A stretch of DNA of 54,953 nt from an uncultured Candidatus Saccharibacteria bacterium (lineage in GTDB: Bacteria > Patescibacteriota > Minisyncoccia > Phycocordibacterales > UBA6899). The number at the start of each line of letters is the position of its first letter. Positions within the stretch are counted from its first letter, which is position 1. The translations under genes were made by a program, and so were the position numbers. Positions 1-54,953 of this stretch are shown here, one piece after another. The notes beneath the pieces were generated by a model. The model saw only the letters and a list, made by a program, of their open reading frames with translations, ran no database searches and was not told the origin of the DNA. The stretch covers positions 3,247 through 58,199 of the forward strand of contig CAZUMX010000002.1 of NCBI GenBank assembly GCA_964622275.1. The letters are read 5' to 3'.

Positions 1-1
1 T

Positions 2-3000
2 ACCGGCACTCCATACCCCCGTCTCACGGTCTGGGGCGCAGATACCTCAGCGAATACTCGCGCCTTCGATGTGGTGAATAATGCATCCACGACACTCTTT
101 GCTATCTTCAACAACGGCCAAGCATCATCCACGAACCTCATCGTCTCCAATACCGCCACCACGACAAACCTCGTCGTCACTGGCAGTGCCACCACCTCAT
201 TCACTGGCCCTATCTCAGTCTCCGCCACCAGCTCCTTCAACGGCCTCCGTCTCTCTGGTGGATGTCTCCAAGACTCTACCGGAGCCTGTGTGGGTCGTGG
301 ACAAGGTGCGACCTACGTCGTTGCTGCGTCTTCCTCTATCTATCGCAACTACGCAGACTACGTCGCCACTGGTACCAACGACCAAAACGTCATCAACCAA
401 GCCATCACCGCTGCATACTCTGCATCCCGTGGTGCAGGAGGGAAGGTGTATCTCTTGGAGGGCATGTTCATGATTTCCACTTCTACCACCATCGGTGAAG
501 GTATCCGCATGGCCACCGGTACGCAACTCATCGGGTCGGGACCTGGGACTATACTCCGTGTTCCAAATGCAACACGAGGAAATATCAATGTCGTTGATAT
601 CCGTGCGTCACGCGCGCAGGTCACCGACCTCGCAATTCACGGAAACAAAACAAACCAGACAACAGGTACGCACATTGGTGTGCTCATTAGTGGTACTCTC
701 TCTGCTTCTTCGACAGTTGATCGTTTGCATATTCGCAGTATGCGATCAAACGGTATCGATCTCGCGTCGACCAATCGTGTCACGGTGACGAACAACTCGA
801 TCGAAGATTCATCCACGGCGTCGGGGTACGGCATTGGACTCACATCCGCGACGTACAACACCTTCATTGGAAATGCGATTGATGGCGGGTCGACCGGGGT
901 GACGGACGGGTTCTCGTTGAGTGGGACTTCCAATAACAACGTATTCACAGGGAACATCGTGACGAATGCCGCTGGAGGATGGGTTTCTTCCGGATCGGAT
1001 GCTAACACCATCACAGGAAACACCTTTAATGGAAACAACTACGGTGTCTATCTCAATCCAGGTAACAGCACTATTGTTTCTGACAATATCATGAGTGGTA
1101 ATGCTATTTCTGGTGTGATGATCAATTCCGGTGTGATGAATACGATTTCTAATAACCGAATCATCAACAACGGAAGCTCAGGGGCAAATAGCAGCATCGA
1201 TCTTTTGACAGGAGCATCAGGGAACCTTATTTCTGGAAACTTTATTACTGACGATGCTGGTACTGCATATGCCATCCGTATCTCTAGTGACTCATTGTCA
1301 AACGTCCTTACGGGAAATCTCTATGGAGGTACAGGTGCAACGTCTATCCAAGACGCTGCTACCAGCTCCACCAAGTACACCCAGTGGGATCGCATCACGC
1401 TCGACACCACCTCAAGTGGTATCCAGAGCTACTCACTCTTTGGCGCCGTCGGCTCCACATCAGTCGCTCTCGCCTCCACCACACAGCTTGGAACAGGCAA
1501 AGTCTTGAGCTTGAACGGCACCTCCAGTGAGTTCTTCACCGTCGCCAACCAAGGGAACGTCGGTATTGGCACCAGTACTCCATACTCCAAACTCTCTGTC
1601 GCAGGACAAGTGGTCGCACAGAACTTCGTTGCCACGTCCTCTACGGCATCCTCCACCTTCTTCGGTCTCTTTGCTACGAACGCCTCCACCACAGATCTCA
1701 CGGTCACAGACGCATTCTTCCAGAATGGTCTTGCGGACTGTACAGGTACCACCTTTGTCCAATACACACTCTCGTCAGGGAAGTTTGGGTGTGGGACTCC
1801 GGTGGGAGGAGGCGGTGGAGGTGGAGGTGCATTCGCAACTAATACATCCAACACCCTCACGTATCTCTCAACTCAGTGGGCGCTCAAGATTGGTGGCACA
1901 GCAACCATTACCAACTCTCGTCTTGAGGTCTCAGGTGGTGTGACCATCTTCGACACGGCAACAACATCAAACATCGTCTCTACCTCTACTGCTACAAGTT
2001 CCTTTGCTGGCAATCTCTCGGTCACTGGTGCAACTTCAACGTTTGCTGGCCTCCGCCTCTCCGGCGGTTGTCTCCAAGACTCTACCGGAGCCTGTGTGGG
2101 TCGTGGACAAGGAGCCACCTACGTCGTTGCTGCTACGTCGTCTATCTACCGCAACTACGCAGACTATGTTGCTACAGGTACCAACGACCAAAACGTCATC
2201 AACAATGCGATCACTGCTGCATACTCTGCTGCCCGTGGTGCAGGAGGGAAGGTGTATCTCCTCGAAGGTACTTACATGATCGCGACCTCGACCACAACAT
2301 TTGATCCAGCATACGGTATCGGTGTTCGTATGGCCACCGGGACACAACTGATCGGCTCTGGTCCTGGCACTGTGCTACGCCTTATTCCGAACATCAATAA
2401 TAATGCATTAGGCGGATTCGACATCATCAGCGCCTCGGGTACTCCAGCGGTCTACATCGGTCACCTCTCTGTCAATGGCGACAAGGCGAACCAGTCGTTA
2501 AATGATTATGAAAATGGTATCAATTTCACCGCAGTATCTTCCTCAACTATCGAAAACGTGATTGTCAACAATGTGAGAGGTACTGGTATTGTCCTTTATT
2601 ATGGTTCCACGAATAATATCATTACCGGCAATATTGCAAATAGCAATGGTTCCGGTATCGATCTCGTCGCATCCTCGACGAATAACATTGTTATTGGCAA
2701 CACCGCAAGCTTCAATACCTTTAATGGTATTAGTGTCTTGTCTGCAAGCAACAATATCATCACTGGAAACACTGCAAATTCAAATGCTTCCTATGGAATC
2801 AATTTTGCCTTCGAATCGCACTTCAATACCATCACAGGCAATACTACAAATAATAATGATTACGGTATTGATGTGAACGGTTCCTCTAACTTCAACAACA
2901 TCACAGGCAATATTGCGAACCTCAATACCTTTAACGGAATCAGTCTAGGTTTTTCTGAGGGGAATACTGTTACGGGAAATACCGTAAACACAAACGGCTT

Positions 3001-6000
3001 TTACGGTATTTCACTTTACACAGTTACTTCCCATGTCGTTACTGGAAATCGTCTCCACAATAACGGTGGATCCACCGCTCTCGGAGGGATCAGAGTCACA
3101 GATACTTCTCTCAATAATCTCATTTCTTCCAATTACATTACAGACACTGACGGAACAGGGTACGCAATTATGATCAGCTCCGATTCTGTGGGGAACACTC
3201 TCGTCGGCAATACCTACAGCGGCACCGGAGCCACAAGCATCGGTGACTTCGCCACTGGCACCACCCGTTACACCCAGTGGGACCGCATCACGCTCGACAC
3301 TACCTCAAGTGGTATCCAGAGCTACTCACTCTTTGGCGCCGTCGGCTCCACCTCAGTCGCAATGGCAAGTACGACTCAAGCAGGAACGGGGAAGGTCTTT
3401 AGCTTGAACGGCACCTCCAGTGAGTTCTTCACCGTCGCCAACCAAGGCAACGTCGGTATTGGCACCAGTACCCCATACTCCAAACTCTCTGTCGCAGGAC
3501 AAGTGGTCGCACAGAACTTCGTTGCCACGTCCTCTACGGCATCCTCCACCTTCTTTGGTCTCTTTGCTACGAACGCCTCCACCACAGACCTCACGGTCAC
3601 AGACGCCTTCTTCCAGAATGGACTCACAGATTGCACTGGTTCAGGAAATAAGGTGGTGTACACCCTCTCCTCAGGAAAGTTTGGCTGTGATACCGACCAG
3701 ACTGGAGGCGGATCACTCAACACTGGCTCACTCACTATTGGTGTTCTCACTGCAACCACAAGCTTCACAGCAAACGTTGCAACCATCGGCTCCACGAGCG
3801 TCGGATTCATCATGGCGACGAACACTGCAGCCACAAGCACCTTCACGAGCGCACTCTTTGCACTCAATGGTGGTAGTCTCGTCGGATTTGGCACGACTAC
3901 TCCAACAGGATTTGTGAGTATTCAGGCAAAAGTCGCAGGGAGCGAGATCTTCGATATTGCCTCTACCACCGGAGCATCGCTCCTGCGTGTGAATGGTGTT
4001 GGGAACGTAGGTATCGGCACCACAAGTCCATATGCAAAACTCTCTGTTGTTGGAACCACCACCTTCTCGGGAGGAGACCTCATCTTCAACAACGACATCG
4101 GCCGTATTACTCGTGCGATTGTGAACGCACCGAATTACTCAGGCACAAACAAAAATACTGGCGGCTTCCTCTTTGCCACGACGACATTGATGAATGGTGG
4201 TCAAGTTCCGCTACTTTACATGACATCTGCAACCTCAGGCATCATGGATTTCGCTCGAGTAGGGATTGGTGCGACGTCGACTTATGGACTCGTAGGGAAT
4301 CCCGGTAGTGATGAAGGTGGGCTTCGAGACACACTTACTGTTGCGGGTCGCATCTATAGCACTTGGAAGTATCTAGGATGTGATGCATTCGGAAGTGGTA
4401 TCGCAGCGGCTGTCACAGCAGCAACTGACTTGACGAATACCTGTGGAACGTTTGCTTACGATGCGACGACCCAAGGACGACTCGATCCACAAACGGATGC
4501 AAATCCTCCATTTGCGCGTATTACTGCTGGGACACAGACAGGTGGTGTGTCTGGACATTCTGCCACACTCCGATCGTGGGTAAAGTTTGTGTCAGCGACA
4601 ACAAGTGCGGCAATGGAGGCAACCATGAGACTCGGTACATCAACGGCGACGGTAGGTACTTCGACCGGAATAATCTACCTTGCGGGATTTGTGAACACTA
4701 CAGCAGGGTCAGCATTTACTGCTCTCCCTACGAACGGAGTCTTCTTTGCAGCATCTAGTACTGGGAACTGGATTGCAATCAGTCGTGATGGAGGCGTCAG
4801 TACAAATTCATGGACTGATACTGGTGTTGCCACAACTACAACAAATAATGACTTTAAAAAATTCAGAATCGAAATGAGTTCCACAACTAGTGGTGGCGGA
4901 GAAACAATATTCATGATCAATGGGACAATCGTTGCCCGTCACTACAGCAATGTTCCTTCAGACAATCTTGCTCCACTTATTGGAATCACGACAAATGCGA
5001 ACTTCGGACAAAATGGGCGATTCCTCGATATTTCTGGATTTAGAGTCTGGGTAGATGATCCTCCTGAAGGCTATGCACTCGCAGAATCAACAAAAGCTGA
5101 AATTCTTGCTGAAGAGGAATTAGATTATGGTCGGGCGGCAAACTTTGCCTTGTGGTACAAAGGACTAGAAGGATCAACAACACCGCGCACGGGTTCAATC
5201 CTTGCGCTGAGAGAATCTCAGATTGCTGGCTTGCCTAGGGTGGCAATGGCTGCACGAGAGTACGACGCTAACATCGTTGGTGTGTACACTGATAGCCCAA
5301 CACAAATCCTTGGTGATGTGCAAAAAGAAAAAATCCCTGTCGCTTATTCCGGTCGTTCGATCGTTGAAATCAATCTTCAAAACGGCCCTATCAGAGTCGG
5401 TGACCCAATTACCTCATCGTCGATTCCAGGTGAAGGAATGCGTGCCACACGGCCTGGACAGATCGTGGGCTATGCGGTCACGGCATTCGACCCAGATAAT
5501 GCTATTGGCGTATGTAAGGACATCACACTCGAAAACGGGGCACTCGCATCATCGACTCCAGCAGACGAAGAGAAGTGCGCAGGAACAGTCGTGGTATCAG
5601 TGAACCCACAAAGCTGGAATGGAGGAGAAGCATTCTTTGGTTCAGCAGGAGAAAACCTCGCATCAGTAGCCGCCGCAATCACAGATCTCAGCTCAGATGT
5701 GCTGACCGAAGCGGTCCGTGGTGCGAAGATCGTCGCAGGACGCATCGTCGCTGCTGTTGCGGTGGTTCAAGATCTCTTTGCGAAGGCTGTCACGATTCTT
5801 CCTGGTGGTGAGGTTGTCCTCCCGGCAGGAACGAACGAGCTCACTGGCCGAAGCTATATTGCAAGTGGTGAAACATCAGTCTTCATCCCACACAATCGCG
5901 TCTGGGCCACATCGACCAAAGTCCTCATCACTCCTCGAGTCTCCCTCACTGCAGCACTCGCTGTCACTGATATCGAAAGCGGTTCTGGATTCAGGGTCTC

Positions 6001-6346
6001 CCTCGGCGGAGCAGCACCAAGTGACATTCCGTTTGACTGGGTGATTGTGAACTCCTACGAAGTCGCTCCGGGATCGAATGCCGTACAGGGGCAAACTCAA
6101 GCAAACAACGGACAGGGCAGCCAAGGCGCAACACCCCCTCCACCTCCACCAACAACACCGGAGGGGGGAGCGAGCACGGGCGGTACCGGGTCAACGACAG
6201 GAACAGATACGGGAACCACATCAGGCTCAACGGGTGATACTGGAGCGGGTACAGGGACCACTCCTCCTGCTGACCAGGGAGCAACACCCCCAGCAGAACC
6301 TCCACCCTCTGAGCCTCCTCCTAGCGACACGCCACCCACTCCATAA
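2..6346 (+). CDS. Giant secreted/surface protein, 5' end outside the window (at least ~2,114 aa). It has tail-fibre-like GIGTxxPxxKLxV stalk motifs, two right-handed parallel beta-helix (PbH1/NosD-like) blocks, a jelly-roll-like region and a Pro/Thr-rich C-terminal tail.
   Basis: The frame is open from nt 2, with no stop upstream of the GTG at 71 used by the ORF track. Nt 2-70 encode TGTPYPRLTVWG, which resembles the internal GTSTPYSKLSVAG motif. Beta-helix rungs of the type ITGNxxxxNxxxGIxL recur at aa ~230-420 and ~800-1010. The C-terminus is PPPPPPTTPEGG...PPSEPPPSDTPPTP. Confidence 0.8.
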   Translation, partial: TGTPYPRLTVWGADTSANTRAFDVVNNASTTLFAIFNNGQASSTNLIVSNTATTTNLVVTGSATTSFTGPISVSATSSFNGLRLSGGCLQDSTGACVGRGQGATYVVAASSSIYRNYADYVATGTNDQNVINQAITAAYSASRGAGGKVYLLEGMFMISTSTTIGEGIRMATGTQLIGSGPGTILRVPNATRGNINVVDIRASRAQVTDLAIHGNKTNQTTGTHIGVLISGTLSASSTVDRLHIRSMRSNGIDLASTNRVTVTNNSIEDSSTASGYGIGLTSATYNTFIGNAIDGGSTGVTDGFSLSGTSNNNVFTGNIVTNAAGGWVSSGSDANTITGNTFNGNNYGVYLNPGNSTIVSDNIMSGNAISGVMINSGVMNTISNNRIINNGSSGANSSIDLLTGASGNLISGNFITDDAGTAYAIRISSDSLSNVLTGNLYGGTGATSIQDAATSSTKYTQWDRITLDTTSSGIQSYSLFGAVGSTSVALASTTQLGTGKVLSLNGTSSEFFTVANQGNVGIGTSTPYSKLSVAGQVVAQNFVATSSTASSTFFGLFATNASTTDLTVTDAFFQNGLADCTGTTFVQYTLSSGKFGCGTPVGGGGGGGGAFATNTSNTLTYLSTQWALKIGGTATITNSRLEVSGGVTIFDTATTSNIVSTSTATSSFAGNLSVTGATSTFAGLRLSGGCLQDSTGACVGRGQGATYVVAATSSIYRNYADYVATGTNDQNVINNAITAAYSAARGAGGKVYLLEGTYMIATSTTTFDPAYGIGVRMATGTQLIGSGPGTVLRLIPNINNNALGGFDIISASGTPAVYIGHLSVNGDKANQSLNDYENGINFTAVSSSTIENVIVNNVRGTGIVLYYGSTNNIITGNIANSNGSGIDLVASSTNNIVIGNTASFNTFNGISVLSASNNIITGNTANSNASYGINFAFESHFNTITGNTTNNNDYGIDVNGSSNFNNITGNIANLNTFNGISLGFSEGNTVTGNTVNTNGFYGISLYTVTSHVVTGNRLHNNGGSTALGGIRVTDTSLNNLISSNYITDTDGTGYAIMISSDSVGNTLVGNTYSGTGATSIGDFATGTTRYTQWDRITLDTTSSGIQSYSLFGAVGSTSVAMASTTQAGTGKVFSLNGTSSEFFTVANQGNVGIGTSTPYSKLSVAGQVVAQNFVATSSTASSTFFGLFATNASTTDLTVTDAFFQNGLTDCTGSGNKVVYTLSSGKFGCDTDQTGGGSLNTGSLTIGVLTATTSFTANVATIGSTSVGFIMATNTAATSTFTSALFALNGGSLVGFGTTTPTGFVSIQAKVAGSEIFDIASTTGASLLRVNGVGNVGIGTTSPYAKLSVVGTTTFSGGDLIFNNDIGRITRAIVNAPNYSGTNKNTGGFLFATTTLMNGGQVPLLYMTSATSGIMDFARVGIGATSTYGLVGNPGSDEGGLRDTLTVAGRIYSTWKYLGCDAFGSGIAAAVTAATDLTNTCGTFAYDATTQGRLDPQTDANPPFARITAGTQTGGVSGHSATLRSWVKFVSATTSAAMEATMRLGTSTATVGTSTGIIYLAGFVNTTAGSAFTALPTNGVFFAASSTGNWIAISRDGGVSTNSWTDTGVATTTTNNDFKKFRIEMSSTTSGGGETIFMINGTIVARHYSNVPSDNLAPLIGITTNANFGQNGRFLDISGFRVWVDDPPEGYALAESTKAEILAEEELDYGRAANFALWYKGLEGSTTPRTGSILALRESQIAGLPRVAMAAREYDANIVGVYTDSPTQILGDVQKEKIPVAYSGRSIVEINLQNGPIRVGDPITSSSIPGEGMRATRPGQIVGYAVTAFDPDNAIGVCKDITLENGALASSTPADEEKCAGTVVVSVNPQSWNGGEAFFGSAGENLASVAAAITDLSSDVLTEAVRGAKIVAGRIVAAVAVVQDLFAKAVTILPGGEVVLPAGTNELTGRSYIASGETSVFIPHNRVWATSTKVLITPRVSLTAALAVTDIESGSGFRVSLGGAAPSDIPFDWVIVNSYEVAPGSNAVQGQTQANNGQGSQGATPPPPPPTTPEGGASTGGTGSTTGTDTGTTSGSTGDTGAGTGTTPPADQGATPPAEPPPSEPPPSDTPPTP
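242..3638 (+). repeat. Intragenic tandem duplication (two ~1.8-1.9 kb units) inside the giant gene
   Basis: Nt 242-470 are nearly identical to 2048-2276 (LRLSGGCLQDSTGACVGRGQGATYVVAA...GKVYLLEG). Nt 1376-1745 are nearly identical to 3269-3638 (YTQWDRITLDTTSSGIQSYSLFGAVGSTSV...TVTDAFFQNGL). The beta-helix cores between these stretches have diverged. Confidence 0.85.
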
Positions 6347-6362
6347 TCCCAATGAATAAAAT

Positions 6363-6409
6363 CCAAAAGGCTAAGCCTTTACAAACTCTGTAAAGGCTTA
6401 GCCTTTTGG
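6363..6409. repeat. REP-like palindromic element, copy 1 (21-bp perfect stem, 5-nt loop)
   Basis: CCAAAAGGCTAAGCCTTTACA-aactc-TGTAAAGGCTTAGCCTTTTGG, starting 17 nt after the stop of the giant gene. No U-tract follows. Confidence 0.85.
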
Positions 6410-6485
6410 GTTTGGATAAGAGCTGCTTTTTCAACAATGTAGTATGATAAATAGACAGCATTATTCCTAAAAATATTTCATTCAC

Positions 6486-7169
6486 ATGATTTCAAAATCA
6501 CAAAAAACATTTCTTGGTCTAGGAGTCGGAGTTCTTCTGCTGACTGTGGGTGGGTATACACTCGCACAAACCAGCGCAACACAAGTCAGTGCATGTGCAA
6601 AGAACAATGGCTCAATGTATCTCATTGGTCCAAGTTTCTCTCGACAAACCTGTCTTTCGGGTGATGTCCAAATTGACTGGCCTACACTTGCAGGAACACC
6701 AAAGCAATTGCATTTATATGATGGAAATAATATAGATTTAGGCTGGATTGTTTCAGCGAGTGGGCAGGGCTCACCTTCTAATGCGTTTACAGTCTATGTT
6801 CCATCTCAAGGTCTCTTCGTAGACTATGGATTGGATGGATTGAATGTCTCAGCAAATATTGGCGGCGGATCAGGTACAGTGTATTTTAATGGGCCCAATT
6901 GCGTCGGCACCCCCCTTCTCAATGCATCCAATCAGGGAGCAGGCAACTATTCTTCTCCAAACACTTTATTTGGTTTTGACGGGTATTTATACAAAAAAAA
7001 TATTTCTGTGACTACAACCACCACGGTATTTTCAGCTCGTGTGGGTGGATCATGTCAGAATCTAGAAAATCCTGAAGAAATTGAAGCTCTTTCTCTTGTG
7101 GTGTACCCAACTCCCCCCATTGTCCTTAATCCTGTTTGGCCAATTCGGGTAGTCGAAACTCAGTTTTAG
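6486..7169 (+). CDS. Secreted hypothetical protein (signal peptide/N-terminal anchor, four Cys)
   Basis: 227-aa ORF. The N-terminus KTFLGLGVGVLLLTVGGYTLAQT looks like a signal peptide. I recognise no family. REP-like hairpins lie on both sides. Confidence 0.6.
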   Translation: MISKSQKTFLGLGVGVLLLTVGGYTLAQTSATQVSACAKNNGSMYLIGPSFSRQTCLSGDVQIDWPTLAGTPKQLHLYDGNNIDLGWIVSASGQGSPSNAFTVYVPSQGLFVDYGLDGLNVSANIGGGSGTVYFNGPNCVGTPLLNASNQGAGNYSSPNTLFGFDGYLYKKNISVTTTTTVFSARVGGSCQNLENPEEIEALSLVVYPTPPIVLNPVWPIRVVETQF

Positions 7170-7211
7170 GTATCCAACACGGAGTTTCTCTGAAATCAGA
7201 AAAGAACAAAT

Positions 7212-7257
7212 CCAAAAGGCTAAGCCTTTGTACATTTGCAAAGGCTTAGCCTTTTGG
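7212..7257. repeat. REP-like palindromic element, copy 2 (19-bp stem, variant loop)
   Basis: CCAAAAGGCTAAGCCTTTG-tacatttg-CAAAGGCTTAGCCTTTTGG, ending 14 nt upstream of the RAYT start codon. Confidence 0.8.
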
Positions 7258-7270
7258 CTAGGATTTATGA

Positions 7271-7978
7271 ATGTCACGGAAAATCACTTTTTCAGAAGGA
7301 GAGTATTACCATATCTACAATAGGGGAGTAGAAAGGCGTGAAATTTTTCTCGATGCACAAGATCAGGAGCGATTTATTTCTTTGCTCTATCTATGCAACA
7401 TGGCAAGTGTGGTAAATGTACAAGAAATGAGACGTGACGAAGTAACTCTCTCCAATATTTTCTTAAAAAATAACATTGAGGTTATTCCTTCGCCTCTTGT
7501 GGCAATCGGAGCATACTGTCTCATGCCTAATCATTTTCATATTCTCTTTAAAGAAGTCCAAGAAGGTGGCATCTCGCGATTCATGCATAAATTTCTTACT
7601 GCATACTCAATGTATTTTAACGCCAAGTATAAAAGAACAGGTCGACTTTTTGAGGGGCCATTCAAAGCACAGCACGCCGATAGTGATAAGTATTTAAAAT
7701 ACTTACATGCTTACATCCACCTAAATCCCATGAAGCTCTTTGATACTACTTGGAAAACTCGAACATCGCCTTGGTCAAAAGATGCCGAGGACTTTCTCCG
7801 TGCATACACAAGCTCCAGTTATTCTGATTATGCAGAAGGGGGGCGTCCGCAAGGGAAGATCCTGAACAAAAAAGTATTTCCAGGATATTTTTCGACGAAG
7901 AAAGATTTCAAGCAGTTTACGCATGAATGGCTTGTTATCAAGAATGAGTTTCCCAATTTTAAGAATCCAAAAGGCTAA
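7271..7978 (+). CDS. REP-associated tyrosine transposase-like protein (RAYT; IS200/IS605-type Y1 HUH nuclease fold)
   Basis: Family hallmarks are all present: YHIYNRGVERREIF N-terminal motif, HUH motif in CLMPNHFHILF, RTGRLFEGPFKA, and the catalytic-Tyr helix LHAYIHLNPMK followed by SSSYSDY. The last four codons and the stop lie inside REP copy 3. Confidence 0.8.
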   Translation: MSRKITFSEGEYYHIYNRGVERREIFLDAQDQERFISLLYLCNMASVVNVQEMRRDEVTLSNIFLKNNIEVIPSPLVAIGAYCLMPNHFHILFKEVQEGGISRFMHKFLTAYSMYFNAKYKRTGRLFEGPFKAQHADSDKYLKYLHAYIHLNPMKLFDTTWKTRTSPWSKDAEDFLRAYTSSSYSDYAEGGRPQGKILNKKVFPGYFSTKKDFKQFTHEWLVIKNEFPNFKNPKG

Positions 7979-8013
7979 GCCTTTACAAACTCTGTAAAGG
8001 CTTAACCTTTTGG
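7967..8013. repeat. REP-like palindromic element, copy 3 (one mismatch in a 21-bp stem)
   Basis: CCAAAAGGCTAAGCCTTTACA-aactc-TGTAAAGGCTTAACCTTTTGG. The loop and polarity match copy 1, and it overlaps the RAYT 3' end. Confidence 0.85.
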
Positions 8014-8068
8014 ATTGGAATGGGGAAAGAGAGAAAGAATTCTAAGGACGGGGTGGTAAAATCAGAAG

Positions 8069-8992
8069 GTGAGCAAAGACCAGATACAATCCCCATATGT
8101 TGTTGTCCTCGGAGGCAATAGGGTACGAAAGAAGCCCTCTACCCCTCCGCCAGATGCATCACCGACGCACCAAGGCGACCCATTGAAGCCTGAAGCAAAA
8201 GTCTTCGGAGTTTTGCAGCCTGACCATGCGCCAAAATCCATGAAGACCATGACTGCGGATCTTCATACCGTAGAAGAACACGCAAAGCTTAGTGATAGCG
8301 GTGAGCAGAAAAAAAAGAAAAGTTTTGGATGGAAGTTCTTTGCAGAAAAGACAAAAACGCAATCTACCACTCTTGACCAAAGCGTAACATCGGTTAAAAC
8401 CCACAAAGGAAGAACACACTGGTGGTCCTTTGCGAAGAAAGCCGCACTGCAGTTTCAAAACATAGATGCAGTAAAACCTATCACACCGAATACTCCACCC
8501 ATGCGTGAGATGCCGCCACAAGTTGTGCGTGCAAAAGTCATTGAGGTTCCTTCAGAGCAAGATCATGAAAAGACAAGCCCATATCGCAGTCGCTTCATGC
8601 GGCAGATCGGAAAGAAGTGGTACCTTGGGTCAAAGCTCGCCATCGAACTTCCGCTCCATGCAAAAATCGGCGCAGGAATCGCTGTGCTCGCACTTCTTGT
8701 GGTCCCACCTCTGGTCTCACGACTGTCGCCAAGCACTCCTCCAAAGACAGCTGGAGCGATTGTCGCAATAGGGACAGAAGCCTTGGTGGCCCAAGTGGGG
8801 AAGTCCATAGCGCTTCCTGAGGGCGAGACTCCGCTTGTTGCTGTCGCAACAGCAGACGATGTGCGTCGACTGAATGTGACTGACGCAAAGCCAGGAAATA
8901 AAATTCTCCTCTATCAAAAAGCGGGGAAGATTGTTGTGTATGATGCTGAGACAGACAAAGTTCTTGGCGTCGTGAACCGCGCACAGCCGTAA
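8069..8992 (+). CDS. Hypothetical Lys-rich protein with one predicted TM helix
   Basis: 307-aa ORF with a GTG start in the track; the start is uncertain. It has one hydrophobic segment, IGAGIAVLALLVVPPLV. The stop lies 3 nt before the ATPase start. Confidence 0.45.
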   Translation: MSKDQIQSPYVVVLGGNRVRKKPSTPPPDASPTHQGDPLKPEAKVFGVLQPDHAPKSMKTMTADLHTVEEHAKLSDSGEQKKKKSFGWKFFAEKTKTQSTTLDQSVTSVKTHKGRTHWWSFAKKAALQFQNIDAVKPITPNTPPMREMPPQVVRAKVIEVPSEQDHEKTSPYRSRFMRQIGKKWYLGSKLAIELPLHAKIGAGIAVLALLVVPPLVSRLSPSTPPKTAGAIVAIGTEALVAQVGKSIALPEGETPLVAVATADDVRRLNVTDAKPGNKILLYQKAGKIVVYDAETDKVLGVVNRAQP

Positions 8993-8995
8993 TAT

Positions 8996-11491
8996 ATGAG
9001 CATTGGTTATCAAGATGTTGCACAAAAAAGTCTCGCAGAGCTATACACCATATATTCCTCAAAGAGAGAAGGATTATCACCAGATGATGTCATCAATCGA
9101 CTAAAGCGCCTTCCAAAAGAACACAAGAATATTATCCCAATATGGCTCCCCATTCTCTTGCGTCAGTTTCGATCTGCGTTCGTGTACTTACTCATTGGTG
9201 CTGCTGGAATCTCCGTATTTCTCGGTGAATATGTTGATGCTGGGCTCATCCTCCTGTTTCTTTTTTTGAATACTGCGTTAGGATTTTTCCAAGAGTTTCG
9301 TGCAGAACGAGCACTGGGTTCGCTTAACACATTGTTGGTTCGCAAAACGACCGTACGAAGAGAGAACAAGCTTATACAGATTGTCACCCCAGAAGTTGTT
9401 TCTGGTGATATTGTTGTCCTTTCTGCTGGAGACATGATTCCCGCTGATGGACGATTTATTCGCGCAGAACATGTCCTTATTGATGAGTCTCCATTAACTG
9501 GAGAGAGTGCTCCGGTTTCAAAACACACCGAAAGTCTCAAAGAAGCTCCACAAGGGTATGATGAGGCAGGAAATATTGGATTTGCTCGCACGACACTGGT
9601 AGAGGGTGATGCGGAACTGCTTGTCACAAGCACTGGAAGAGATACCGCAGTGGGAGAGGTTGTATCTGAGATAGATAACACACGACGGGGGAGCGCTTTT
9701 GAGGAAGGGATGAACAAGCTGTCACTCTCTATCCTGCGTATGGTCGTCATGATGATTCCAATCCTCTTTGTGCTTAATCTGATTGTTCACAAAAGCGATT
9801 TTCGCATTCCTGAATTTCTCGTCTTTGTCATTGCCCTTACTATTAGCGCCATACCTGAGGCGCTCCCACTCGTCACAACGCTCGCACTGTCTCGTGGTGC
9901 GCTTGCTCTGTCTAAAAAATCCGTCATTCCAAGACGCCTCTCTGCAGTCGAAGATCTTGGGAGTGTTCAGGTCCTTTGCACAGATAAGACTGGAACGATT
10001 ACCGAAAATCGGCTTACCATTAAAGCTATCTATGGTGAAGAAGACCAAGTTATTGAGGCGCTCTTGTGGGATCCACGTACAACTGAAGCTGAAGGGCAAC
10101 TGAATGTCTTTGATCGCGCCATTCTTGAAAAAGGGGAACGCCACACTCTTTCCTCAACAGTCCAGAGAATAGATGAACTTCCGTTTGACCCTGATCGTCG
10201 GCGTGAGAGTGTCCTCCTTGAGGATAAAGACAAAGCATTTCTTGTCATTCGTGGTGGTCCAGAATATCTCAAAGCACGAGGGGTTGATGACCGCGCACTC
10301 GAATGGGCAAAAGAAAAAGGGAAGGAAGGATGCCGCATCCTTGCTGTGGGCATAAAGGAGGTTCCTGTGGGCCAAAAAGAGATCTCGGCAGAGTTAGAAG
10401 AAGGTGCTCGTTTTGTTGGTATGGCTGCGTTTTTTGACCCGCTGAAACCTTCAACAAGGAAAGCTGTAGAGCACGCAAAAGAATTGGGAGTCCGGGTCAA
10501 GATTATTACAGGGGATAGTCGTGAAGTTGCAGGATGGGTGGGGTATGAAGCGGGGATTATCGCCCATTCAGAGAAAGTGTTGACGGGGCAAGAGTTTCTC
10601 GCATTGTCAGAGGGGGAGCGACGGAAAGCTGTACTCGAATATGATGTCTTTGCACGCACAGCCCCGATAGAAAAAAAAGAAATTCTTTCGTACCTGAAAG
10701 AGCAGTTTATCGTAGGATTTCTCGGTGAGGGATTTAATGACGCTCCTGCACTCAAGTTGGCGCATGTGGGGCTCGTTGTCGAAAATGCGTCTGATATTGC
10801 TCGTGACACCGCAGATGTAGTCCTCATGAACAAATCTCTCGATGTTATCGTCGATGGCGTGCGTGAAGGGAGAGTGATCTTTGCAAACACGATGAAATAT
10901 ATTCGTGCGACACTCACATCAAACTTCGGGAATTTTTACGCACTTGCTTTTTCGACGCTGTTTGTCCCGTACCTTCCCATGCTTCCTATTCAGATTCTTC
11001 TCCTCAATCTCCTCTCTGATTTTCCAATGATCACCATTGCGACTGATACCGTTGATACTGAAGAGGTCCGTAAGCCAAAGCAGTACGAATTACGGGAGCT
11101 TATGAGACTCGCACTCCTTCTCGGGGTTATTTCGACGGTATTTGATTTTCTCTTTTTCTTCGTGTTTCGGGGCTATGGAGAGTCATACCTTCAGACGCTC
11201 TGGTTTATGGGGAGTATCCTTACTGAGCTCATTCTACTTTTTTCGATCCGTACAATGCGTCCGTTTTGGAAGGCATCTCGCCCACACGTGATTGTTACCG
11301 GGTTTACAGGCGTTGTGGCTCTTGTGACTGTCTTGTTGCCATTCACACATGTTGGGCAAAAGATCTTCCATTTTGTTCCCCCAGGCCCTCATCTTTTCGG
11401 TTTAATGATCGGGATCGTTCTCTGCTACTTTCTTGTTACTGAAGCAGGGAAGCTCCTCATCATACGATTTTCACCGCCCAAGCATTCATAA
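8996..11491 (+). CDS. Cation-transporting P-type ATPase (MgtA/Ca2+-ATPase-like)
   Basis: The motifs are LTGESAPV (TGES), CTDKTGTITENRL (DKTGT phosphorylation site), ITGDSREVA (TGD) and GEGFNDAPALKLAHVG (GDGxND variant). Multiple TM helices are present. Confidence 0.9.
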   Translation: MSIGYQDVAQKSLAELYTIYSSKREGLSPDDVINRLKRLPKEHKNIIPIWLPILLRQFRSAFVYLLIGAAGISVFLGEYVDAGLILLFLFLNTALGFFQEFRAERALGSLNTLLVRKTTVRRENKLIQIVTPEVVSGDIVVLSAGDMIPADGRFIRAEHVLIDESPLTGESAPVSKHTESLKEAPQGYDEAGNIGFARTTLVEGDAELLVTSTGRDTAVGEVVSEIDNTRRGSAFEEGMNKLSLSILRMVVMMIPILFVLNLIVHKSDFRIPEFLVFVIALTISAIPEALPLVTTLALSRGALALSKKSVIPRRLSAVEDLGSVQVLCTDKTGTITENRLTIKAIYGEEDQVIEALLWDPRTTEAEGQLNVFDRAILEKGERHTLSSTVQRIDELPFDPDRRRESVLLEDKDKAFLVIRGGPEYLKARGVDDRALEWAKEKGKEGCRILAVGIKEVPVGQKEISAELEEGARFVGMAAFFDPLKPSTRKAVEHAKELGVRVKIITGDSREVAGWVGYEAGIIAHSEKVLTGQEFLALSEGERRKAVLEYDVFARTAPIEKKEILSYLKEQFIVGFLGEGFNDAPALKLAHVGLVVENASDIARDTADVVLMNKSLDVIVDGVREGRVIFANTMKYIRATLTSNFGNFYALAFSTLFVPYLPMLPIQILLLNLLSDFPMITIATDTVDTEEVRKPKQYELRELMRLALLLGVISTVFDFLFFFVFRGYGESYLQTLWFMGSILTELILLFSIRTMRPFWKASRPHVIVTGFTGVVALVTVLLPFTHVGQKIFHFVPPGPHLFGLMIGIVLCYFLVTEAGKLLIIRFSPPKHS

Positions 11492-11504
11492 TAGCTTAGT
11501 GTAC

Positions 11505-12344
11505 TCATTGACCTAAGCCTCGTCTTGGATCATGGGCAGACTTTGTGTTAAGGGATGAAGAAATGTCTCTAGGAATCTTTATTGCCCGTAATGTAAGAAA
11601 GAGTGGGAATTCCTTGCGAGCGGTGTTTTCAGCCTTCGCCCGAGTCCCAACGCTTGTTCGATGGCTTGTCCACTCCTCAACTCGGTCAATAAGAAGACCT
11701 TGTTTGGTAAGGTGCTTCACATACCATTGGAGAGGCCGATGGAACGAAATTGTTGTTGGAGAGTTGGCTACACCTGGATGCATGGCAATTTCTTCTTGTG
11801 ATTCTGAGAGATACGCATCGATTCTTCTATATTGTATGTGTCTGTCGGTGTCATATTGCCAGGAACTGCGTTTGGGAATACGAAAGGCAGGATGATTGAG
11901 TACCATAGTAAACATCCCCCCTGTCTTCAGGACGCGAGCAACTTCTGAAAAGACTGAATCTGCACGAGCAATGTTTTGAATCGCAAGGGAAATAAGAACA
12001 TGGTCAATTGTCTGATCTTTTATGAAGTCGAGCTCGTCTGCGGGAGAAACAACAAAGGTGGCTTTCGGCACTCGGGTTTTTGCTTTAGCAATGAGCTCTG
12101 GTGATATATCAACCCCTATTACCTGAGCTTTGTTGCTCAAATGTTCAGCAAAAAACCCTTGACCACAAGCCAAATCAAGAATATGCATTTCTGCCTTCGG
12201 TTCAATAAGACGAATGAGGTTGGGAAGAAGAACTTTGCTGTGGTATGTATCTGGCCCCGAGAGGTGCTCGTTATACCATTCGTGTACTGGACCCCACGAG
12301 GTCTGTGTGTCCTTATGTTTTGGGTGTTTCTCCCTCTTGTTCAT
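11505..12344 (-). CDS. Class I SAM-dependent methyltransferase
   Basis: Motif I is ILDLACGQGFF. I prefer the start at M32 of the track ORF (MNKREK, nt 12344), because the longer version overlaps the divergent neighbour. Confidence 0.7.
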   Translation of the reverse strand: MNKREKHPKHKDTQTSWGPVHEWYNEHLSGPDTYHSKVLLPNLIRLIEPKAEMHILDLACGQGFFAEHLSNKAQVIGVDISPELIAKAKTRVPKATFVVSPADELDFIKDQTIDHVLISLAIQNIARADSVFSEVARVLKTGGMFTMVLNHPAFRIPKRSSWQYDTDRHIQYRRIDAYLSESQEEIAMHPGVANSPTTISFHRPLQWYVKHLTKQGLLIDRVEEWTSHRTSVGTRAKAENTARKEFPLFLTLRAIKIPRDISSSLNTKSAHDPRRGLGQ

Positions 12345-12405
12345 ATGTAATGGCATTGTACAATATATATGGCTTTTTGCCCCACTCTTCATATCTTTAG
12401 ACGAC

Positions 12406-13395
12406 ATGGATGTCTCGTTACAGAAAAAAATTGGCATAGCTTTTTTATTGATCCTCGGAATGACCGGAGTATGGTGGTGGGGAGTGTATTCAGAGCGAAA
12501 CTCAGAATTATCTCATCACCAGTTTACTCAATGTCATCGAACCTACAACCTACTAGATAAGTCTCTTGATTGTGAACGTGTTGATGATGTTGCTACGCAA
12601 ATCTCTGGCCTTGAACAGCATGTCTCAGAGATTATTGAGAAAAAGAAAAAAGAAAAATTGGTCAGTAGGGTAGGTGTTTTTTACCGTGACCTTACTACTC
12701 GGCGGTGGTTTGGGATTAACGCTGACGCAGAATTCTATCCTGCCAGCCTTGCGAAGCTTCCGCTCGGCATCACATACTTTAAGGTTGCTGATCTTGAACC
12801 TCAAGTCCTTGATCAAGTTCTTCCACTTACGATACAAAAAGAATACACAAACGAAGGTCAAAAAGTCAGCGTGGACAGCCCAATGGTTCCAGGACAGAGT
12901 TATTCCGTTCGTCGCATGATAGAAGACTTACTCGAATACTCTGATAATCGACCCATCGGACCACTCCTTAGTTTTATGCGCCAAGATGTGTGGAAGAAGG
13001 TGTATGCGGACTTTGGTATTCGTAAACAAAAAGATAATGGGGAAGAAGAATGGTCGGTGACACCTCGAGTGATCTCAAACGTCCTACGTTCACTCTATAA
13101 CGGATCGTATTTGGATTTAGGATCATCCCAAGAACTCCTTGAGATCATGACCCGGGCACGGTATTCGCGAGGAATTGTCGCAGGGGTAGACCACGATGTT
13201 CTTGTTGCGCATAAGTTTGGTGAAGCGACCATGGTGGAGGCAGATGGTTCGTATACCCCAACCCTCCATGACTGTGGGATTGTCTATAAGCCTGATGCGC
13301 CGTATATCCTTTGCGTTATGACGGAAGGAAAAGACTTTGCTCAACTTGAGTTCGCTATTGCTGAAATATCCAAAGTGGTGTTTGATGCCCAGTAA
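12406..13395 (+). CDS. Class A beta-lactamase-like serine hydrolase with N-terminal membrane anchor
   Basis: The three active-site motifs are SxxK (ASLAK), SDN (EYSDNRP) and a KTG variant (HKFGE). I moved the start to MDVSLQKK (nt 12406), which precedes the TM segment IGIAFLLILGMTGVWWW. Confidence 0.65.
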   Translation: MDVSLQKKIGIAFLLILGMTGVWWWGVYSERNSELSHHQFTQCHRTYNLLDKSLDCERVDDVATQISGLEQHVSEIIEKKKKEKLVSRVGVFYRDLTTRRWFGINADAEFYPASLAKLPLGITYFKVADLEPQVLDQVLPLTIQKEYTNEGQKVSVDSPMVPGQSYSVRRMIEDLLEYSDNRPIGPLLSFMRQDVWKKVYADFGIRKQKDNGEEEWSVTPRVISNVLRSLYNGSYLDLGSSQELLEIMTRARYSRGIVAGVDHDVLVAHKFGEATMVEADGSYTPTLHDCGIVYKPDAPYILCVMTEGKDFAQLEFAIAEISKVVFDAQ

Positions 13396-13435
13396 CCATT
13401 GCTTTTTTGTAAAAATAGTGTAATATATTTATATG

Positions 13436-13460
13436 ACTCGCTGAGCGAGTTTTTCTATTT
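13436..13460 (+). terminator. Hairpin plus U-tract between the hydrolase gene and typA
   Basis: ACTCGC-tga-GCGAGT followed by TTTTCTATTT, ending 3 nt before the typA ATG. Confidence 0.45.
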
Positions 13461-13462
13461 AT

Positions 13463-15277
13463 ATGGAGATCCGAAACATCGCGATTATTGCTCATGTCGA
13501 CCACGGCAAGACGACATTAACTGACGCTATTATGCGTCAAACTGGGGCATTTCAAGAGGGGATGAGTATGGACCAAAATACACTCGAAAAGGAACGAGGC
13601 ATTACTATCTATGCAAAAAATTCCTCTATTCAGTACAAAGGGACCAAAATCAATATCGTGGACACCCCAGGGCACGCTGACTTTGGAAGTGAGGTCGAAC
13701 GCGTGCTTCGCTCCATCGATAATGTGCTCCTGATCGTCGATGCTCAGGAGGGGCCGATGCCACAGACACGGTTTGTCCTCAAAAAAGCTCTGGAGATTGG
13801 AATGAAGCCAATTGTTGTCCTCAACAAGATCGATAAACCCGCAGCAGACCCTCATCGCGCGGAGCATGAAGTTCTTGATCTGTTTATAGAGCTTGGCGCA
13901 AATGAAGAGCAGTGTGAGTTCACCACCGTGTACGCCATTGGACGTGAGGGGGTCGCAAAACGAAAGCTCGAGGATGAAAGCAAGGACATCACCCCGCTTC
14001 TCGACGTCATTCTCGAGAAGGTCCCTCCAGCACCACATGACGCAGACGCACCGCTCCGCGCACAGCCATTTAACCTTGCGTACGATAACTTTTTGGGTCG
14101 TATGGCTATTTGTCGTGTATACGAAGGCAAAGTGTCACAAGGCCAAACACTCTGGGTAAAAAAACAGAATGGATCGAAATCCCAAGCAAAAATTACCAAA
14201 GCATTTACCTTTGAAGGTATTTCTCGCAAAGAAACACAAAGCGCAGAAGCAGGAGACATCGTTATGCTTGCTGGGATGCCTGATATCTATATCGGAGATA
14301 CAATTTCGAGCACTGAGGATGGAGAACTCCTTCCGGCGATTCATGTTGACGAGCCCACTATTGTTCTTGATTTTCTTGTGAACAATTCTCCGTTTGCGGG
14401 GAAAGAAGGAAAGCTCGTGACGAGTCGACAGATCAGAGAACGTCTCGAAAGAGAGCTTGAGGTGAACGTTGGACTTCATGTTGATCTTGAATCAAGTGCG
14501 GGAGATCGTTTTCGTGTCTCTGGGCGAGGGGAGCTTCATATCGCCATTCTCCTTGAGAGCATGCGACGTGAGGGATATGAAGTTCAGGTGTCACAGCCTC
14601 ATGTCATCATCAAGGAAATTGACGGTGTAAAACATGAGCCATTTGAGGAGGTCACTATTGATGTAAAACCCGAATATCAGGGAGCAGTGATTCAGCGTCT
14701 CGGTGAGCGCGCTTGTATTATGTCCAATATGATCACCCACGAAGGGTCTGTGCGTGTTATTTTTGAAGGACCAACACGAGGCCTCCTTGGATACCGTGGA
14801 CAGTTTATTATTGATACAAAGGGAGAGGGGATCTTTGCCTCCCGAGTCATTGGATTTAAGCCTTACGCTGGTGAAATCGCAAAACGAGCCACAGGATCAA
14901 TGATCTCCATGGAGACCGGGAAAGCACTGGCTTTTGCTCTTTGGAACCTCCAGGAACGCGGTGAGCTTTATATTGGGCCAACGACCGAGGTCTATGAGGG
15001 TATGGTGGTCGGAAATACTTCGAAGGGGGACGAAATGGTTGTCAATCCTTGTAAGGCGAAAGCACTCTCAAACGTCCGAGCATCAGGGAGCGATGAAGCC
15101 ATTGTCCTTATTCCACATCATCCAATTACGATTGAATCAGGACTTGAAATCATGGAAGATGACGAATATTTGGAGATCACTCCAAAGTCTGTCCGCCTTC
15201 GAAAAAAATACCTATCTCAAAGTGATCGTGATAAGGCCAAGCGCACCACCGTCAAGGCCGGTGATAAACCTCTCTAG
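13463..15277 (+). CDS. typA: Translational GTPase TypA/BipA
   Basis: The N-terminus [17 protein letters not shown] (G1) with DTPGHADF (G3) and NKID (G4), together with the 604-aa length, is typical of BipA. Confidence 0.93.
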
Positions 15278-15352
15278 GTTTCTTAAACACACTCCATCCT
15301 TGTTGTTGTGGAGCTTCAATATTTTCTCACAGTATAAGCATACGCCAATGAT

Positions 15353-16069
15353 ATGAGGCTTGATAAATATCTCGTTGAACAAAAATTTTTTTCTTCCCGT
15401 GCTCGAGCCAAAGAGGCAATTGAACGAGGAGATATTCTGGTGAATGGGGTCCCTCATATGAATCCTGATTTTGATGTTCATGATGGAATTCATGTGGAAG
15501 CTCAAAGTGCATTTCCTTGGGTTTCTCGTGGAGCATTAAAGCTTATCGCCGCACTGGATGCATTTGGTGTCGATCCCGCTGGTCTCAGTGTTCTGGACCT
15601 CGGTGCGTCCACGGGGGGATTTACAGAGGTTTTGCTTTCACGCGGGGCAGCAAAAGTCTATGCAGTAGATGTTGGCCACGAACAGCTCCACTCACGTCTG
15701 CGTGGCGATCCGCGTGTTGTCTGCATGGAAGGAACTGATGTGCGACAACTTGTGCCAAATCATTTTCCTCTGCAGTTTCAACTTATTGTTGGAGACCTTT
15801 CGTTTATCTCTCTCACAAAAGTTCTCCCAACAATTCATACGCTTATGTCTCAAGGCGGGTCTGCTCTTTTGCTGGTTAAACCACAATTTGAAGTGGGTGT
15901 TGGAGGAACAAAAAAGGGCATTGTGAAAGATGAAAACAAGAGAAAAGAGGTATTACATAGGATTGAGAGAGATGCTACCCAGCTCGGGTTTGTGTTTCTT
16001 GAAGGTATAGAATCTCCAGTCCAAGGGGGGAGTGGAAACGTCGAATACCTCATTCATCTCCGGGCATAA
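15353..16069 (+). CDS. tlyA: TlyA-family rRNA 2'-O-methyltransferase (S4 + FtsJ-like domains)
   Basis: It has the MRLDKYLV...SRARAKEAIERGDILVNG S4 motif and the LDLGASTGGFTEVLL SAM-binding motif. Confidence 0.85.
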   Translation: MRLDKYLVEQKFFSSRARAKEAIERGDILVNGVPHMNPDFDVHDGIHVEAQSAFPWVSRGALKLIAALDAFGVDPAGLSVLDLGASTGGFTEVLLSRGAAKVYAVDVGHEQLHSRLRGDPRVVCMEGTDVRQLVPNHFPLQFQLIVGDLSFISLTKVLPTIHTLMSQGGSALLLVKPQFEVGVGGTKKGIVKDENKRKEVLHRIERDATQLGFVFLEGIESPVQGGSGNVEYLIHLRA

Positions 16070-16109
16070 TCTTCTCACGTTTTTATGCTGATCGTGGTAG
16101 ACTAGTTCC

Positions 16110-17036
16110 ATGATTTCGTACTATCAGAAGACTGTATCATCGAAGACGCTCAAACAAATTCCGGACTTTAAGGTTGGTTCTTGGGTTTCTGTCGATCGAC
16201 CAAACGAAGAAGAGATTCTTCATCTTGTTGGAACACTTGGCCTTGACGAAGGGCTCCTACGGGACTCCTTGGATCCTTACGAGGTTCCGCGTGTAGAAAA
16301 TGACGGCAAGACAGCATATATCTTTACTCGATACCCATTCCTTGAAGAGGGGAAAGTGGTGACACTCCCTGTTCTTATTGGTATTGCAGAAGGATTTGTG
16401 TTCACTGTGGTCCAACGGCCCTTCCCATTCCTAGACAAGTTTGTTGAAGGGAAAATTGAGTTTAATACAACACAAAAGATCCGCTTTCTTCTGCAAATCT
16501 TCCAGGAGATTAATAGCACATATTCAACGATGCTCACGTTAGTATCTAAGGAGGTGCGTCGGCATCAATCGAATCTCGGTAAGGATATTACCAATGAAGA
16601 CATTGTCAGCTTTGTGGAATTTGAGAATGTCCTCTCAGACCTTCTTGATGCTCTCGGCCCGACAAAAACAACCCTTGAGAATATTCTTTCTGGAAAATTA
16701 CTCACGCTATATGAAAAAGATAAAGCGTATGCAGATGACTTGGTGCTCGAGACCGGGCAACTCCTCGATCGCACTCGCGCATTGCTACGTACCGTACAGA
16801 GCATTCGTAGTGCGTATTCGACTATCATGACAAATAATCTTAACCGCGTCATTAAATTCCTTACAGGAATGACGATAGTCGTGACTGTTCCAGGTATTGT
16901 CGTAAATATTTTTGGAATGAATGTCAGACTCCCGATAGAATCTGAACATGCTGTTGCATTCTGGTTTGTTATTGCACTCACTATTGTCTTAACGATTTTT
17001 GCTGTTTGGTTCTTTAGAAAGAAAGGTTGGATTTAG
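16110..17036 (+). CDS. corA: CorA-family magnesium transporter
   Basis: The GMN signature (IFGMNV) sits between two C-terminal TM helices, and the protein is 308 aa. Confidence 0.85.
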   Translation: MISYYQKTVSSKTLKQIPDFKVGSWVSVDRPNEEEILHLVGTLGLDEGLLRDSLDPYEVPRVENDGKTAYIFTRYPFLEEGKVVTLPVLIGIAEGFVFTVVQRPFPFLDKFVEGKIEFNTTQKIRFLLQIFQEINSTYSTMLTLVSKEVRRHQSNLGKDITNEDIVSFVEFENVLSDLLDALGPTKTTLENILSGKLLTLYEKDKAYADDLVLETGQLLDRTRALLRTVQSIRSAYSTIMTNNLNRVIKFLTGMTIVVTVPGIVVNIFGMNVRLPIESEHAVAFWFVIALTIVLTIFAVWFFRKKGWI

Positions 17037-17068
17037 GAAGAGCGCTAGTGCAATGCGTCCTATCTGCG

Positions 17069-17090
17069 CCTCACTTGTTGTGAGGGTTTT
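17069..17090 (+). terminator. Rho-independent terminator after corA
   Basis: CCTCAC-ttgtt-GTGAGG followed by GTTTT. Confidence 0.5.
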
Positions 17091-17143
17091 CCATCCAAGA
17101 CAGCATGTATGTATTCTGAAATTCGAGTCTGTCCAAAGAGCGC

Positions 17144-17851
17144 CTAGCACCGGACGGGGGTTGATTTTACAATACTCACAATTTCATCGTGATCGTCGAG
17201 GATGCGGTAAATGGTAAGATCTTCTTCTTCGACAGTTCCATGCCGAAGGAGTAGGTGTTCACGAATGTATGTGTCGAGTGGCGCCCAAAAATCCTTGCCT
17301 ACCAAAATAATAGGGACTTGGCGGATTTTTTTTGTTTGTACAAGGGTAAGAATTTCAAAGAGTTCATCAAGCGTCCCGAATCCTCCTGGAAAGAACAAAT
17401 ATGCCTCTGACGAAAAAGACATCGTCGCCTTGCGAGTAAAGAAATAAAAGAACTCCATTGATTCTGTTGTGTAGGGGTTTGTGACTTGTTCGTGCGGGAG
17501 TTTAATATTCAGTCCCAACGAAATACCTCCTGATTCTTTTGCCCCACGATTTGCTGCTTCCATAATGCCGGGGCCACCTCCGGTCACAATGGCGTACCCC
17601 TCATAGGCAAGCTTTCCCGCTAGGGTGCGGGCATCCTTATAATGGGGGTTTTCCTCTGTGAAGCGGGCAGACCCATAGCATGTTACGGATTGAGGATACT
17701 TTCGGATGAACTGCATCCCTTTATCGATCTCTTCTTCAATGGTCCGCAGTCGGTTTGAGCGCTTTCGGAGATCCGCTTCTATTTCTTCGCGTGTGAGTGG
17801 AATACAGACCAGCTTTTGTTCTGGAGCCACGTGTGGATGTCTTTTTTGCAT
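17144..17851 (-). CDS. LOG-family (TIGR00730) nucleotide phosphoribohydrolase
   Basis: It carries the GGGPGIMEAANRGA and PGGFGTLDELFE motifs. Confidence 0.85.
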   Translation of the reverse strand: MQKRHPHVAPEQKLVCIPLTREEIEADLRKRSNRLRTIEEEIDKGMQFIRKYPQSVTCYGSARFTEENPHYKDARTLAGKLAYEGYAIVTGGGPGIMEAANRGAKESGGISLGLNIKLPHEQVTNPYTTESMEFFYFFTRKATMSFSSEAYLFFPGGFGTLDELFEILTLVQTKKIRQVPIILVGKDFWAPLDTYIREHLLLRHGTVEEEDLTIYRILDDHDEIVSIVKSTPVRC

Positions 17852-17902
17852 AAAAAATAGTATATCACGTCAGTAGACCCTCCATGGTATACTTGGGGAG
17901 AA

Positions 17903-18895
17903 ATGACACGTTTTATTTTATGGCTCAGTGTCATCCTTGCAGGGGTCGGTGCGACGATCGTAGCGGTTGTTCAGGATGCACATAGCTGGGTCGAGCGACT
18001 CGATGATCCAAATACTTTCGTCGTTGTTGCGACACAAACCAAGCCTCTTCTTTTGGAAGAAGACACGCATCTTGCTACAAAAAATCCATCGTCGAGTAAA
18101 ACAGAAGTAGTCACAAAGGTGACACCAGTCGACACCACACAAAAGAAGGCACCAAGTCTTCCTGTGGTCCAAAAGCCGCAATCTCCAGCCCCAAAGGACA
18201 CGCAAGCTCCGGTTGTTTCTGCTTCTGGTCCACAAGGTGTTGGAAAAATCAATGAGAAAACAATTATTGACCTAACAAATGTTGAGCGTGTGCGAGATGG
18301 TCAAACGGTCCTTGTTTGGAATAATAAACTTTCGGAAATGGCATATATCAAAGCCAAAGACATGCTCGATAAGCAATACTTTGCGCACGAATCGCCAGAT
18401 GGCCGTAACGTTGTCGGGCTTGCGAACGGGGTTGGGTACATGTATCGATATGTGGGAGAGAATCTTGCTGTGGGAAATTTTCGCACAAATGATGAATTAA
18501 TTGCTGGGTGGATGGGAAGTCCGGGTCACCGAGAAAATATACTGAAGCCCGAGTACACTGAAATGGGGGCAGCAGGAATCGAGGGAATCTATGAGGGAGA
18601 GAGAGTTTGGATGGCGGTCCAAGAATTTGGAACACCGATGCCTCAGTGCGAAAAACCAGATATAGCGCAGAAAACATATATCGATTCGATCGAAGAGCAG
18701 CTCAAAGCCCTAGAAGAAGGCATTCTTCTTGCTGAGAAAGTAGCTACGGAGACACAAGGAGAAGCTCGGAGACAAAAGATTGATGATTACAATGCGCTTG
18801 TCGCAACCTATAATAATCTTGTTGCAGAGGTTAAAGCACTTATCGTTACCTACAACAACAGTGTGCGTGTGTACAATGACTGTATTGAATCCTAG
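17903..18895 (+). CDS. Membrane-anchored CAP/SCP (YkwD-like) domain protein
   Basis: An N-terminal TM helix and a Pro/Lys-rich linker are followed by the CAP motifs GENLAVG and GWMGSPGHRENIL. Confidence 0.8.
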   Translation: MTRFILWLSVILAGVGATIVAVVQDAHSWVERLDDPNTFVVVATQTKPLLLEEDTHLATKNPSSSKTEVVTKVTPVDTTQKKAPSLPVVQKPQSPAPKDTQAPVVSASGPQGVGKINEKTIIDLTNVERVRDGQTVLVWNNKLSEMAYIKAKDMLDKQYFAHESPDGRNVVGLANGVGYMYRYVGENLAVGNFRTNDELIAGWMGSPGHRENILKPEYTEMGAAGIEGIYEGERVWMAVQEFGTPMPQCEKPDIAQKTYIDSIEEQLKALEEGILLAEKVATETQGEARRQKIDDYNALVATYNNLVAEVKALIVTYNNSVRVYNDCIES

Positions 18896-18897
18896 TT

Positions 18898-20112
18898 CTA
18901 GCGAGTGTCTTTGAGATGGGCAACGACGGTTGTCCCTGACAACAAAAAACCGGCCAGAATAAGAAAGAGTGACTGGATTCCGCCAAACGGAATAATGATT
19001 GATGCGCAGATTGGAGCAATAAGAAAAGCGATTGGTGTAGCTAGACGAAAGGCGGAGACAAGATTTGCGCTTTCGGCAGGGATCTTTTTGTAGAAGTATG
19101 TTTCAGTCATGGTCTCTAGGATGCTTGCTCCCGCACGGCCAATGAACAGTACACTCGCCCATACGATAAGTGTCGTCGAGGTTATAAAGGGAATAAGCGC
19201 AGCTCCGCATGCCATCAGGAAAAGCCCGAGCACCAGAAGTTCTTTTTCTCCCAGCCACTTGTCTGCAATTTCACCAGCGGGAATCTCGAAAATGACAAAA
19301 GCAGAAAGTGCGATTGTTAGTGCAAGCCCAATGGTTTGCCAGGGGACATGGACATGCTCTGCCATATAAATGGGAGCATAGATGATCATCCATGCGTAGA
19401 AAAATTGCAAAAGTACTTGAACAGAGAGTATTCCTGAAATATCTCGACTGTGGCGAATTTCGCTGAATGTTTGCTTCAGAGATGGGGTATGGTATGGTGC
19501 GTCGCGAAAATCTTTGAACTTGGTGAACAAGAGAAGTAATGGGGGAATGAGGAGTATCGCCCCTCCCGCATAGATGGGGGTAAAGTTTCCACTTGCGGCA
19601 ACAAGACCAGCAATTGATGGCGGAAACATCCAGGCAATTCCACCAATCGTCAGCGCTGTCCCCCTGACAAGCCCGAGTGATTTCTCTTTCGAATATTTTT
19701 CAAGGAAAACATCAATAACAAAATAAAATGCTGTTACCAAGATACTTTGTAATAGAAAAGCAGGGAGAATCACCCACGCAGAATCGATAAAAGCGAGAGC
19801 AAGCAAGGAACACATCGATAGCGAAAGCACCGCTATGGCCGCATGGACATTTCCAATATTCTTGAGAAGGCGGGGCAGAATAATCAAGGTTACAAAACCA
19901 CACAATGCATTAAACGCATATAACAAACCAATAATGCGTTCATGTGTTTGTTCGGGCAGATCTTTTGTTATGGAGAAATGGTTGAGTATTCCCGAGAGAA
20001 ATGATGAATTTGTGTAGAGCGCCAAAGATATTTGCGCAGACACAAAAAACAAAATGCCATAGATAGCAAGAAAATGGGCCACCGACGGACGAATAAATCT
20101 GCGAAGTGTCAC
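18898..20112 (-). CDS. MFS transporter
   Basis: 404 aa and about 12 hydrophobic helices. The assignment rests on general architecture only. Confidence 0.65.
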   Translation of the reverse strand: MTLRRFIRPSVAHFLAIYGILFFVSAQISLALYTNSSFLSGILNHFSITKDLPEQTHERIIGLLYAFNALCGFVTLIILPRLLKNIGNVHAAIAVLSLSMCSLLALAFIDSAWVILPAFLLQSILVTAFYFVIDVFLEKYSKEKSLGLVRGTALTIGGIAWMFPPSIAGLVAASGNFTPIYAGGAILLIPPLLLLFTKFKDFRDAPYHTPSLKQTFSEIRHSRDISGILSVQVLLQFFYAWMIIYAPIYMAEHVHVPWQTIGLALTIALSAFVIFEIPAGEIADKWLGEKELLVLGLFLMACGAALIPFITSTTLIVWASVLFIGRAGASILETMTETYFYKKIPAESANLVSAFRLATPIAFLIAPICASIIIPFGGIQSLFLILAGFLLSGTTVVAHLKDTR

Positions 20113-20166
20113 GATGGTATTTTACCGTACTGATGTCTTGTCGTCAGTGGTGTGCAGCTGTGGATA

Positions 20167-20193
20167 GTTTCTCTCTGCAAAGCAGAGAGAAAC
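20167..20193 (-). terminator. 12-bp perfect hairpin 13 nt downstream of rnj (no U-tract)
   Basis: GTTTCTCTCTGC-aaa-GCAGAGAGAAAC. It could be a 3' stabiliser or an atypical terminator. Confidence 0.35.
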
Positions 20194-20205
20194 GACCTCA
20201 TAGCG

Positions 20206-22248
20206 TTAGATTCCGAAAACCACAGAGATCACGATAGGTTGTTTGTGTGTTTCTTGGAAAAGGAACTTTTCGATGGCATCACGAACAGCTTCTCTGACAG
20301 CATCAAAGTCGATTTGTGCCATGCCAGCGGACTCTTTTTCAATAATTTTCTTTGCAAGAAGTCGAGCTTGTGAGAGGAGTTCTTGCGACTCACGGAGATA
20401 GACGAATCCACGAGAAATAATGTCAGGAGACTTAATCATCTTACGTGTACGCATATCGACAATGCCATAAATAACGAACACACCGTCTTCGGCGAGCATT
20501 TGGCGATCGCGAAGCACTACCTCTTGGATTTCTCCAACGTTGAACCCGTCAACGAGAATGAGTCCAGATGGAGCCTTTTCTTCTCGAACAACAATTTTTT
20601 CTCCACCCACAATCTCAATAATCATTCCGTTGTCAGGGACAACGACGTTCTCTGGTGCAACTCCGGTCGAGATGGCAATATCTCCGTGTTGACGCAAGAG
20701 ATAATGGTACCCGTGGAGTGGAATAAAGAATTTTTCCTTTACTTTCTTGTGAATCCACTCGAGTTCTCCTGAATTTGCGTGTCCTGATGAGTGAACATCC
20801 GCAATCTTGTTATGGATGATGCGTGCCCCTTGGCGTGAAAGATTGTCTTTGAGCTTTTGAACTCCACGCTCGTTTCCTGGAATAATTGAAGAAGACATCA
20901 AGACGGTATCGCGAGGGGAGAGGCGAATGTGCTTATGAGTTTTATTTGCGATGCGCATGAGCGCAGCAAACTCTTCTCCTTGCGCTCCCGTCACAATGGC
21001 GACGACCTTTGATTCTGGATAATTTCCAACATCTTCAATGGGGACTATGGTATCGTCTTTGACTTTCAGTCTTCCATCAAGACGGATGAGCTCGAGGTTG
21101 TTTTTCATACTTCGACCATCAACAAAGACCTTCTTCCCATACTTCTCCGCCATGGTAATCATCGCAATCATGCGATCGACCTGAGATGAAAATGTCGCAA
21201 TCACCAAACGCCCAAGGGTTGTTTTGATGATCCCCTCTATGGTGTCCATCACTCGAGCTTCTGGAAGAGAGAACCCCGGGTTTTCGCAGTTGGTTGAGTC
21301 GGTAAGGAGAGCAAGGATTTTTCTCTCAGGTTGATCAAAGCGTTTCCAGTGCTCGAACTCATCGGCAGTTGGTGTCCCGTCTACGTGTTGAAGACGAAGG
21401 TCTCCTGTGTGGACAATTTCTCCCCATGGAGTGTTAATTGCCACTGCCATCGAGTCAGGAATTGCGTGTGTGACTCCAAAGAAGCGAAGCACAAGGTCTC
21501 CAACTTGGATCGTGTCGTTTGTTTCGATTTCACGAATATCGAGTGTTGGCTTTCCTGGAAATTCCTCCTGACGTTTTTTGATCATGAGTGCCGTAAAGTG
21601 GCGAGTGAAAATTGGCGGATTTCCAAGCCCATCCAGGATGTAGGGGATACCTCCAATGTGATCGAGATGTCCGTGAGTGATAACGACTCCACGGATCTTT
21701 TCTTTTTTGTCTTCTAGGTAGCGAGTATTTGGAAGAATGAAATCCACTCCAGGTGTGTCGTCTTCAGAAAATTGTACTCCTATATCTACGATAAGGATGT
21801 CTTTTTCTGTTTCAAACACTGTCATGTTTCGTCCAACCTCCTCGACACCACCCAAAGGAATAATACGTACCGTATCTGGGGCTATGGGGGGAATACGGAG
21901 AAGTTCGGCCTGTTTATCTTGTGAGTGCTTGATAGTCTGCTTTACTCGCGCAAAATGATTTCCGCCACGAGGATTTCCTCCTTTTCGGAAATTTCCACGT
22001 CCTCCGCCACGATGCGCATTGCCACGCCCACGTCCTCCGCGATGTTTTCCGCCACCGTGTCCAAGTCCTTGTGGTCTTGGAGCTCCAGTGTGGAGTGGTC
22101 GATGCCCACTAGTAAAACGGCCATGTTGCGGATGACCACCTCCTGTCCGTGGGGGACGAGGGGGAGGTGCAATGAGTCTCCCGCCTCTAATAAAGGGGCG
22201 AGTGCGTGATTGTTGATGAGGTTTATGAGGTTGAGTTGGTTCTGCCAT
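20206..22248 (-). CDS. rnj: Ribonuclease J with a ~125-aa Arg/Gly/Pro-rich N-terminal extension
   Basis: It has the metallo-beta-lactamase motif ITHGHLDHIGG and the beta-CASP/RNase J layout. The N-terminus contains GGRGRGNAHRGGGRGNFRKGGNPRGGN. Confidence 0.9.
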   Translation of the reverse strand: MAEPTQPHKPHQQSRTRPFIRGGRLIAPPPRPPRTGGGHPQHGRFTSGHRPLHTGAPRPQGLGHGGGKHRGGRGRGNAHRGGGRGNFRKGGNPRGGNHFARVKQTIKHSQDKQAELLRIPPIAPDTVRIIPLGGVEEVGRNMTVFETEKDILIVDIGVQFSEDDTPGVDFILPNTRYLEDKKEKIRGVVITHGHLDHIGGIPYILDGLGNPPIFTRHFTALMIKKRQEEFPGKPTLDIREIETNDTIQVGDLVLRFFGVTHAIPDSMAVAINTPWGEIVHTGDLRLQHVDGTPTADEFEHWKRFDQPERKILALLTDSTNCENPGFSLPEARVMDTIEGIIKTTLGRLVIATFSSQVDRMIAMITMAEKYGKKVFVDGRSMKNNLELIRLDGRLKVKDDTIVPIEDVGNYPESKVVAIVTGAQGEEFAALMRIANKTHKHIRLSPRDTVLMSSSIIPGNERGVQKLKDNLSRQGARIIHNKIADVHSSGHANSGELEWIHKKVKEKFFIPLHGYHYLLRQHGDIAISTGVAPENVVVPDNGMIIEIVGGEKIVVREEKAPSGLILVDGFNVGEIQEVVLRDRQMLAEDGVFVIYGIVDMRTRKMIKSPDIISRGFVYLRESQELLSQARLLAKKIIEKESAGMAQIDFDAVREAVRDAIEKFLFQETHKQPIVISVVFGI

Positions 22249-22309
22249 ATCGGTCTATAAATAAATAATTATGTTTTGTTGTTGCACTAACGTTTAATGA
22301 AGAATGCAC

Positions 22310-24064
22310 TTATGAGTCTGAAGATTGATGAATAATATGAGGCCGATCTTTTGCAAATATATGCCACACACGTTCGGTTTTTGTGTACCATTCAAAAATT
22401 GATGCAAATCGATCAGATTTTGTCGTCATGGGGCCAATGGTGACACCGCCGATCTTTTCGTTTAACGCATAGATAAAAGATGGGCTATAGAGAAAAATTG
22501 CGGGTTTATCAATTCGGATCTCATCTAAAAATCCCTGAAGTGAAACTGCTTCTTCTTCAGTTGTGGTGGCCCCACGTGCCTGTTCGAGGAATGTATCTGC
22601 TTTAGAATTTGCGTACATGGCTATATTTAAACCCGGATCTGTTCGTTGTGAGGAATGCCAGAATGGAAAAAGGTCAGGAAGCTTATCCGCGACTGCCCCG
22701 TAGAGCAACGCATCATATTGTCGAGGGGTAATGACCTCTTTTGCAAGAGTGGATTTGTCATAGACTTTTGCTTCAACATCAATACCTTTTTCTCGCCATA
22801 ATTCTGCGATAAATTCCGCTGCTTGCTTCAATTCTTCGGTGTCACCGGTACTTATTGATAACGTGAGGGGAGTAGAAGTTTTCTTTTTTGCATCTTTCTT
22901 TTCATAAAATCCATTTTCTCCTTTTGTCCATCCTGCCTTTTCGAGAAGCGCCTCAGCTTGTGCAGATCGTTCGTCTGGGGTGCTCGTACTGGTATACATC
23001 ATTCCGTATCTCCCTGGCGGGATAGGACCATCTATCGATGACCCATATCCAAGAAGTACTTGATTGATCAGTGCTTCGCGGTCCGTAAGAATTTCAAGCG
23101 CAGAACGAACCGCTTTGTCTGAGAGAGAAACATTGTGTGCTTGGTTGAAGTAGACTGCGAACACTCGATCAAGCGGACTTGATAATACTCGCGTGTTTGG
23201 TTGAGTGGAGAGAGTTTTTCCGAGTGCGGGGTCCACATCAGAAATAGCAGTTACCTCGCCATTTTCATATGCGCGCAAGAGCTCCTCGCGATTGCCATAA
23301 AACGATATGACAACAGTTTCAATGTATGGCCGGCCAAGAGCGAAGTGTTTGAATGCTTTAAGGGTGTAAGAGACAGGAATCCCGTCACTGCGAGAAATAA
23401 CGTCCTCAATCATGTATGGCCCAGTCCCTACTGGCTTAAGGTTATAGCTAGAAAGATCAAATTGTTCTCTCGGGACAGACTCCCAAAGATGCGCTGGAAG
23501 GATGCCCATGCTGAGTTGTTCGATGAATGGAGCATATGATGTAGGAAGGACAAACACCACTGTGCGATCGTCAGGAGTTTGTACTTCGATTCCTTCCCAA
23601 CTTGCTCTGCGAACCCCCTTAATTTCTCGGGCGCCATCAACCATTGCCGCAACAGTAAAGGCAACATCGTGCGATGTGACGGGAGTCCCGTCATGCCAGC
23701 GAAGTCCCGCACGAATTGTTACTGTGTAAGTTTTTCCATCCTCACTCACAAGCACATTTTCTGCCAGATCTGGTTGGTACGATCCATCAGGCATTTTGCG
23801 CACGAGTCCTGAGTAGATAAGCGCCGCAAGATCACGATCTGTGTCGGTACGTGCAATAACCGGATTAATGTGTCTTGGAAATCCTATGACGCCTTCTGTA
23901 AGTGTTCCTCCTTGTTTCGGCACTTCGACCATTCGTGTGTCAATGAATTTGAGCAGAAGAAGAACCCCAGTGATGAGGGAGACAAACAGTGCGATCCAGA
24001 AAATCTTTTGTTCGAGTGGAGAAAGGGCAGAAATAGCCCGGTATGATGGTGATGAGGTATTCAT
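22310..24064 (-). CDS. ABC-type substrate-binding protein, family 5 (peptide/nickel type), membrane-anchored, orphan
   Basis: An N-terminal TM helix is followed by the typical LRWHDGTPVTSHDVAFT segment. No permease or ATPase gene is adjacent. Confidence 0.75.
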   Translation of the reverse strand: MNTSSPSYRAISALSPLEQKIFWIALFVSLITGVLLLLKFIDTRMVEVPKQGGTLTEGVIGFPRHINPVIARTDTDRDLAALIYSGLVRKMPDGSYQPDLAENVLVSEDGKTYTVTIRAGLRWHDGTPVTSHDVAFTVAAMVDGAREIKGVRRASWEGIEVQTPDDRTVVFVLPTSYAPFIEQLSMGILPAHLWESVPREQFDLSSYNLKPVGTGPYMIEDVISRSDGIPVSYTLKAFKHFALGRPYIETVVISFYGNREELLRAYENGEVTAISDVDPALGKTLSTQPNTRVLSSPLDRVFAVYFNQAHNVSLSDKAVRSALEILTDREALINQVLLGYGSSIDGPIPPGRYGMMYTSTSTPDERSAQAEALLEKAGWTKGENGFYEKKDAKKKTSTPLTLSISTGDTEELKQAAEFIAELWREKGIDVEAKVYDKSTLAKEVITPRQYDALLYGAVADKLPDLFPFWHSSQRTDPGLNIAMYANSKADTFLEQARGATTTEEEAVSLQGFLDEIRIDKPAIFLYSPSFIYALNEKIGGVTIGPMTTKSDRFASIFEWYTKTERVWHIFAKDRPHIIHQSSDS

Positions 24065-24136
24065 GGGTAGAATGAAAAGTACACAACAAATCAGCGCATG
24101 ACCTGATTCTCAAAGAATGCTCTCGAGGGGATGTTC

Positions 24137-24367
24137 CTATCCTACAAGCAGTGCGAGCATGTTCGCGGCGACAAAGAGAACCGCGAGTACAATGGTCGCA
24201 TTGAAGAGGGTGCGCTCAGCACCACGGCGAGCGTAGGAGACCTGTGATCCATCTCCACCAAAGGCTCCTCCAAGCTCCGCTCCGGAGCGTTGTAGCATGA
24301 TGGCGATGATGAGGAGAACCGCGAGCAGTATTTGCGCCCACGGCAATATCCCTGCGAGTAATGTCAT
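24137..24367 (-). CDS. secG: Preprotein translocase subunit SecG
   Basis: 76 aa with two TM helices flanking the Gly-rich loop LQRSGAELGGAFGG. Confidence 0.8.
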   Translation of the reverse strand: MTLLAGILPWAQILLAVLLIIAIMLQRSGAELGGAFGGDGSQVSYARRGAERTLFNATIVLAVLFVAANMLALLVG

Positions 24368-24455
24368 GTACCCGTTAACCTATCATAGAGCTCTGGGGGA
24401 GGCAAGTCCTCCTGGGGGAAATCTCTTATCCACGGTTGTGATACGATAATTCTAT

Positions 24456-25058
24456 ATGAAATGGATTGTTGTTGGGCTCGGAAACCCAGGGAGCGAATAC
24501 GAGGAGACACGGCATAATGCTGGGAGGGATATTGTTGTTGGATTTGTGAAAAAAGAGGGACATGGTCCATGGGAAGCTGTTCCAAAAAAGAAGCCTATCG
24601 CAACAGTAGCAAAAGGGAAGGTTGGGAAACACGAGGTCCTTTTTGTTCTCCCAGATCTTTTTATGAATAATTCTGGGAAGGTTGTTGCAGGGTATGTGAA
24701 GTCTAAGGCTGCGGCAAAAAATCTTCTTGTTGTGCAAGACGATCTAGATCTTCCACTTGGGGCAGTGAAACTCGCCTTCAATCGTGGGTCAGGGGGACAC
24801 AAGGGAGTGGAGTCTATTATGCGTGCTGTAAAGACGAAAGAGTTCGTGCGTCTACGCATTGGTGTTTCTCCTCATACAGCGTCAGGGAAAATCAAAAAAC
24901 CGGACGGTGAAAAGGCTGTCATCGACTTTGTCCTTGGATCATGGAAGCCCAAAGAAGAAGAGAACCTGAAAAAGATTGAAAAACGCGCGCGTGAAGCCAT
25001 CGAAACTGTCATGACTGAGGGCCTCGAACGCGCGATGAATGTGGTGAACTCACAATAG
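24456..25058 (+). CDS. pth: Peptidyl-tRNA hydrolase
   Basis: The N-terminal signature is VVGLGNPGSEYEETRHNAG. Confidence 0.92.
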   Translation: MKWIVVGLGNPGSEYEETRHNAGRDIVVGFVKKEGHGPWEAVPKKKPIATVAKGKVGKHEVLFVLPDLFMNNSGKVVAGYVKSKAAAKNLLVVQDDLDLPLGAVKLAFNRGSGGHKGVESIMRAVKTKEFVRLRIGVSPHTASGKIKKPDGEKAVIDFVLGSWKPKEEENLKKIEKRAREAIETVMTEGLERAMNVVNSQ

Positions 25059-25061
25059 CGT

Positions 25062-25436
25062 ATGGACCTCCACGAAAAACAATTTTCATTAGTGAAACGT
25101 GCAGAGAGTTTTACACATGCATGGCGAGGGCTTGGGATTTTTCTTCGCTCCACACACAACGCATGGATCCATATTGTGGTCTTTATTGTCGCTGTGGTGC
25201 TCGGGATGTATTTTTCTATATCTCGCACAGAGTGGATGATGCTTATCATTGCCGCAGGACTTGTGTTTATCTCTGAAGCGTTCAACACTGCTATCGAAAT
25301 AGATATCGACCTTACGTCACCAGGACATCATCCGTTTGCAAAGGACACCAAAGACGTTGCTGCTGGAGCTGTCCTGTTGTCAGCCATCACCGCAGCACTC
25401 ATTGGTGCGTTCATTTTTCTCCCTTACTTTATATAG
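25062..25436 (+). CDS. dgkA: Diacylglycerol/undecaprenol kinase (DgkA family)
   Basis: 124 aa with three TM helices, the AWRGL...NAWIH N-terminal motif and the SEAFNTAIE motif. Confidence 0.85.
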   Translation: MDLHEKQFSLVKRAESFTHAWRGLGIFLRSTHNAWIHIVVFIVAVVLGMYFSISRTEWMMLIIAAGLVFISEAFNTAIEIDIDLTSPGHHPFAKDTKDVAAGAVLLSAITAALIGAFIFLPYFI

Positions 25437-25535
25437 TCGTTGAAACAGAAAAAACTTTTCATAGATTGCTGTCAGCTTCCTGAATAGACAAATGAAATAG
25501 CATTGAACATCAAACCAATTCTTCATAAAGTACTC

Positions 25536-25560
25536 AAAAACCGCCCTTAGGCGGTTTTTT
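25536..25560. terminator. Bidirectional rho-independent terminator (dgkA / rpsA convergent pair)
   Basis: AAAAA-CCGCC-ctta-GGCGG-TTTTTT. Confidence 0.8.
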
Positions 25561-25698
25561 GTTGTGCGGGATAGAGATTCTCGATGAAGTTCTAGGCGTC
25601 GAGGGTGCGATGTCTGCGGAGATGTACAAGTGTACTTCGAGTAGACTCGTGCGCCTGAAGACAACGACGAAATTCACGAGAATCTCCTTCACGCTTCT

Positions 25699-26814
25699 TT
25701 ATTTTCCTTCGGAAAATGAAAGCGTCATCTTCTGATCCTTGGGCTCAAAGAGTGAAATTTGGAATGGATATGTCTTTCCCAATTCAAGTTTTTGACGAAG
25801 CTTCTCTTCGGTTCCAAACTCTGAGACATGGACGAGTCCAGCTACGCCTTCCTCGATAGAAGCAAGGGCACCGTACTTGTTGAACTTGATGACAACACCA
25901 CGAACAGTGTCGCCCTTCTTGTACTTCTTCTCAGCTTCTCGCCATGGATTCTCCTTGGTTGCTTTAATTGAGAGAGAGATTTTGTTATCTTTGATCTCAA
26001 TAACTTTTGCGCGTGAACGCTGGCCGACCTTCAAGAACTTACGAGGATCGTCAACGAGACCCCAATCAATCTCTGAAATGTGTACAAGGCCTTCGAGTCC
26101 ATCCTCAACTTTGATGAATGCTCCGAAGTCCACGATGCCGGTGACTTCACCTTCGACAACATCACCAACCTGGTAGCGAGAAAGAATCTGACCTTTTTCT
26201 TTCTGGGTGTGATCCTTTTCAGAGAATATGAGTTTGCCTTCCTTTGGTGCGGCCGTGATGATAGATACCTTAAGGCGCTGACCAAGGAGCTTGCGAAGTT
26301 CTTCCAAGATGCGGTCTTTGTCTCCGTCTTCAACGCGAGGGTAGTGCTCACTTGAGAGTTGTGACGCAGGAAGGAATCCTTGCACACCTTGCCACTCCAT
26401 AATGAGTCCGCCTTTGTTTGCGTCTTTGACGAGGACTTCAACGAGAGCCTTTGATTTGAGGAGAGATTCAGCTTCAGCCCAAATCTGGGACTGACGGGCT
26501 TCTTTGAGGGAAAGTTCCATGTATCCGTTCGCATTCTCACTCTCTACCACTTTCGCGGTGATGCGATCGCCAACGTTCATGCGCTTGATGAGATCCTTTG
26601 CGCTTTGGTATTCACGTCCATAAATAATGCCGACGCCAAAGGGTGGCATATCAACATAGACAGCTCCTGCCGCAACAGCAAGAACAGGACCCTCCACAAG
26701 ATCTCCTGGCTCTGGGCGAGCGAGAGGCATGTTGGCAAGGAGGGCAGTCATTGGGCGATGGTCCTCGACGACCACCTCCGCCTCACTCGTATGTTTCGTT
26801 TCTTTTGTTGTCAT
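25699..26814 (-). CDS. rpsA: 30S ribosomal protein S1 (four S1 domains)
   Basis: OB-fold S1 motifs recur, for example GDVVEGEVTGIVDFGAFIKV and GDTVRGVVIKFNKYGALASI. Confidence 0.9.
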   Translation of the reverse strand: MTTKETKHTSEAEVVVEDHRPMTALLANMPLARPEPGDLVEGPVLAVAAGAVYVDMPPFGVGIIYGREYQSAKDLIKRMNVGDRITAKVVESENANGYMELSLKEARQSQIWAEAESLLKSKALVEVLVKDANKGGLIMEWQGVQGFLPASQLSSEHYPRVEDGDKDRILEELRKLLGQRLKVSIITAAPKEGKLIFSEKDHTQKEKGQILSRYQVGDVVEGEVTGIVDFGAFIKVEDGLEGLVHISEIDWGLVDDPRKFLKVGQRSRAKVIEIKDNKISLSIKATKENPWREAEKKYKKGDTVRGVVIKFNKYGALASIEEGVAGLVHVSEFGTEEKLRQKLELGKTYPFQISLFEPKDQKMTLSFSEGK

Positions 26815-27148
26815 ATATATTGTGTAATAAAAAATCGCCGTTCGGCGATCCCGTGCACATTGTGTGGACGGGTTCGTGGCTTGGGGATGAAAAACACAAA
26901 GGGTTCTTCAGGGTTATTCCAAGCTGCACGTGCCTTGTAACAAACATCTCCCTCAATAAGAGATGGAGGGATCCTATCACAAAGAAGGGTGGAGATCAAG
27001 GAGATCTCCTCATTGAGTTCGGTGTTACAACGGTCCACCCTGTTAGATAAATTGAGGATTAAATTTACCAATATGTTAACCGATCTTTCAGCGAGCAGTC
27101 CCTTGATGCACTTGGCGTAAATTATCTAACGGGGTAAACTCCACTATT

Positions 27149-27781
27149 ATGGTAATTACATGGTTTGGCGCACAGTATGTGAAGCTCCAGCTCAGTGATA
27201 CGGTCATTGGTATTAATCCCATTGGAAAAAAGGCGGGCATCCCAACCACAAAATTTGGTTCGTCGATCGCACTTGTCTCCGCAGAGCGGACCGACATGAA
27301 TGATCTGGAACAACTCGAGTATGGTGAAAAAAAACCCTTTGCTATTCGGGGCCCGGGTGAATACGAAATCCAAGGAGTTCCTGTTGTTGGTATTGATGGG
27401 GGATTGTCTCCAGACGAAAAAGTTCGTAACACAATCTACGTACTTGAGTTTGATCAGATGCGCGCCTGTATCATCGGCGCTCAAAAGAATCCGAATCTCA
27501 CGAGTGAGCAAATCGAGCAGATTGGTGAGGTGGATATTTTATTTGTTCCTATTGGGGGAGGAGACGTCCTTACTCCAGCAGAGGCAGGGAAGCTCTCGGT
27601 CACACTCGATGCAAAGCTCATTATTCCGGTGCACTACGATGGCCCGAAGTCGAAGGAGCTCGCAACATTTCTCAAAGAAACAGGAGCCGAAGATGCAAAA
27701 GGGGAAGAGAAGCTGACACTCAAACGAAAAGATATTGAATCATTCGAAGGGGAAGTAAAAGTCTTAATCCCTGGAGTGTAG
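27149..27781 (+). CDS. MBL-fold hydrolase-like protein (UPF0173/Lactamase_B_3-like)
   Basis: The N-terminus ITWFGAQYVKLQ and the C-terminus AKLIIPVHY resemble this family. I did not see a canonical HxHxDH motif. Confidence 0.55.
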   Translation: MVITWFGAQYVKLQLSDTVIGINPIGKKAGIPTTKFGSSIALVSAERTDMNDLEQLEYGEKKPFAIRGPGEYEIQGVPVVGIDGGLSPDEKVRNTIYVLEFDQMRACIIGAQKNPNLTSEQIEQIGEVDILFVPIGGGDVLTPAEAGKLSVTLDAKLIIPVHYDGPKSKELATFLKETGAEDAKGEEKLTLKRKDIESFEGEVKVLIPGV

Positions 27782-27789
27782 GCATCCGC

Positions 27790-28161
27790 ATGGAAAGATT
27801 TTTTCGATTCATTGAAGAGCTTCAGGCGAAGCCACCACATGTGCGTCAACGTTATGCACTCCTCGCAACGGGGATATCTGGGACACTGATTTTTCTTCTG
27901 TGGCTTTCACTGTTTCCCGCAAAACTTGATTCTCTCACAAAGCAAGGCACAAAAGCCCCGAGTCCTTTTGCAAGCATTTTTTCTGACCTCAAGGTTTTTG
28001 GTGATCAATTTTCAGCTGTCGGTGATTCGATTAAGTCCCAACTAAAATACATCAAAGAAGAAGCATCCTCCTCGCAATATCTCCTCAAGGGAATCGTGGG
28101 GTCAACGACGTTACCAAGCTCCATGCCAACCACTACCGACAGTGGCTCTTCTGAGATGTAA
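27790..28161 (+). CDS. Hypothetical membrane protein
   Basis: 123-aa ORF with one TM helix (LLATGISGTLIFLLWLSLF), starting 8 nt after the upstream stop. Confidence 0.45.
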   Translation: MERFFRFIEELQAKPPHVRQRYALLATGISGTLIFLLWLSLFPAKLDSLTKQGTKAPSPFASIFSDLKVFGDQFSAVGDSIKSQLKYIKEEASSSQYLLKGIVGSTTLPSSMPTTTDSGSSEM

Positions 28162-28174
28162 AATACACAAAATA

Positions 28175-28210
28175 TTCACTTATATGGCCCAACAGAGCCA
28201 TATAAGTGAA
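28175..28210. repeat. 14-bp perfect hairpin abutting the promoter of the GC-rich cassette
   Basis: TTCACTTATATGGC-ccaacaga-GCCATATAAGTGAA. A shorter relative (ATATGGCT-ctataa-AGCCATAT) lies at 36795-36816. Confidence 0.6.
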
Positions 28211-28211
28211 A

Positions 28212-28240
28212 TTGACAAATATACTATTTTAGTGTAATAT
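28212..28240 (+). promoter_or_regulatory. Near-consensus sigma70-type promoter
   Basis: TTGACA (28212-28217), a 17-nt spacer, then TAATAT (28235-28240), about 38 nt upstream of the ATG at 28278. Confidence 0.55.
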
Positions 28241-28277
28241 CCTTTTTAGGCTCTTTTCAACCACAGGGGATATATAC

Positions 28278-29348
28278 ATGTCGAAGAAGTTGGAGTTGGT
28301 GCGCACGAACGTGTGGTCTGACCCGAGCGGTGTAAAGTACCGCTACTCACTCGGCCCAACGGTAGACGTGAATACGTTTATCGCCGCCAAGGCACTCGAC
28401 GAGAGTGGCAAGCCCAAGTACTGGGCACGCGAGCAAATCAGCTCGATCTGGGTCCAGAGAGACGAAGGCCAAGGGAAGTGGAAGATCTGGCAGCGTCCGC
28501 TCAAGGACGGCTGTCTCCACAGCCTCTTCATCCACACCGACCTCGGTGCGGTCCTCGTGACCCACAAGGGGAACGAGATCGAAGATCTCTGGGTCATCCA
28601 CGAGATGGTTCAGATGACCAAGACCTCGATCCCTGACCGAGCCGTGTTGAAGATCTGGCTGGAGCGGGAATACCGCTTCAATCGGTCCTTCAGCCGTGAG
28701 GAGTCCCTCGCATGGGACATCCTCATTCGTAAGGGGGCGAAGGAGGAAGCAGCCGCAGCAGCAGAAGTCGCAGCGAAGGAAGAGGCCGATCGTGCAGCTC
28801 GGCTCGAAGCCGAGAACACCGAACGGCACAGACTCCAGGAAGAGAGTCGTGCTCGAGTAGCCGCACACCAGGCGAAGATCCAGTCGATCCTCTCGCGAGA
28901 GAAGGTCATCGGGATCACGTCGGATGGCTACCGACTCGTCGCACTCCCTGTCGAAGGGAGTGAGTACGAGTCACTGCCGGATGGGACACGATGTGTGTCC
29001 GTCCAAGGTGATGACCTCGAGTTCTTCGAGGTGTCCAAGTCCCGAGGTGGACGTGTTGGCCGCAAGAACCTGCGGCAGGCGAAGAAGCTTGCACAGGTGA
29101 GTGCATCACCCATGGGCACGGTCGCTCTGGAGGTGAGGGCGAGTTCGCTCGTCGGCACGATGAGGGTCGTCCGAGGAGAGGTGGAGCAGGAAGCACCAAT
29201 CTTCACGAAGGTCGAGGAGCTGAAGGGATTCCTTAAGGAACACCCTGACCAGATTGCTGTCCATATGGATGGTGATTCGAACAAGGGACAACTCTTCAGC
29301 TTCAATCGAGGCGTGCTGGTTTCTCTCGGACATCATTCCATAGAGTAA
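28278..29348 (+). CDS. Orphan cytoplasmic protein with a central Ala/Glu/Arg coiled-coil; GC-richer than its neighbours
   Basis: 356-aa ORF. Hand counts give ~54-61% GC per 100 nt, against ~48% in typA. The lack of stops produces a stack of antisense shadow ORFs. I recognise no family. Confidence 0.65.
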   Translation: MSKKLELVRTNVWSDPSGVKYRYSLGPTVDVNTFIAAKALDESGKPKYWAREQISSIWVQRDEGQGKWKIWQRPLKDGCLHSLFIHTDLGAVLVTHKGNEIEDLWVIHEMVQMTKTSIPDRAVLKIWLEREYRFNRSFSREESLAWDILIRKGAKEEAAAAAEVAAKEEADRAARLEAENTERHRLQEESRARVAAHQAKIQSILSREKVIGITSDGYRLVALPVEGSEYESLPDGTRCVSVQGDDLEFFEVSKSRGGRVGRKNLRQAKKLAQVSASPMGTVALEVRASSLVGTMRVVRGEVEQEAPIFTKVEELKGFLKEHPDQIAVHMDGDSNKGQLFSFNRGVLVSLGHHSIE

Positions 29349-29369
29349 CCACCCCCTCTGACCAACTCA

Positions 29370-29409
29370 AGGGTCGGGAATCATCAAGATTCTCGGCCCT
29401 TTTTCTTTG
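29370..29409 (+). terminator. Rho-independent terminator of the GC-rich cassette
   Basis: AGGGTCGGGAATC-atcaa-GATTCTCGGCCCT (13 bp including two G-U pairs) followed by TTTTTCTTT. Confidence 0.7.
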
Positions 29410-29449
29410 TGGAATACGGGTTGTTTTGAGGGTACATATTTGTTAGAAT

Positions 29450-31930
29450 ATGACTATACATATGGCCAAGAAAGTAGCGGAAGAAAAGGCTCCTGATGAG
29501 AGTCGTGTGGGTGGAGTGATGCCAATGAACATTGCTGAAGAGATGCGTATCTCGTATCTCGACTATGCGATGAGTGTGATTGTCTCTCGTGCGCTTCCTG
29601 ATGTACGTGATGGTCTCAAGCCGGTGCATCGCCGCATTCTCTACTCCATGCATGAGAATGGTCTCACTGCATCATCACGATTTAAAAAATCAGCAACCGT
29701 CGTTGGTGATGTGCTCGGAAAATATCATCCACACGGTGATGCGTCAGTGTATGACGCAATGGTGAAGCTCGCACAAGATTTCTCGATGAGGTACCCCTTG
29801 ATCTCTGGTCAAGGAAACTTCGGATCCATCGACGGCGACTCTGCTGCAGCGATGCGTTATACGGAAGCAAAGATGTCGCGTCTGGCCGGAGAGCTTCTTC
29901 GTGATCTCGAGAAGGACACCGTTGATTTTCGCCCCAACTATGATGGCTCACGCAAAGAGCCAGACGTGCTCCCATCGCTCGTCCCAAATCTTCTTCTTAA
30001 TGGAACGCTAGGTATCGCTGTTGGTATGGCAACGTCCATCCCTCCTCACAATCTGGGAGAAGTGATGGACGCCACTGCGCATCTCATCGACGATCCTGAT
30101 GCCACCACCGAAGATCTCCTTCAGTATGTGCAGGGACCTGATTTTCCCACCGGAGCAGTCATCTACAATAAGAAAGAGATTGAACATGCCTATGCGACGG
30201 GGCGTGGAGGTGTGACATGTCGTGGTCAAGCAGAGATCAGCGAAGAAAAGGCCGGCCACGGAGTTATCGTGATCACCTCGCTTCCTTACCGTGTAAATAA
30301 GGCAGACCTCATCGCAAAGATCGCAGACCTTGTGCGTGAGAAAAAACTCGAGGGACTCAAGGGTATTCGCGACGAGAGTGCGAAGGGGGATATTCGCATC
30401 GTGATTGATCTTAAGACTGGAGTTCCTGGGCAGAAGGTCCTCAACTATTTGTATAAGCACACAGAGCTCGAGTCGGTTTTCCACTTCAACATGGTGGCCC
30501 TGGTGGATCAGGTCCCGCAGACGCTCTCGCTCAAGTCGATTCTCGAAGAGTTTATCAAGCATCGTAAGGTGGTGACCCGTCGCCGCACAGAGTTTGATCT
30601 TGGAAAGGCTAAAGACCGCGAGCATATCCTTCTTGGACTCAAAAAAGCCCTCGACCATATCGATGAGATCATTAAAGTCATTAAAGCTTCGAAGGACACG
30701 CCGACCGCACATGCGAATTTGATGGCGAAGTTCAAGTTCTCGGATCGACAGGCCACTGCCATCCTCGAGATGAAACTTCAAAAGCTCGCTGGACTCGAGC
30801 GCAAGAAGATCGAAGATGAGCTTCACGCCATTCAAGAACTCATTAAGGAGCTCGAATCGATACTGAAGAGTGAAAAGAAGCTCGTCGAAGTCGTAAAAAC
30901 AGAACTTAAAGAAGTTCGTGAGAAATATGGCGACGAGCGAAAGACGCGTGTGCAGAAGGGTGGAGTCAAAGAGATCTCTGACGAGGATATGATCCCCGAG
31001 AAGGAGACGGTAATCGTGCTCACCAAGGGTGGATACATCAAGCGCACAGACCCATCTGAATATCGTGTTCAAAAGCGTGGTGGTGTGGGTGTTGTCGACC
31101 TTGATACCAAAGACGAAGACTATGTACGAATCTTTGTGTCGACCAATACCCACAACGACCTTCTCTTCTTTACCGACAAAGGTAAGGCATATCAGATCAA
31201 GACCTACGAACTTCCAGAGGGGAAGCGCGCGACGAAGGGTAAGTCCATCATGAATTATCTTTCACTCTCTGGCGATGAGACCGTGACCTCTATTCTTTCC
31301 ATGCCAAAAGAAATGAAGAAAGCAGAAAAACTCTCGCTCTTTTTTGTCACCCAGAAAGGTGTGGCAAAGAAAACCGCAGCGGATAGTTTCAAAGACGTGC
31401 GTCGCTCTGGACTCATTGCAATCAAACTTCAAGGAGGAGACGAGCTTCTTGCCGCACGATTTGTCGAGGATGGTGACGAAATCATGCTGGTATCAGAAAA
31501 GGGTCAATCCATTCGCTTTAAGCACACAGATATACGCGAGATGGGCCGCGGTGCGGGCGGTGTGCGCGGAATGAATTTGAAAGGCGACAAACTTGTTGCA
31601 GCTGATGTGGTGAAGAAATCCTATGAAAAGCCAGAGATCCTCGTCGTGTCCGAGCAGGGACTCGGAAAGATGACGGTGCTCAAAGAATATAAAGTCCAGA
31701 AGCGTGGTGGGAGCGGGATTAAGACCTTCAAAGTGACTCCAAAGACTGGAAAGCTTGTAGGCGCAATGGTGGTGACTGACAAAGAGGCGGAGCTTGTTGC
31801 TATTTCCAAGCAGTCGCAGGTCATCCGCCTCTCACTTGCGGAAGTTCCGTCACTCGGACGGCAGACTCAGGGGGTGCGTATTATGCGACCGAGAGCTGGA
31901 GATTCGGTGGCTTCGTTAGTTATTCTTTAG
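29450..31930 (+). CDS. gyrA: DNA gyrase subunit A
   Basis: It has [26 protein letters not shown] and the active-site region AAMRYTE, followed by C-terminal beta-pinwheel repeats. The second ATG (29462, MAKKV) is a possible true start because a TGnTAGAAT element sits at 29441-29449. Confidence 0.93.
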
Positions 31931-32260
31931 TTATCGCAGCGGGTAATTTTCGCACACTACTCGGTGCGGGGCTGCGCAACCCCATCACCGTACATGAGTA
32001 CGGCTCCGGGGTATGCTCGCCTCCGACACCTTCGTATTGCATCGAAAATTCCACCACTGCGACTTCGTGGTGGTAATACCTCGGACATCTCGAACTGTAT
32101 CCAATTTTGAAAGCCCTTTTACTGTGGTGTTGTCACGAAAATTCCACCACTGCGATCTCGCTGCCTAAGCCATCGCACTGCATCCGAAATCCCATCCTTG
32201 CAACCGACGTGCGGAAATGCTCTGGCACCTCGAACTGTATATGACTGCGCTTCTGTGGTA
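31931..32260. other. ORF-free, GC-rich, highly structured region with repeated 20-mer and 12-mer motifs (candidate ncRNA or MITE-like remnant)
   Basis: The identical 20-mer cgaaaattccaccactgcga occurs at 32043-32062 and 32136-32155. An inverted relative, tcgcagcgggtaattttcg, lies at 31934-31952. The 12-mer ctcgaactgtat occurs at 32089-32100 and 32229-32240. Hairpins lie at 31962-31990, 31988-32003 and 32051-32073. Confidence 0.4.
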
Positions 32261-32261
32261 A

Positions 32262-32304
32262 TCAAAATAAATAACCGCCGGGACCTTTTCGGATTCCGGC
32301 GGTT
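32262..32304 (-). terminator. Rho-independent terminator for the 81-aa minus-strand gene
   Basis: AACCGCCGG...CCGGCGGTT stem. On the minus strand it is followed by TTATTTATTTT. Confidence 0.6.
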
Positions 32305-32319
32305 CGGGTTGCCTTCGCT

Positions 32320-32565
32320 CTACTTCAAGAGCTCAGGAGGAATTTTATCGCATGGGACATGGGCAAAAGCCTGTCTTCTACTACGATCCGTGCCCACCGC
32401 AAAGCAAAGATCGTTTCGCGGGTCCTTCGCGTAGACGATCTGATCGATAATTTCTTGGCTACGAATTCGTCTTTCCTTGTCTGTTGGACTGCGAAAAATC
32501 AAAAAAACAGTAATCAGTATGGCGATGACGAAACAGAGCGCCCCCAATAATGAGTCTCTGTCCAT
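32320..32565 (-). CDS. Small hypothetical membrane protein
   Basis: 81-aa ORF with one TM helix (LLGALCFVIAILITVFLIF) and its own terminator. Confidence 0.4.
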   Translation of the reverse strand: MDRDSLLGALCFVIAILITVFLIFRSPTDKERRIRSQEIIDQIVYAKDPRNDLCFAVGTDRSRRQAFAHVPCDKIPPELLK

Positions 32566-32681
32566 AAATCTCCTCCTCAGTTGTGAAGGTGCAGTACAGA
32601 AATATTATATACTTTTTACTGCATATTGTCAAGACTGGAAAACGTCCCAAAATTCTCGTGTTTCCTTGATACAATAGACTC

Positions 32682-33212
32682 ATGTTTGTTCAGCCATCTG
32701 ATGTGGTTTCTTCGCTTAATCTCATTCCAGGGTCCATGGTTGCGGATTTTGGGTCGGGAACAGGGGCGTATACGCTTGCAGCCGCAAAAGCCCTCGGAGC
32801 TTCTGGGAGAGTCTATGGTATTGATGTGCAAAAGACTCTTCTTGCTCGACTGAAGTCTACCGCAACAAGTGAGGGGCTCAGTAATGTCGATGTGATTTGG
32901 GGTGATTGCGAAAAGATTGGAGGCACAACCCTTCGAGATCAGTCGATGGACCTCGCTATTGTCGCGAACATTCTTTTTCAAGCCCCAGACAAGCAGGCGC
33001 TTCTCAAAGAAGCCAAGCGTGTGCTGCGACCAGGAGGGCGAGGGAAAATGCTGCTTATTGATTGGGCGGGATCATTTAAAAACCTGGGGCCAACGCGCGA
33101 CCATGTGATCACAGAAATCGAAGCACGAAAGCTCGCCGAGGGCATGGGGTTTATTTTTGAACGCACGGTTCCTGCAGGATCGCACCATTATGGACTACTC
33201 TTTCACACCTAA
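32682..33212 (+). CDS. Class I SAM-dependent methyltransferase (small, UbiE/COQ5-like)
   Basis: Motif I is VADFGSGTGAYTLAAA and the post-I/II region is VYGIDV. TGATACAAT (32667-32675) ends 6 nt before the ATG. Confidence 0.75.
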   Translation: MFVQPSDVVSSLNLIPGSMVADFGSGTGAYTLAAAKALGASGRVYGIDVQKTLLARLKSTATSEGLSNVDVIWGDCEKIGGTTLRDQSMDLAIVANILFQAPDKQALLKEAKRVLRPGGRGKMLLIDWAGSFKNLGPTRDHVITEIEARKLAEGMGFIFERTVPAGSHHYGLLFHT

Positions 33213-33215
33213 CCT

Positions 33216-34544
33216 ATGAGCGTCGAAAAGAAAAAAATGAAGCCGTTTCAGCTTGCGATTTTTATCATCGCTATTGTCATTGCTGTCGTTGCTGTTGGAG
33301 TCTTTTCAAAATCAGATCGTTCACAACAAAAGCAGGGGAGTGGTGAGGTGAATTATGGTGCAGTAAGCGTTTGGGGGACGGTCCCAAATAATCAAGAGGT
33401 GGCGAAGATTTTTAAGGAATTTAATTCTACATATACCGATCAGGTTTTTGCTTCCTACGTATATGTTCCGCCTGAGGATTTAGAGCAAAAATTACTCGAA
33501 GCACTCAGTAATGAGCAGGGGCCAGATGTACTTATTTTGCCGCTCGAATGGCTTCAAAAAAACATTCTCCGTATTGTTCCTATTGGCTATGATCCGCAAA
33601 AAGGAGGAATCAGCCAGAGAGAATTCAAAGACACGTTTACTCAAGCAGGAGAAGTATTTCTCTATCCTGAAGGCATTATGGCCCTCCCACTTGCGATTGA
33701 TCCGTTGGTGATGTATTGGAATCGTGATCTGTTCTCAAATGCAGGAATTGTCACCCCGCCAACTACATGGAAAGAAGTCCTCACGCTCACAAAAACGCTC
33801 ACAAAGAAAAAAAATCTCGATATTACTCAAGGTGCGATAGCTCTTGGTGAATATGAAAACGTGGTTCACGCAAAAGATATTTTGTCGCTGATGTTTCTTC
33901 AAGTGGGAGTTCCCATCACACAGATAGGTTCTGGGGGAAAACTTTTGAGCACGCTGGGAACATATCCCGCTGTCGCTCAAGCCGTAAGATTTTATACAGA
34001 TTTTTCAAATCCGCTGAAGAGTAGTTATTCTTGGAATCGTTCCCTCCCTTCATCGCAAGAAATGTTCTTGAGTGGAGATCTTGCGATGTACGTTGATTTT
34101 GCAAGTGTGAACAAGACACTCCTCACCAAAAATCCACGCCTCAATTTTGATCTCGCCCCAGTCCCACAAACAGAAGGGCAAGAAACTTTTGTGACATACG
34201 GCAAGATTCACGGAATTGCCGTGCTCAAAAGAGGAAAGAATACCCCTGGAGGTGTGGCCTTCTCAAAATTATTTGCAGGGAAGAAGTATGCTGATGTGTT
34301 TGCAAAAGCAGCGGGGCTAGCGCCAATGCGACGAGACCTTCTTTCTGTTCCTCAGTCGGACGCATTTACTTCCATTTTGTACAGCGCTTCGCTTCGAGCG
34401 AGAAGCTGGATTGACCCGCAACCCATTCAGACTGACTCAATTTTTGCGAGGATGATTAACAGCGTTCTCTCTGGAGAAAATACACCTGATATTGCGGTGA
34501 CCAAAGCCGATCTTGAAATTAATTCTCTCTTGCAACCTAAGTAA
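33216..34544 (+). CDS. Membrane-anchored extracellular solute-binding protein (family 1-like), orphan
   Basis: An N-terminal TM helix (FQLAIFIIAIVIAVVAVGVF) is followed by a MalE-like layout. No permease or ATPase gene is nearby. The gene starts 3 nt after the methyltransferase and ends 7 nt before pilin 1. Confidence 0.6.
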   Translation: MSVEKKKMKPFQLAIFIIAIVIAVVAVGVFSKSDRSQQKQGSGEVNYGAVSVWGTVPNNQEVAKIFKEFNSTYTDQVFASYVYVPPEDLEQKLLEALSNEQGPDVLILPLEWLQKNILRIVPIGYDPQKGGISQREFKDTFTQAGEVFLYPEGIMALPLAIDPLVMYWNRDLFSNAGIVTPPTTWKEVLTLTKTLTKKKNLDITQGAIALGEYENVVHAKDILSLMFLQVGVPITQIGSGGKLLSTLGTYPAVAQAVRFYTDFSNPLKSSYSWNRSLPSSQEMFLSGDLAMYVDFASVNKTLLTKNPRLNFDLAPVPQTEGQETFVTYGKIHGIAVLKRGKNTPGGVAFSKLFAGKKYADVFAKAAGLAPMRRDLLSVPQSDAFTSILYSASLRARSWIDPQPIQTDSIFARMINSVLSGENTPDIAVTKADLEINSLLQPK

Positions 34545-34551
34545 TGTCTCT

Positions 34552-34968
34552 ATGAGGTCTTTGATGAAATCTTCAGTTGTATTTCTCGCACTGTTCGCAG
34601 TCAGTATGCTTCCTCTTGTCGCATTTGGACAGGGACTTGTTCCGTGTGATGGAACTCGGGTAAACCCTTGTACCTTTGAGATGTTTATTACGCTAATCCA
34701 GAATGTTCTCAAGTATCTGATTTACACCATTGCAACCCCAATTGCGGCTATTATGTTTGCTTATGCGGGCTATCTATACATGACAGCTGGTGATGAAATG
34801 GGGAATATCAAGAAAGCTCATGATATCTTTATCTCAGTGTTGTGGGGATTTGGTGTGATGCTTATTGCGTGGGCATTAGTATGGTTCATTATTACGTTCT
34901 TCACTGGTGATAATAGTGAATACAATCTGCTCCAAGCTCCGAATGCAGCGGCACAAGCTCAACCATAA
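34552..34968 (+). CDS. TrbC/VirB2-like T4SS-pilin-family protein, paralog 1 (subfamily A)
   Basis: The signal peptide ends LVAFG|QG. The mature part carries GLVPCDGTRVNPC, two TM helices and the loop motif YAGYLYMTAGDE. I moved the start to ATG 34552, downstream of the SBP stop. Confidence 0.7.
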   Translation: MRSLMKSSVVFLALFAVSMLPLVAFGQGLVPCDGTRVNPCTFEMFITLIQNVLKYLIYTIATPIAAIMFAYAGYLYMTAGDEMGNIKKAHDIFISVLWGFGVMLIAWALVWFIITFFTGDNSEYNLLQAPNAAAQAQP

Positions 34969-34974
34969 AGACGT

Positions 34975-35340
34975 ATGTATACATTCATCGATTACTTCCG
35001 CATGTTCCGTCTGTTTTGGGTGAGTATGCTCATGTGTGTTGGTCGCATGGCAATCGCTCAGGGAACATACCCGAACCCTCTTCAGAATATTGGTGTCACA
35101 ACACTCCCACAGTTTTTTGCTAAAGTTCTCGATGGGTTTTCGCTCCTCCTGATGCCGCTCGTAGTGATCTTTATTATTTATGCAGGATATCTTTTTGTGA
35201 CAGCACAAGGAGAGGAGAGTCGCATTCAAAAAGCACGTACCGCACTCTGGTGGACAATTATAGGGACGGGGGTCATTATCGGAGCAAGACTCATGGCGAA
35301 TATTTTGAGCGACACCCTCTCCCAGCTAAACCAAGTATGA
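34975..35340 (+). CDS. T4SS-pilin-family protein, paralog 2 (subfamily A)
   Basis: The signal peptide ends MAIA|QG, with motif YAGYLFVTAQGEE between two TM helices. Confidence 0.65.
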   Translation: MYTFIDYFRMFRLFWVSMLMCVGRMAIAQGTYPNPLQNIGVTTLPQFFAKVLDGFSLLLMPLVVIFIIYAGYLFVTAQGEESRIQKARTALWWTIIGTGVIIGARLMANILSDTLSQLNQV

Positions 35341-35684
35341 TCATGCGCATTCTTTCAAGTATTCTGGTGGCATCTGCTCCATTTGTGGCGTGGGCGCAAA
35401 ATTACGATGGACCACGACTTGGAAATCCTGTCGCTCGCATTATGCAGCCAGGGAATCTCATTGATCTCTTGATCACGATTATCCAATTCCTTGGTGGCCC
35501 CATTGTTGTCCTTGGAATTATTTATGCCGGATACAACCTCGTGACTGCTCAGGGAGAAGAGCGCAAGCTCGACACAGGGAAGAGGGCGCTCCTTTGGGTG
35601 ATTGTGGGGGCGGCGATCATTCTTGGAGCGACGATTATCAAGAATATTGTCGGCAATACGTTTACAGACATTTTTGGCGCTTAA
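35337..35684 (+). CDS. T4SS-pilin-family protein, paralog 3 (subfamily A)
   Basis: The start ATG overlaps the paralog 2 stop (ATGA). The signal peptide ends FVAWA|QN, with motif YAGYNLVTAQGEE. Confidence 0.65.
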   Translation: MIMRILSSILVASAPFVAWAQNYDGPRLGNPVARIMQPGNLIDLLITIIQFLGGPIVVLGIIYAGYNLVTAQGEERKLDTGKRALLWVIVGAAIILGATIIKNIVGNTFTDIFGA

Positions 35685-35699
35685 CGATATACTGTATTT

Positions 35700-36065
35700 A
35701 TGATGACTCGATTTCGGACTTTCTTCTACACTCTTTCTGCTCTAGTCGCCCCTCACCTGGCTTTTGCGCAGGTTCCGCCAACTGATTTCAGAGGGGTTGT
35801 CGAGCTGGTATTAAAGTTTCTTCAATGGATCACCGCACTCGCATGGATGCTCCTTTTTATGTCTTTTGTCTATACGGTCATTAAATTTCTTCTAAATTTT
35901 GATGACGAACGAGCACGCGAGGAAGGGAAGCGTTCCATGGTCTTTTCGCTTGTTGCGACAGCAGCGGTCTTTATGGTGTGGGGGATTATTTCTTTCCTCA
36001 CTCGATCTGTGTTTGGTCTTGGGGGATTTGGAATCCCTGTGTTAACTCCGCCTACAAACCCATGA
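35700..36065 (+). CDS. T4SS-pilin-family protein, paralog 4 (subfamily B)
   Basis: The signal peptide ends HLAFA|QV, with motif KFLLNFDDERAREEGKRSMVF...VWGIISF. Confidence 0.65.
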   Translation: MMTRFRTFFYTLSALVAPHLAFAQVPPTDFRGVVELVLKFLQWITALAWMLLFMSFVYTVIKFLLNFDDERAREEGKRSMVFSLVATAAVFMVWGIISFLTRSVFGLGGFGIPVLTPPTNP

Positions 36066-36430
36066 TACATCGAACTCTCATTCTTGCTGTTCTGTTACTG
36101 ATCGCTTTTCCTGCTTTTGCTCAGGCTCCTACTGATGTTTTTGGACTTCTCTCTCTTGTGATGCGGTGGGTAAGCAGTATTTTCCCCGTCCTCATTGGAT
36201 GTATCGTTGTTGTTATTTTTTGGAACCTTTCGCAATTTGTGCTCCACGCAGACGACGAAAGAGAACGATCAAAATACAAGCAGTTTATGATTTGGAGCGT
36301 GGTTGGCATGTTCCTTATTTTGTCATTTTGGGGAATTGTCTACGCTATTACAAATTCATTTTTCGGATCGACGGGGAACCCTCTCCTCGAGAATCCAAGA
36401 TATATGGATAAAAATGGCCGTATTTTCTAA
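36062..36430 (+). CDS. T4SS-pilin-family protein, paralog 5 (subfamily B)
   Basis: The start overlaps the paralog 4 stop (ATGA). The signal peptide ends FPAFA|QA, with motif QFVLHADDERERSKYKQFMIW...SFWGIVY. Confidence 0.65.
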   Translation: MIHRTLILAVLLLIAFPAFAQAPTDVFGLLSLVMRWVSSIFPVLIGCIVVVIFWNLSQFVLHADDERERSKYKQFMIWSVVGMFLILSFWGIVYAITNSFFGSTGNPLLENPRYMDKNGRIF

Positions 36431-36446
36431 TCAATCAAATATCTTT

Positions 36447-36785
36447 ATGACGAGATTCTTCTTAATAATTTTAACCCTATTCGTTCCTGTTACCGTCTTT
36501 GCTCAGACACAAATACCACCACGACTCATCACGTTGATGGGGAATATCTACAATGTGATCCTCAACCCAATCATCGCACTTCTTTTCGGTCTTTCATTTG
36601 CGTACTTTATCTGGGGTGTGGTCAAGTTTGTTTGGTATGGTGAAGAAGAGTCTATGAGGAGCGAAGGGAAAAGGTCCATTGTTTGGGGCATAATAGGGAT
36701 GTTTATCATGTTTAGTGTTTTTGGGATATTACGCCTGATTATTGGCACTATTGGGGAAAATCCGAGTGTTTTGTCTGGTGTCTAA
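36447..36785 (+). CDS. T4SS-pilin-family protein, paralog 6 (subfamily B)
   Basis: The signal peptide ends VTVFA|QT, with motif KFVWYGEEESMRSEGKRSIVW...SVFGILR. The start is taken at ATG 36447. Confidence 0.65.
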   Translation: MTRFFLIILTLFVPVTVFAQTQIPPRLITLMGNIYNVILNPIIALLFGLSFAYFIWGVVKFVWYGEEESMRSEGKRSIVWGIIGMFIMFSVFGILRLIIGTIGENPSVLSGV

Positions 36786-36794
36786 AAAATAGAA

Positions 36795-36816
36795 ATATGG
36801 CTCTATAAAGCCATAT
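36795..36816 (+). terminator. Weak hairpin after pilin paralog 6
   Basis: ATATGGCT-ctataa-AGCCATAT, with only a partial T-rich tail. Confidence 0.3.
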
Positions 36817-36984
36817 AATCAATTTTCCATCTTTTCTTTGTGTGGATAACCCTTGCTTTATAAAAGAGAACAAGGATAGAATAGATAGGTACATTAACAT
36901 AAGGTCGATAGACGGGTATCCTGTCTTTTAGGCATTATATTACAACATATTATTAATATTTTTTTTGGGAAATCTTCATTTTGT

Positions 36985-37356
36985 ATGAAAAAAATCCTTA
37001 CCGGTGCTCTTCTTGCCGCAGCAGTTCTTCCTATCGTTGCTTCGGCTCAGTTTACTGATTTTGACACAGCCCTCTCTACGGTTGTTCGTTGGATTCAGCG
37101 TATTATTCCATTTATCCTTCTTCTTGCGACCCTCTATTTCTTCTGGGGTCTCACCAAGTTTATCCTCAATGCAGGAAACGAGGAGGCACAGGGTCAGGCA
37201 AAGCAGATCATGATCTGGGGTGTCGTGGCAGTTTTCGTGATGGTATCATTCTGGGGTCTCGTCGGGTTCCTCTCACAGACCTTCCGTCTCGATAACAACA
37301 CGGTGAATGTTGTGAACGCGCCAACAGGAATTGGAAACGTGGTTCCAACAATCTAA
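36985..37356 (+). CDS. T4SS-pilin-family protein, paralog 7 (subfamily B), separately transcribed
   Basis: The signal peptide ends IVASA|QF, with motif KFILNAGNEEAQGQAKQIMIW...SFWGLVG. It has its own 200-nt AT-rich upstream region and a strong terminator. Confidence 0.7.
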   Translation: MKKILTGALLAAAVLPIVASAQFTDFDTALSTVVRWIQRIIPFILLLATLYFFWGLTKFILNAGNEEAQGQAKQIMIWGVVAVFVMVSFWGLVGFLSQTFRLDNNTVNVVNAPTGIGNVVPTI

Positions 37357-37380
37357 ATCATCTAATGATGTAAACGAAAG

Positions 37381-37405
37381 ACCGCCTTAGGGCGGTTTTT
37401 TGTTT
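37381..37405 (+). terminator. Rho-independent terminator after pilin paralog 7
   Basis: ACCGCC-ttag-GGCGGT followed by TTTTTGTTT. Confidence 0.75.
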
Positions 37406-37410
37406 AAGAA

Positions 37411-37452
37411 AATAAAAATCCCGCTATAGTCATCCTTGACCATAGCGGGATT
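37411..37452 (-). terminator. Rho-independent terminator of the SPFH-like operon
   Basis: AATCCCGCTAT...ATAGCGGGATT (11-bp stem, 14-nt loop). On the minus strand it is followed by TTTTTATT. Confidence 0.65.
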
Positions 37453-37484
37453 CACAAACCGCTTCCCAATCTCTTTATGTGAAA

Positions 37485-38264
37485 TTATGTGAAAAAGAGG
37501 AAGGCAGTAAAGAACATGCTTCCGATTCCTGAGACCCACAGAACATGGGCGAAGCCTTTGGAGAAGGTCCCCAGCTTCTTCGCGTTGGACACTGTCCACC
37601 AATTCGCAACGAATGGGATGAAGAGAAGCATGTACACCAGATTTCGATAATCGGTGTAGTTTCTCATCCCTTCTAACTCAATGTTGTGGTAGATCCATCG
37701 CGTTGCCGTATAAGCCAGCATTGCGAAGATCGTGAACAACCCAACAACATAGAAGGTCCAGAACAAGAGCCATACGCTGCTATTCTTTTCCCACCAGGGC
37801 TTTTCTTCATCCTTTGCCTTCTGTGACTTCGTGTCTTTTTCTTCTTTGTCTTTTGTACCACTCTCCTTGGTTTTGCTAGGGTTTTCCTTGCGCTTTCGCA
37901 GAAGGTAGAATGCCCCAACCCCAATGAGAAGAAGTGGTCCCAGAACAGAAAGGGAGACCATCATGTTCTGGGACAGAGCAGATAGGCTGTCCCCGATGCT
38001 TAAGGTAAGCATCAGATAAACCCCTCCGATCAGTGTCGGCAGGATCACATAAAAGGGCCAGGATCCTCCCTGAGACCGTCGAGGGGTTTTCACAGTGCTT
38101 TTCTTTTCCTCTGTGCCACCAGTGGAAGCAGGGGTTTTTTGAAACCTCTGCTTTACACTGGTGATGCTCCACCTCAGGATCCACCAAAGAAGAAAGAAAG
38201 GGAATGTGACGCATTTCCATATCCACCACAACCCTCTCTTTATTCCTTCAAACCATTTTTTCAT
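37485..38264 (-). CDS. Polytopic membrane protein with Lys/Glu-rich loops (partner of the SPFH-like gene)
   Basis: I moved the start to MKKWFEG (ATG 38264), 1 nt after the upstream TAA. About 6 TM helices are separated by KTKESGTKDKEEKDTKSQKAKDEEK-type loops. I recognise no family. Confidence 0.55.
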   Translation of the reverse strand: MKKWFEGIKRGLWWIWKCVTFPFFLLWWILRWSITSVKQRFQKTPASTGGTEEKKSTVKTPRRSQGGSWPFYVILPTLIGGVYLMLTLSIGDSLSALSQNMMVSLSVLGPLLLIGVGAFYLLRKRKENPSKTKESGTKDKEEKDTKSQKAKDEEKPWWEKNSSVWLLFWTFYVVGLFTIFAMLAYTATRWIYHNIELEGMRNYTDYRNLVYMLLFIPFVANWWTVSNAKKLGTFSKGFAHVLWVSGIGSMFFTAFLFFT

Positions 38265-38265
38265 T

Positions 38266-39495
38266 TTACTCTCCGATGTCTTTCTTTGGTGAGGTTCCAG
38301 AGATCGGGATTGCAGTGAGGGGAGGCTGTCCTCCCTCACTCAGCACCAAAGTGCTCCCGTCGAAGCCTTCAATGGCCTTCCTCTTCTCACGTGCGCTCAA
38401 GAGTCGTGCGGTGTCCTCGCTTCCGAGACCACCAGACGCCCTCATCTGACGCATGCCATCATTGAGCACTGTGAGCTCACGCTCCTCGATGGCCACATCT
38501 CCTTGTGCCTTGAGTCGGGCAATCCGAAGATCGACTTCTGCGACCTTCTCCCTTCGCTCTGCGGCTTCTAGTGCTGCCAGTCCTGCCACACGTTCCTCAG
38601 CCTTCTTGCGGAACAAGTCTTTGAACTTGCCCCCAAGATCGAGGTCAGTGAGAATGAACTGCACATAATCGAAACCGAACAGTTCACGGGTCCCCTTGTT
38701 TTCTCCCCTAGGCTCGTCAATCATTGCCAGCTGATCAGCCAAGAAGCTCTTACCGGTCGTTCCGAGGAACTGGTCGGCGATGCCTCCCTGGATGATTTCA
38801 CGAGCGCCTTCTTCGGCCTTCTTTTTCGAGAGGCTGAGTTCGTCTCCGCTTATCTCGAAGAGTACCTTCCAGACATCCTTGATCTGAAGAAGGAAAGACC
38901 CACGTCCTTCCATAGGAACGCCTTCGTCTGCAGGGACTTCTTGTCCCCCGATGAAGACCTTCCCAGCACGCGCCGTCTCTGCTTCAGAGAAGCTGAACGG
39001 GCGTTCCTGCTGTGCGAGGACAAAATGATCGGTTATGTCCTTTGGACGCTCTGCTGTCGCTTTCCACTCGTCTTTCTCACGGGTAATTTCCCGTAAGTAA
39101 AGTTCCGTGGTTGGGGATAGGGTATCTAGTACGGTTCTTCCGACGAACACATACCCTGTGACGTAGTAGAGCCAAGCTTCTAAGATATACATCCAAAAGC
39201 TCAGACTCCCTCCGTTCGCAGATTCTCCAGGCTCACGAGGGCTGGCAATCCAGCTCGCTCTGTCACCAAGGTCATTTCCAGCGAACTTGTACCCTGGGCC
39301 AGCATGGAGCCGGTTGGGAACACCAGCTTTCATCGTCAGCTTGCCGTGTCCCGGTTCGACTTTCGTCACCCAGTAGGATTTGTCCTTCCGGGGCTTCGGG
39401 TTCTTCTGGTCGTTCGACCGAAACCGAACGATGAGAAGAGGGCCACCCCAGAAGATTCCTGCTCCGATGAGAACAGAGAAAAAAAGAATAAACAT
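38266..39495 (-). CDS. SPFH/band-7 (stomatin/flotillin)-like membrane-anchored protein; weak assignment
   Basis: An N-terminal TM helix is followed by VTKVEPGHGKLTMKAGVPNRLHAGPGYKF, which resembles the SPFH core start. The C-terminus has an Ala/Glu/Arg coiled-coil (AGLAALEAAERREKVAEVDLRIARLKAQ). A hand count of one 100-nt sample gives ~55% GC. GGAG lies 8 nt upstream of the ATG. Confidence 0.45.
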   Translation of the reverse strand: MFILFFSVLIGAGIFWGGPLLIVRFRSNDQKNPKPRKDKSYWVTKVEPGHGKLTMKAGVPNRLHAGPGYKFAGNDLGDRASWIASPREPGESANGGSLSFWMYILEAWLYYVTGYVFVGRTVLDTLSPTTELYLREITREKDEWKATAERPKDITDHFVLAQQERPFSFSEAETARAGKVFIGGQEVPADEGVPMEGRGSFLLQIKDVWKVLFEISGDELSLSKKKAEEGAREIIQGGIADQFLGTTGKSFLADQLAMIDEPRGENKGTRELFGFDYVQFILTDLDLGGKFKDLFRKKAEERVAGLAALEAAERREKVAEVDLRIARLKAQGDVAIEERELTVLNDGMRQMRASGGLGSEDTARLLSAREKRKAIEGFDGSTLVLSEGGQPPLTAIPISGTSPKKDIGE

Positions 39496-39587
39496 GACAA
39501 CGCTCCTATTTCTGTTGATTCAGTTTTTGATTTTCAAAAGGGTAGAGGCGAAATGCCCCAGAAATCCCGGACTTTCGTCTGAGAGAT

Positions 39588-39615
39588 ATTATACACAAAA
39601 ATACACATTTGTCAA
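39588..39615 (-). promoter_or_regulatory. Consensus sigma70-type promoter for the SPFH-like operon
   Basis: On the minus strand, TTGACA (39615-39610), a 16-nt spacer, then TATAAT (39593-39588). A second TTGACA lies 20 nt upstream (39635-39630). Confidence 0.55.
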
Positions 39616-39689
39616 TGTTTTTGATAGTTTGTCAAATGGCCTTGTTGAGCCGCTTTTTTGACACAGTAGGATAGAGAAATACGCATTTT

Positions 39690-42600
39690 TTATGCCTGCG
39701 TATGTGTGCGAGTCACTTTTGTTCTATGTCGGTAGTAGAGGACAGGAATGTATACGAGGGTGAGGAGAAGTGAGTATGAGAGTCCAAACATGATCGCAAA
39801 GGCAAAAGGCCCCCATAACGCTGAAGAGAATGAGAGTGGAATCATGCCGAGCACAGTGGTGATCGTCGTGAGAATGATTGGTCGAAAGCGTGTTGCTGAA
39901 GCCTCAATAACAATTTCTTTCAGATTGTGTTGTGCATTATCGCGTTCTTCAAATCGTCGGTATGAGTCCATAAGGATAATGGCATGGTTGATGATCACTC
40001 CGCCTAATGCGATGACTCCAAGCATGGACGTGAATCCCAGCGGCTGGCCCGAGAAGAATAATCCAAAGAATACTCCCGCAAGCGAAAGAGGGACGATACG
40101 CAGGAGATAGAACGCGTAACGGAATGAGTTAAATTCCAAAACAAGAATGGCAAGCATAAGAATCATGCCAATAAGAAATGCGAGGAGCATGTCACGGAAC
40201 GAGTTTTGGATATCTTCGGTTTCTCCACCCGCCTTGAGAGTGACTCCGTTTGGTAGTCCTTGTGCGGCAAGAGTGTCGGTGAGTTCTTTGGTGATTTTGC
40301 TCGCGTTTCCGCCCTCGGTGGTGTATGCGCTGACGGTGACTTGCCGAGTACGATCTTCATGAGCAATCACTTTTGTGTTACGGGTGAGCGCGAGAGAGAG
40401 GAAGTTGCCCAGAGCGACATTTCCACGGGGTGTTGGGATTTGGATGTTTCTGATTGTGTCAGGGGATGTGTTCGTGGTCTTTGTTGCATCTGTAAATCCT
40501 GGATCAAGAGCGAGTTTCACCACAACATCAATATCATCATCTTTGTTCTTGATGACCGTTGCGGTAAGTCCGTTGACTGCTGCGCGTAGGGTTTGCGCGA
40601 CAAGCTGTGCAGAGACTCCGTATTCTGCTGCCTTTGCTCGATCGATTGAAAATGAAAATTCAGTAGACGCATTATCGGTTGATGCCGAGATGTCTTTTGT
40701 TCCAGGAATGCGAGAAAGAATATCCTGTGCGTTGTTCGCAGCTGTTTCTAATGAGCCAAAGTCGTCTCCGAGAAATTGAATAGATACTGGAGCCGAGCTT
40801 GGTGGACCATTGTTGATTTGGAGGACGGTAATCTTCGCCTCCTTGATAGGCAGGAGAGCTTTTCTCACAACCTCAACAACTTCTGTGCTCGATAGGGAAG
40901 ATTCTTTATCAAGCTTAGCGACAATATTTGAGAATTTTGCCCCCACGCTTATTGCCCCACCCGCACCACCAGTGAAAGAGTTCGATCGTCCGATCGTTGT
41001 TGCGAAACTTTTAATAGCGGGCTCTGTATACAATACTTCTTCAACTTTTCGTGTGGTAATGTCTGTCTCTTCTAAAGGCGTGCCTTCTGCCTTCTCAATA
41101 TCAATGAGAATAAAGTCTTGTTCATCTTGTCCGAAGAAGATGGCTTCTACAAGGCCAGTGATGGGAAGAAGAAGTCCAAGAATAAAGAGAAACGTCACAC
41201 CACGGAGAAACCATTTCTCTGTGCGTTCGTGCCCAAGGAATTTTCGCAAAAAGTTTTTATACCATTCTTTGGAGCGTTCAGAAATTTCTTCCTGAAATCG
41301 TTCGGTTTCTGTGTGTTCATGTTGCCCGCCCTTCATGAAGCGTGTCGCAAGATAGGGGAGGAATCCGAGAGCGACAAAAATTGATGCGATAAGAACAAGA
41401 ATAATGGTATAGGGAATCGTGGCAACAAACTTCCCAACAATGCCAGAGAGGTTGAGAAGTGGAACAAACACCGCAATGGTGGTGAACGTTCCCGCAATGA
41501 GTGGCCACGCATATTCTTCAATGGAAGCCACTGCAGCGTCCTCAATATTCTTATATTTCTCTAGCCGAGAGTGAATAGCCTCTATCACGACAATTCCAAT
41601 ATCGACAAGGATTCCAATCGAGAGGATCAGCGAGAAAAGTGTCATGAAGTTAATGGTTTTTCCGCTGGTGTAGAGACCAAAGAATGCAATGAGAAATGAG
41701 AGTGGAACAGAAATTGATGCAATGAGCGCTTCTTTCCAGCCGATGGTAAGAAAGAGGACAAGAGCGACGAGAATCATTGTCTCTATACCTGTCTTGGTGA
41801 GGTTGGAGATATCTTTACGAATCTGGTCCCCCTCACTATAAATAGTGAGAGTTTGAGATCCCCCAAGTATTCCAGATTTAAGTTCTTCAATTTTTTCTTC
41901 AACCCCAGATGCGACTTTCAAGATATTTGACCCAGAGGTTTTATAGACATTGAATGTTAATGCCTGCTCAGACGGGGCTTTGTCTACTGAGATTCGAGAG
42001 AGCGATGATGATTTTTCAACACCGTCAGAGATTAAAGCGACATCACGAAGGTAAATCACTTGCCGTGCTGGCGTGGAGAGTGGTACCCCCATAAGCTCCT
42101 TAGGATCTTTAAGATCACCAACGAATCCAACATTGTAGTCCACTCCTGCGGTAGTGATTGTCCCTACTGGGAGTGCGGTGTTTGCGGAACGGATTGCCCC
42201 GATAACATCAAGGAGAGAAAGCCCATAATCGGCGAGTTTTTCCTTTGAGACAACAACCTGAACTTCACGTTTTCGATCTCCAGCGATCTCGACTTTTCCA
42301 ACTCCCGAGACACCCTTGAGTTCGTCTTTTACCGTGCGTGCGAGGGCGGTGAATTGTTGTGGTGCGAGATCTGACGATAGGGAAAAAATCAAAATAGGCT
42401 GGTCAGCGAAATTTACCTCAGACACCTCTGGGTCCTCTGCTCCATCAGGGAGTTCAGATTTTGCTTTATCCACAGCGTCTTTGAGCTCCGCAATAGATTT
42501 ATCAATATCCGCATCAGCGGTGAATTGAACAGAAATGACCGACACATTCTCTCGGCTTGACGACGTGATCTTGTCGAGCTTGGGGACATTTGCTAGCCCC

Positions 42601-42809
42601 GCCTCAAGTGGGTTTGTGACGAGTGTCTCAATGTTCTCGCTAGATGCACCCGGGAAAACCGTGGTCACGATACCAAGAGCAATTTTAATTTCTGGAGCTG
42701 ATTCTTTTGGGATCAGCAACATTCCGGCAAATCCCGTAATGACTGACGCAATAATGAGCAAAGTGGTGAATTGCTTTTTTTGAAGGAAAAATTTCCAAAG
42801 TGGAATCAT
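39690..42809 (-). CDS. RND-family efflux transporter permease (AcrB-like)
   Basis: 1039 aa with a 12-TM layout and two large extracytoplasmic loops. The N-terminus is AcrB-like (LLIIASVITGFAGMLLIPKESAPEI). Confidence 0.88.
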   Translation of the reverse strand: MIPLWKFFLQKKQFTTLLIIASVITGFAGMLLIPKESAPEIKIALGIVTTVFPGASSENIETLVTNPLEAGLANVPKLDKITSSSRENVSVISVQFTADADIDKSIAELKDAVDKAKSELPDGAEDPEVSEVNFADQPILIFSLSSDLAPQQFTALARTVKDELKGVSGVGKVEIAGDRKREVQVVVSKEKLADYGLSLLDVIGAIRSANTALPVGTITTAGVDYNVGFVGDLKDPKELMGVPLSTPARQVIYLRDVALISDGVEKSSSLSRISVDKAPSEQALTFNVYKTSGSNILKVASGVEEKIEELKSGILGGSQTLTIYSEGDQIRKDISNLTKTGIETMILVALVLFLTIGWKEALIASISVPLSFLIAFFGLYTSGKTINFMTLFSLILSIGILVDIGIVVIEAIHSRLEKYKNIEDAAVASIEEYAWPLIAGTFTTIAVFVPLLNLSGIVGKFVATIPYTIILVLIASIFVALGFLPYLATRFMKGGQHEHTETERFQEEISERSKEWYKNFLRKFLGHERTEKWFLRGVTFLFILGLLLPITGLVEAIFFGQDEQDFILIDIEKAEGTPLEETDITTRKVEEVLYTEPAIKSFATTIGRSNSFTGGAGGAISVGAKFSNIVAKLDKESSLSSTEVVEVVRKALLPIKEAKITVLQINNGPPSSAPVSIQFLGDDFGSLETAANNAQDILSRIPGTKDISASTDNASTEFSFSIDRAKAAEYGVSAQLVAQTLRAAVNGLTATVIKNKDDDIDVVVKLALDPGFTDATKTTNTSPDTIRNIQIPTPRGNVALGNFLSLALTRNTKVIAHEDRTRQVTVSAYTTEGGNASKITKELTDTLAAQGLPNGVTLKAGGETEDIQNSFRDMLLAFLIGMILMLAILVLEFNSFRYAFYLLRIVPLSLAGVFFGLFFSGQPLGFTSMLGVIALGGVIINHAIILMDSYRRFEERDNAQHNLKEIVIEASATRFRPIILTTITTVLGMIPLSFSSALWGPFAFAIMFGLSYSLLLTLVYIPVLYYRHRTKVTRTHTQA

Positions 42810-42814
42810 ACAGA

Positions 42815-44527
42815 TTATTGTGCTATCACTTCAATGCTCTGGTTGGGGCGCAGTCCACGGGCATCACGGACAATCTCAGTCAGTCCTGAAAGACCAGAAA
42901 GGATGGTCACTCTATCTCCCAAGAGGGGACCAAGAACCACTGGATGTTCTTCGAGCGTGCTGCTTGCAGTCACAGTAAAGACCACCGCACGATCTGCGTA
43001 GAGCTTTACAGCAGAAAGGGGAAGGGTCGCTGGGTTGTTTGTGGACAGTGATACTTGCCCTGTTCTCTCAATGGACACGCTAATCGATGTTCCGTTGATG
43101 AGGGTTTTATTTGGGTCGGTAAGCGCAATGCGGACTTCCGCAGATTTGGTAATTGGATCAATTCCTGGCGAAACACGAGTGACGACTCCTTCAAGACCTT
43201 TGTCTGTTGTTACACGTGTGCCAACTCGGATTGACGGAATATCATCCGCAGTAATTGATGCTTTAACCTCACTTCCTGATGTGTTTGTGATAGAGGCGAC
43301 AAGAGTTCCTGCGGGGATGGATTCTCCAACGTCCGCAACAAGTGAATTAATCGTTCCAAAAATAGGAGTACGAATAATGGTTTTCTCCCATCCTGCAAGG
43401 GCAAGAGCATATGCTCCTTGCGCCTGCTTGAGTCCAGCACGAGCTTGGAGAACATCTTCTGCGCGAGCAGGGGTCATTCCTTGCGAAAGATTTGCTTCAG
43501 CGACCGTGAGGGCCGTTGTCTTTCCCGAGAGGTCCTGGATGGTTCCAGAAATAGTCTGAAGATTTCCAGAGAGTATTTGCTGCGCTGCGCTGACTGTTGC
43601 CGAAGATCCACTAATTGCGCTTTGGGGCTGGTTTGTCGAAGGAATAGCCTGATTCATTGCACGGAGTACGCTATCGATGAATGAGAGGAGAGTTCTCGTC
43701 TCTGTTCGTGCACGCTCGAGCTCAAGAGTGAGGTCCATCGAAGGGGAGAGCTGCGCAGCTCGAGCAGCTTGATCATTCAATATTTTTTCGATGACAGGTC
43801 TTGTGTTCTCGATTTCTCCCTCGAGTCGCGAATCGCTTGTATTATAGATAAATTGCGGCGCACTTGTGCGTGGGTTTGTGAATACACTATCGACTTTAGC
43901 ATGAATAGCATCGTCATTTCCGATATAGAGCGTCTTGAGTGTGTTGACGGTGTTTTCTTTCGTTGCATCAAGCGCAGTCTGCGCCCCTGCTTTACTCGCC
44001 TCAAGGATACTCAGTGTTTCAGTGCGACTTCCATTTTCGACTCGTGCCAATGCTGCTCTTGCTGACTCCAGTGCCCCCTCTGCTTGAAGGAGTCCAGCAC
44101 GTTCTCTGGCATTGTCGAACTCAACGAGTACTTCTCCTGCGGCGACTCGGTCTCCCGCACGGCGATTGACGCGAGTGACACGTCCTCCCATGTCTGTACG
44201 AAGATCCGCACGTTCAAGTGCGCTGACTTCTCCTACAAGGTTTAGGGGACCAACAGCACCACTTTCTTCAGAGAGAGAAAGGAGTGAAACTTGTCTGAGT
44301 GACGAAGCCGCCTCATTGTCGTCTCCAGAGGGGACGATGCGCATGATTGTTGTCACCAAAAGCAACAGAATCAACCCGACGAGAGGAATTCTCCAATAGA
44401 GTTTCTTTGGTGCGAACATCCAAGAGAAAAAACGCTCGAGTTTGGAACGGAGCATATTCCAGGATAGGTTTTGACGGAGTGAACGAAGGGTGGATTTGAT
44501 ATGGTGAAGCATAAGATACGCACGCAC
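42815..44527 (-). CDS. RND periplasmic adaptor (MFP/HlyD family), unusually long
   Basis: It has the lipoyl-like motif GRVTRVNRRAGDRVAAGEVLVEFD, a long Ala/Leu/Gln helical hairpin region and a beta-barrel C-terminus. The gene ends 5 nt before the pump start. The start codon is uncertain. Confidence 0.75.
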   Translation of the reverse strand: MRAYLMLHHIKSTLRSLRQNLSWNMLRSKLERFFSWMFAPKKLYWRIPLVGLILLLLVTTIMRIVPSGDDNEAASSLRQVSLLSLSEESGAVGPLNLVGEVSALERADLRTDMGGRVTRVNRRAGDRVAAGEVLVEFDNARERAGLLQAEGALESARAALARVENGSRTETLSILEASKAGAQTALDATKENTVNTLKTLYIGNDDAIHAKVDSVFTNPRTSAPQFIYNTSDSRLEGEIENTRPVIEKILNDQAARAAQLSPSMDLTLELERARTETRTLLSFIDSVLRAMNQAIPSTNQPQSAISGSSATVSAAQQILSGNLQTISGTIQDLSGKTTALTVAEANLSQGMTPARAEDVLQARAGLKQAQGAYALALAGWEKTIIRTPIFGTINSLVADVGESIPAGTLVASITNTSGSEVKASITADDIPSIRVGTRVTTDKGLEGVVTRVSPGIDPITKSAEVRIALTDPNKTLINGTSISVSIERTGQVSLSTNNPATLPLSAVKLYADRAVVFTVTASSTLEEHPVVLGPLLGDRVTILSGLSGLTEIVRDARGLRPNQSIEVIAQ

Positions 44528-44619
44528 ATCTCCCTGGGCGGGGAGAATATTTTATAAAAATAAAGACAGAAATACAGAAGAGAACCCGGCCTACACAGTA
44601 GCAGAAAAACTCCCTCTCG

Positions 44620-45432
44620 TCAAAGAAGACTTGTGGTCTCGTCACGGTATTTTTTCGGAGGCAATGGGAAAAACGCACTCGTCGTCTTTTTGTATTCTTC
44701 ATAGTCAGAATTCCCAGCGTACTTTTTTTCGAGCATAGGGATTCCTGATATTCCAAGAATAAGGACTGTAATAGTTATTGGGCCTATGACGGAGATCCAC
44801 CCTAGGGGAGCTCCAAGCGCAATAACAAAGATTCCCCACCATAATGTGACTTCACCAAAATAGTTTGGATGTCTCGTGTATGACCAAAGCCCAGACTTCA
44901 TGACGGGGCCATGATTTTGTTGAGACAAAAAAATAGACAGTTGCCGATCGCCCACAGCCTCGAAGAAGAAACCCAAGAAGAACAGACTAGACCCAACGAT
45001 CATCCACATGTCGATTGATGTACGTATATCCATACTAGAAACAAGAAATCCTGGAGCGATCACCAGCAAGAGAAGAGCTCCCTGAAGCATAAATACTTGA
45101 AAAAAAGAACGAAGATAAAACCATCGTCCCCACGCCTCTCTCCATGCTCTATATCTGAAGTCCTCAGTCTTCCCGTGATTCCGCTTATGGATGTGCCAGG
45201 AAAGTCGTACTCCCCAGAGAGTAATGAGGATTGCAACAAGAATAGGTCCCAGGGTGAATGCTTGATTCCAGATAAGGGAGACCCACATCGCAAGAATAAA
45301 TCCTGGACCCCATGCGACATCAGCAAGATCGTTGCGTTGTTTTTTTACAGAAACAATAAACCATGCCGTCATATAAAGGAAAACCGTCAGTGCTCCGATG
45401 ACGTAGGTTGAGGTGAGGATCAAAGGGAACAT
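44620..45432 (-). CDS. DUF1295 / steroid-5-alpha-reductase-ICMT-like membrane protein
   Basis: It carries the motif GLWSYTRHPNYFGEVTLWWG. I moved the start to MFPLILTS (ATG 45432), 5 nt after the upstream stop. Confidence 0.7.
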   Translation of the reverse strand: MFPLILTSTYVIGALTVFLYMTAWFIVSVKKQRNDLADVAWGPGFILAMWVSLIWNQAFTLGPILVAILITLWGVRLSWHIHKRNHGKTEDFRYRAWREAWGRWFYLRSFFQVFMLQGALLLLVIAPGFLVSSMDIRTSIDMWMIVGSSLFFLGFFFEAVGDRQLSIFLSQQNHGPVMKSGLWSYTRHPNYFGEVTLWWGIFVIALGAPLGWISVIGPITITVLILGISGIPMLEKKYAGNSDYEEYKKTTSAFFPLPPKKYRDETTSLL

Positions 45433-45437
45433 GAAGA

Positions 45438-45842
45438 CTAGGAGAGGAGACGTCCAAGGGAGATTCCAATTGCAGCAATCACTGCGGTAAGAAAAGTCCC
45501 CCATGCCATATCGACAACAGTAACAATCGCTGGCCAATCGCGGACAAGCCCATGGTTCGTGAGGTCGTATGTTGCATACGCCACAAATCCGAGAAGTGCT
45601 CCCATGAGGACCGCTTTTCCAAGTGGCATATCACCAGCGAGAGCAGGGGAGATCACAAACGCCATCAATCCACCTATATATATGAGGTAGAAAAAGACGA
45701 TAGGGACCATGCGGAAGTTCTCAGCAAAGAGATATCCTAGGTGTTTTTGATAAAAACCCTTAGCGACTCCTCCTATCCACAAGAGGTCAATGACGACCAT
45801 TGCAACGATGCATGCGATGTATATAAGAAGAAGTTTCGGCAT
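45438..45842 (-). CDS. DUF2177-family membrane protein
   Basis: Family-like segments are IDLLWIGGVAKGFYQKHLG and YATYDLTNHGLVRDWP...VDMAWG. The start is taken at MPKLLL (45842). Confidence 0.6.
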   Translation of the reverse strand: MPKLLLIYIACIVAMVVIDLLWIGGVAKGFYQKHLGYLFAENFRMVPIVFFYLIYIGGLMAFVISPALAGDMPLGKAVLMGALLGFVAYATYDLTNHGLVRDWPAIVTVVDMAWGTFLTAVIAAIGISLGRLLS

Positions 45843-45864
45843 ATCTATAAGTCTAAAAAGTATA

Positions 45865-46278
45865 TCATGAATCTTTGAGATGTTTTTGCATAGTAAAGTT
45901 AAAGAAATAATTTGCACTAAATGTAAACATTCCAACGAGAGCACCGGTGAACACTCTTCCGATATATGGGTCAAATCCTTCTTTTTCTACAAGAAGCTGC
46001 AAGATTCCAACGGTTAATCCTACGCCAACACATGCAATAAAAAGAAAATAGACGTATCCAATGCCAAAATGTCGTTCCGATTCTCCAAACACCCACGAAC
46101 GACTGAAAATATAATTGAGAGAAACAGAAAACAAAAATGCTATTGATGCGGCAGACAAATAATACACACCATTCGTCTTTAAATACCAATAGAGTAAGAG
46201 ATCGAGGAAAAACGTGCTTCCACCCACAACGCAGTATCCTGCGAGTTTCCGCCAGTATGGTGGCAAACGGTTTATCAT
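45865..46278 (-). CDS. GtrA-family membrane protein
   Basis: It has four TM helices plus KLAGYCVVGGSTFFLDLLLYW and the RSWVF motif. The start is taken at MINRL (46278). Confidence 0.6.
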   Translation of the reverse strand: MINRLPPYWRKLAGYCVVGGSTFFLDLLLYWYLKTNGVYYLSAASIAFLFSVSLNYIFSRSWVFGESERHFGIGYVYFLFIACVGVGLTVGILQLLVEKEGFDPYIGRVFTGALVGMFTFSANYFFNFTMQKHLKDS

Positions 46279-46337
46279 AAGGACAAGTGTATCATTGCTC
46301 GCCAATGTCTGCTTTGAAATGGTACAATCTTCGCTAT

Positions 46338-46748
46338 ATGGATCAAAAAACATCTTATATTGCCGCTGCGGTTATCGGCATTCTTCTTATTGGTGGTTTT
46401 GTATTTCTTGGTTCACAAGGGGGATTTTCAAAGCCTGCCCCAGTAGAAAACGCATCTGTGACAGCATTCGCAACATGTCTGAAGGAAAAAGGAGCGACAT
46501 TTTATGGAGCATTCTGGTGTCCGCACTGCCAGGCTCAAAAGAAGCTCTTTGGCGCTTCTGCAAAAGACCTTCCTTATGTTGAGTGTTCAACACCAGACGG
46601 GCAAGCTCAACTGCCAATTTGTAAAGAAAAAAATATCAGCTCTTACCCAACATGGGTATTTGCTGACGGAACAATCTCCACAGGGGAGTTGACCTTCGAG
46701 CAGCTAGCCGAAAAGACGGGGTGTACCGCTCCTGTCATTGGATCATAA
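46338..46748 (+). CDS. Membrane-anchored thioredoxin-fold protein (CxxC)
   Basis: An N-terminal TM helix is followed by FYGAFWCPHCQAQKKLFG. The start is taken at MDQKTS (46338). Confidence 0.7.
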   Translation: MDQKTSYIAAAVIGILLIGGFVFLGSQGGFSKPAPVENASVTAFATCLKEKGATFYGAFWCPHCQAQKKLFGASAKDLPYVECSTPDGQAQLPICKEKNISSYPTWVFADGTISTGELTFEQLAEKTGCTAPVIGS

Positions 46749-46767
46749 TAGTGGTATTAGCCTAGGT

Positions 46768-47349
46768 ATGACTGAGCAGGCTCAAATTGCCACGCAAATT
46801 CTTGTATTTCTCACCTTGGCGATGGATGTGCTCATCGTGCTTTTGGTTGGGTGCTGGATTTTTGCAAGACATTGGCTCTACCAGGTTTTTCGTGCATCTC
46901 CTCTCTGCGCAAGATGCATTGCAGCACTCTGTGCACTCTGTGCTCTTGTGGGCAGTATGATCTATAGCGCTGTAACGGGTTTCGCCCCGTGCCCACTGTG
47001 CATTACGTCAAGAATTCTTGTGGGGCTTCTTGTTGTGACACTTCCACTTCCTTCACTGAGACCAAGTCTTGAGGGGGTAACTCATCGTTTTGGGATAGCG
47101 TTTTCTATTCTCGGTATGTTGGTCAGCGGATACCAATATGTCCTCCAGTGGATGGCGCTCACGGGAACACATCTCCCATGCCCAGCGATTGAAGGACTTC
47201 CGACATGTGACCGCATATATTTTATTGAATTCGGATTTGTCACTATTCCATTTGTGGCATTCTCAACCTTTGTTCTTATCTTTGTGTTGCTCGTGCTTCA
47301 CAAAAAGACTTCGCCTAGTGCACCAGCCGCTGAATCAATCGGTCAATAA
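46768..47349 (+). CDS. DsbB/BdbC-like disulfide bond formation protein
   Basis: It has four TM helices. The first Cys pair is APCPLCITSR and the second is LPCPAIEGLPTC. The start is taken at MTEQAQ (46768). Confidence 0.55.
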   Translation: MTEQAQIATQILVFLTLAMDVLIVLLVGCWIFARHWLYQVFRASPLCARCIAALCALCALVGSMIYSAVTGFAPCPLCITSRILVGLLVVTLPLPSLRPSLEGVTHRFGIAFSILGMLVSGYQYVLQWMALTGTHLPCPAIEGLPTCDRIYFIEFGFVTIPFVAFSTFVLIFVLLVLHKKTSPSAPAAESIGQ

Positions 47350-48010
47350 CTTGTGTTACTTTATCGTGGCCCCACACCGTTTCTCCTAAAAGGAGGAGAG
47401 CACGGAACATGAGAATAATACCTATGGCATACGCAATCACGAGGTCTGATTTTTCGCTCAGTATTCCTAAGGCGATGCTTGCACCTAGCACTGGAAGGAT
47501 GATGTTTTTTACGAGATCAGTAAGAACATGAAAATGATAACCGGAGTGAGCCGCATGTCTGTGGGCTTCGCTTACTTGAGAGAGAAGTTTGTGTTGAGTG
47601 TAATTCACCCCTGCTGCCGTGAGTGAAAAGATAAAGAGCAGAAGGCCGTGAACAACATGTTCGTGTCCACCCTCCAGTGCTTCCTCGGCTTCAAGGATGA
47701 CGTGCGCTCCAATGCCGAGAAGAAAAATCGAAGTAACAATTCCACCAATAAGGATGGGGACTCTGCTGCGCTCGTGAGACCCTTTTACAATAGCGTGAGC
47801 TACCGAGAGGGGAATAAGTGCGAGAAAAGAATCTGTGACGATGTGACCAATATCGGCGAGAAGAGCAAGTGATCCAGACAAAATGGACCCAGTGACCTCA
47901 AGTGCAACAATAATAAAGGTTAAAAACCAGACCCGTGCATACAGGTTTCTATATGTGAGGGCTTCTTCTTTGCTCGGAACATTTGGGTGCGCAGCATGAT
48001 CATGCAGCAT
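47315..48010 (-). CDS. Cation diffusion facilitator (CDF) transporter, membrane domain only
   Basis: HxxxD motifs occur in LLADIGHIVTDSF and HFHVLTDLV. At only 231 aa there is no room for the usual C-terminal cytoplasmic domain. Confidence 0.65.
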   Translation of the reverse strand: MLHDHAAHPNVPSKEEALTYRNLYARVWFLTFIIVALEVTGSILSGSLALLADIGHIVTDSFLALIPLSVAHAIVKGSHERSRVPILIGGIVTSIFLLGIGAHVILEAEEALEGGHEHVVHGLLLFIFSLTAAGVNYTQHKLLSQVSEAHRHAAHSGYHFHVLTDLVKNIILPVLGASIALGILSEKSDLVIAYAIGIILMFRALLLLGETVWGHDKVTQVIDRLIQRLVH

Positions 48011-48076
48011 AAGATACTCATTATATCATAAAGGGAACATATTTTAGCTCTTCTGTTCGATGATTTCATGCGAATG

Positions 48077-48117
48077 AAAAAACCGAGAAGCATATCAATG
48101 GATATGATTCTCGGTTT
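48077..48117 (-). terminator. Rho-independent terminator of the twin small-gene unit
   Basis: AAACCGAGAA...TTCTCGGTTT (10 bp) with an inner CATATC/GATATG stem. On the minus strand it is followed by a T-tract. Confidence 0.65.
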
Positions 48118-48182
48118 GGGGACAGAACCCTCAAGCATGTTGTGGTTGGAGAGTGTTATTTTCATTGCGGCTCTCCCGATGG

Positions 48183-48431
48183 TTAGTGTCTTCGTTCCAG
48201 AAGTTCGAACCCTCTGGGCCTCCCATCCTCATCCTTGTGGAGTCGAATCGATGCGGTTCTCAGGAGCTCGCTCAACACCAACTTGTACCTTCCGTAGTAT
48301 GGGTCTGAGACCGAACGCCGCTTGCCGACGACGTCCCACAGTGTGGTGCACGGGACGACAGCGTTTCCTGTGCGCCTTGCGTCTCGAAGGGTCTTGCGAA
48401 TGTCTTCGCGGATCTCTTCTCCGATGGTCAT
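48183..48431 (-). CDS. Small basic protein (82 aa), paralog A of a twin pair; possibly winged-helix-like
   Basis: The context is GGAAAGGAGGTGAGAAGC-ATG, a perfect AGGAGG with an 8-nt spacer, so the ATG at 48431 is preferred over the GTG at 48440. The gene is GC-richer than its surroundings. Confidence 0.55.
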   Translation of the reverse strand: MTIGEEIREDIRKTLRDARRTGNAVVPCTTLWDVVGKRRSVSDPYYGRYKLVLSELLRTASIRLHKDEDGRPRGFELLERRH

Positions 48432-48467
48432 GCTTCTCACCTCCTTTCCTCTCTTTGAGTTGGGACA

Positions 48468-48719
48468 TTAATGATGCTTGTGGCGAACGGGCCAGTATCG
48501 GATGAGACCTCTTCCCTCAATCTGACGAAAAATTCCATCCGATACCACGACCTTCGTCAGTGCGGCTCTGAATATACCGTTATCGATTTCTCGGTGAAGA
48601 CTCTTTTTCACTGCTTCATGGAGATCGTCGTAACTCCACAAGGAACGAAAGCGCCCGCGTGCGCAACGAGTCAGTGCTGTTCGCGTCTCTTCAACTTGTT
48701 CATGCGTACGTGTTGTCAA
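48468..48719 (-). CDS. Small basic protein (83 aa), paralog B of the twin pair
   Basis: The 5' context is the same, GAAGGAGGTGAGTTC-TTG. The track start (GTG 48728) lies inside the SD, so TTG 48719 is preferred. The layout matches paralog A (xLWxxxD...hydrophobic helix...GR-containing hairpin...His-rich end). Confidence 0.5.
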   Translation of the reverse strand: MTTRTHEQVEETRTALTRCARGRFRSLWSYDDLHEAVKKSLHREIDNGIFRAALTKVVVSDGIFRQIEGRGLIRYWPVRHKHH

Positions 48720-48883
48720 AGAACTCACCTCCTTCTTTCGGGCTCGGTTGTGTGGGCCGGTGGGGCAGTCAGCTTCAGGACTTGTATTGTATCAATAGTT
48801 CCCACTTGCATTCCAGTAGAGATGTATGGTCTGCTTTTCTATGGCTTAATAGAAACATGAGAGGGAACTCGTGTGCTACACTC

Positions 48884-49423
48884 ATGTTTGTGACTCCTGA
48901 AAGAAAAGCAAAAATTGAGAAAGTCATGAACTCGCGTCAGTCCGGTGTCATTCTCGTTCTCGAAGATGTACACGATCCGCACAATGCTGGCGCTGTTTTG
49001 AGGTCAGCTGAGGCTTTTGGAGTGGGAGAAATTTGGGTTGTCTATGAAAAAGAAACATACATGAATCTTCGGAGAGTAGGAAGACACTCATCTTCATCTG
49101 CAAACAAGTGGCTCTCAATCAATTTTTTTAGATCTTCTCGTGCGTGCATGACTGCACTCAAAAGAAAAAAATATAAAACATACGCGACAGTGCTTCATGA
49201 AAAGAAGGCAAAAAATATTTTTTCCACATCGTTTAAAAGAGGAAAGATCGCGCTCCTCTTAGGAAATGAGCATCGAGGATTATCCCAATATATGAAAGAC
49301 CGTTCTGATGTCCTTTTGTCCATTCCGATGCGTGGTTTTGTCGAATCGCTGAATATCTCAGTTTGTGCAGGAATTATTCTTTTCGAAGTGACTAGGCAGC
49401 GCCAACAAACAAAAAAAATTTAG
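48884..49423 (+). CDS. TrmH/SpoU-family RNA 2'-O-methyltransferase
   Basis: Motifs are VILVLEDVHDPHNAGAVLRSAEAFGV, LLLGNEHRGLS and IPMRGFVESLNISV. The start is taken at MFVTPERKAKIEKV (48884). Confidence 0.85.
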   Translation: MFVTPERKAKIEKVMNSRQSGVILVLEDVHDPHNAGAVLRSAEAFGVGEIWVVYEKETYMNLRRVGRHSSSSANKWLSINFFRSSRACMTALKRKKYKTYATVLHEKKAKNIFSTSFKRGKIALLLGNEHRGLSQYMKDRSDVLLSIPMRGFVESLNISVCAGIILFEVTRQRQQTKKI

Positions 49424-49833
49424 AAAGGATGAATTGCACAGATTGGATATACATTACATCCAAAAAGAAGTGACCAAATGCCTACGAACATGCCACATAG
49501 CCCAATCCACGATTGGAAAAGAACAAGTTTTTGAATAAGTTCCTGGAGGACAGAAATGTGCTCCAATCGTTCACGAGAAAGCAGTAGTCCGAGAAGTATC
49601 GCTGGCGGAGCCTGAATAAGGCTTTCTCCAAGGTAGGGGATATTGAGGGAGATAATACCAAGACGTTCGATTAAACCAATCAGTCCGAGAAGAAGTGTCA
49701 GAACACCAATGATGTTTTTATATGGGAGAATCTTTTGGTGGATATTCTCGATAAATTCTTTTGCGCCGAGTGACGCCACATATCGAGAAGAAATCAGAAA
49801 TCCTGAAGCGATATTGAGTGTTTGAAGCACCAT
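49420..49833 (-). CDS. Hypothetical membrane protein
   Basis: 137-aa ORF with 3-4 hydrophobic segments. I recognise no family. Confidence 0.35.
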   Translation of the reverse strand: MVLQTLNIASGFLISSRYVASLGAKEFIENIHQKILPYKNIIGVLTLLLGLIGLIERLGIISLNIPYLGESLIQAPPAILLGLLLSRERLEHISVLQELIQKLVLFQSWIGLCGMFVGIWSLLFGCNVYPICAIHPF

Positions 49834-50005
49834 ACCTACTAAGCATCTCCCTCATTCTGAGGTGTGTCAATATAATAAGAAATCTTTTAAGAACAAAGTC
49901 AATAGTGACAGGCGATAGGATGGTGTTAGCATGATCACCAGCTTTCCGATCTTTGGGTTCACGTTCTCGTGCTCGTGGTTGAGCGCTACTCATTATTTAT
50001 AGATA

Positions 50006-50032
50006 CAGCAACACCGGGTTGCTGGGTTTTTT
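50006..50032 (+). terminator. Terminator-like hairpin 15 nt upstream of the giant gene's start codon
   Basis: CAGCAAC-accgg-GTTGCTG followed by GGTTTTTT. No plus-strand gene ends immediately upstream. Confidence 0.4.
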
Positions 50033-50046
50033 ATCTCTTTCGCATT

Positions 50047-53000
50047 ATGAAGAAAGGACAACTTGTGCGTGGGTCAAAGACCCTCGGGCTTTTTGTTATT
50101 GGAACTGTGCTTCTCGCACAGGTTTTTGGTGGTGCTATTTCTATAGCATCTGCGCAATCAGAAGTTACACAGCCCGACAACACTCAGGTTGTAGAACCAT
50201 CGCCAGCCCCTGCGCCAGAAGCAGTATCACAAGATGCTCTCACCCCTGACGTTTTAGAAGAAGCTCCTCAACCAATTGTCGAGCAAACTCCTGAACCAGC
50301 CCCAGTACCAGAAGCGCCTCCTGCTCTCGATACGCCAACAGATGTTCCTTCTGAGGTTGTAGAACCTACTCCAACGGAGGAGCCAGCTCCTATCTCGCCC
50401 GATGTTCCACCCACCACAACCGATGATTCAACCACCATCGAGAACGGTACTTCACAGACCCAAGATCCATCTACTACCGAAGAGACCATAGTTCCAGCAG
50501 AAGACACGCAAGTCGCTGCAGTCTCTCTTCCAGAACTCTCGACCGAAAAGGATGACTACCACCCAGGAGAGACCGCAACTATCTTTGGCCGCTTCTTTGG
50601 CGCATTTCAGCAAGTATTTTTGAAGATATTTGGTGACGATGGAAATGGTGGAAACTATACCGAGTCAACACAAGAAGTCACTGCCGATGAAAACGGGTCT
50701 TTCGTCACAACGTACGTACTCGAAAATATCTATCGACCTCTCTATACCGTAGTCGCAAGTGCGCTTTCAGGCGAAGAAATTACTCGTGTGACATTCACAG
50801 ACAGTACGAGTGGGCCAAATAATGCTGGGGCAGGAGCGAATGTGAATGGTCCTGGTACTGGAGGGTCATGGACAAATACCGGAAACATACTTGCGGATGA
50901 TACAAACTATGCAACGGTGACGATCGGAACCAATGGCACTAGTGAATATCTGCAGGCGACAAATTACGGATTTTCCATTCCAGCTGGAGCGGTAATCAAC
51001 GGAATTCAGGTAACCCTTGCGCGACAGAGTTCATCAAACACTGGGGGCGCGAGTACAAATGATGCAGACCTCAATCTCCTAAAGGGAGGAGTGATAGTAG
51101 GTACAGATAAGGCGGTAACTACGGATTGGCCCACGACCATGACCCCCACAACCTACGGTGGAGTTGCAGATCTATGGGGAACCACATGGACTCCCGCAGA
51201 TATCAACGCATCCAACTTCGGAGTCTCTCTTTCTGTTCTAAATCAGAGCGGTTTTTCAAATCGCACAGCATCAGTCGACTATATTCAAATCACAGTCACT
51301 TACACACTTCTTCAACCTGACCTTACCATCACTAAATCAAATACCGTTGGTGGCGTTGCGGGTCTTGGTGGTTCATTCAATTGGCAGCTCTTAGTGTCGA
51401 ATACCGGAAACGCATCGTCGACGTTTGCCGTCGGACAGACGCTCATGACAGATCAGCTTCCAACATCAGGTGCAACATATGGCTCGCCCACAGTTGGTTC
51501 AACTGCAACAACGGGAACAGTAAATTGCTCTATTGTTGGTACTGATTTGGGTTGTACTGCGGGAACCAGTGTCGTCATTCCTCCGGGAGGAACGGTCACT
51601 GTGACTATTCCCGTTACTCCTACAAACACGGGGACACTGACAAACCCATTTTCTGGTGGTGTATGTTCTGTTGACCCAAACAACGTCATCACAACTGAAA
51701 GCAGCGAAGGAAATAATTCCTGCACGTCAAACTCAGTCACTGTGAGTGTGTTGCCAGATCTTATTGTGACAAAGACGAATGATCTTGGCGGAGAAAATGC
51801 TGTCGCAGGAACGCCATTTACCTGGTCGATGGCAATCGCAAATACTGGTGGAGCAACGGCGACATTTGGTCCAGGGTTCTCTGTGTTCCGTGATAGTCTT
51901 CCTGCCACAACAACCGCATCATACGGAACACCAACGGTGACTTTTGAAAACGGTGTGACAGGTGTGGTGAACTGCACCATTCTTCCCACCAATACGCTTG
52001 AGTGTACGACAGGGGGGAGTGTCGTGATCCCGACAGACGGAATCATTAATATTTCTCTTCCCGTTACTCCACTTGTTTTTGGCTCGCTCATAAACCCTCG
52101 TGCAGGAGGGGTATGTGTTGTTGATCCTACTGGAGTGGTGACTGAGACGAATACAACAAACAATGGGTGTGCGGATAGTGTGAGTGTGGCTGACCCTGTT
52201 GCTCCAACCGTTGTTTCCATCAATCGTGCATCAACATCTCCATCAAACGCGACAAACGCAGTGTGGTCTGTGGTCTTCAGTGAGGGAGTGACAGGTGTGA
52301 ATGCAGCAGATTTCACTCTTGTGAATGGAGGTCTTACTGCACCAGCAATTGCGACGGTCACAGGGACAGGAACAACATATACTGTGACTGCTTCAACGGG
52401 TGGTGGGACTGGGACGCTTGGCCTCAATCTTATTGATGATGATTCTATTCGTGACTCAGCCAACAACATGCTTGGTGGAAGTGGCCTTGGAAACGGGAAC
52501 TTTACAGGTCAGGAATACACGATTGACCGTGTTGCCCCAACGGTTACTGTCAATCAGGCTGTTGCTCAAGCGGACCCTACGAATATTGGATCAGTCGTCT
52601 TTACTGTCACGTTCAGTGAGCCTGTGAATGGGTTTGCTACAAACGACATTACGATCGGCGGAACAGCAGGAGGAACAAAGACCGCAACCATCTCTACAAC
52701 AAGCGCGACGACTTTTGATGTCACAATCACCTGGGCACCGTCGACCGCAGGAACAGTGACGGCATCCATTGCAGCAAGCCGCGTCACTGATGCTGTTGGG
52801 AACAGCAACACCGCATCAACGTTCACCGATAATACGGTTCAGTACAATCTTCCGACATACAATATCACGTCGAGTGCAAGCACGGGCGGGACAATTACCC
52901 CGAATGGAACAACACCAGTTTCGCTGAATGCAAATCAGGCCTATAGTAGTGTTCCGAGTGCGGGGAATATTTTGAATCAAGTGATTGTTGATGGCATTGC

Positions 53001-54600
53001 CCAGGCGACACGTCCTCAGACCTTTACGTTCACAGGCGTCACGACAACACACAGTATTATTGCGAACTTTGATAGTGGATGGAGCGCACCAACGGCAAAT
53101 CCAGCGAACAATGGAGCTGGAACCCCAACGAATGCATATTCATCGAATGATGGCTATGCGACACTGACCTCAAGTGCGAATACCACAGATTACGGAAACT
53201 TTGGCCTCTCAATCCCTCCAGGAGCAACCATCACGGGAATTCAAGTCGCTGTTGAGGGGAATACTTCAGGACGAAATCCGACTGTCGCAATCTCAAAGAA
53301 CGCAGGTGCCGCATATACCACCGCACGCACGATAACCCTGACCACAGGGGATGCCACAGTCATCACAGGAAGTTCGACGGATTTGTGGTCGACAACGTGG
53401 ACCGCTGCAGATATTACGAATGCAAACTTCCGTCTCCGTGTCGGTGCTACGACGGGAGGTGGAACTGCCTCACTCGATCAGGTTCAGGTCAAGGTTTCTT
53501 ATCTTGCAGACACTGTTGCCCCAGTCCTTGCCGAAGTAACCCCAGTGCCGACACTCACGAACGACAATACACCGAACTACACGTTTAGTTCTACAGAAGC
53601 GGGAACCATTGTGTATGGAGGTGATTGCTCGAGTGTTTCGACGACCGCATCTGTCGGGAGTAATACAAAGACATTCAGCACACTCTCAGATGGACTTCAT
53701 GACAACTGTACTGTCAGTGTTGTGGACCTCGCAGGAAATACCAGCACACCACTTTCGGTTTCAGCATTTACTGTCGACACTCAGGCACCAGTTATTACTG
53801 TCCTTGGGAATGATCCAGAAACCATCGCTTTTGGCGGAACCTACGTTGACGCAGGTGCGACAGCGACAGAAGGTGCGACAGTCGTGACAACAGGATCTGT
53901 GAACACAGCTATTGTTGGTGACTACACACTTTTCTATAACGCTACTGACACTGCAGCGAATAGTGCTGTAGAAAAAACTCGCCTCGTCCATGTGGTGCAG
54001 GCTTCTCAGACGATTACCTTCGGTGCACTTGCTGGAAAAACGTACGGCGACGCTGACTTCATAGTCTCTGCAACCTCTGACTCTGGACTTCCGGTTACCT
54101 TTACGACAACAGGAAATTGTACAAACACGGGGGACTCGATCCACCTCACTGGTGCAGGCTCCTGTACAGTGACCGCACATCAAGCGGGGGACACGAACTA
54201 CACAGCAGCCGCTGACGTAGATCAAACATTTGCTATCGCACAAGCAAGCTCGAGTGTCACTATCGTGTGTCCAGCAGGTGTGGTGTACGACGGATCCGCT
54301 CAGACCCCATGTACTGCCACGGTGACAGGGTTTGGTGGGCTCAATCAATCCATTCCTGTGATTCACACCAACAACACGGATGTTGGAACCGCAAATGCAG
54401 ACGCAACATTCCTCGGTGACGCAGATTACACGGGATCATCTGACGCAAAGACATTTGCCATTACTCCTGCAACGTCTACGACTATTGTGACGTGTTCGGC
54501 AAGTGAGGTGTATACCGGTTCACCAATTACTCCGTGTACAGTAAGCGTCACAGGAGCAGGCGGACTTTCTCCTCACTCCTTCGGCGGACTATACCGATAA
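50047..54600 (+). CDS. Giant secreted surface protein with many domains, from N- to C-terminus: a Pro/Glu/Thr-rich linker; the first copy of a ~130-aa beta-sandwich-like domain; two DUF11/CARDB-like repeats; Ig-like domains, with the second ~130-aa copy among them; and MBG-type repeats
   Basis: The start is taken at MKKGQLVRG (50047), with signal peptide LFVIGTVLLAQVFGGAISIASAQ. It has tandem LTITKSN.../LIVTKTN... repeats, VAPTV...Ig-like modules and QAPVITVLGNDPETIAFGGTYVDAGATA. The frame stops at 54598-54600 but the protein pattern continues in the +1 frame. Confidence 0.85.
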   Translation: MKKGQLVRGSKTLGLFVIGTVLLAQVFGGAISIASAQSEVTQPDNTQVVEPSPAPAPEAVSQDALTPDVLEEAPQPIVEQTPEPAPVPEAPPALDTPTDVPSEVVEPTPTEEPAPISPDVPPTTTDDSTTIENGTSQTQDPSTTEETIVPAEDTQVAAVSLPELSTEKDDYHPGETATIFGRFFGAFQQVFLKIFGDDGNGGNYTESTQEVTADENGSFVTTYVLENIYRPLYTVVASALSGEEITRVTFTDSTSGPNNAGAGANVNGPGTGGSWTNTGNILADDTNYATVTIGTNGTSEYLQATNYGFSIPAGAVINGIQVTLARQSSSNTGGASTNDADLNLLKGGVIVGTDKAVTTDWPTTMTPTTYGGVADLWGTTWTPADINASNFGVSLSVLNQSGFSNRTASVDYIQITVTYTLLQPDLTITKSNTVGGVAGLGGSFNWQLLVSNTGNASSTFAVGQTLMTDQLPTSGATYGSPTVGSTATTGTVNCSIVGTDLGCTAGTSVVIPPGGTVTVTIPVTPTNTGTLTNPFSGGVCSVDPNNVITTESSEGNNSCTSNSVTVSVLPDLIVTKTNDLGGENAVAGTPFTWSMAIANTGGATATFGPGFSVFRDSLPATTTASYGTPTVTFENGVTGVVNCTILPTNTLECTTGGSVVIPTDGIINISLPVTPLVFGSLINPRAGGVCVVDPTGVVTETNTTNNGCADSVSVADPVAPTVVSINRASTSPSNATNAVWSVVFSEGVTGVNAADFTLVNGGLTAPAIATVTGTGTTYTVTASTGGGTGTLGLNLIDDDSIRDSANNMLGGSGLGNGNFTGQEYTIDRVAPTVTVNQAVAQADPTNIGSVVFTVTFSEPVNGFATNDITIGGTAGGTKTATISTTSATTFDVTITWAPSTAGTVTASIAASRVTDAVGNSNTASTFTDNTVQYNLPTYNITSSASTGGTITPNGTTPVSLNANQAYSSVPSAGNILNQVIVDGIAQATRPQTFTFTGVTTTHSIIANFDSGWSAPTANPANNGAGTPTNAYSSNDGYATLTSSANTTDYGNFGLSIPPGATITGIQVAVEGNTSGRNPTVAISKNAGAAYTTARTITLTTGDATVITGSSTDLWSTTWTAADITNANFRLRVGATTGGGTASLDQVQVKVSYLADTVAPVLAEVTPVPTLTNDNTPNYTFSSTEAGTIVYGGDCSSVSTTASVGSNTKTFSTLSDGLHDNCTVSVVDLAGNTSTPLSVSAFTVDTQAPVITVLGNDPETIAFGGTYVDAGATATEGATVVTTGSVNTAIVGDYTLFYNATDTAANSAVEKTRLVHVVQASQTITFGALAGKTYGDADFIVSATSDSGLPVTFTTTGNCTNTGDSIHLTGAGSCTVTAHQAGDTNYTAAADVDQTFAIAQASSSVTIVCPAGVVYDGSAQTPCTATVTGFGGLNQSIPVIHTNNTDVGTANADATFLGDADYTGSSDAKTFAITPATSTTIVTCSASEVYTGSPITPCTVSVTGAGGLSPHSFGGLYR

Positions 54601-54953
54601 TACGAACGTTGGCACTGCAGGTGCAAGCTACACGTTCGCAGGTGATGCAAATCACTCAGGGTCGTCCGATTCAAAGACCTTCGAAATCACCAAGAAGCCA
54701 ATTACCGTCACAGCTGATGCACAGACGAAAGTCTACGGAAGTGCTGACCCAGCGCTCACCTACATATCTTCTGATCTCTCGGCCCCATTTGTTGGGAATC
54801 TTACACGAGATGCTGGGGAGAACGTCGGTACGTATGCCATCACTCAAGGAACACTTACTGCAGGAGGGAACTATGACATTACGTATGTTGGTGCCGACCT
54901 CTCCATCACCAAAGCCGATGCTGTGGTCTCAGTGAATGGCTACACGGGTGTCT
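54572..54953 (+). CDS. Continuation of the same surface protein in the +1 frame (MBG-domain repeats), open to the window end
   Basis: This frame is open from 54545 to 54953. It reads LTPSADYTDNTNVGTAGASYTFAGDANHSGSSDSKTFEITKKPITVTADAQTKVYGSADPALTY...GENVGTYAITQGTL, which continues the repeat pattern of the upstream frame. Confidence 0.7.

Follow-up and report, generated by a model that had tools for sequence, protein, structure and literature searches.

What relationship do three near-identical hairpins have to the Y1 HUH protein gene that lies among them? The question is raised by a 54,953-base stretch of DNA (the window) from an uncultured Candidatus Saccharibacteria bacterium. An initial annotation had read the hairpins, the gene and a neighbouring open reading frame as a REP/RAYT locus with cargo. 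The coordinates of these features are collected in Table 1.

Table 1. Features of the hairpin and Y1 locus, in window coordinates.
Feature	Position	Strand	Details
Repeat copy 1	6347..6419	+	flank TCCCAAT...AATCC; hairpin 6359-6413; 25-bp stem; loop AACTC
Copy 1 unit centres	6373 and 6399		two inverted palindromic units
Block between hairpins 1 and 3	6414..7963	.	GC content 0.405
227-aa ORF	6486..7169	+	N-terminal hydrophobic segment; bracketed by copies 1 and 2
Repeat copy 2	7212..7257	+	stem 19-21 bp; loop TACATTTG; unit centres 7222, 7247
Y1 HUH protein gene	7271..7978	+	235 aa; motifs NHFHIL, AYIHLNP
Repeat copy 3	7951..8022	+	hairpin 7964-8016; 24-bp stem, one mismatch; loop AACTC; unit centres 7977, 8003

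Three hairpins and the block between them

The 18-mer CCAAAAGGCTAAGCCTTT is found six times in the window, as the arms of three hairpins at 6363-6409, 7212-7257 and 7967-8013, exactly where the initial annotation had placed them; its chance expectation in 54,953 bases is 0.02. The annotated stem length of 19-21 bp was confirmed, and the stems of copies 1 and 3 extend further, to 25 and 24 bp. When folded as single-stranded DNA, the hairpins (47-55 nt in the three copies) reached -22 to -26 kcal/mol on either strand, with z-scores of -7 to -10.7 against shuffled sequences. Copies 1 and 3 are 98% identical across 50 nt, carry the TCCCAAT 5′ flank at the same offset and have the same loop, as annotated. 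Copy 2 is 88% identical, and compensating changes keep its altered stem top paired. All other strong hairpins of the window are unique sequences.

The polarity of the three copies is the same, with A in the left arm (GGCTAAGCC) and T in the right arm, and the 5′ foot of the hairpin is AATCC. Each arm is palindromic in its own right (AAAGGC-TAA-GCCTTT; the basic unit in this genome is AAAGGCT-N-AGCCTTT). Every 47-nt hairpin is therefore built from two palindromic units in inverted order, a doublet similar to a REPIN. The annotated common orientation is thus literally correct, but its contrast with the classical inverted arrangement weighs less than was claimed, since each hairpin already holds two inverted units.

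The 5′ flank of copy 1 begins directly after the stop codon of a giant gene. A gap of 13 nt separates copy 2 from the Y1 start codon, and the AGGA at 7260-7263 within it is likely the ribosome-binding site of the Y1 gene. Copy 3 reaches into the 3′ end of this gene, to which it provides the final codons and the stop, a TAA (7976-7978) inside the left arm. The initial annotation was correct about this stop codon but probably not about a contribution of four codons. Because the TCCCAAT flank is shared by copies 1 and 3, nine codons (FPNFKNPKG) plausibly come from the repeat. Homologues of the Y1 protein align only as far as residue 226.

No further copies were found in the DNA that was scanned. 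The remaining 53 kb of the window contain no fourth hairpin and no additional CCAAAAGGCTAAGCCTTT. A scan of public genomes (596 Gb) with the 18-mer returned 18 single-arm matches, where roughly 17 would be expected by chance. Public metagenomes gave 28 single-arm matches in unrelated taxa, and viral contigs gave one. Inspection of the genome and metagenome matches revealed no partner arm beside any of them. Since only single arms were matched, in unrelated taxa, the hairpin sequence is private to the source lineage. Matches in Rfam all fell below threshold; nearly all were to miRNA-precursor families, and they were dismissed as artefacts of long hairpins. An integron attC array was also considered and rejected; the stems are perfect, there is no GTTRRRY and no integrase was found among the neighbours scanned.

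The block between hairpins 1 and 3 coincides with the GC minimum of the window: the lowest-GC 1600-nt segment of the 55 kb starts at 6401 and has a GC content of 0.404 (mean 0.472, sd 0.027). A minimum of GC skew lies at the locus as well. The 227-aa gene in this block has the lowest GC3 (0.32) of the window genes measured. Its product matched no Pfam, NCBIfam or PADLOC family, and PADLOC reported no defence system. Only two homologues were found among 5.8 billion proteins, and the gene list of the one homologue's contig that was looked up shows no Y1 gene beside it. The earlier description of this gene as cargo is not supported; it would have the low GC content and the bracketing by hairpins in its favour.

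The Y1 HUH protein

The full HUH/Y1 signature claimed for the ORF at 7271-7978 is present. The predicted catalytic residues are the HUH histidines H88 and H90 (7532-7540) and the tyrosine Y148 (7712-7714) within YIHLNP, and an alignment of 36 family members showed NHFH and YIHLNP to be invariant. There is also a conserved SS motif (S182-S183). Only one Y1 gene is present in the 55 kb.

Profile searches agreed with a RAYT assignment in part. The protein passed the Pfam Y1_Tnp cut-off (35.7 bits against 23), but it fell below that of the NCBIfam RAYT equivalog NF047646 (34.4 bits against 80). A sequence search of the PDB gave no match, and only the fold search was informative. With the AlphaFold model (pLDDT 84.9) as query, the best PDB match in Foldseek was 4ER8, the TnpA_REP protein bound to a REP hairpin (E 2.5e-4), followed by the TnpA proteins of IS608 and ISDra2. 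Taken together, these observations support the reading of the protein as a RAYT-type (class 2, Y...NP) Y1 HUH enzyme.

Placement among the RAYT groups, which the initial annotation had proposed, was approached by motif. The NHFH, LFEG, YIHLNP and SS motifs and the 235-aa length agree with the signature that Quentin et al. (2018) give for subclass 2.1, in a by-eye comparison of our alignment with Table 1 of PMC6006769 that is distinct from a formal HMM-based assignment. That signature consists of NH[YF]H, FQ/W[EQ], Y[IV]HLNP and SS in the proximal tail, with a median length of ~238 aa (PMC6006769), and the likeness covers NH[YF]H, FQ/FE, Y[IV]HLNP, the SS tail and a length of about 238 aa. In contrast to subclass 2.1, a Pfam scan detected no C-terminal HTH domain (Bac_DnaA_C, HTH_23 or HTH_28) and reported only Y1_Tnp. 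The C-terminal domain is helical in the AlphaFold model (75 residues), with no named match.

Cognate palindromes across the family

The Y1 protein belongs to a CPR-wide family that comprises 1,188 or more clusters at 50% identity, with 48-56% protein identity among the best hits. Almost all of the named close homologues come from Patescibacteria MAGs, with about 1-2 divergent Y1 copies per genome. Members on plasmids of cultured bacteria are only 24-29% identical, and public viral contigs contained no relatives. We compared 12 loci, namely the window and 11 further loci from nine other CPR genomes, which were picked by the size of the contig and not by hairpin content.

In all 12 loci the Y1 gene has genome-specific palindromes at either end, one located 2-42 nt ahead of the start codon and the other at or over the stop codon. 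Their sequences match within a genome and differ between genomes. The L059 contig encodes two paralogues (41-49% identical to the window protein), each with its own palindrome family, and these hairpins differ from those of the window. The doublet architecture recurs in L055, in L061 and at the upstream site of L051. A few additional copies lie one gene or 4-6 kb away in related loci. The cognate palindromes are essentially the only repeated palindromes at each locus, and in several loci canonical GC-rich terminators lie directly 5′ of them. Based on this family comparison, and not on local coincidence alone, the annotated pairing of hairpins and Y1 enzyme as cognate elements is upheld.

The basic site is a perfect palindrome of 15-25 nt, in which the AGG/CCT core of the stem is nearly invariant and the other pairs are genome-specific. 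Three stem pairs (A-T, G-C, G-C) hardly vary, and nine change on both sides; variable pairs sit at positions ±1, 2, 6 and 7 from the centre. Paired cells made up 86.9% of the alignment compared with 62% in shuffles, a figure that is partly a product of construction because the palindromes were found by a palindrome search; neither the invariance of AGG/CCT nor the placement of the sites with respect to the gene results from that search. The covariation score reached 0.67; shuffles scored 0.20 and slid structures no more than 0.18. The strict motif RRGGnn.nnCCYY occurred 20 times in 213 kb, and 15 of these sites were within Y1 genes ±80 nt, which represent 4.8% of the sequence. A Shine-Dalgarno/anti-Shine-Dalgarno reading of AGG/CCT was rejected, as 20 nt or more separate the AGG from the start codon and there are also 3′ and intragenic copies.

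Four loci (L049, L051, L052 and L059b) carry an additional palindrome inside the Y1 gene, which is absent from the window gene. These copies occupy the same place, around codons 50-65 in the loop that precedes beta2, in different reading frames (EGRTF vs SRLNL), and this difference in frame indicates a feature of the DNA.

Six loci, with Y1 proteins that are about 50-67% identical, share all or part of the gene neighbourhood efp-recA-ftsK ... large surface protein - Y1 ... rplJ-rplL. Because the neighbourhood recurs at this level of divergence, the enzyme appears to be chromosomal and vertically inherited. Giant surface-protein genes adjoin the Y1 locus in most loci. Near-identical contigs recovered from different samples (L049/L050, L052/L053, L047/L048 and L055/56/57) showed no presence/absence polymorphism of the hairpins, and there is therefore no direct sign of mobility. 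In L059, a Wzy_C gene is bracketed by sites, a layout like that of the low-GC 227-aa gene of the window.

Nature of the locus

Based on the comparisons above, we think it likely that this locus is a REPtron/TIRtron-like module, in which a class-2 Y1 enzyme (RAYT/TIRYT type, closest to subclass 2.1) is accompanied by its cognate hairpins. The E. coli REPtron, made up of TnpA_REP (RAYT, YafM; 4ER8; TnpA-Y1 subclass 2.2) and the REP/BIME sequences that flank it, is similar in several ways. Its enzyme is a Y1 HUH protein with Y...NP and is the best structural match. Cognate hairpins of its own lie on either side of its gene and may extend over the ends of that gene, which is single-copy and apparently vertically inherited, and the hairpin sequence is genome-specific. 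However, the two proteins are only 17% identical, the 75-residue helical C-terminal domain is particular to the CPR protein, and E. coli has hundreds of REP copies whereas the window has three hairpins. Unlike classical REPs, in which a GTAG/GTGG tag lies 5′ of an imperfect GC-rich hairpin, the palindromes of the window are perfect, with no bulge and no such tag, and they would serve equally well as double-stranded operators to which a dimeric protein binds. Pseudomonas REPINs reportedly occur in hundreds of copies and belong with RAYT groups 2 and 3. They likewise consist of two inverted short palindromic units and a short spacer that together form one long hairpin (Bertels and Rainey 2011), but the units of the window are perfect palindromes, and its three hairpins all lie within 1.65 kb of the 55 kb.

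TIRYT/TIRtron systems resemble the CPR loci in their low or moderate repeat copy number and in having ~1-2 divergent enzyme copies per genome. The TIRYT/TIRtron of Di Nocera et al. (2013) is equivalent to what Quentin et al. (2018) call subclass 2.1 and Bertels et al. (2017) RAYT Group 1. Di Nocera et al. (2013) mention some TIRs of self-complementary or 'double palindromic' sequence. Published TIRs share GGGGWSAS, in contrast to the AGG/CCT core in short perfect palindromes of the CPR loci. No REP-like structures were found for subclass 2.1, and CPR genomes are not mentioned in the text of that study (Quentin et al. 2018, PMC6006769). Subclass 2.4 (Cyanobacteria/Bacteroidetes) has REP sequences inserted in tnpA_REP (PMC6006769), similar to the cognate hairpin within the coding sequence in four CPR loci, but its motif is YIxNNP and its insertions fall between beta3 and alphaC rather than in the loop before beta2.

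Other explanations have to be weighed against this one. The locus could be an autonomous IS200/IS605-type element, recent and still mobile, with hairpins 2 and 3 as its subterminal ends, hairpin 1 as an extra end and the 227-aa gene as a passenger. In known IS200/IS605 members, the left-end hairpin lies near the promoter or ribosome-binding site. Members such as IS608 and ISDra2 have the HUH/Y1 fold and carry hairpins at both gene ends, in direct orientation on one strand. The hairpin-gene-hairpin layout of the window, with every hairpin in direct orientation like IS608 ends, one overlapping the 3′ end of the gene and the lowest GC content between hairpins 1 and 3, would suit such an element, as would the relatedness of the protein fold to IS608 and ISDra2 TnpA. 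We nevertheless consider an insertion sequence unlikely. The tyrosine motif is Y...NP (class 2) and not the Y...Q of TnpA-IS200, the IS enzymes being core-only proteins of about 150 aa in contrast to YIHLNP, 235 aa and a C-terminal domain here, and the best structural match is TnpA_REP. In that family the hairpins are also imperfect, cleavage occurs at defined tetranucleotides, near-identical copies are numerous and the chromosomal position is not conserved, whereas the window has a single Y1 gene in 55 kb and its neighbourhood is kept, at least partly, in six loci despite a Y1 identity of about 50-67%. Moreover, the only genome in which two copies were found (L059) contains divergent paralogues with different hairpins.

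A purely regulatory role, in which the palindromes are double-stranded operators through which Y1 or another dimeric regulator controls Y1 transcription with no cleavage or mobility, is rather unlikely in our judgement. It would agree with the perfect dyad symmetry and invariant AGG/CCT core, the upstream copy 2-42 nt before the start codon, the low and local copy number and a -10-like hexamer (TATAAT or close) that by-eye reading placed after the upstream copy in at least 8 of 12 loci. However, operators leave unexplained the copies over the stop codon, inside the coding sequence and one gene or 4-6 kb away. Near-identity within a genome despite divergence between genomes implies copying or conversion, and the invariant HUH and Tyr residues across the family suggest that catalysis is under selection. 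That the three copies are just ordinary intrinsic terminators, or stem-loops that stabilise mRNA, locally triplicated and with no functional link to Y1, seems very improbable. Each copy does sit where a plus-strand gene ends, A- and T-runs flank the stems, and a pattern scan found them terminator-like, but on the minus strand only. On the coding strand there is no T-tract 3′ of the stem, the other strong hairpins of the window are not repeated, and all 12 loci have cognate palindromes, including upstream and intragenic ones, with separate canonical terminators next to them in several loci. A part in termination is still conceivable through the TTTT within the stem.

In the REPtron/TIRtron-like module that we favour, the three REPIN-like inverted doublets are positioned just upstream of the gene at its presumed promoter and ribosome-binding site, over its stop codon and one gene further upstream. 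Judging from family membership, a dimeric enzyme would bind the units when these are extruded as hairpins on single-stranded DNA, cleave beside them by means of Tyr148 and a metal held by H88/H90, and then rejoin the strands. Such cutting and rejoining would copy or homogenise sites locally, which would account for the 98% identity of copies 1 and 3 and for a repeat that replaces the native C-terminal tail. Excision of segments between sites may be possible. The upstream site probably permits autoregulation of Y1 protein expression, and all three sites probably serve as transcript-end hairpins for co-directional genes.

We can also speculate that the enzyme is a domesticated single-stranded DNA recombinase and not a REP multiplier. 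It would act on a few fixed sites of its own locus (promoter, surface-loop codon block and stop codon), would switch itself or its neighbours on and off, and might capture or release single bracketed genes in an HUH-based, integron-like cassette exchange, a layout that the 227-aa gene of the window and the Wzy_C gene of L059 would fit. This we hold to be decidedly unlikely.

In conclusion, the comparative sequence evidence describes a conserved unit of enzyme and hairpins that is of a known kind, in a new lineage (CPR). A full-text literature search found no description of a cognate-hairpin/Y1 association in the CPR radiation, and the present loci extend this association to subclass 2.1/Group 1, previously reported without REPs. 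In the systems that have been studied best, what RAYT-type enzymes do for their hosts is masked by REP copies in the hundreds. The present family is very large, resides in minimal CPR genomes and, in the loci read, retains only a small number of cognate hairpins, at constant positions around and within its gene. With so few sites, assays of cleavage, excision and regulation would be simple, and the specificity of enzyme for site should be readable from covariation across thousands of natural pairs.

Three hairpins around the Y1 gene

The window has six occurrences of the 18-mer CCAAAAGGCTAAGCCTTT or its complement, which are the arms of three hairpins. No further copy was found in its 54,953 bases, where 0.02 matches would be expected by chance. 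The initial annotation had described three hairpins in the same orientation, and both their positions (Table) and their common polarity were borne out. Their stems are the longest three inverted repeats that the repeat finder detected in the window. Whichever strand was folded as single-stranded DNA, the copies had energies of -22 to -26 kcal/mol and z-scores of -7 to -10.7. Over 50 nt, copies 1 and 3 share 98% identity; copy 2 is 88% identical, with mutually compensating differences at the stem top. The hairpin arm is itself palindromic (AAAGGC-TAA-GCCTTT), so that each 47-nt hairpin consists of two short units arranged as an inverted doublet.

Each of the three hairpins is located at the 3′ end of an ORF on the plus strand. 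That copy 3 supplies the stop codon of the Y1 gene was confirmed, since the TAA lies within its left arm. It was also said to supply the last four codons; a contribution of this kind stands, but the number is plausibly nine (FPNFKNPKG), because copies 1 and 3 share an additional 5′ flank, TCCCAAT, at equal offset and homologue alignments stop at residue 226 of 235. These nine residues fall in a tail whose length varies across the Y1 family.

Other features were also observed in the window. One 356-aa ORF has a GC content of 0.58 and a GC3 of 0.71, far above all other measured genes (mostly GC3 0.32-0.59), and may have been acquired horizontally. The region with the second lowest GC of the window (~0.415) holds several small ORFs. 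A methyltransferase ORF overlaps a beta-lactamase-family ORF by ~220 nt, probably because one start codon was called too early.

Table. Features of the window and of family loci from other CPR genomes (L047-L061, each in its own coordinates). Stem values are from the repeat finder; L059a and L059b are the two paralogues of L059.
Locus	Feature	Coordinates	Strand	Details
Window	ORF before copy 1	71-6346	+	2,091 aa
Window	Copy 1	6363-6409		stem 6359-6413, 25 nt, 96%
Window	ORF before copy 2	6486-7169	+	227 aa
Window	Copy 2	7212-7257		stem 7212-7257, 19 nt, 100%
Window	ORF before copy 3 (Y1)	7271-7978	+	235 aa
Window	Copy 3	7967-8013		stem 7964-8016, 24 nt, 96%
Window	Methyltransferase ORF	11505-12437	-	
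Window	Beta-lactamase-family ORF	12214-13395	+	
Window	High-GC ORF	28278-29348		356 aa
Window	Low-GC region	35400-36200		
L047	Stretch without called genes	6115-8560		
L047	LAGLIDADG_1 ORF	8561-9004		
L049	Extra copy	15083-15127		
L051	Extra copies	16453, 16550		
L051	Repeated segments	16400-16441, 17649-17690		~100 nt, ATTTATGATTACCTTATTCGCGCGA...
L052	Palindrome			GTGAAGGTC-G-GACCTTCAC; upstream, intragenic, at stop codon
L054	Palindrome			ATATCAAGGTT-C/G-AACCTTGATAT; upstream and over stop codon
L058	GC-rich palindromes	45-132, 1656-1745		
L059a	Y1 gene	10001-10705		palindrome CCCATAGGTG-T-CACCTATGGG
L059a	Extra copy	12943		
L059b	Y1 gene	15166-15861		palindrome ATGTTCGAGGTT-G-AACCTCGAACAT; upstream, intragenic, downstream
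L061	REP_ORF2-G2P gene	15720-16736		

Cognate palindromes in related loci

Family loci were picked solely for long contigs, and the surroundings of the Y1 gene were scanned for hairpins afterwards. Palindromes were found on both sides of the gene in all 12 loci (the window, L047, L049, L051, L052, L054, L055, L058, both L059 paralogues, L060 and L061), alike within one genome and unlike between genomes. The upstream palindrome is separated from the start codon by 2-42 nt, and the downstream one lies over the stop codon or shortly after it. As in the window, L055 and L061 carry doublets of two inverted units, and the hairpin of L061 encloses the stop codon. Four loci (L049, L051, L052 and L059b) have a further copy inside the gene at nt +150 to +190, where a variable loop of the protein is encoded. 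The reading frame of this copy differs between loci (EGRTF in L052, SRLNL in L059b), which indicates that the DNA element, not the peptide, is conserved. In the window (copy 1) and L059a there are extra copies at a distance of one gene, and in L049 and L051 at 4-6 kb.

The repeated perfect palindromes of each locus are essentially only those of the Y1 type. Of 20 occurrences of the strict motif RRGGnn.nnCCYY in 213 kb, 15 fall in Y1 genes ±80 nt, which make up 4.8% of the sequence scanned; the remaining five are the extra copies listed and a site 336 nt upstream of the gene in L060. We regard this comparison of loci as the decisive evidence for a link between enzyme and hairpin. Plain terminators bearing no relation to the Y1 protein are ruled out by the family-wide association.

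When 35 units were aligned by centre, the stem pairs A-T, G-C and G-C (AGG...CCT) were nearly invariant between genomes, and the flanking pairs were freely variable yet complementary, with two-sided changes in 9 of 11 stem pairs. Paired cells amounted to 86.9% against 62.3% in shuffles (none of 500 was as high), a percentage that is partly by construction since the units were found through a palindrome search; this does not apply to the invariance of AGG...CCT or to where the units lie with respect to the gene. Covariation scored 0.67; shuffles scored 0.20 and slid structures no higher than 0.18. In L054, the outer stem changes between copies from ATTAAT...ATTAAT to ACCAAT...ATTGGT. Such compensated differences within single genomes argue that dyad symmetry is maintained, through selection or through a copying process that regenerates it.

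The L059 paralogues are 4.5 kb apart with two tandem Wzy_C genes between them, show 41% and 49% identity with the window protein, and each have their own palindrome family. It is a known pattern that in genomes with several RAYTs each has its own repeats. In the second paralogue, the intragenic copy is translated and forms a perfect palindrome of 45 nt. L051 contains a repeated segment with an overlapping palindrome; its first occurrence adjoins the two extra Y1-type copies, and the hairpin of its second is degenerate. The two pairs of GC-rich palindromes of L058 (GCGTGCC...GGCACGC and TCCCGCC...GGCGGGA), repeated in inverted order 1.6 kb apart, bear no relation to the Y1 hairpins.

The Y1 protein, its family and its inheritance

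The initial annotation had called the protein a RAYT-type Y1 transposase. Its Y1 part held in the profile search (Pfam Y1_Tnp, 35.7 bits against a threshold of 23), but the score with the NCBIfam RAYT equivalog was well below threshold (34.4 against 80 bits). A sequence search of the PDB gave no match. An AlphaFold model built from an alignment of 36 family members (pLDDT 84.9) had a single PDB match at E <= 0.001, E. coli TnpA_REP with its REP hairpin (4ER8), followed by the IS608, ISDra2 and IS200 transposases. H88 and H90 of the HUH motif, Tyr148 in YIHLNP and the pair S182 and S183 are invariant in the family alignment. The motifs were compared with the published subclass 2.1 signature (NH[YF]H, FQ/FE, Y[IV]HLNP, SS, ~238 aa; Quentin et al. 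2018, Table 1, PMC6006769), and by this comparison the signature of the protein is that of subclass 2.1, also known as RAYT Group 1 (Bertels) and as the TIRYTs (Di Nocera et al. 2013). The protein lacks the Y...Q motif found in IS200 transposases.

The family is very large. At least 7,927 proteins were found at E <= 0.001 (word-indexed search, 8,000 candidates scored), and a profile search gave 1,188 clusters (50% identity) at E <= 1e-30. For the best 120 relatives, identity to the window protein is 48-57%, and those named among them are nearly all from Patescibacteria MAGs.

L049, L051, L052, L054 and L061 share a neighbourhood in which ftsK follows recA on one strand (with efp where the locus reaches it), and a large surface-type protein gene and then Y1 lie on the other. 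Further downstream, L051 and L052 have rplJ-rplL, the only side present in L055. The window keeps part of this neighbourhood, as a giant surface protein is encoded upstream; the gene contexts of L047, L058 and L060 are different. Since the neighbourhood is shared although the Y1 proteins of these five loci and L055 are only ~50-67% identical to one another, the Y1 gene appears to have long been inherited vertically at a fixed place, not as an actively hopping insertion sequence. Such inheritance has been described for RAYTs.

A large surface-type protein gene lies immediately upstream of Y1 in most family loci. In the window, the 2,091-aa ORF has an internal duplication of ~631 aa, with the block GLRLSGGCLQDSTGACVGRGQGATYVVAA...KVYLLEG present twice, and a Pro/Thr/Gly-rich C-terminal tail. 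In the window (6001-8000) and in three syntenic loci, L049, L052 and L061 (around 9001-10000), the cumulative GC skew is lowest at Y1 or no more than 1 kb upstream of it; in the three loci, minus-strand genes (recA, ftsK and, where reached, efp) give way to plus-strand genes a few kb upstream. This minimum could reflect the C-rich coding strand of the surface-protein gene or a replication-related switch. In L061, a gene with a REP_ORF2-G2P domain (rolling-circle replication initiator) 5 kb downstream of Y1 is followed by an Mrr-type restriction gene, and this region may be an integrated element. The LAGLIDADG_1 homing-endonuclease stretch of L047 may be an rRNA intron; these are common in CPR genomes.

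Alternative readings and proposed activity

An autonomous IS200-like element carrying a passenger gene would account for the direct orientation of the hairpins and for the composition of the block between hairpins 1 and 3, the most GC-poor part of the window (0.405; window mean 0.472, sd 0.027); the 227-aa gene has a GC3 of 0.32. We disfavour it because of the fold match and the protein motifs, because only a single copy is present and because the neighbourhood is shared. There is also little support for the annotated role of the 227-aa gene as cargo: its protein has two homologues only, and on the one contig looked up no Y1 gene adjoined the homologue. One neighbouring gene is bracketed by palindromes in L059a as well.

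If the palindromes were purely double-stranded operators, dyad symmetry and the upstream position would fit, but the 3′, intragenic and distant copies and the invariant catalytic residues would not. It is plausible that the hairpins serve as transcript-end hairpins for co-directional genes; in a pattern scan a proper T-run was present at the hairpins on the minus strand only, and in several related loci a canonical terminator distinct from the cognate hairpin closely precedes it. An attC/integron reading fails by anatomy.

Systems of the known kind are REPtrons and TIRtrons. The CPR-wide family differs from these in being only 17% identical to E. coli TnpA_REP and 24-29% identical, over most of the protein, to plasmid-borne relatives in cultured bacteria. 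Its sites lack the GTAG tag and consist of short, perfect palindromes whose core is AGG/CCT, and their copy number, as seen so far, is very low and local. The only reported intragenic copies, in subclass 2.4, lie elsewhere in the gene than the recurrent copy here, and no REP-like structures were found for subclass 2.1 (Quentin et al. 2018, PMC6006769), whereas the CPR proteins of that signature have cognate palindromes. A full-text literature search for RAYTs in Patescibacteria/CPR returned nothing relevant.

Our comparison shows a conserved module with two parts, a putative class-2 Y1 HUH enzyme and the hairpin sites cognate to it. A -10-like hexamer follows the upstream palindrome in at least 8 of 12 loci (sequences read by eye). 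The upstream copy probably overlaps the Y1 promoter, which makes self-regulation likely. By analogy with the chemistry of TnpA_REP and IS608 TnpA, we predict that a Y1 dimer would bind the units as single-stranded hairpins, cut beside them by means of Tyr148 and an HUH-bound metal, and rejoin the strands. Such an activity would explain the near-identity of the palindromes within a genome despite their divergence between genomes, the plausible replacement of the native gene end by a repeat copy and the presence of copies in the nearest intergenic spaces.

Follow-up and report, generated by a model that had tools for sequence, protein, structure and literature searches.

Why seven pilin-like genes should stand in a row with no secretion machinery beside them is the question raised by positions 34552-37356 of the window (the whole stretch of DNA that was analysed, 54,953 nucleotides). 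Each of the seven tandem ORFs, all on the + strand, encodes a VirB2-like pilin according to the ORF calls and the reading of the sequence. Multi-gene pilin arrays are already described in CPR/Patescibacteria, and no new kind of system is present here. A total of 441 arrays with 2-11 divergent VirB2-like pilin genes were reported in Patescibacteria by Quinonero-Coronel et al. in 2025 (PMC12102498), and the six-pilin array of Southlakia epibionticum was essential (PMC10633639, PMC12857230).

Organization of the pilin array

The array, the gene ahead of it and the elements around its last member were located as follows.

33216-34544, + strand: orphan solute-binding-protein gene, 442 aa, N-terminal membrane anchor, PF01547 SBP_bac_1 (Pfam E=1.4e-17)
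34552-34968, + strand: pilin P1, 138 aa, A-type, first position; signal peptide ending in ...VAFG↓Q (arrow, cleavage site), then GLVPC-x7-C
34975-35340, + strand: pilin P2, 121 aa, A-type, YAGY...TAQGEE motif
35337-35684, + strand: pilin P3, 115 aa, A-type, the most TrbC/VirB2-like of the seven
35700-36065, + strand: pilin P4, 121 aa, B-type
36062-36430, + strand: pilin P5, 122 aa, B-type
36447-36785, + strand: pilin P6, 112 aa, B-type
36786-36984, + strand: AT-rich P6-P7 spacer, 199 nt, 28.6% GC against 44% in the coding array
36841-36849, - strand: perfect DnaA-box-like 9-mer, TTATCCACA on the - strand, which is TGTGGATAA on the + strand
36985-37356, + strand: pilin P7, 123 aa, B-type, monocistronic in this lineage, candidate major subunit
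37381-37405, + strand: intrinsic-terminator-like hairpin after P7, ACCGCC-TTAG-GGCGGT, then the T-run TTTTTTGTTT
37416-37453: second hairpin, 17 bp, serving the convergent - strand gene

An alternative start of P2 is possible at 35002, and for P6 the gene callers in relatives favour the equivalent of 36414. No clear Shine-Dalgarno sequences were seen ahead of the array ORFs. Two ATGA overlaps, between P2 stop and P3 start (35337-35340) and between P4 stop and P5 start (36062-36065), had been read in the first-pass annotation as translational coupling, and both were found in the sequence. Such stop/start codon overlaps imply co-translation, and the subunit stoichiometry may be fixed.

Within the array the paralogs were mutually 17-35% identical, compared with a reported mean of 25% in like arrays of Patescibacteria. 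Such arrays are recognised by at least two tandem divergent chromosomal pilin genes (Quinonero-Coronel 2025; Wang 2023), and seven are present here. The GLVPC-x7-C stretch described earlier for P1 was also recovered; a Cys pair was found in 42 of 79 first-position pilins in related species, compared with 73 of all 484 pilins, and a disulfide is probable in P1.

Pilin family, signal peptide and predicted fold

Membership in the TrbC/VirB2-like pilin family, proposed from the sequence, was borne out by Pfam. All seven proteins passed the gathering threshold of PF18895 T4SS_pilin (26.6 bits), P1 to P7 scoring 31.2, 33.8, 27.7, 30.2, 40.7, 29.7 and 42.3 bits, with the best score for P7. The threshold of PF04956 TrbC/VirB2 (27.9 bits) was passed by P3 (32.7 bits), while P1 (22.2 bits) and P5 and P6 (about 14 bits) were sub-threshold and P2, P4 and P7 gave no match to this profile. 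The first array gene of a Zambryskibacteria relative also passed PF04956, at 31.0 bits.

As far as sequence comparison can tell, the likeness to classical VirB2 is at the profile level only. Alignment to VirB2 by hhalign was colinear from the cleavage site and not significant (E=0.26), and a tblastn search of 72,556 plasmids gave no match. When PDB sequences were searched with a profile, unspecific membrane-protein matches and no pilin were returned, and Foldseek, by which short hairpins are poorly discriminated, gave no match in the PDB at E <=0.001.

The seven cleavage contexts listed in the first-pass annotation (AFG↓Q, AIA↓Q, AWA↓Q, AFA↓Q, AFA↓Q, VFA↓Q and ASA↓Q) matched the sequence exactly, and Gln was the sole invariant column of the seven-way alignment. 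Among 484 related pilin ORFs, position -1 was Ala in 264 of the 297 aligned and position +1 was Gln in 185 of 299. Cleavage of the pilins by a signal peptidase would follow this motif, from which it is deduced. A signal peptide with two transmembrane helices had been claimed for all seven. By hydropathy this stood for P1, P3, P5, P6 and P7, which had an N-terminal hydrophobic segment and two long hydrophobic stretches, and was incomplete for P2 and P4, which had no called N-terminal segment at the threshold used, P2 having one stretch only. The seven-way alignment supports the plan of a signal peptide and a two-helix hairpin, and the AlphaFold2 model of P7 (helices 2-22, 26-61 and 66-99; pLDDT 79.6) was a hairpin.

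Conservation and gene order in related species

The comparison set was composed of 79 related Paceibacteria species, and GyrA identity and synteny with such relatives place the present array in the same class. The same seven-gene arrangement exists in the sister species (GCA_964409985.1) with 84-91% nucleotide identity, and dN/dS between the two was 0.02-0.09 per paralog (P1 0.08, P2 0.02, P3 0.05, P4 0.06, P5 0.08, P6 0.07). All seven paralogs are thus, on these substitution rates, under purifying selection. By their Pfam matches, the array of the sister species and these dN/dS values, the pilin genes are real.

Arrays of the 79 species had 4-10 pilin genes, mostly 6-7, and the A-type (TrbC-like) genes were ahead of the B-type genes in 78 of 79 loci, as with P1-P3 and P4-P7 here. 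The division into two subfamilies suggested earlier was therefore kept in relatives, together with its order. Position-specific orthologs persisted class-wide, the P6 ortholog in relatives being a short terminal pilin located after the P7-type gene. Between genera the pilins were 30-47% identical, against 70-75% for GyrA.

Natural fusions with 2-16 hairpins per protein were also found, one of them within an array; this points to paralogs acting next to one another. A protein with as many as 16 hairpins fits poorly with a classical single-subunit polymer.

The P7 unit

Promoter-like hexamers and a hairpin (36795-36816) occur in the AT-rich spacer ahead of P7. In 78 related arrays the junction before the P7-type gene was the sole wide one (median at least 99.5 nt), with medians of 1.5-21.5 nt at the other well-sampled junctions, so the earlier statement that P7 has an upstream region of its own is borne out in relatives. 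The terminator claimed after P7 could likewise be read in the sequence, as a hairpin with a T-run.

A DnaA-box-like TTATCCACA was kept about 99 nt upstream of P7-type genes. The perfect 9-mer was present at 12 of 78 loci (0.5 expected), and the 9-mer with at most one mismatch at 34 of 78 (5.4 expected). Altogether 36 perfect 9-mers were counted in 1.23 Mb of related loci, of which 17 were upstream of a pilin ORF and three more within over-extended 5' ends of pilin ORFs.

Among the seven paralogs P7 had the lowest dN against the sister species (0.007), and at longer evolutionary distance its conservation was no higher than that of P1 or P6. P7 is the probable bulk or major subunit.

Solute-binding-protein gene and neighbourhood

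The solute-binding-protein gene ends 7 nt ahead of P1 and is likely the first gene of the pilin operon. In 70 of 81 loci a homologue immediately precedes the array; the gap has a median of 2.5 nt, and 4-nt overlaps are frequent. The dN/dS of the gene against the sister species was 0.02. The closest solved relatives of the product are maltose/trehalose-type sugar binding proteins, while neither ABC permease nor ATPase was detected near the gene by Pfam scan of the window ORFs.

In the window as in its Paceibacteria relatives, the array lies downstream of gyrA. The neighbourhood is of housekeeping type (gyrA, bipA, RNase J, pth, S1), its chromosomal synteny was kept in about 60-70 species, and the array has the GC content of its flanks. 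An IS200-like transposase gene is 27 kb from the array. Since synteny extends to gyrA, a methyltransferase gene and further housekeeping genes, the linkage of the solute-binding-protein gene may partly reflect general conservation of gene order.

Probable location of the T4SS core

No VirB4, VirD4, VirB6 or relaxase domain, and no Pfam match to a coupling protein or integrase, was obtained in the 55 kb window when all ORFs of at least 150 aa were scanned, in agreement with the earlier statement that T4SS machinery is missing from it. Within 10 kb on either side of the array no VirB4-like ORF was found in the 79 related species. That this absence is a puzzle, as the first-pass annotation implied, could not be maintained. 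VirB4 was reported in 2,417 of 3,035 Patescibacteria assemblies, but pilin genes were near virB4, that is within about 20 CDS, in only 1,135 of 1,948 assemblies, and about 40% of the VirB4-positive ones have distant pilins (PMC12102498). Table S1 of that paper scores four out of six relatives that share the operon as VirB4-positive; the two negative ones are the smallest assemblies (384 and 444 kb), thus probably incomplete. A T4SS core elsewhere in the genome is therefore the expectation and not an anomaly.

Proposed mechanism and alternative explanations

The seven proteins are probably co-assembling major and minor pilins of a Patescibacteria T4SS, the core of which is encoded elsewhere in the genome. 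Each pilin would be exported by Sec, with signal peptidase I cleaving behind A-x-A, and the mature form would stay in the membrane as a two-helix hairpin of TrbC/VirB2 topology, with both ends outside and an acidic-then-basic loop on the cytoplasm side. The seven would be produced together as non-redundant subunits, P1-P3 serving as TrbC-like A pilins and P4-P7 as B pilins, with P7 as its own transcription unit. A T4SS core of the MPF-FATA-derived Patescibacteria type (VirB4, TrsD, VirB3/PrgI, possibly VirB6), located elsewhere on the chromosome, would pull the pilins from the membrane, and these would then build a heteromeric pilus or envelope-spanning conduit for host-cell contact. We infer processing, co-assembly and the need for the distal VirB4; the essential array of Southlakia epibionticum suggests, by analogy, that the pilins act at the host interface. 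No filament built of such pilins has been seen in any Patescibacterium; the solved pili of Mycosynbacter consist of Ig-fold Pam pilins, which are unrelated to the array pilins.

The pilin fold could instead be reused without VirB4, the solute-binding protein and the hairpins forming a heteromeric membrane assembly, for example a pore or stub for capturing sugars or other nutrients of host origin. The translational coupling of the solute-binding-protein gene to the first pilin, the lack of VirB4 near the arrays, the two relatives entered as VirB4-negative and the fusions, which look like polytopic membrane proteins, all give a hint in this direction. However, the two negative assemblies are the probably incomplete ones, the housekeeping genes are syntenic too, and arrays of the same kind adjoin VirB4 in Microgenomatia and Saccharimonadia. 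On balance such a T4SS-independent device is unlikely.

Tandem VirB2 genes occur in Bartonella and Anaplasma as several consecutive copies, as here, and host-range or antigenic variation was proposed for these paralogs. For Patescibacteria, too, Quinonero-Coronel et al. (PMC12102498) suggested that the paralogs are alternative major pilins, only one being in use at any time, and the low identity both among the paralogs and between genera, where GyrA is far better kept, would suit this idea. But the copies here are anciently diverged, position-fixed and under purifying selection in every paralog, their stop/start overlaps imply co-translation, and the fused forms express several hairpins together. 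The fixed A-before-B array and the natural multi-hairpin fusions favour a co-assembling heteromer, and we regard a variation set as rather improbable.

It is very improbable that the array belongs to an integrated mobile element and supplies its ordinary conjugation pilins, a reading to which the PF04956 and PF18895 membership and the IS200-like transposase gene could point: the housekeeping context is syntenic, GC content does not depart from the flanks, the window has no Pfam match to a relaxase, coupling protein or integrase, and relaxases are uncommon among Patescibacteria (109 in 3,035 genomes; PMC12102498). Chance ORFs or mis-called genes, which short hydrophobic products without clear Shine-Dalgarno sequences might suggest, are refuted by Pfam scores above threshold, by dN/dS well below 1 and by an array pilin profile that matched 58,313 family representatives.

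Comparison with known systems

Like the arrays of Southlakia epibionticum ML1 (six pilins) and TM7x and the 441 of Quinonero-Coronel, the present array encodes tandem divergent PF18895/PF04956 paralogs, is chromosomal, is without relaxase and belongs to a monoderm CPR bacterium. Unlike the published arrays near virB4, it lies outside the virB4 neighbourhood, as do those of its 79 Paceibacteria relatives, and is joined operon-like by the solute-binding-protein gene, a link without counterpart in known T4SSs.

With A. tumefaciens VirB2, RP4 TrbC and F TraA the array pilins share a long signal peptide, an Ala-ending cleavage context with Gln at +1 and a two-helix hairpin of about 70-90 residues. 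The A↓Q context is common to the array pilins and A. tumefaciens VirB2 (AAA↓Q48; the sequence used was 100% identical to annotated virB2), and the A-type members match classical TrbC/VirB2 at the profile level. In contrast to the classical systems, to which no significant pairwise similarity was seen, the host is monoderm, the genes are not beside VirB4, and seven paralogs are present instead of one major pilin and VirB5.

The Mycoplasma ICE pilin-like protein (NF045849, Mbov_0395 family), which like the array pilins belongs to a monoderm MPF-FATA-type system, was weakly matched by P7 (E=2.4e-5, 24 bits) and P1 (E=3e-4, 20 bits), well under the 40-bit cut-off, giving a lead on origin and not membership.

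In type IV pilus pilins, PilD cuts a class III signal peptide (G↓F/M-x-x-x-E), and the only hydrophobic helix is N-terminal. This candidate was rejected, since neither a class III signal peptide nor G↓F...E5 was found, and A-x-A↓Q with two post-signal helices was seen where the scan resolves them. Fold and processing differ, the predicted cleavage here being of signal-peptidase-I type, and type IV pilus operons are comparable by analogy only, in having one abundant and several low-abundance co-transcribed minor subunits in fixed gene order.

Significance for Patescibacteria

The A-before-B order, the coupling to a solute-binding-protein gene and the DnaA-box-like motif are additions to the published survey (PMC12102498), which has its emphasis on Microgenomatia and Saccharimonadia, does not describe these three features and mentions neither gyrA nor solute-/substrate-binding. 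As a long shot, the array and the coupled sugar-type solute-binding protein might form a heteromeric envelope conduit that takes up host-derived molecules, with a fixed subunit order (A at base or tip, B in the shaft) and with the bulk-subunit gene switched by DnaA via the TTATCCACA box, with or even without distal VirB4. If this were true, the DnaA switch would couple the building of this host-contact organelle with the replication cycle.

Few envelope machines have been shown to be indispensable to the epibiotic lifestyle of a cultured Patescibacterium, and the T4SS with its pilin array is one of them. In Paceibacteria, the largest class, an A-before-B array of 6-7 genes, detached from virB4 and joined to a solute-binding-protein gene, is the norm. 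Its gene order, its solute-binding-protein coupling and its DnaA-box-like element provide testable constraints for the structure and regulation of the Patescibacteria T4SS.

Pilin genes and their products

Seven tandem pilin genes, as proposed in the first-pass annotation, were confirmed as + strand ORFs at 34552-37356 (P1 to P7 in order), and the identification of their products as VirB2/TrbC-like pilins was supported. All seven products exceeded the gathering score of the T4SS_pilin profile PF18895 (27.7-42.3 bits against 26.6), and P3 was also above that of the TrbC/VirB2 profile PF04956 (32.7 against 27.9). Each pilin has a leader that is basic, then hydrophobic, with a small-x-small end, and the cleavage contexts AFG/Q, AIA/Q, AWA/Q, AFA/Q, AFA/Q, VFA/Q and ASA/Q were all found as claimed. 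The Gln after the predicted cut, present in 7/7, is the sole invariant column of the seven-way alignment, with pairwise identities among the paralogs of 17-35%. The plan of two TM helices held for P1, P3, P5, P6 and P7, each with an N-terminal segment and two long stretches, and was incomplete for P2 and P4 at the hydropathy threshold used. The loop between both hydrophobic stretches has the form (G/D)(D/E)E...K/R. ATGA overlaps were present at the P2/P3 and P4/P5 junctions.

Chance ORFs were rejected, since the identical seven-gene array exists in the sister species (JGI metagenome contigs and MAG GCA_964409985.1) at 84-91% nucleotide identity, with a dN/dS of 0.02-0.09 per pilin gene (Nei-Gojobori).

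Genes for a thioredoxin-like and a DsbB-like protein lie at 46287-47349, 9 kb downstream of the array; the pair are candidate disulfide formers for the C-x7-C motif of P1.

Spread and order of the array

A scan of one genome per GTDB species returned 80 loci, among them Zambryskibacteria, Wolfebacteria, Nomurabacteria, Campbellbacteria and Paceibacteria/Parcubacteria. The query alignment consisted of P7 homologues, since the full set of 24 sequences was too diverse for locus scanning. With an HMM of the seven window pilins, a tandem pilin array was found at essentially every scan locus, usually of 6-7 genes and mostly of 4-10. Searched with a profile, 1.84 billion cluster representatives yielded 58,313 family members (E <=0.001), so the pilin family is very large and already established.

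Related arrays were labelled with two subfamily HMMs, A from P1-3 and B from P4-7, and the claimed division into two subfamilies was retained, with every A gene ahead of every B gene in 78 of 79 loci. The labels read AABBBB in 36 loci and AABBBBB in 15, and the TrbC-like members are the A-type genes. Best-hit mapping in three closer genomes gave positional orthology for P1-P4, P7 and P6. A Cys pair was found in 42 of the 79 genes at first position, compared with 73 of the 484 related pilin ORFs overall. Among these 484 ORFs the residue at -1 was Ala in 264 of 297 aligned, and that at +1 was Gln in 185 of 299. One array (L013:6781-8796) is headed by a 671-aa protein, possibly a pilin-adhesin fusion, whose N-terminal part is a large extracellular region and whose C-terminal part is a pilin hairpin.

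Many MAGs titled "Saccharibacteria" equal Zambryskibacteria in synteny and in GyrA identity to the window (63-70%). The synteny and GyrA identity shared with Zambryskibacteria place the window in the class Paceibacteria. Dozens of TPA MAGs named "uncultured Candidatus Saccharibacteria bacterium" (L009, L011-L016 and many CAY*/CAZ* entries), which match Zambryskibacteria and Wolfebacteria in gene order and GyrA identity, are probably mislabelled Paceibacteria.

Genes around the array

A Pfam scan of all ORFs >=150 aa in the window revealed an ordinary chromosomal region with gyrA, bipA, RNase J, pth, S1, a P-type ATPase and CorA, together with an AcrB/HlyD pair, DsbB, two solute-binding proteins and two giant surface proteins. 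No tRNA or Rfam family was found within the window. Features of the region are as follows.

71-6346: beta-helix (NosD-like) protein, 2,091 aa
7271-7978: IS200-like Y1 transposase gene
31931-32681: unannotated gap of ~750 nt between gyrA and the methyltransferase/SBP/pilin run
33216-34544, + strand: orphan, membrane-anchored, sugar-type solute-binding protein (SBP) gene, directly upstream of P1
37485-39495, - strand: two convergent genes right after the array
39690-44527, - strand: full-length AcrB-family RND pump (E=8e-182) and HlyD-type fusion protein
49969-54600: Ig-like surface protein, 1,543 aa

An SBP_bac_1 gene stands directly upstream of the first pilin at 70 of 81 loci, where it is, as read from the sequence, translationally coupled to that pilin; the gap has a median of 2.5 nt, and 4-nt overlaps are frequent. 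The closest solved relatives of the SBP are maltose/trehalose-type binding proteins, and neither an ABC permease nor an ATPase was found near its gene. The gap after gyrA is retained as a gap in the sister species.

Of the ORFs after the array, that of 284 aa encodes a polytopic membrane protein confined to this genus, and that of 409 aa is weakly SPFH/Band-7-like; such proteins follow the array in ~45 related loci. The AcrB/HlyD pair, which here stands in a presumed monoderm CPR genome, is present in the sister species and was not seen beside the array in other relatives.

The P7 unit and its spacer

The first-pass annotation gave P7 an AT-rich upstream region and a strong terminator of its own. 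The P6-P7 spacer is indeed 199 nt long with 28.6% GC, against 44% in the coding array, and downstream of P7 stands ACCGCC-TTAG-GGCGGT, with TTTTTTGTTT after it. A separate P7 unit is borne out by related arrays, in which the junction ahead of the P7-type gene is wide too (median at least 99.5 nt, IQR 73-119, n=78) and is the only wide one, the other well-sampled junctions having medians of 1.5-21.5 nt. In relatives the P6 ortholog is placed after the P7 ortholog; the P6/P7 order is swapped in the window lineage, which makes P7 monocistronic there. At genus-level distance P7 was not conserved above P1 or P6.

The DnaA-box-like motif TTATCCACA is frequent in the P7-type spacer, ~99 nt before the ATG, and is conserved in the equivalent spacers across Paceibacteria (L010-L088). 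The window copy is as follows.

36841-36849: putative DnaA-box-like element, perfect copy, in the spacer upstream of P7

The perfect motif was found in the P7-type spacers of 12 of 78 loci (0.5 expected), and the motif with <=1 mismatch in 34 of 78 (5.4 expected). The related loci, 1.23 Mb in total, contain 36 perfect boxes. About half of them, 17, are located upstream of a pilin ORF, and a further 3 lie within over-extended 5' ends of pilin ORFs.

Relation to classical VirB2/TrbC pilins

VirB2/TrbC pilins in the membrane pool form a hairpin, with the termini outside and the loop inside. The window pilins share the A/Q cut context with A. tumefaciens VirB2 (AAA/Q48), for which the comparison sequence was 100% identical to annotated virB2 genes. 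In hhalign the pilin alignment was colinear with this VirB2 from the cleavage site, at a level that was not significant. A tblastn search with P3 against 72,556 plasmids gave no match, and a PDB sequence-profile search for solved pilins gave only GPCR and cytochrome b noise. The best Foldseek match of the P7 model in the PDB was likewise not significant (E=2.4), a short helical hairpin being poorly suited to this comparison. Without a sequence link to solved pilins or plasmids, homology to classical VirB2/TrbC rests on the A-type Pfam profile matches.

P1 (34552-34965) and P7 (36985-37353) also gave sub-threshold matches to NF045849, the Mbov_0395 pilin-like conjugal transfer protein of Mycoplasma ICEs. 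Monoderm MPF-FATA systems are usually stated to lack VirB2-like proteins; the NF045849 matches hint that they may possess their own.

Probable location of the T4SS core

The window was confirmed to be without T4SS machinery: the Pfam scan of ORFs >=150 aa gave no VirB4, VirD4, VirB6, relaxase or integrase domain, and NCBIfam gave no match when the five unannotated window ORFs (356, 227, 307, 409 and 284 aa) were searched for T4SS parts. Related species agree: none of 79 has a VirB4-like ORF at 10 kb or less from the array, and the Walker-A ORFs of >=550 aa near related arrays are only ClpB, AcrB and UvrA.

The puzzle implied by the first-pass annotation, pilins without a T4SS, does not stand, for Patescibacteria offer documented precedent, including detachment from virB4 (PMC12102498). 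Quinonero-Coronel et al. 2025 applied PF04956 and PF18895 to 3,035 Patescibacteria genomes and found VirB4 in 2,417 of the assemblies; VirB2-like pilins occurred in 1,948 VirB4-positive assemblies, near virB4 in 1,135 only (PMC12102498). In the same study relaxases were rare, and Paceibacteria virB4 was located near dnaA/dnaN (PMC12102498). One core locus reads VirB2-x-VirB4-TrsD-VirB3. Six genomes with related loci are in Table S1 of PMC12102498; four are VirB4-positive (GCA_001824255.1, GCA_001824295.1, GCA_001825395.1 and GCA_002787695.1), and the two negative ones are the smallest assemblies, 384 and 444 kb. The T4SS core of this clade is evidently encoded elsewhere, which most likely resolves the apparent anomaly. 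A pilus-like conduit has been speculated for the Patescibacteria T4SS (PMC12857230). The "novel pilus system in CPR" preprint was rejected as precedent because its Pam pilins are unrelated and of Ig-fold, and Meheust 2019 deals with type IV pilus pilins, not with PF18895-type pilins.

Natural multi-hairpin fusions

The top profile matches were single proteins in which one signal peptide precedes 2-16 pilin hairpins (PF18895), for example P0021, P0025, P0035, P0051, L090:1777-3435 and L089:8001-13328. P0021 has six hairpins and stands within a tandem array, replacing the B-type run, and the 1,775 aa of P0035 hold 16. When a three-hairpin fusion was modelled with AlphaFold2, the hairpins were resolved, with disordered linkers of ~30 residues between them, and their relative packing was unreliable (pTM 0.46). 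The 16-hairpin protein of L089 (GCA_975902405.1, genes ~6572-13328) adjoins genes for ribosomal protein L39e and a Cas4/Csa1-like protein. These neighbours suggest an archaeal, possibly DPANN-like, host, and from this context the pilin family may extend beyond CPR bacteria.

Proposed assembly and meaning

The pilins would be exported by Sec and then processed by signal peptidase I. A hairpin whose two ends lie outside and whose charged loop lies inside, the VirB2/TrbC membrane-pool arrangement, is the best-supported reading of the sequences and the AlphaFold2 model on what is known of that family. The paralogs would be produced jointly and co-assemble as non-redundant subunits, likely several minor A-type and B-type subunits with one bulk subunit. 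An interchangeable set of variants is argued against, since every paralog is under purifying selection, positional orthology is ancient, stop and start codons overlap and natural fusions join several hairpins; the same four points argue for joint production and co-assembly. We infer that the pilins co-assemble, that P7 is the major subunit and that they depend on a distal VirB4.

Published arrays and their detachment from virB4 make this locus a further instance of a described phenomenon. No description of the A-before-B order, the SBP coupling, the DnaA-box-like element or the multi-hairpin fusions was found in the Patescibacteria pilin/T4SS papers examined, and with these four features, the order being class-wide, the locus is slightly above routine.
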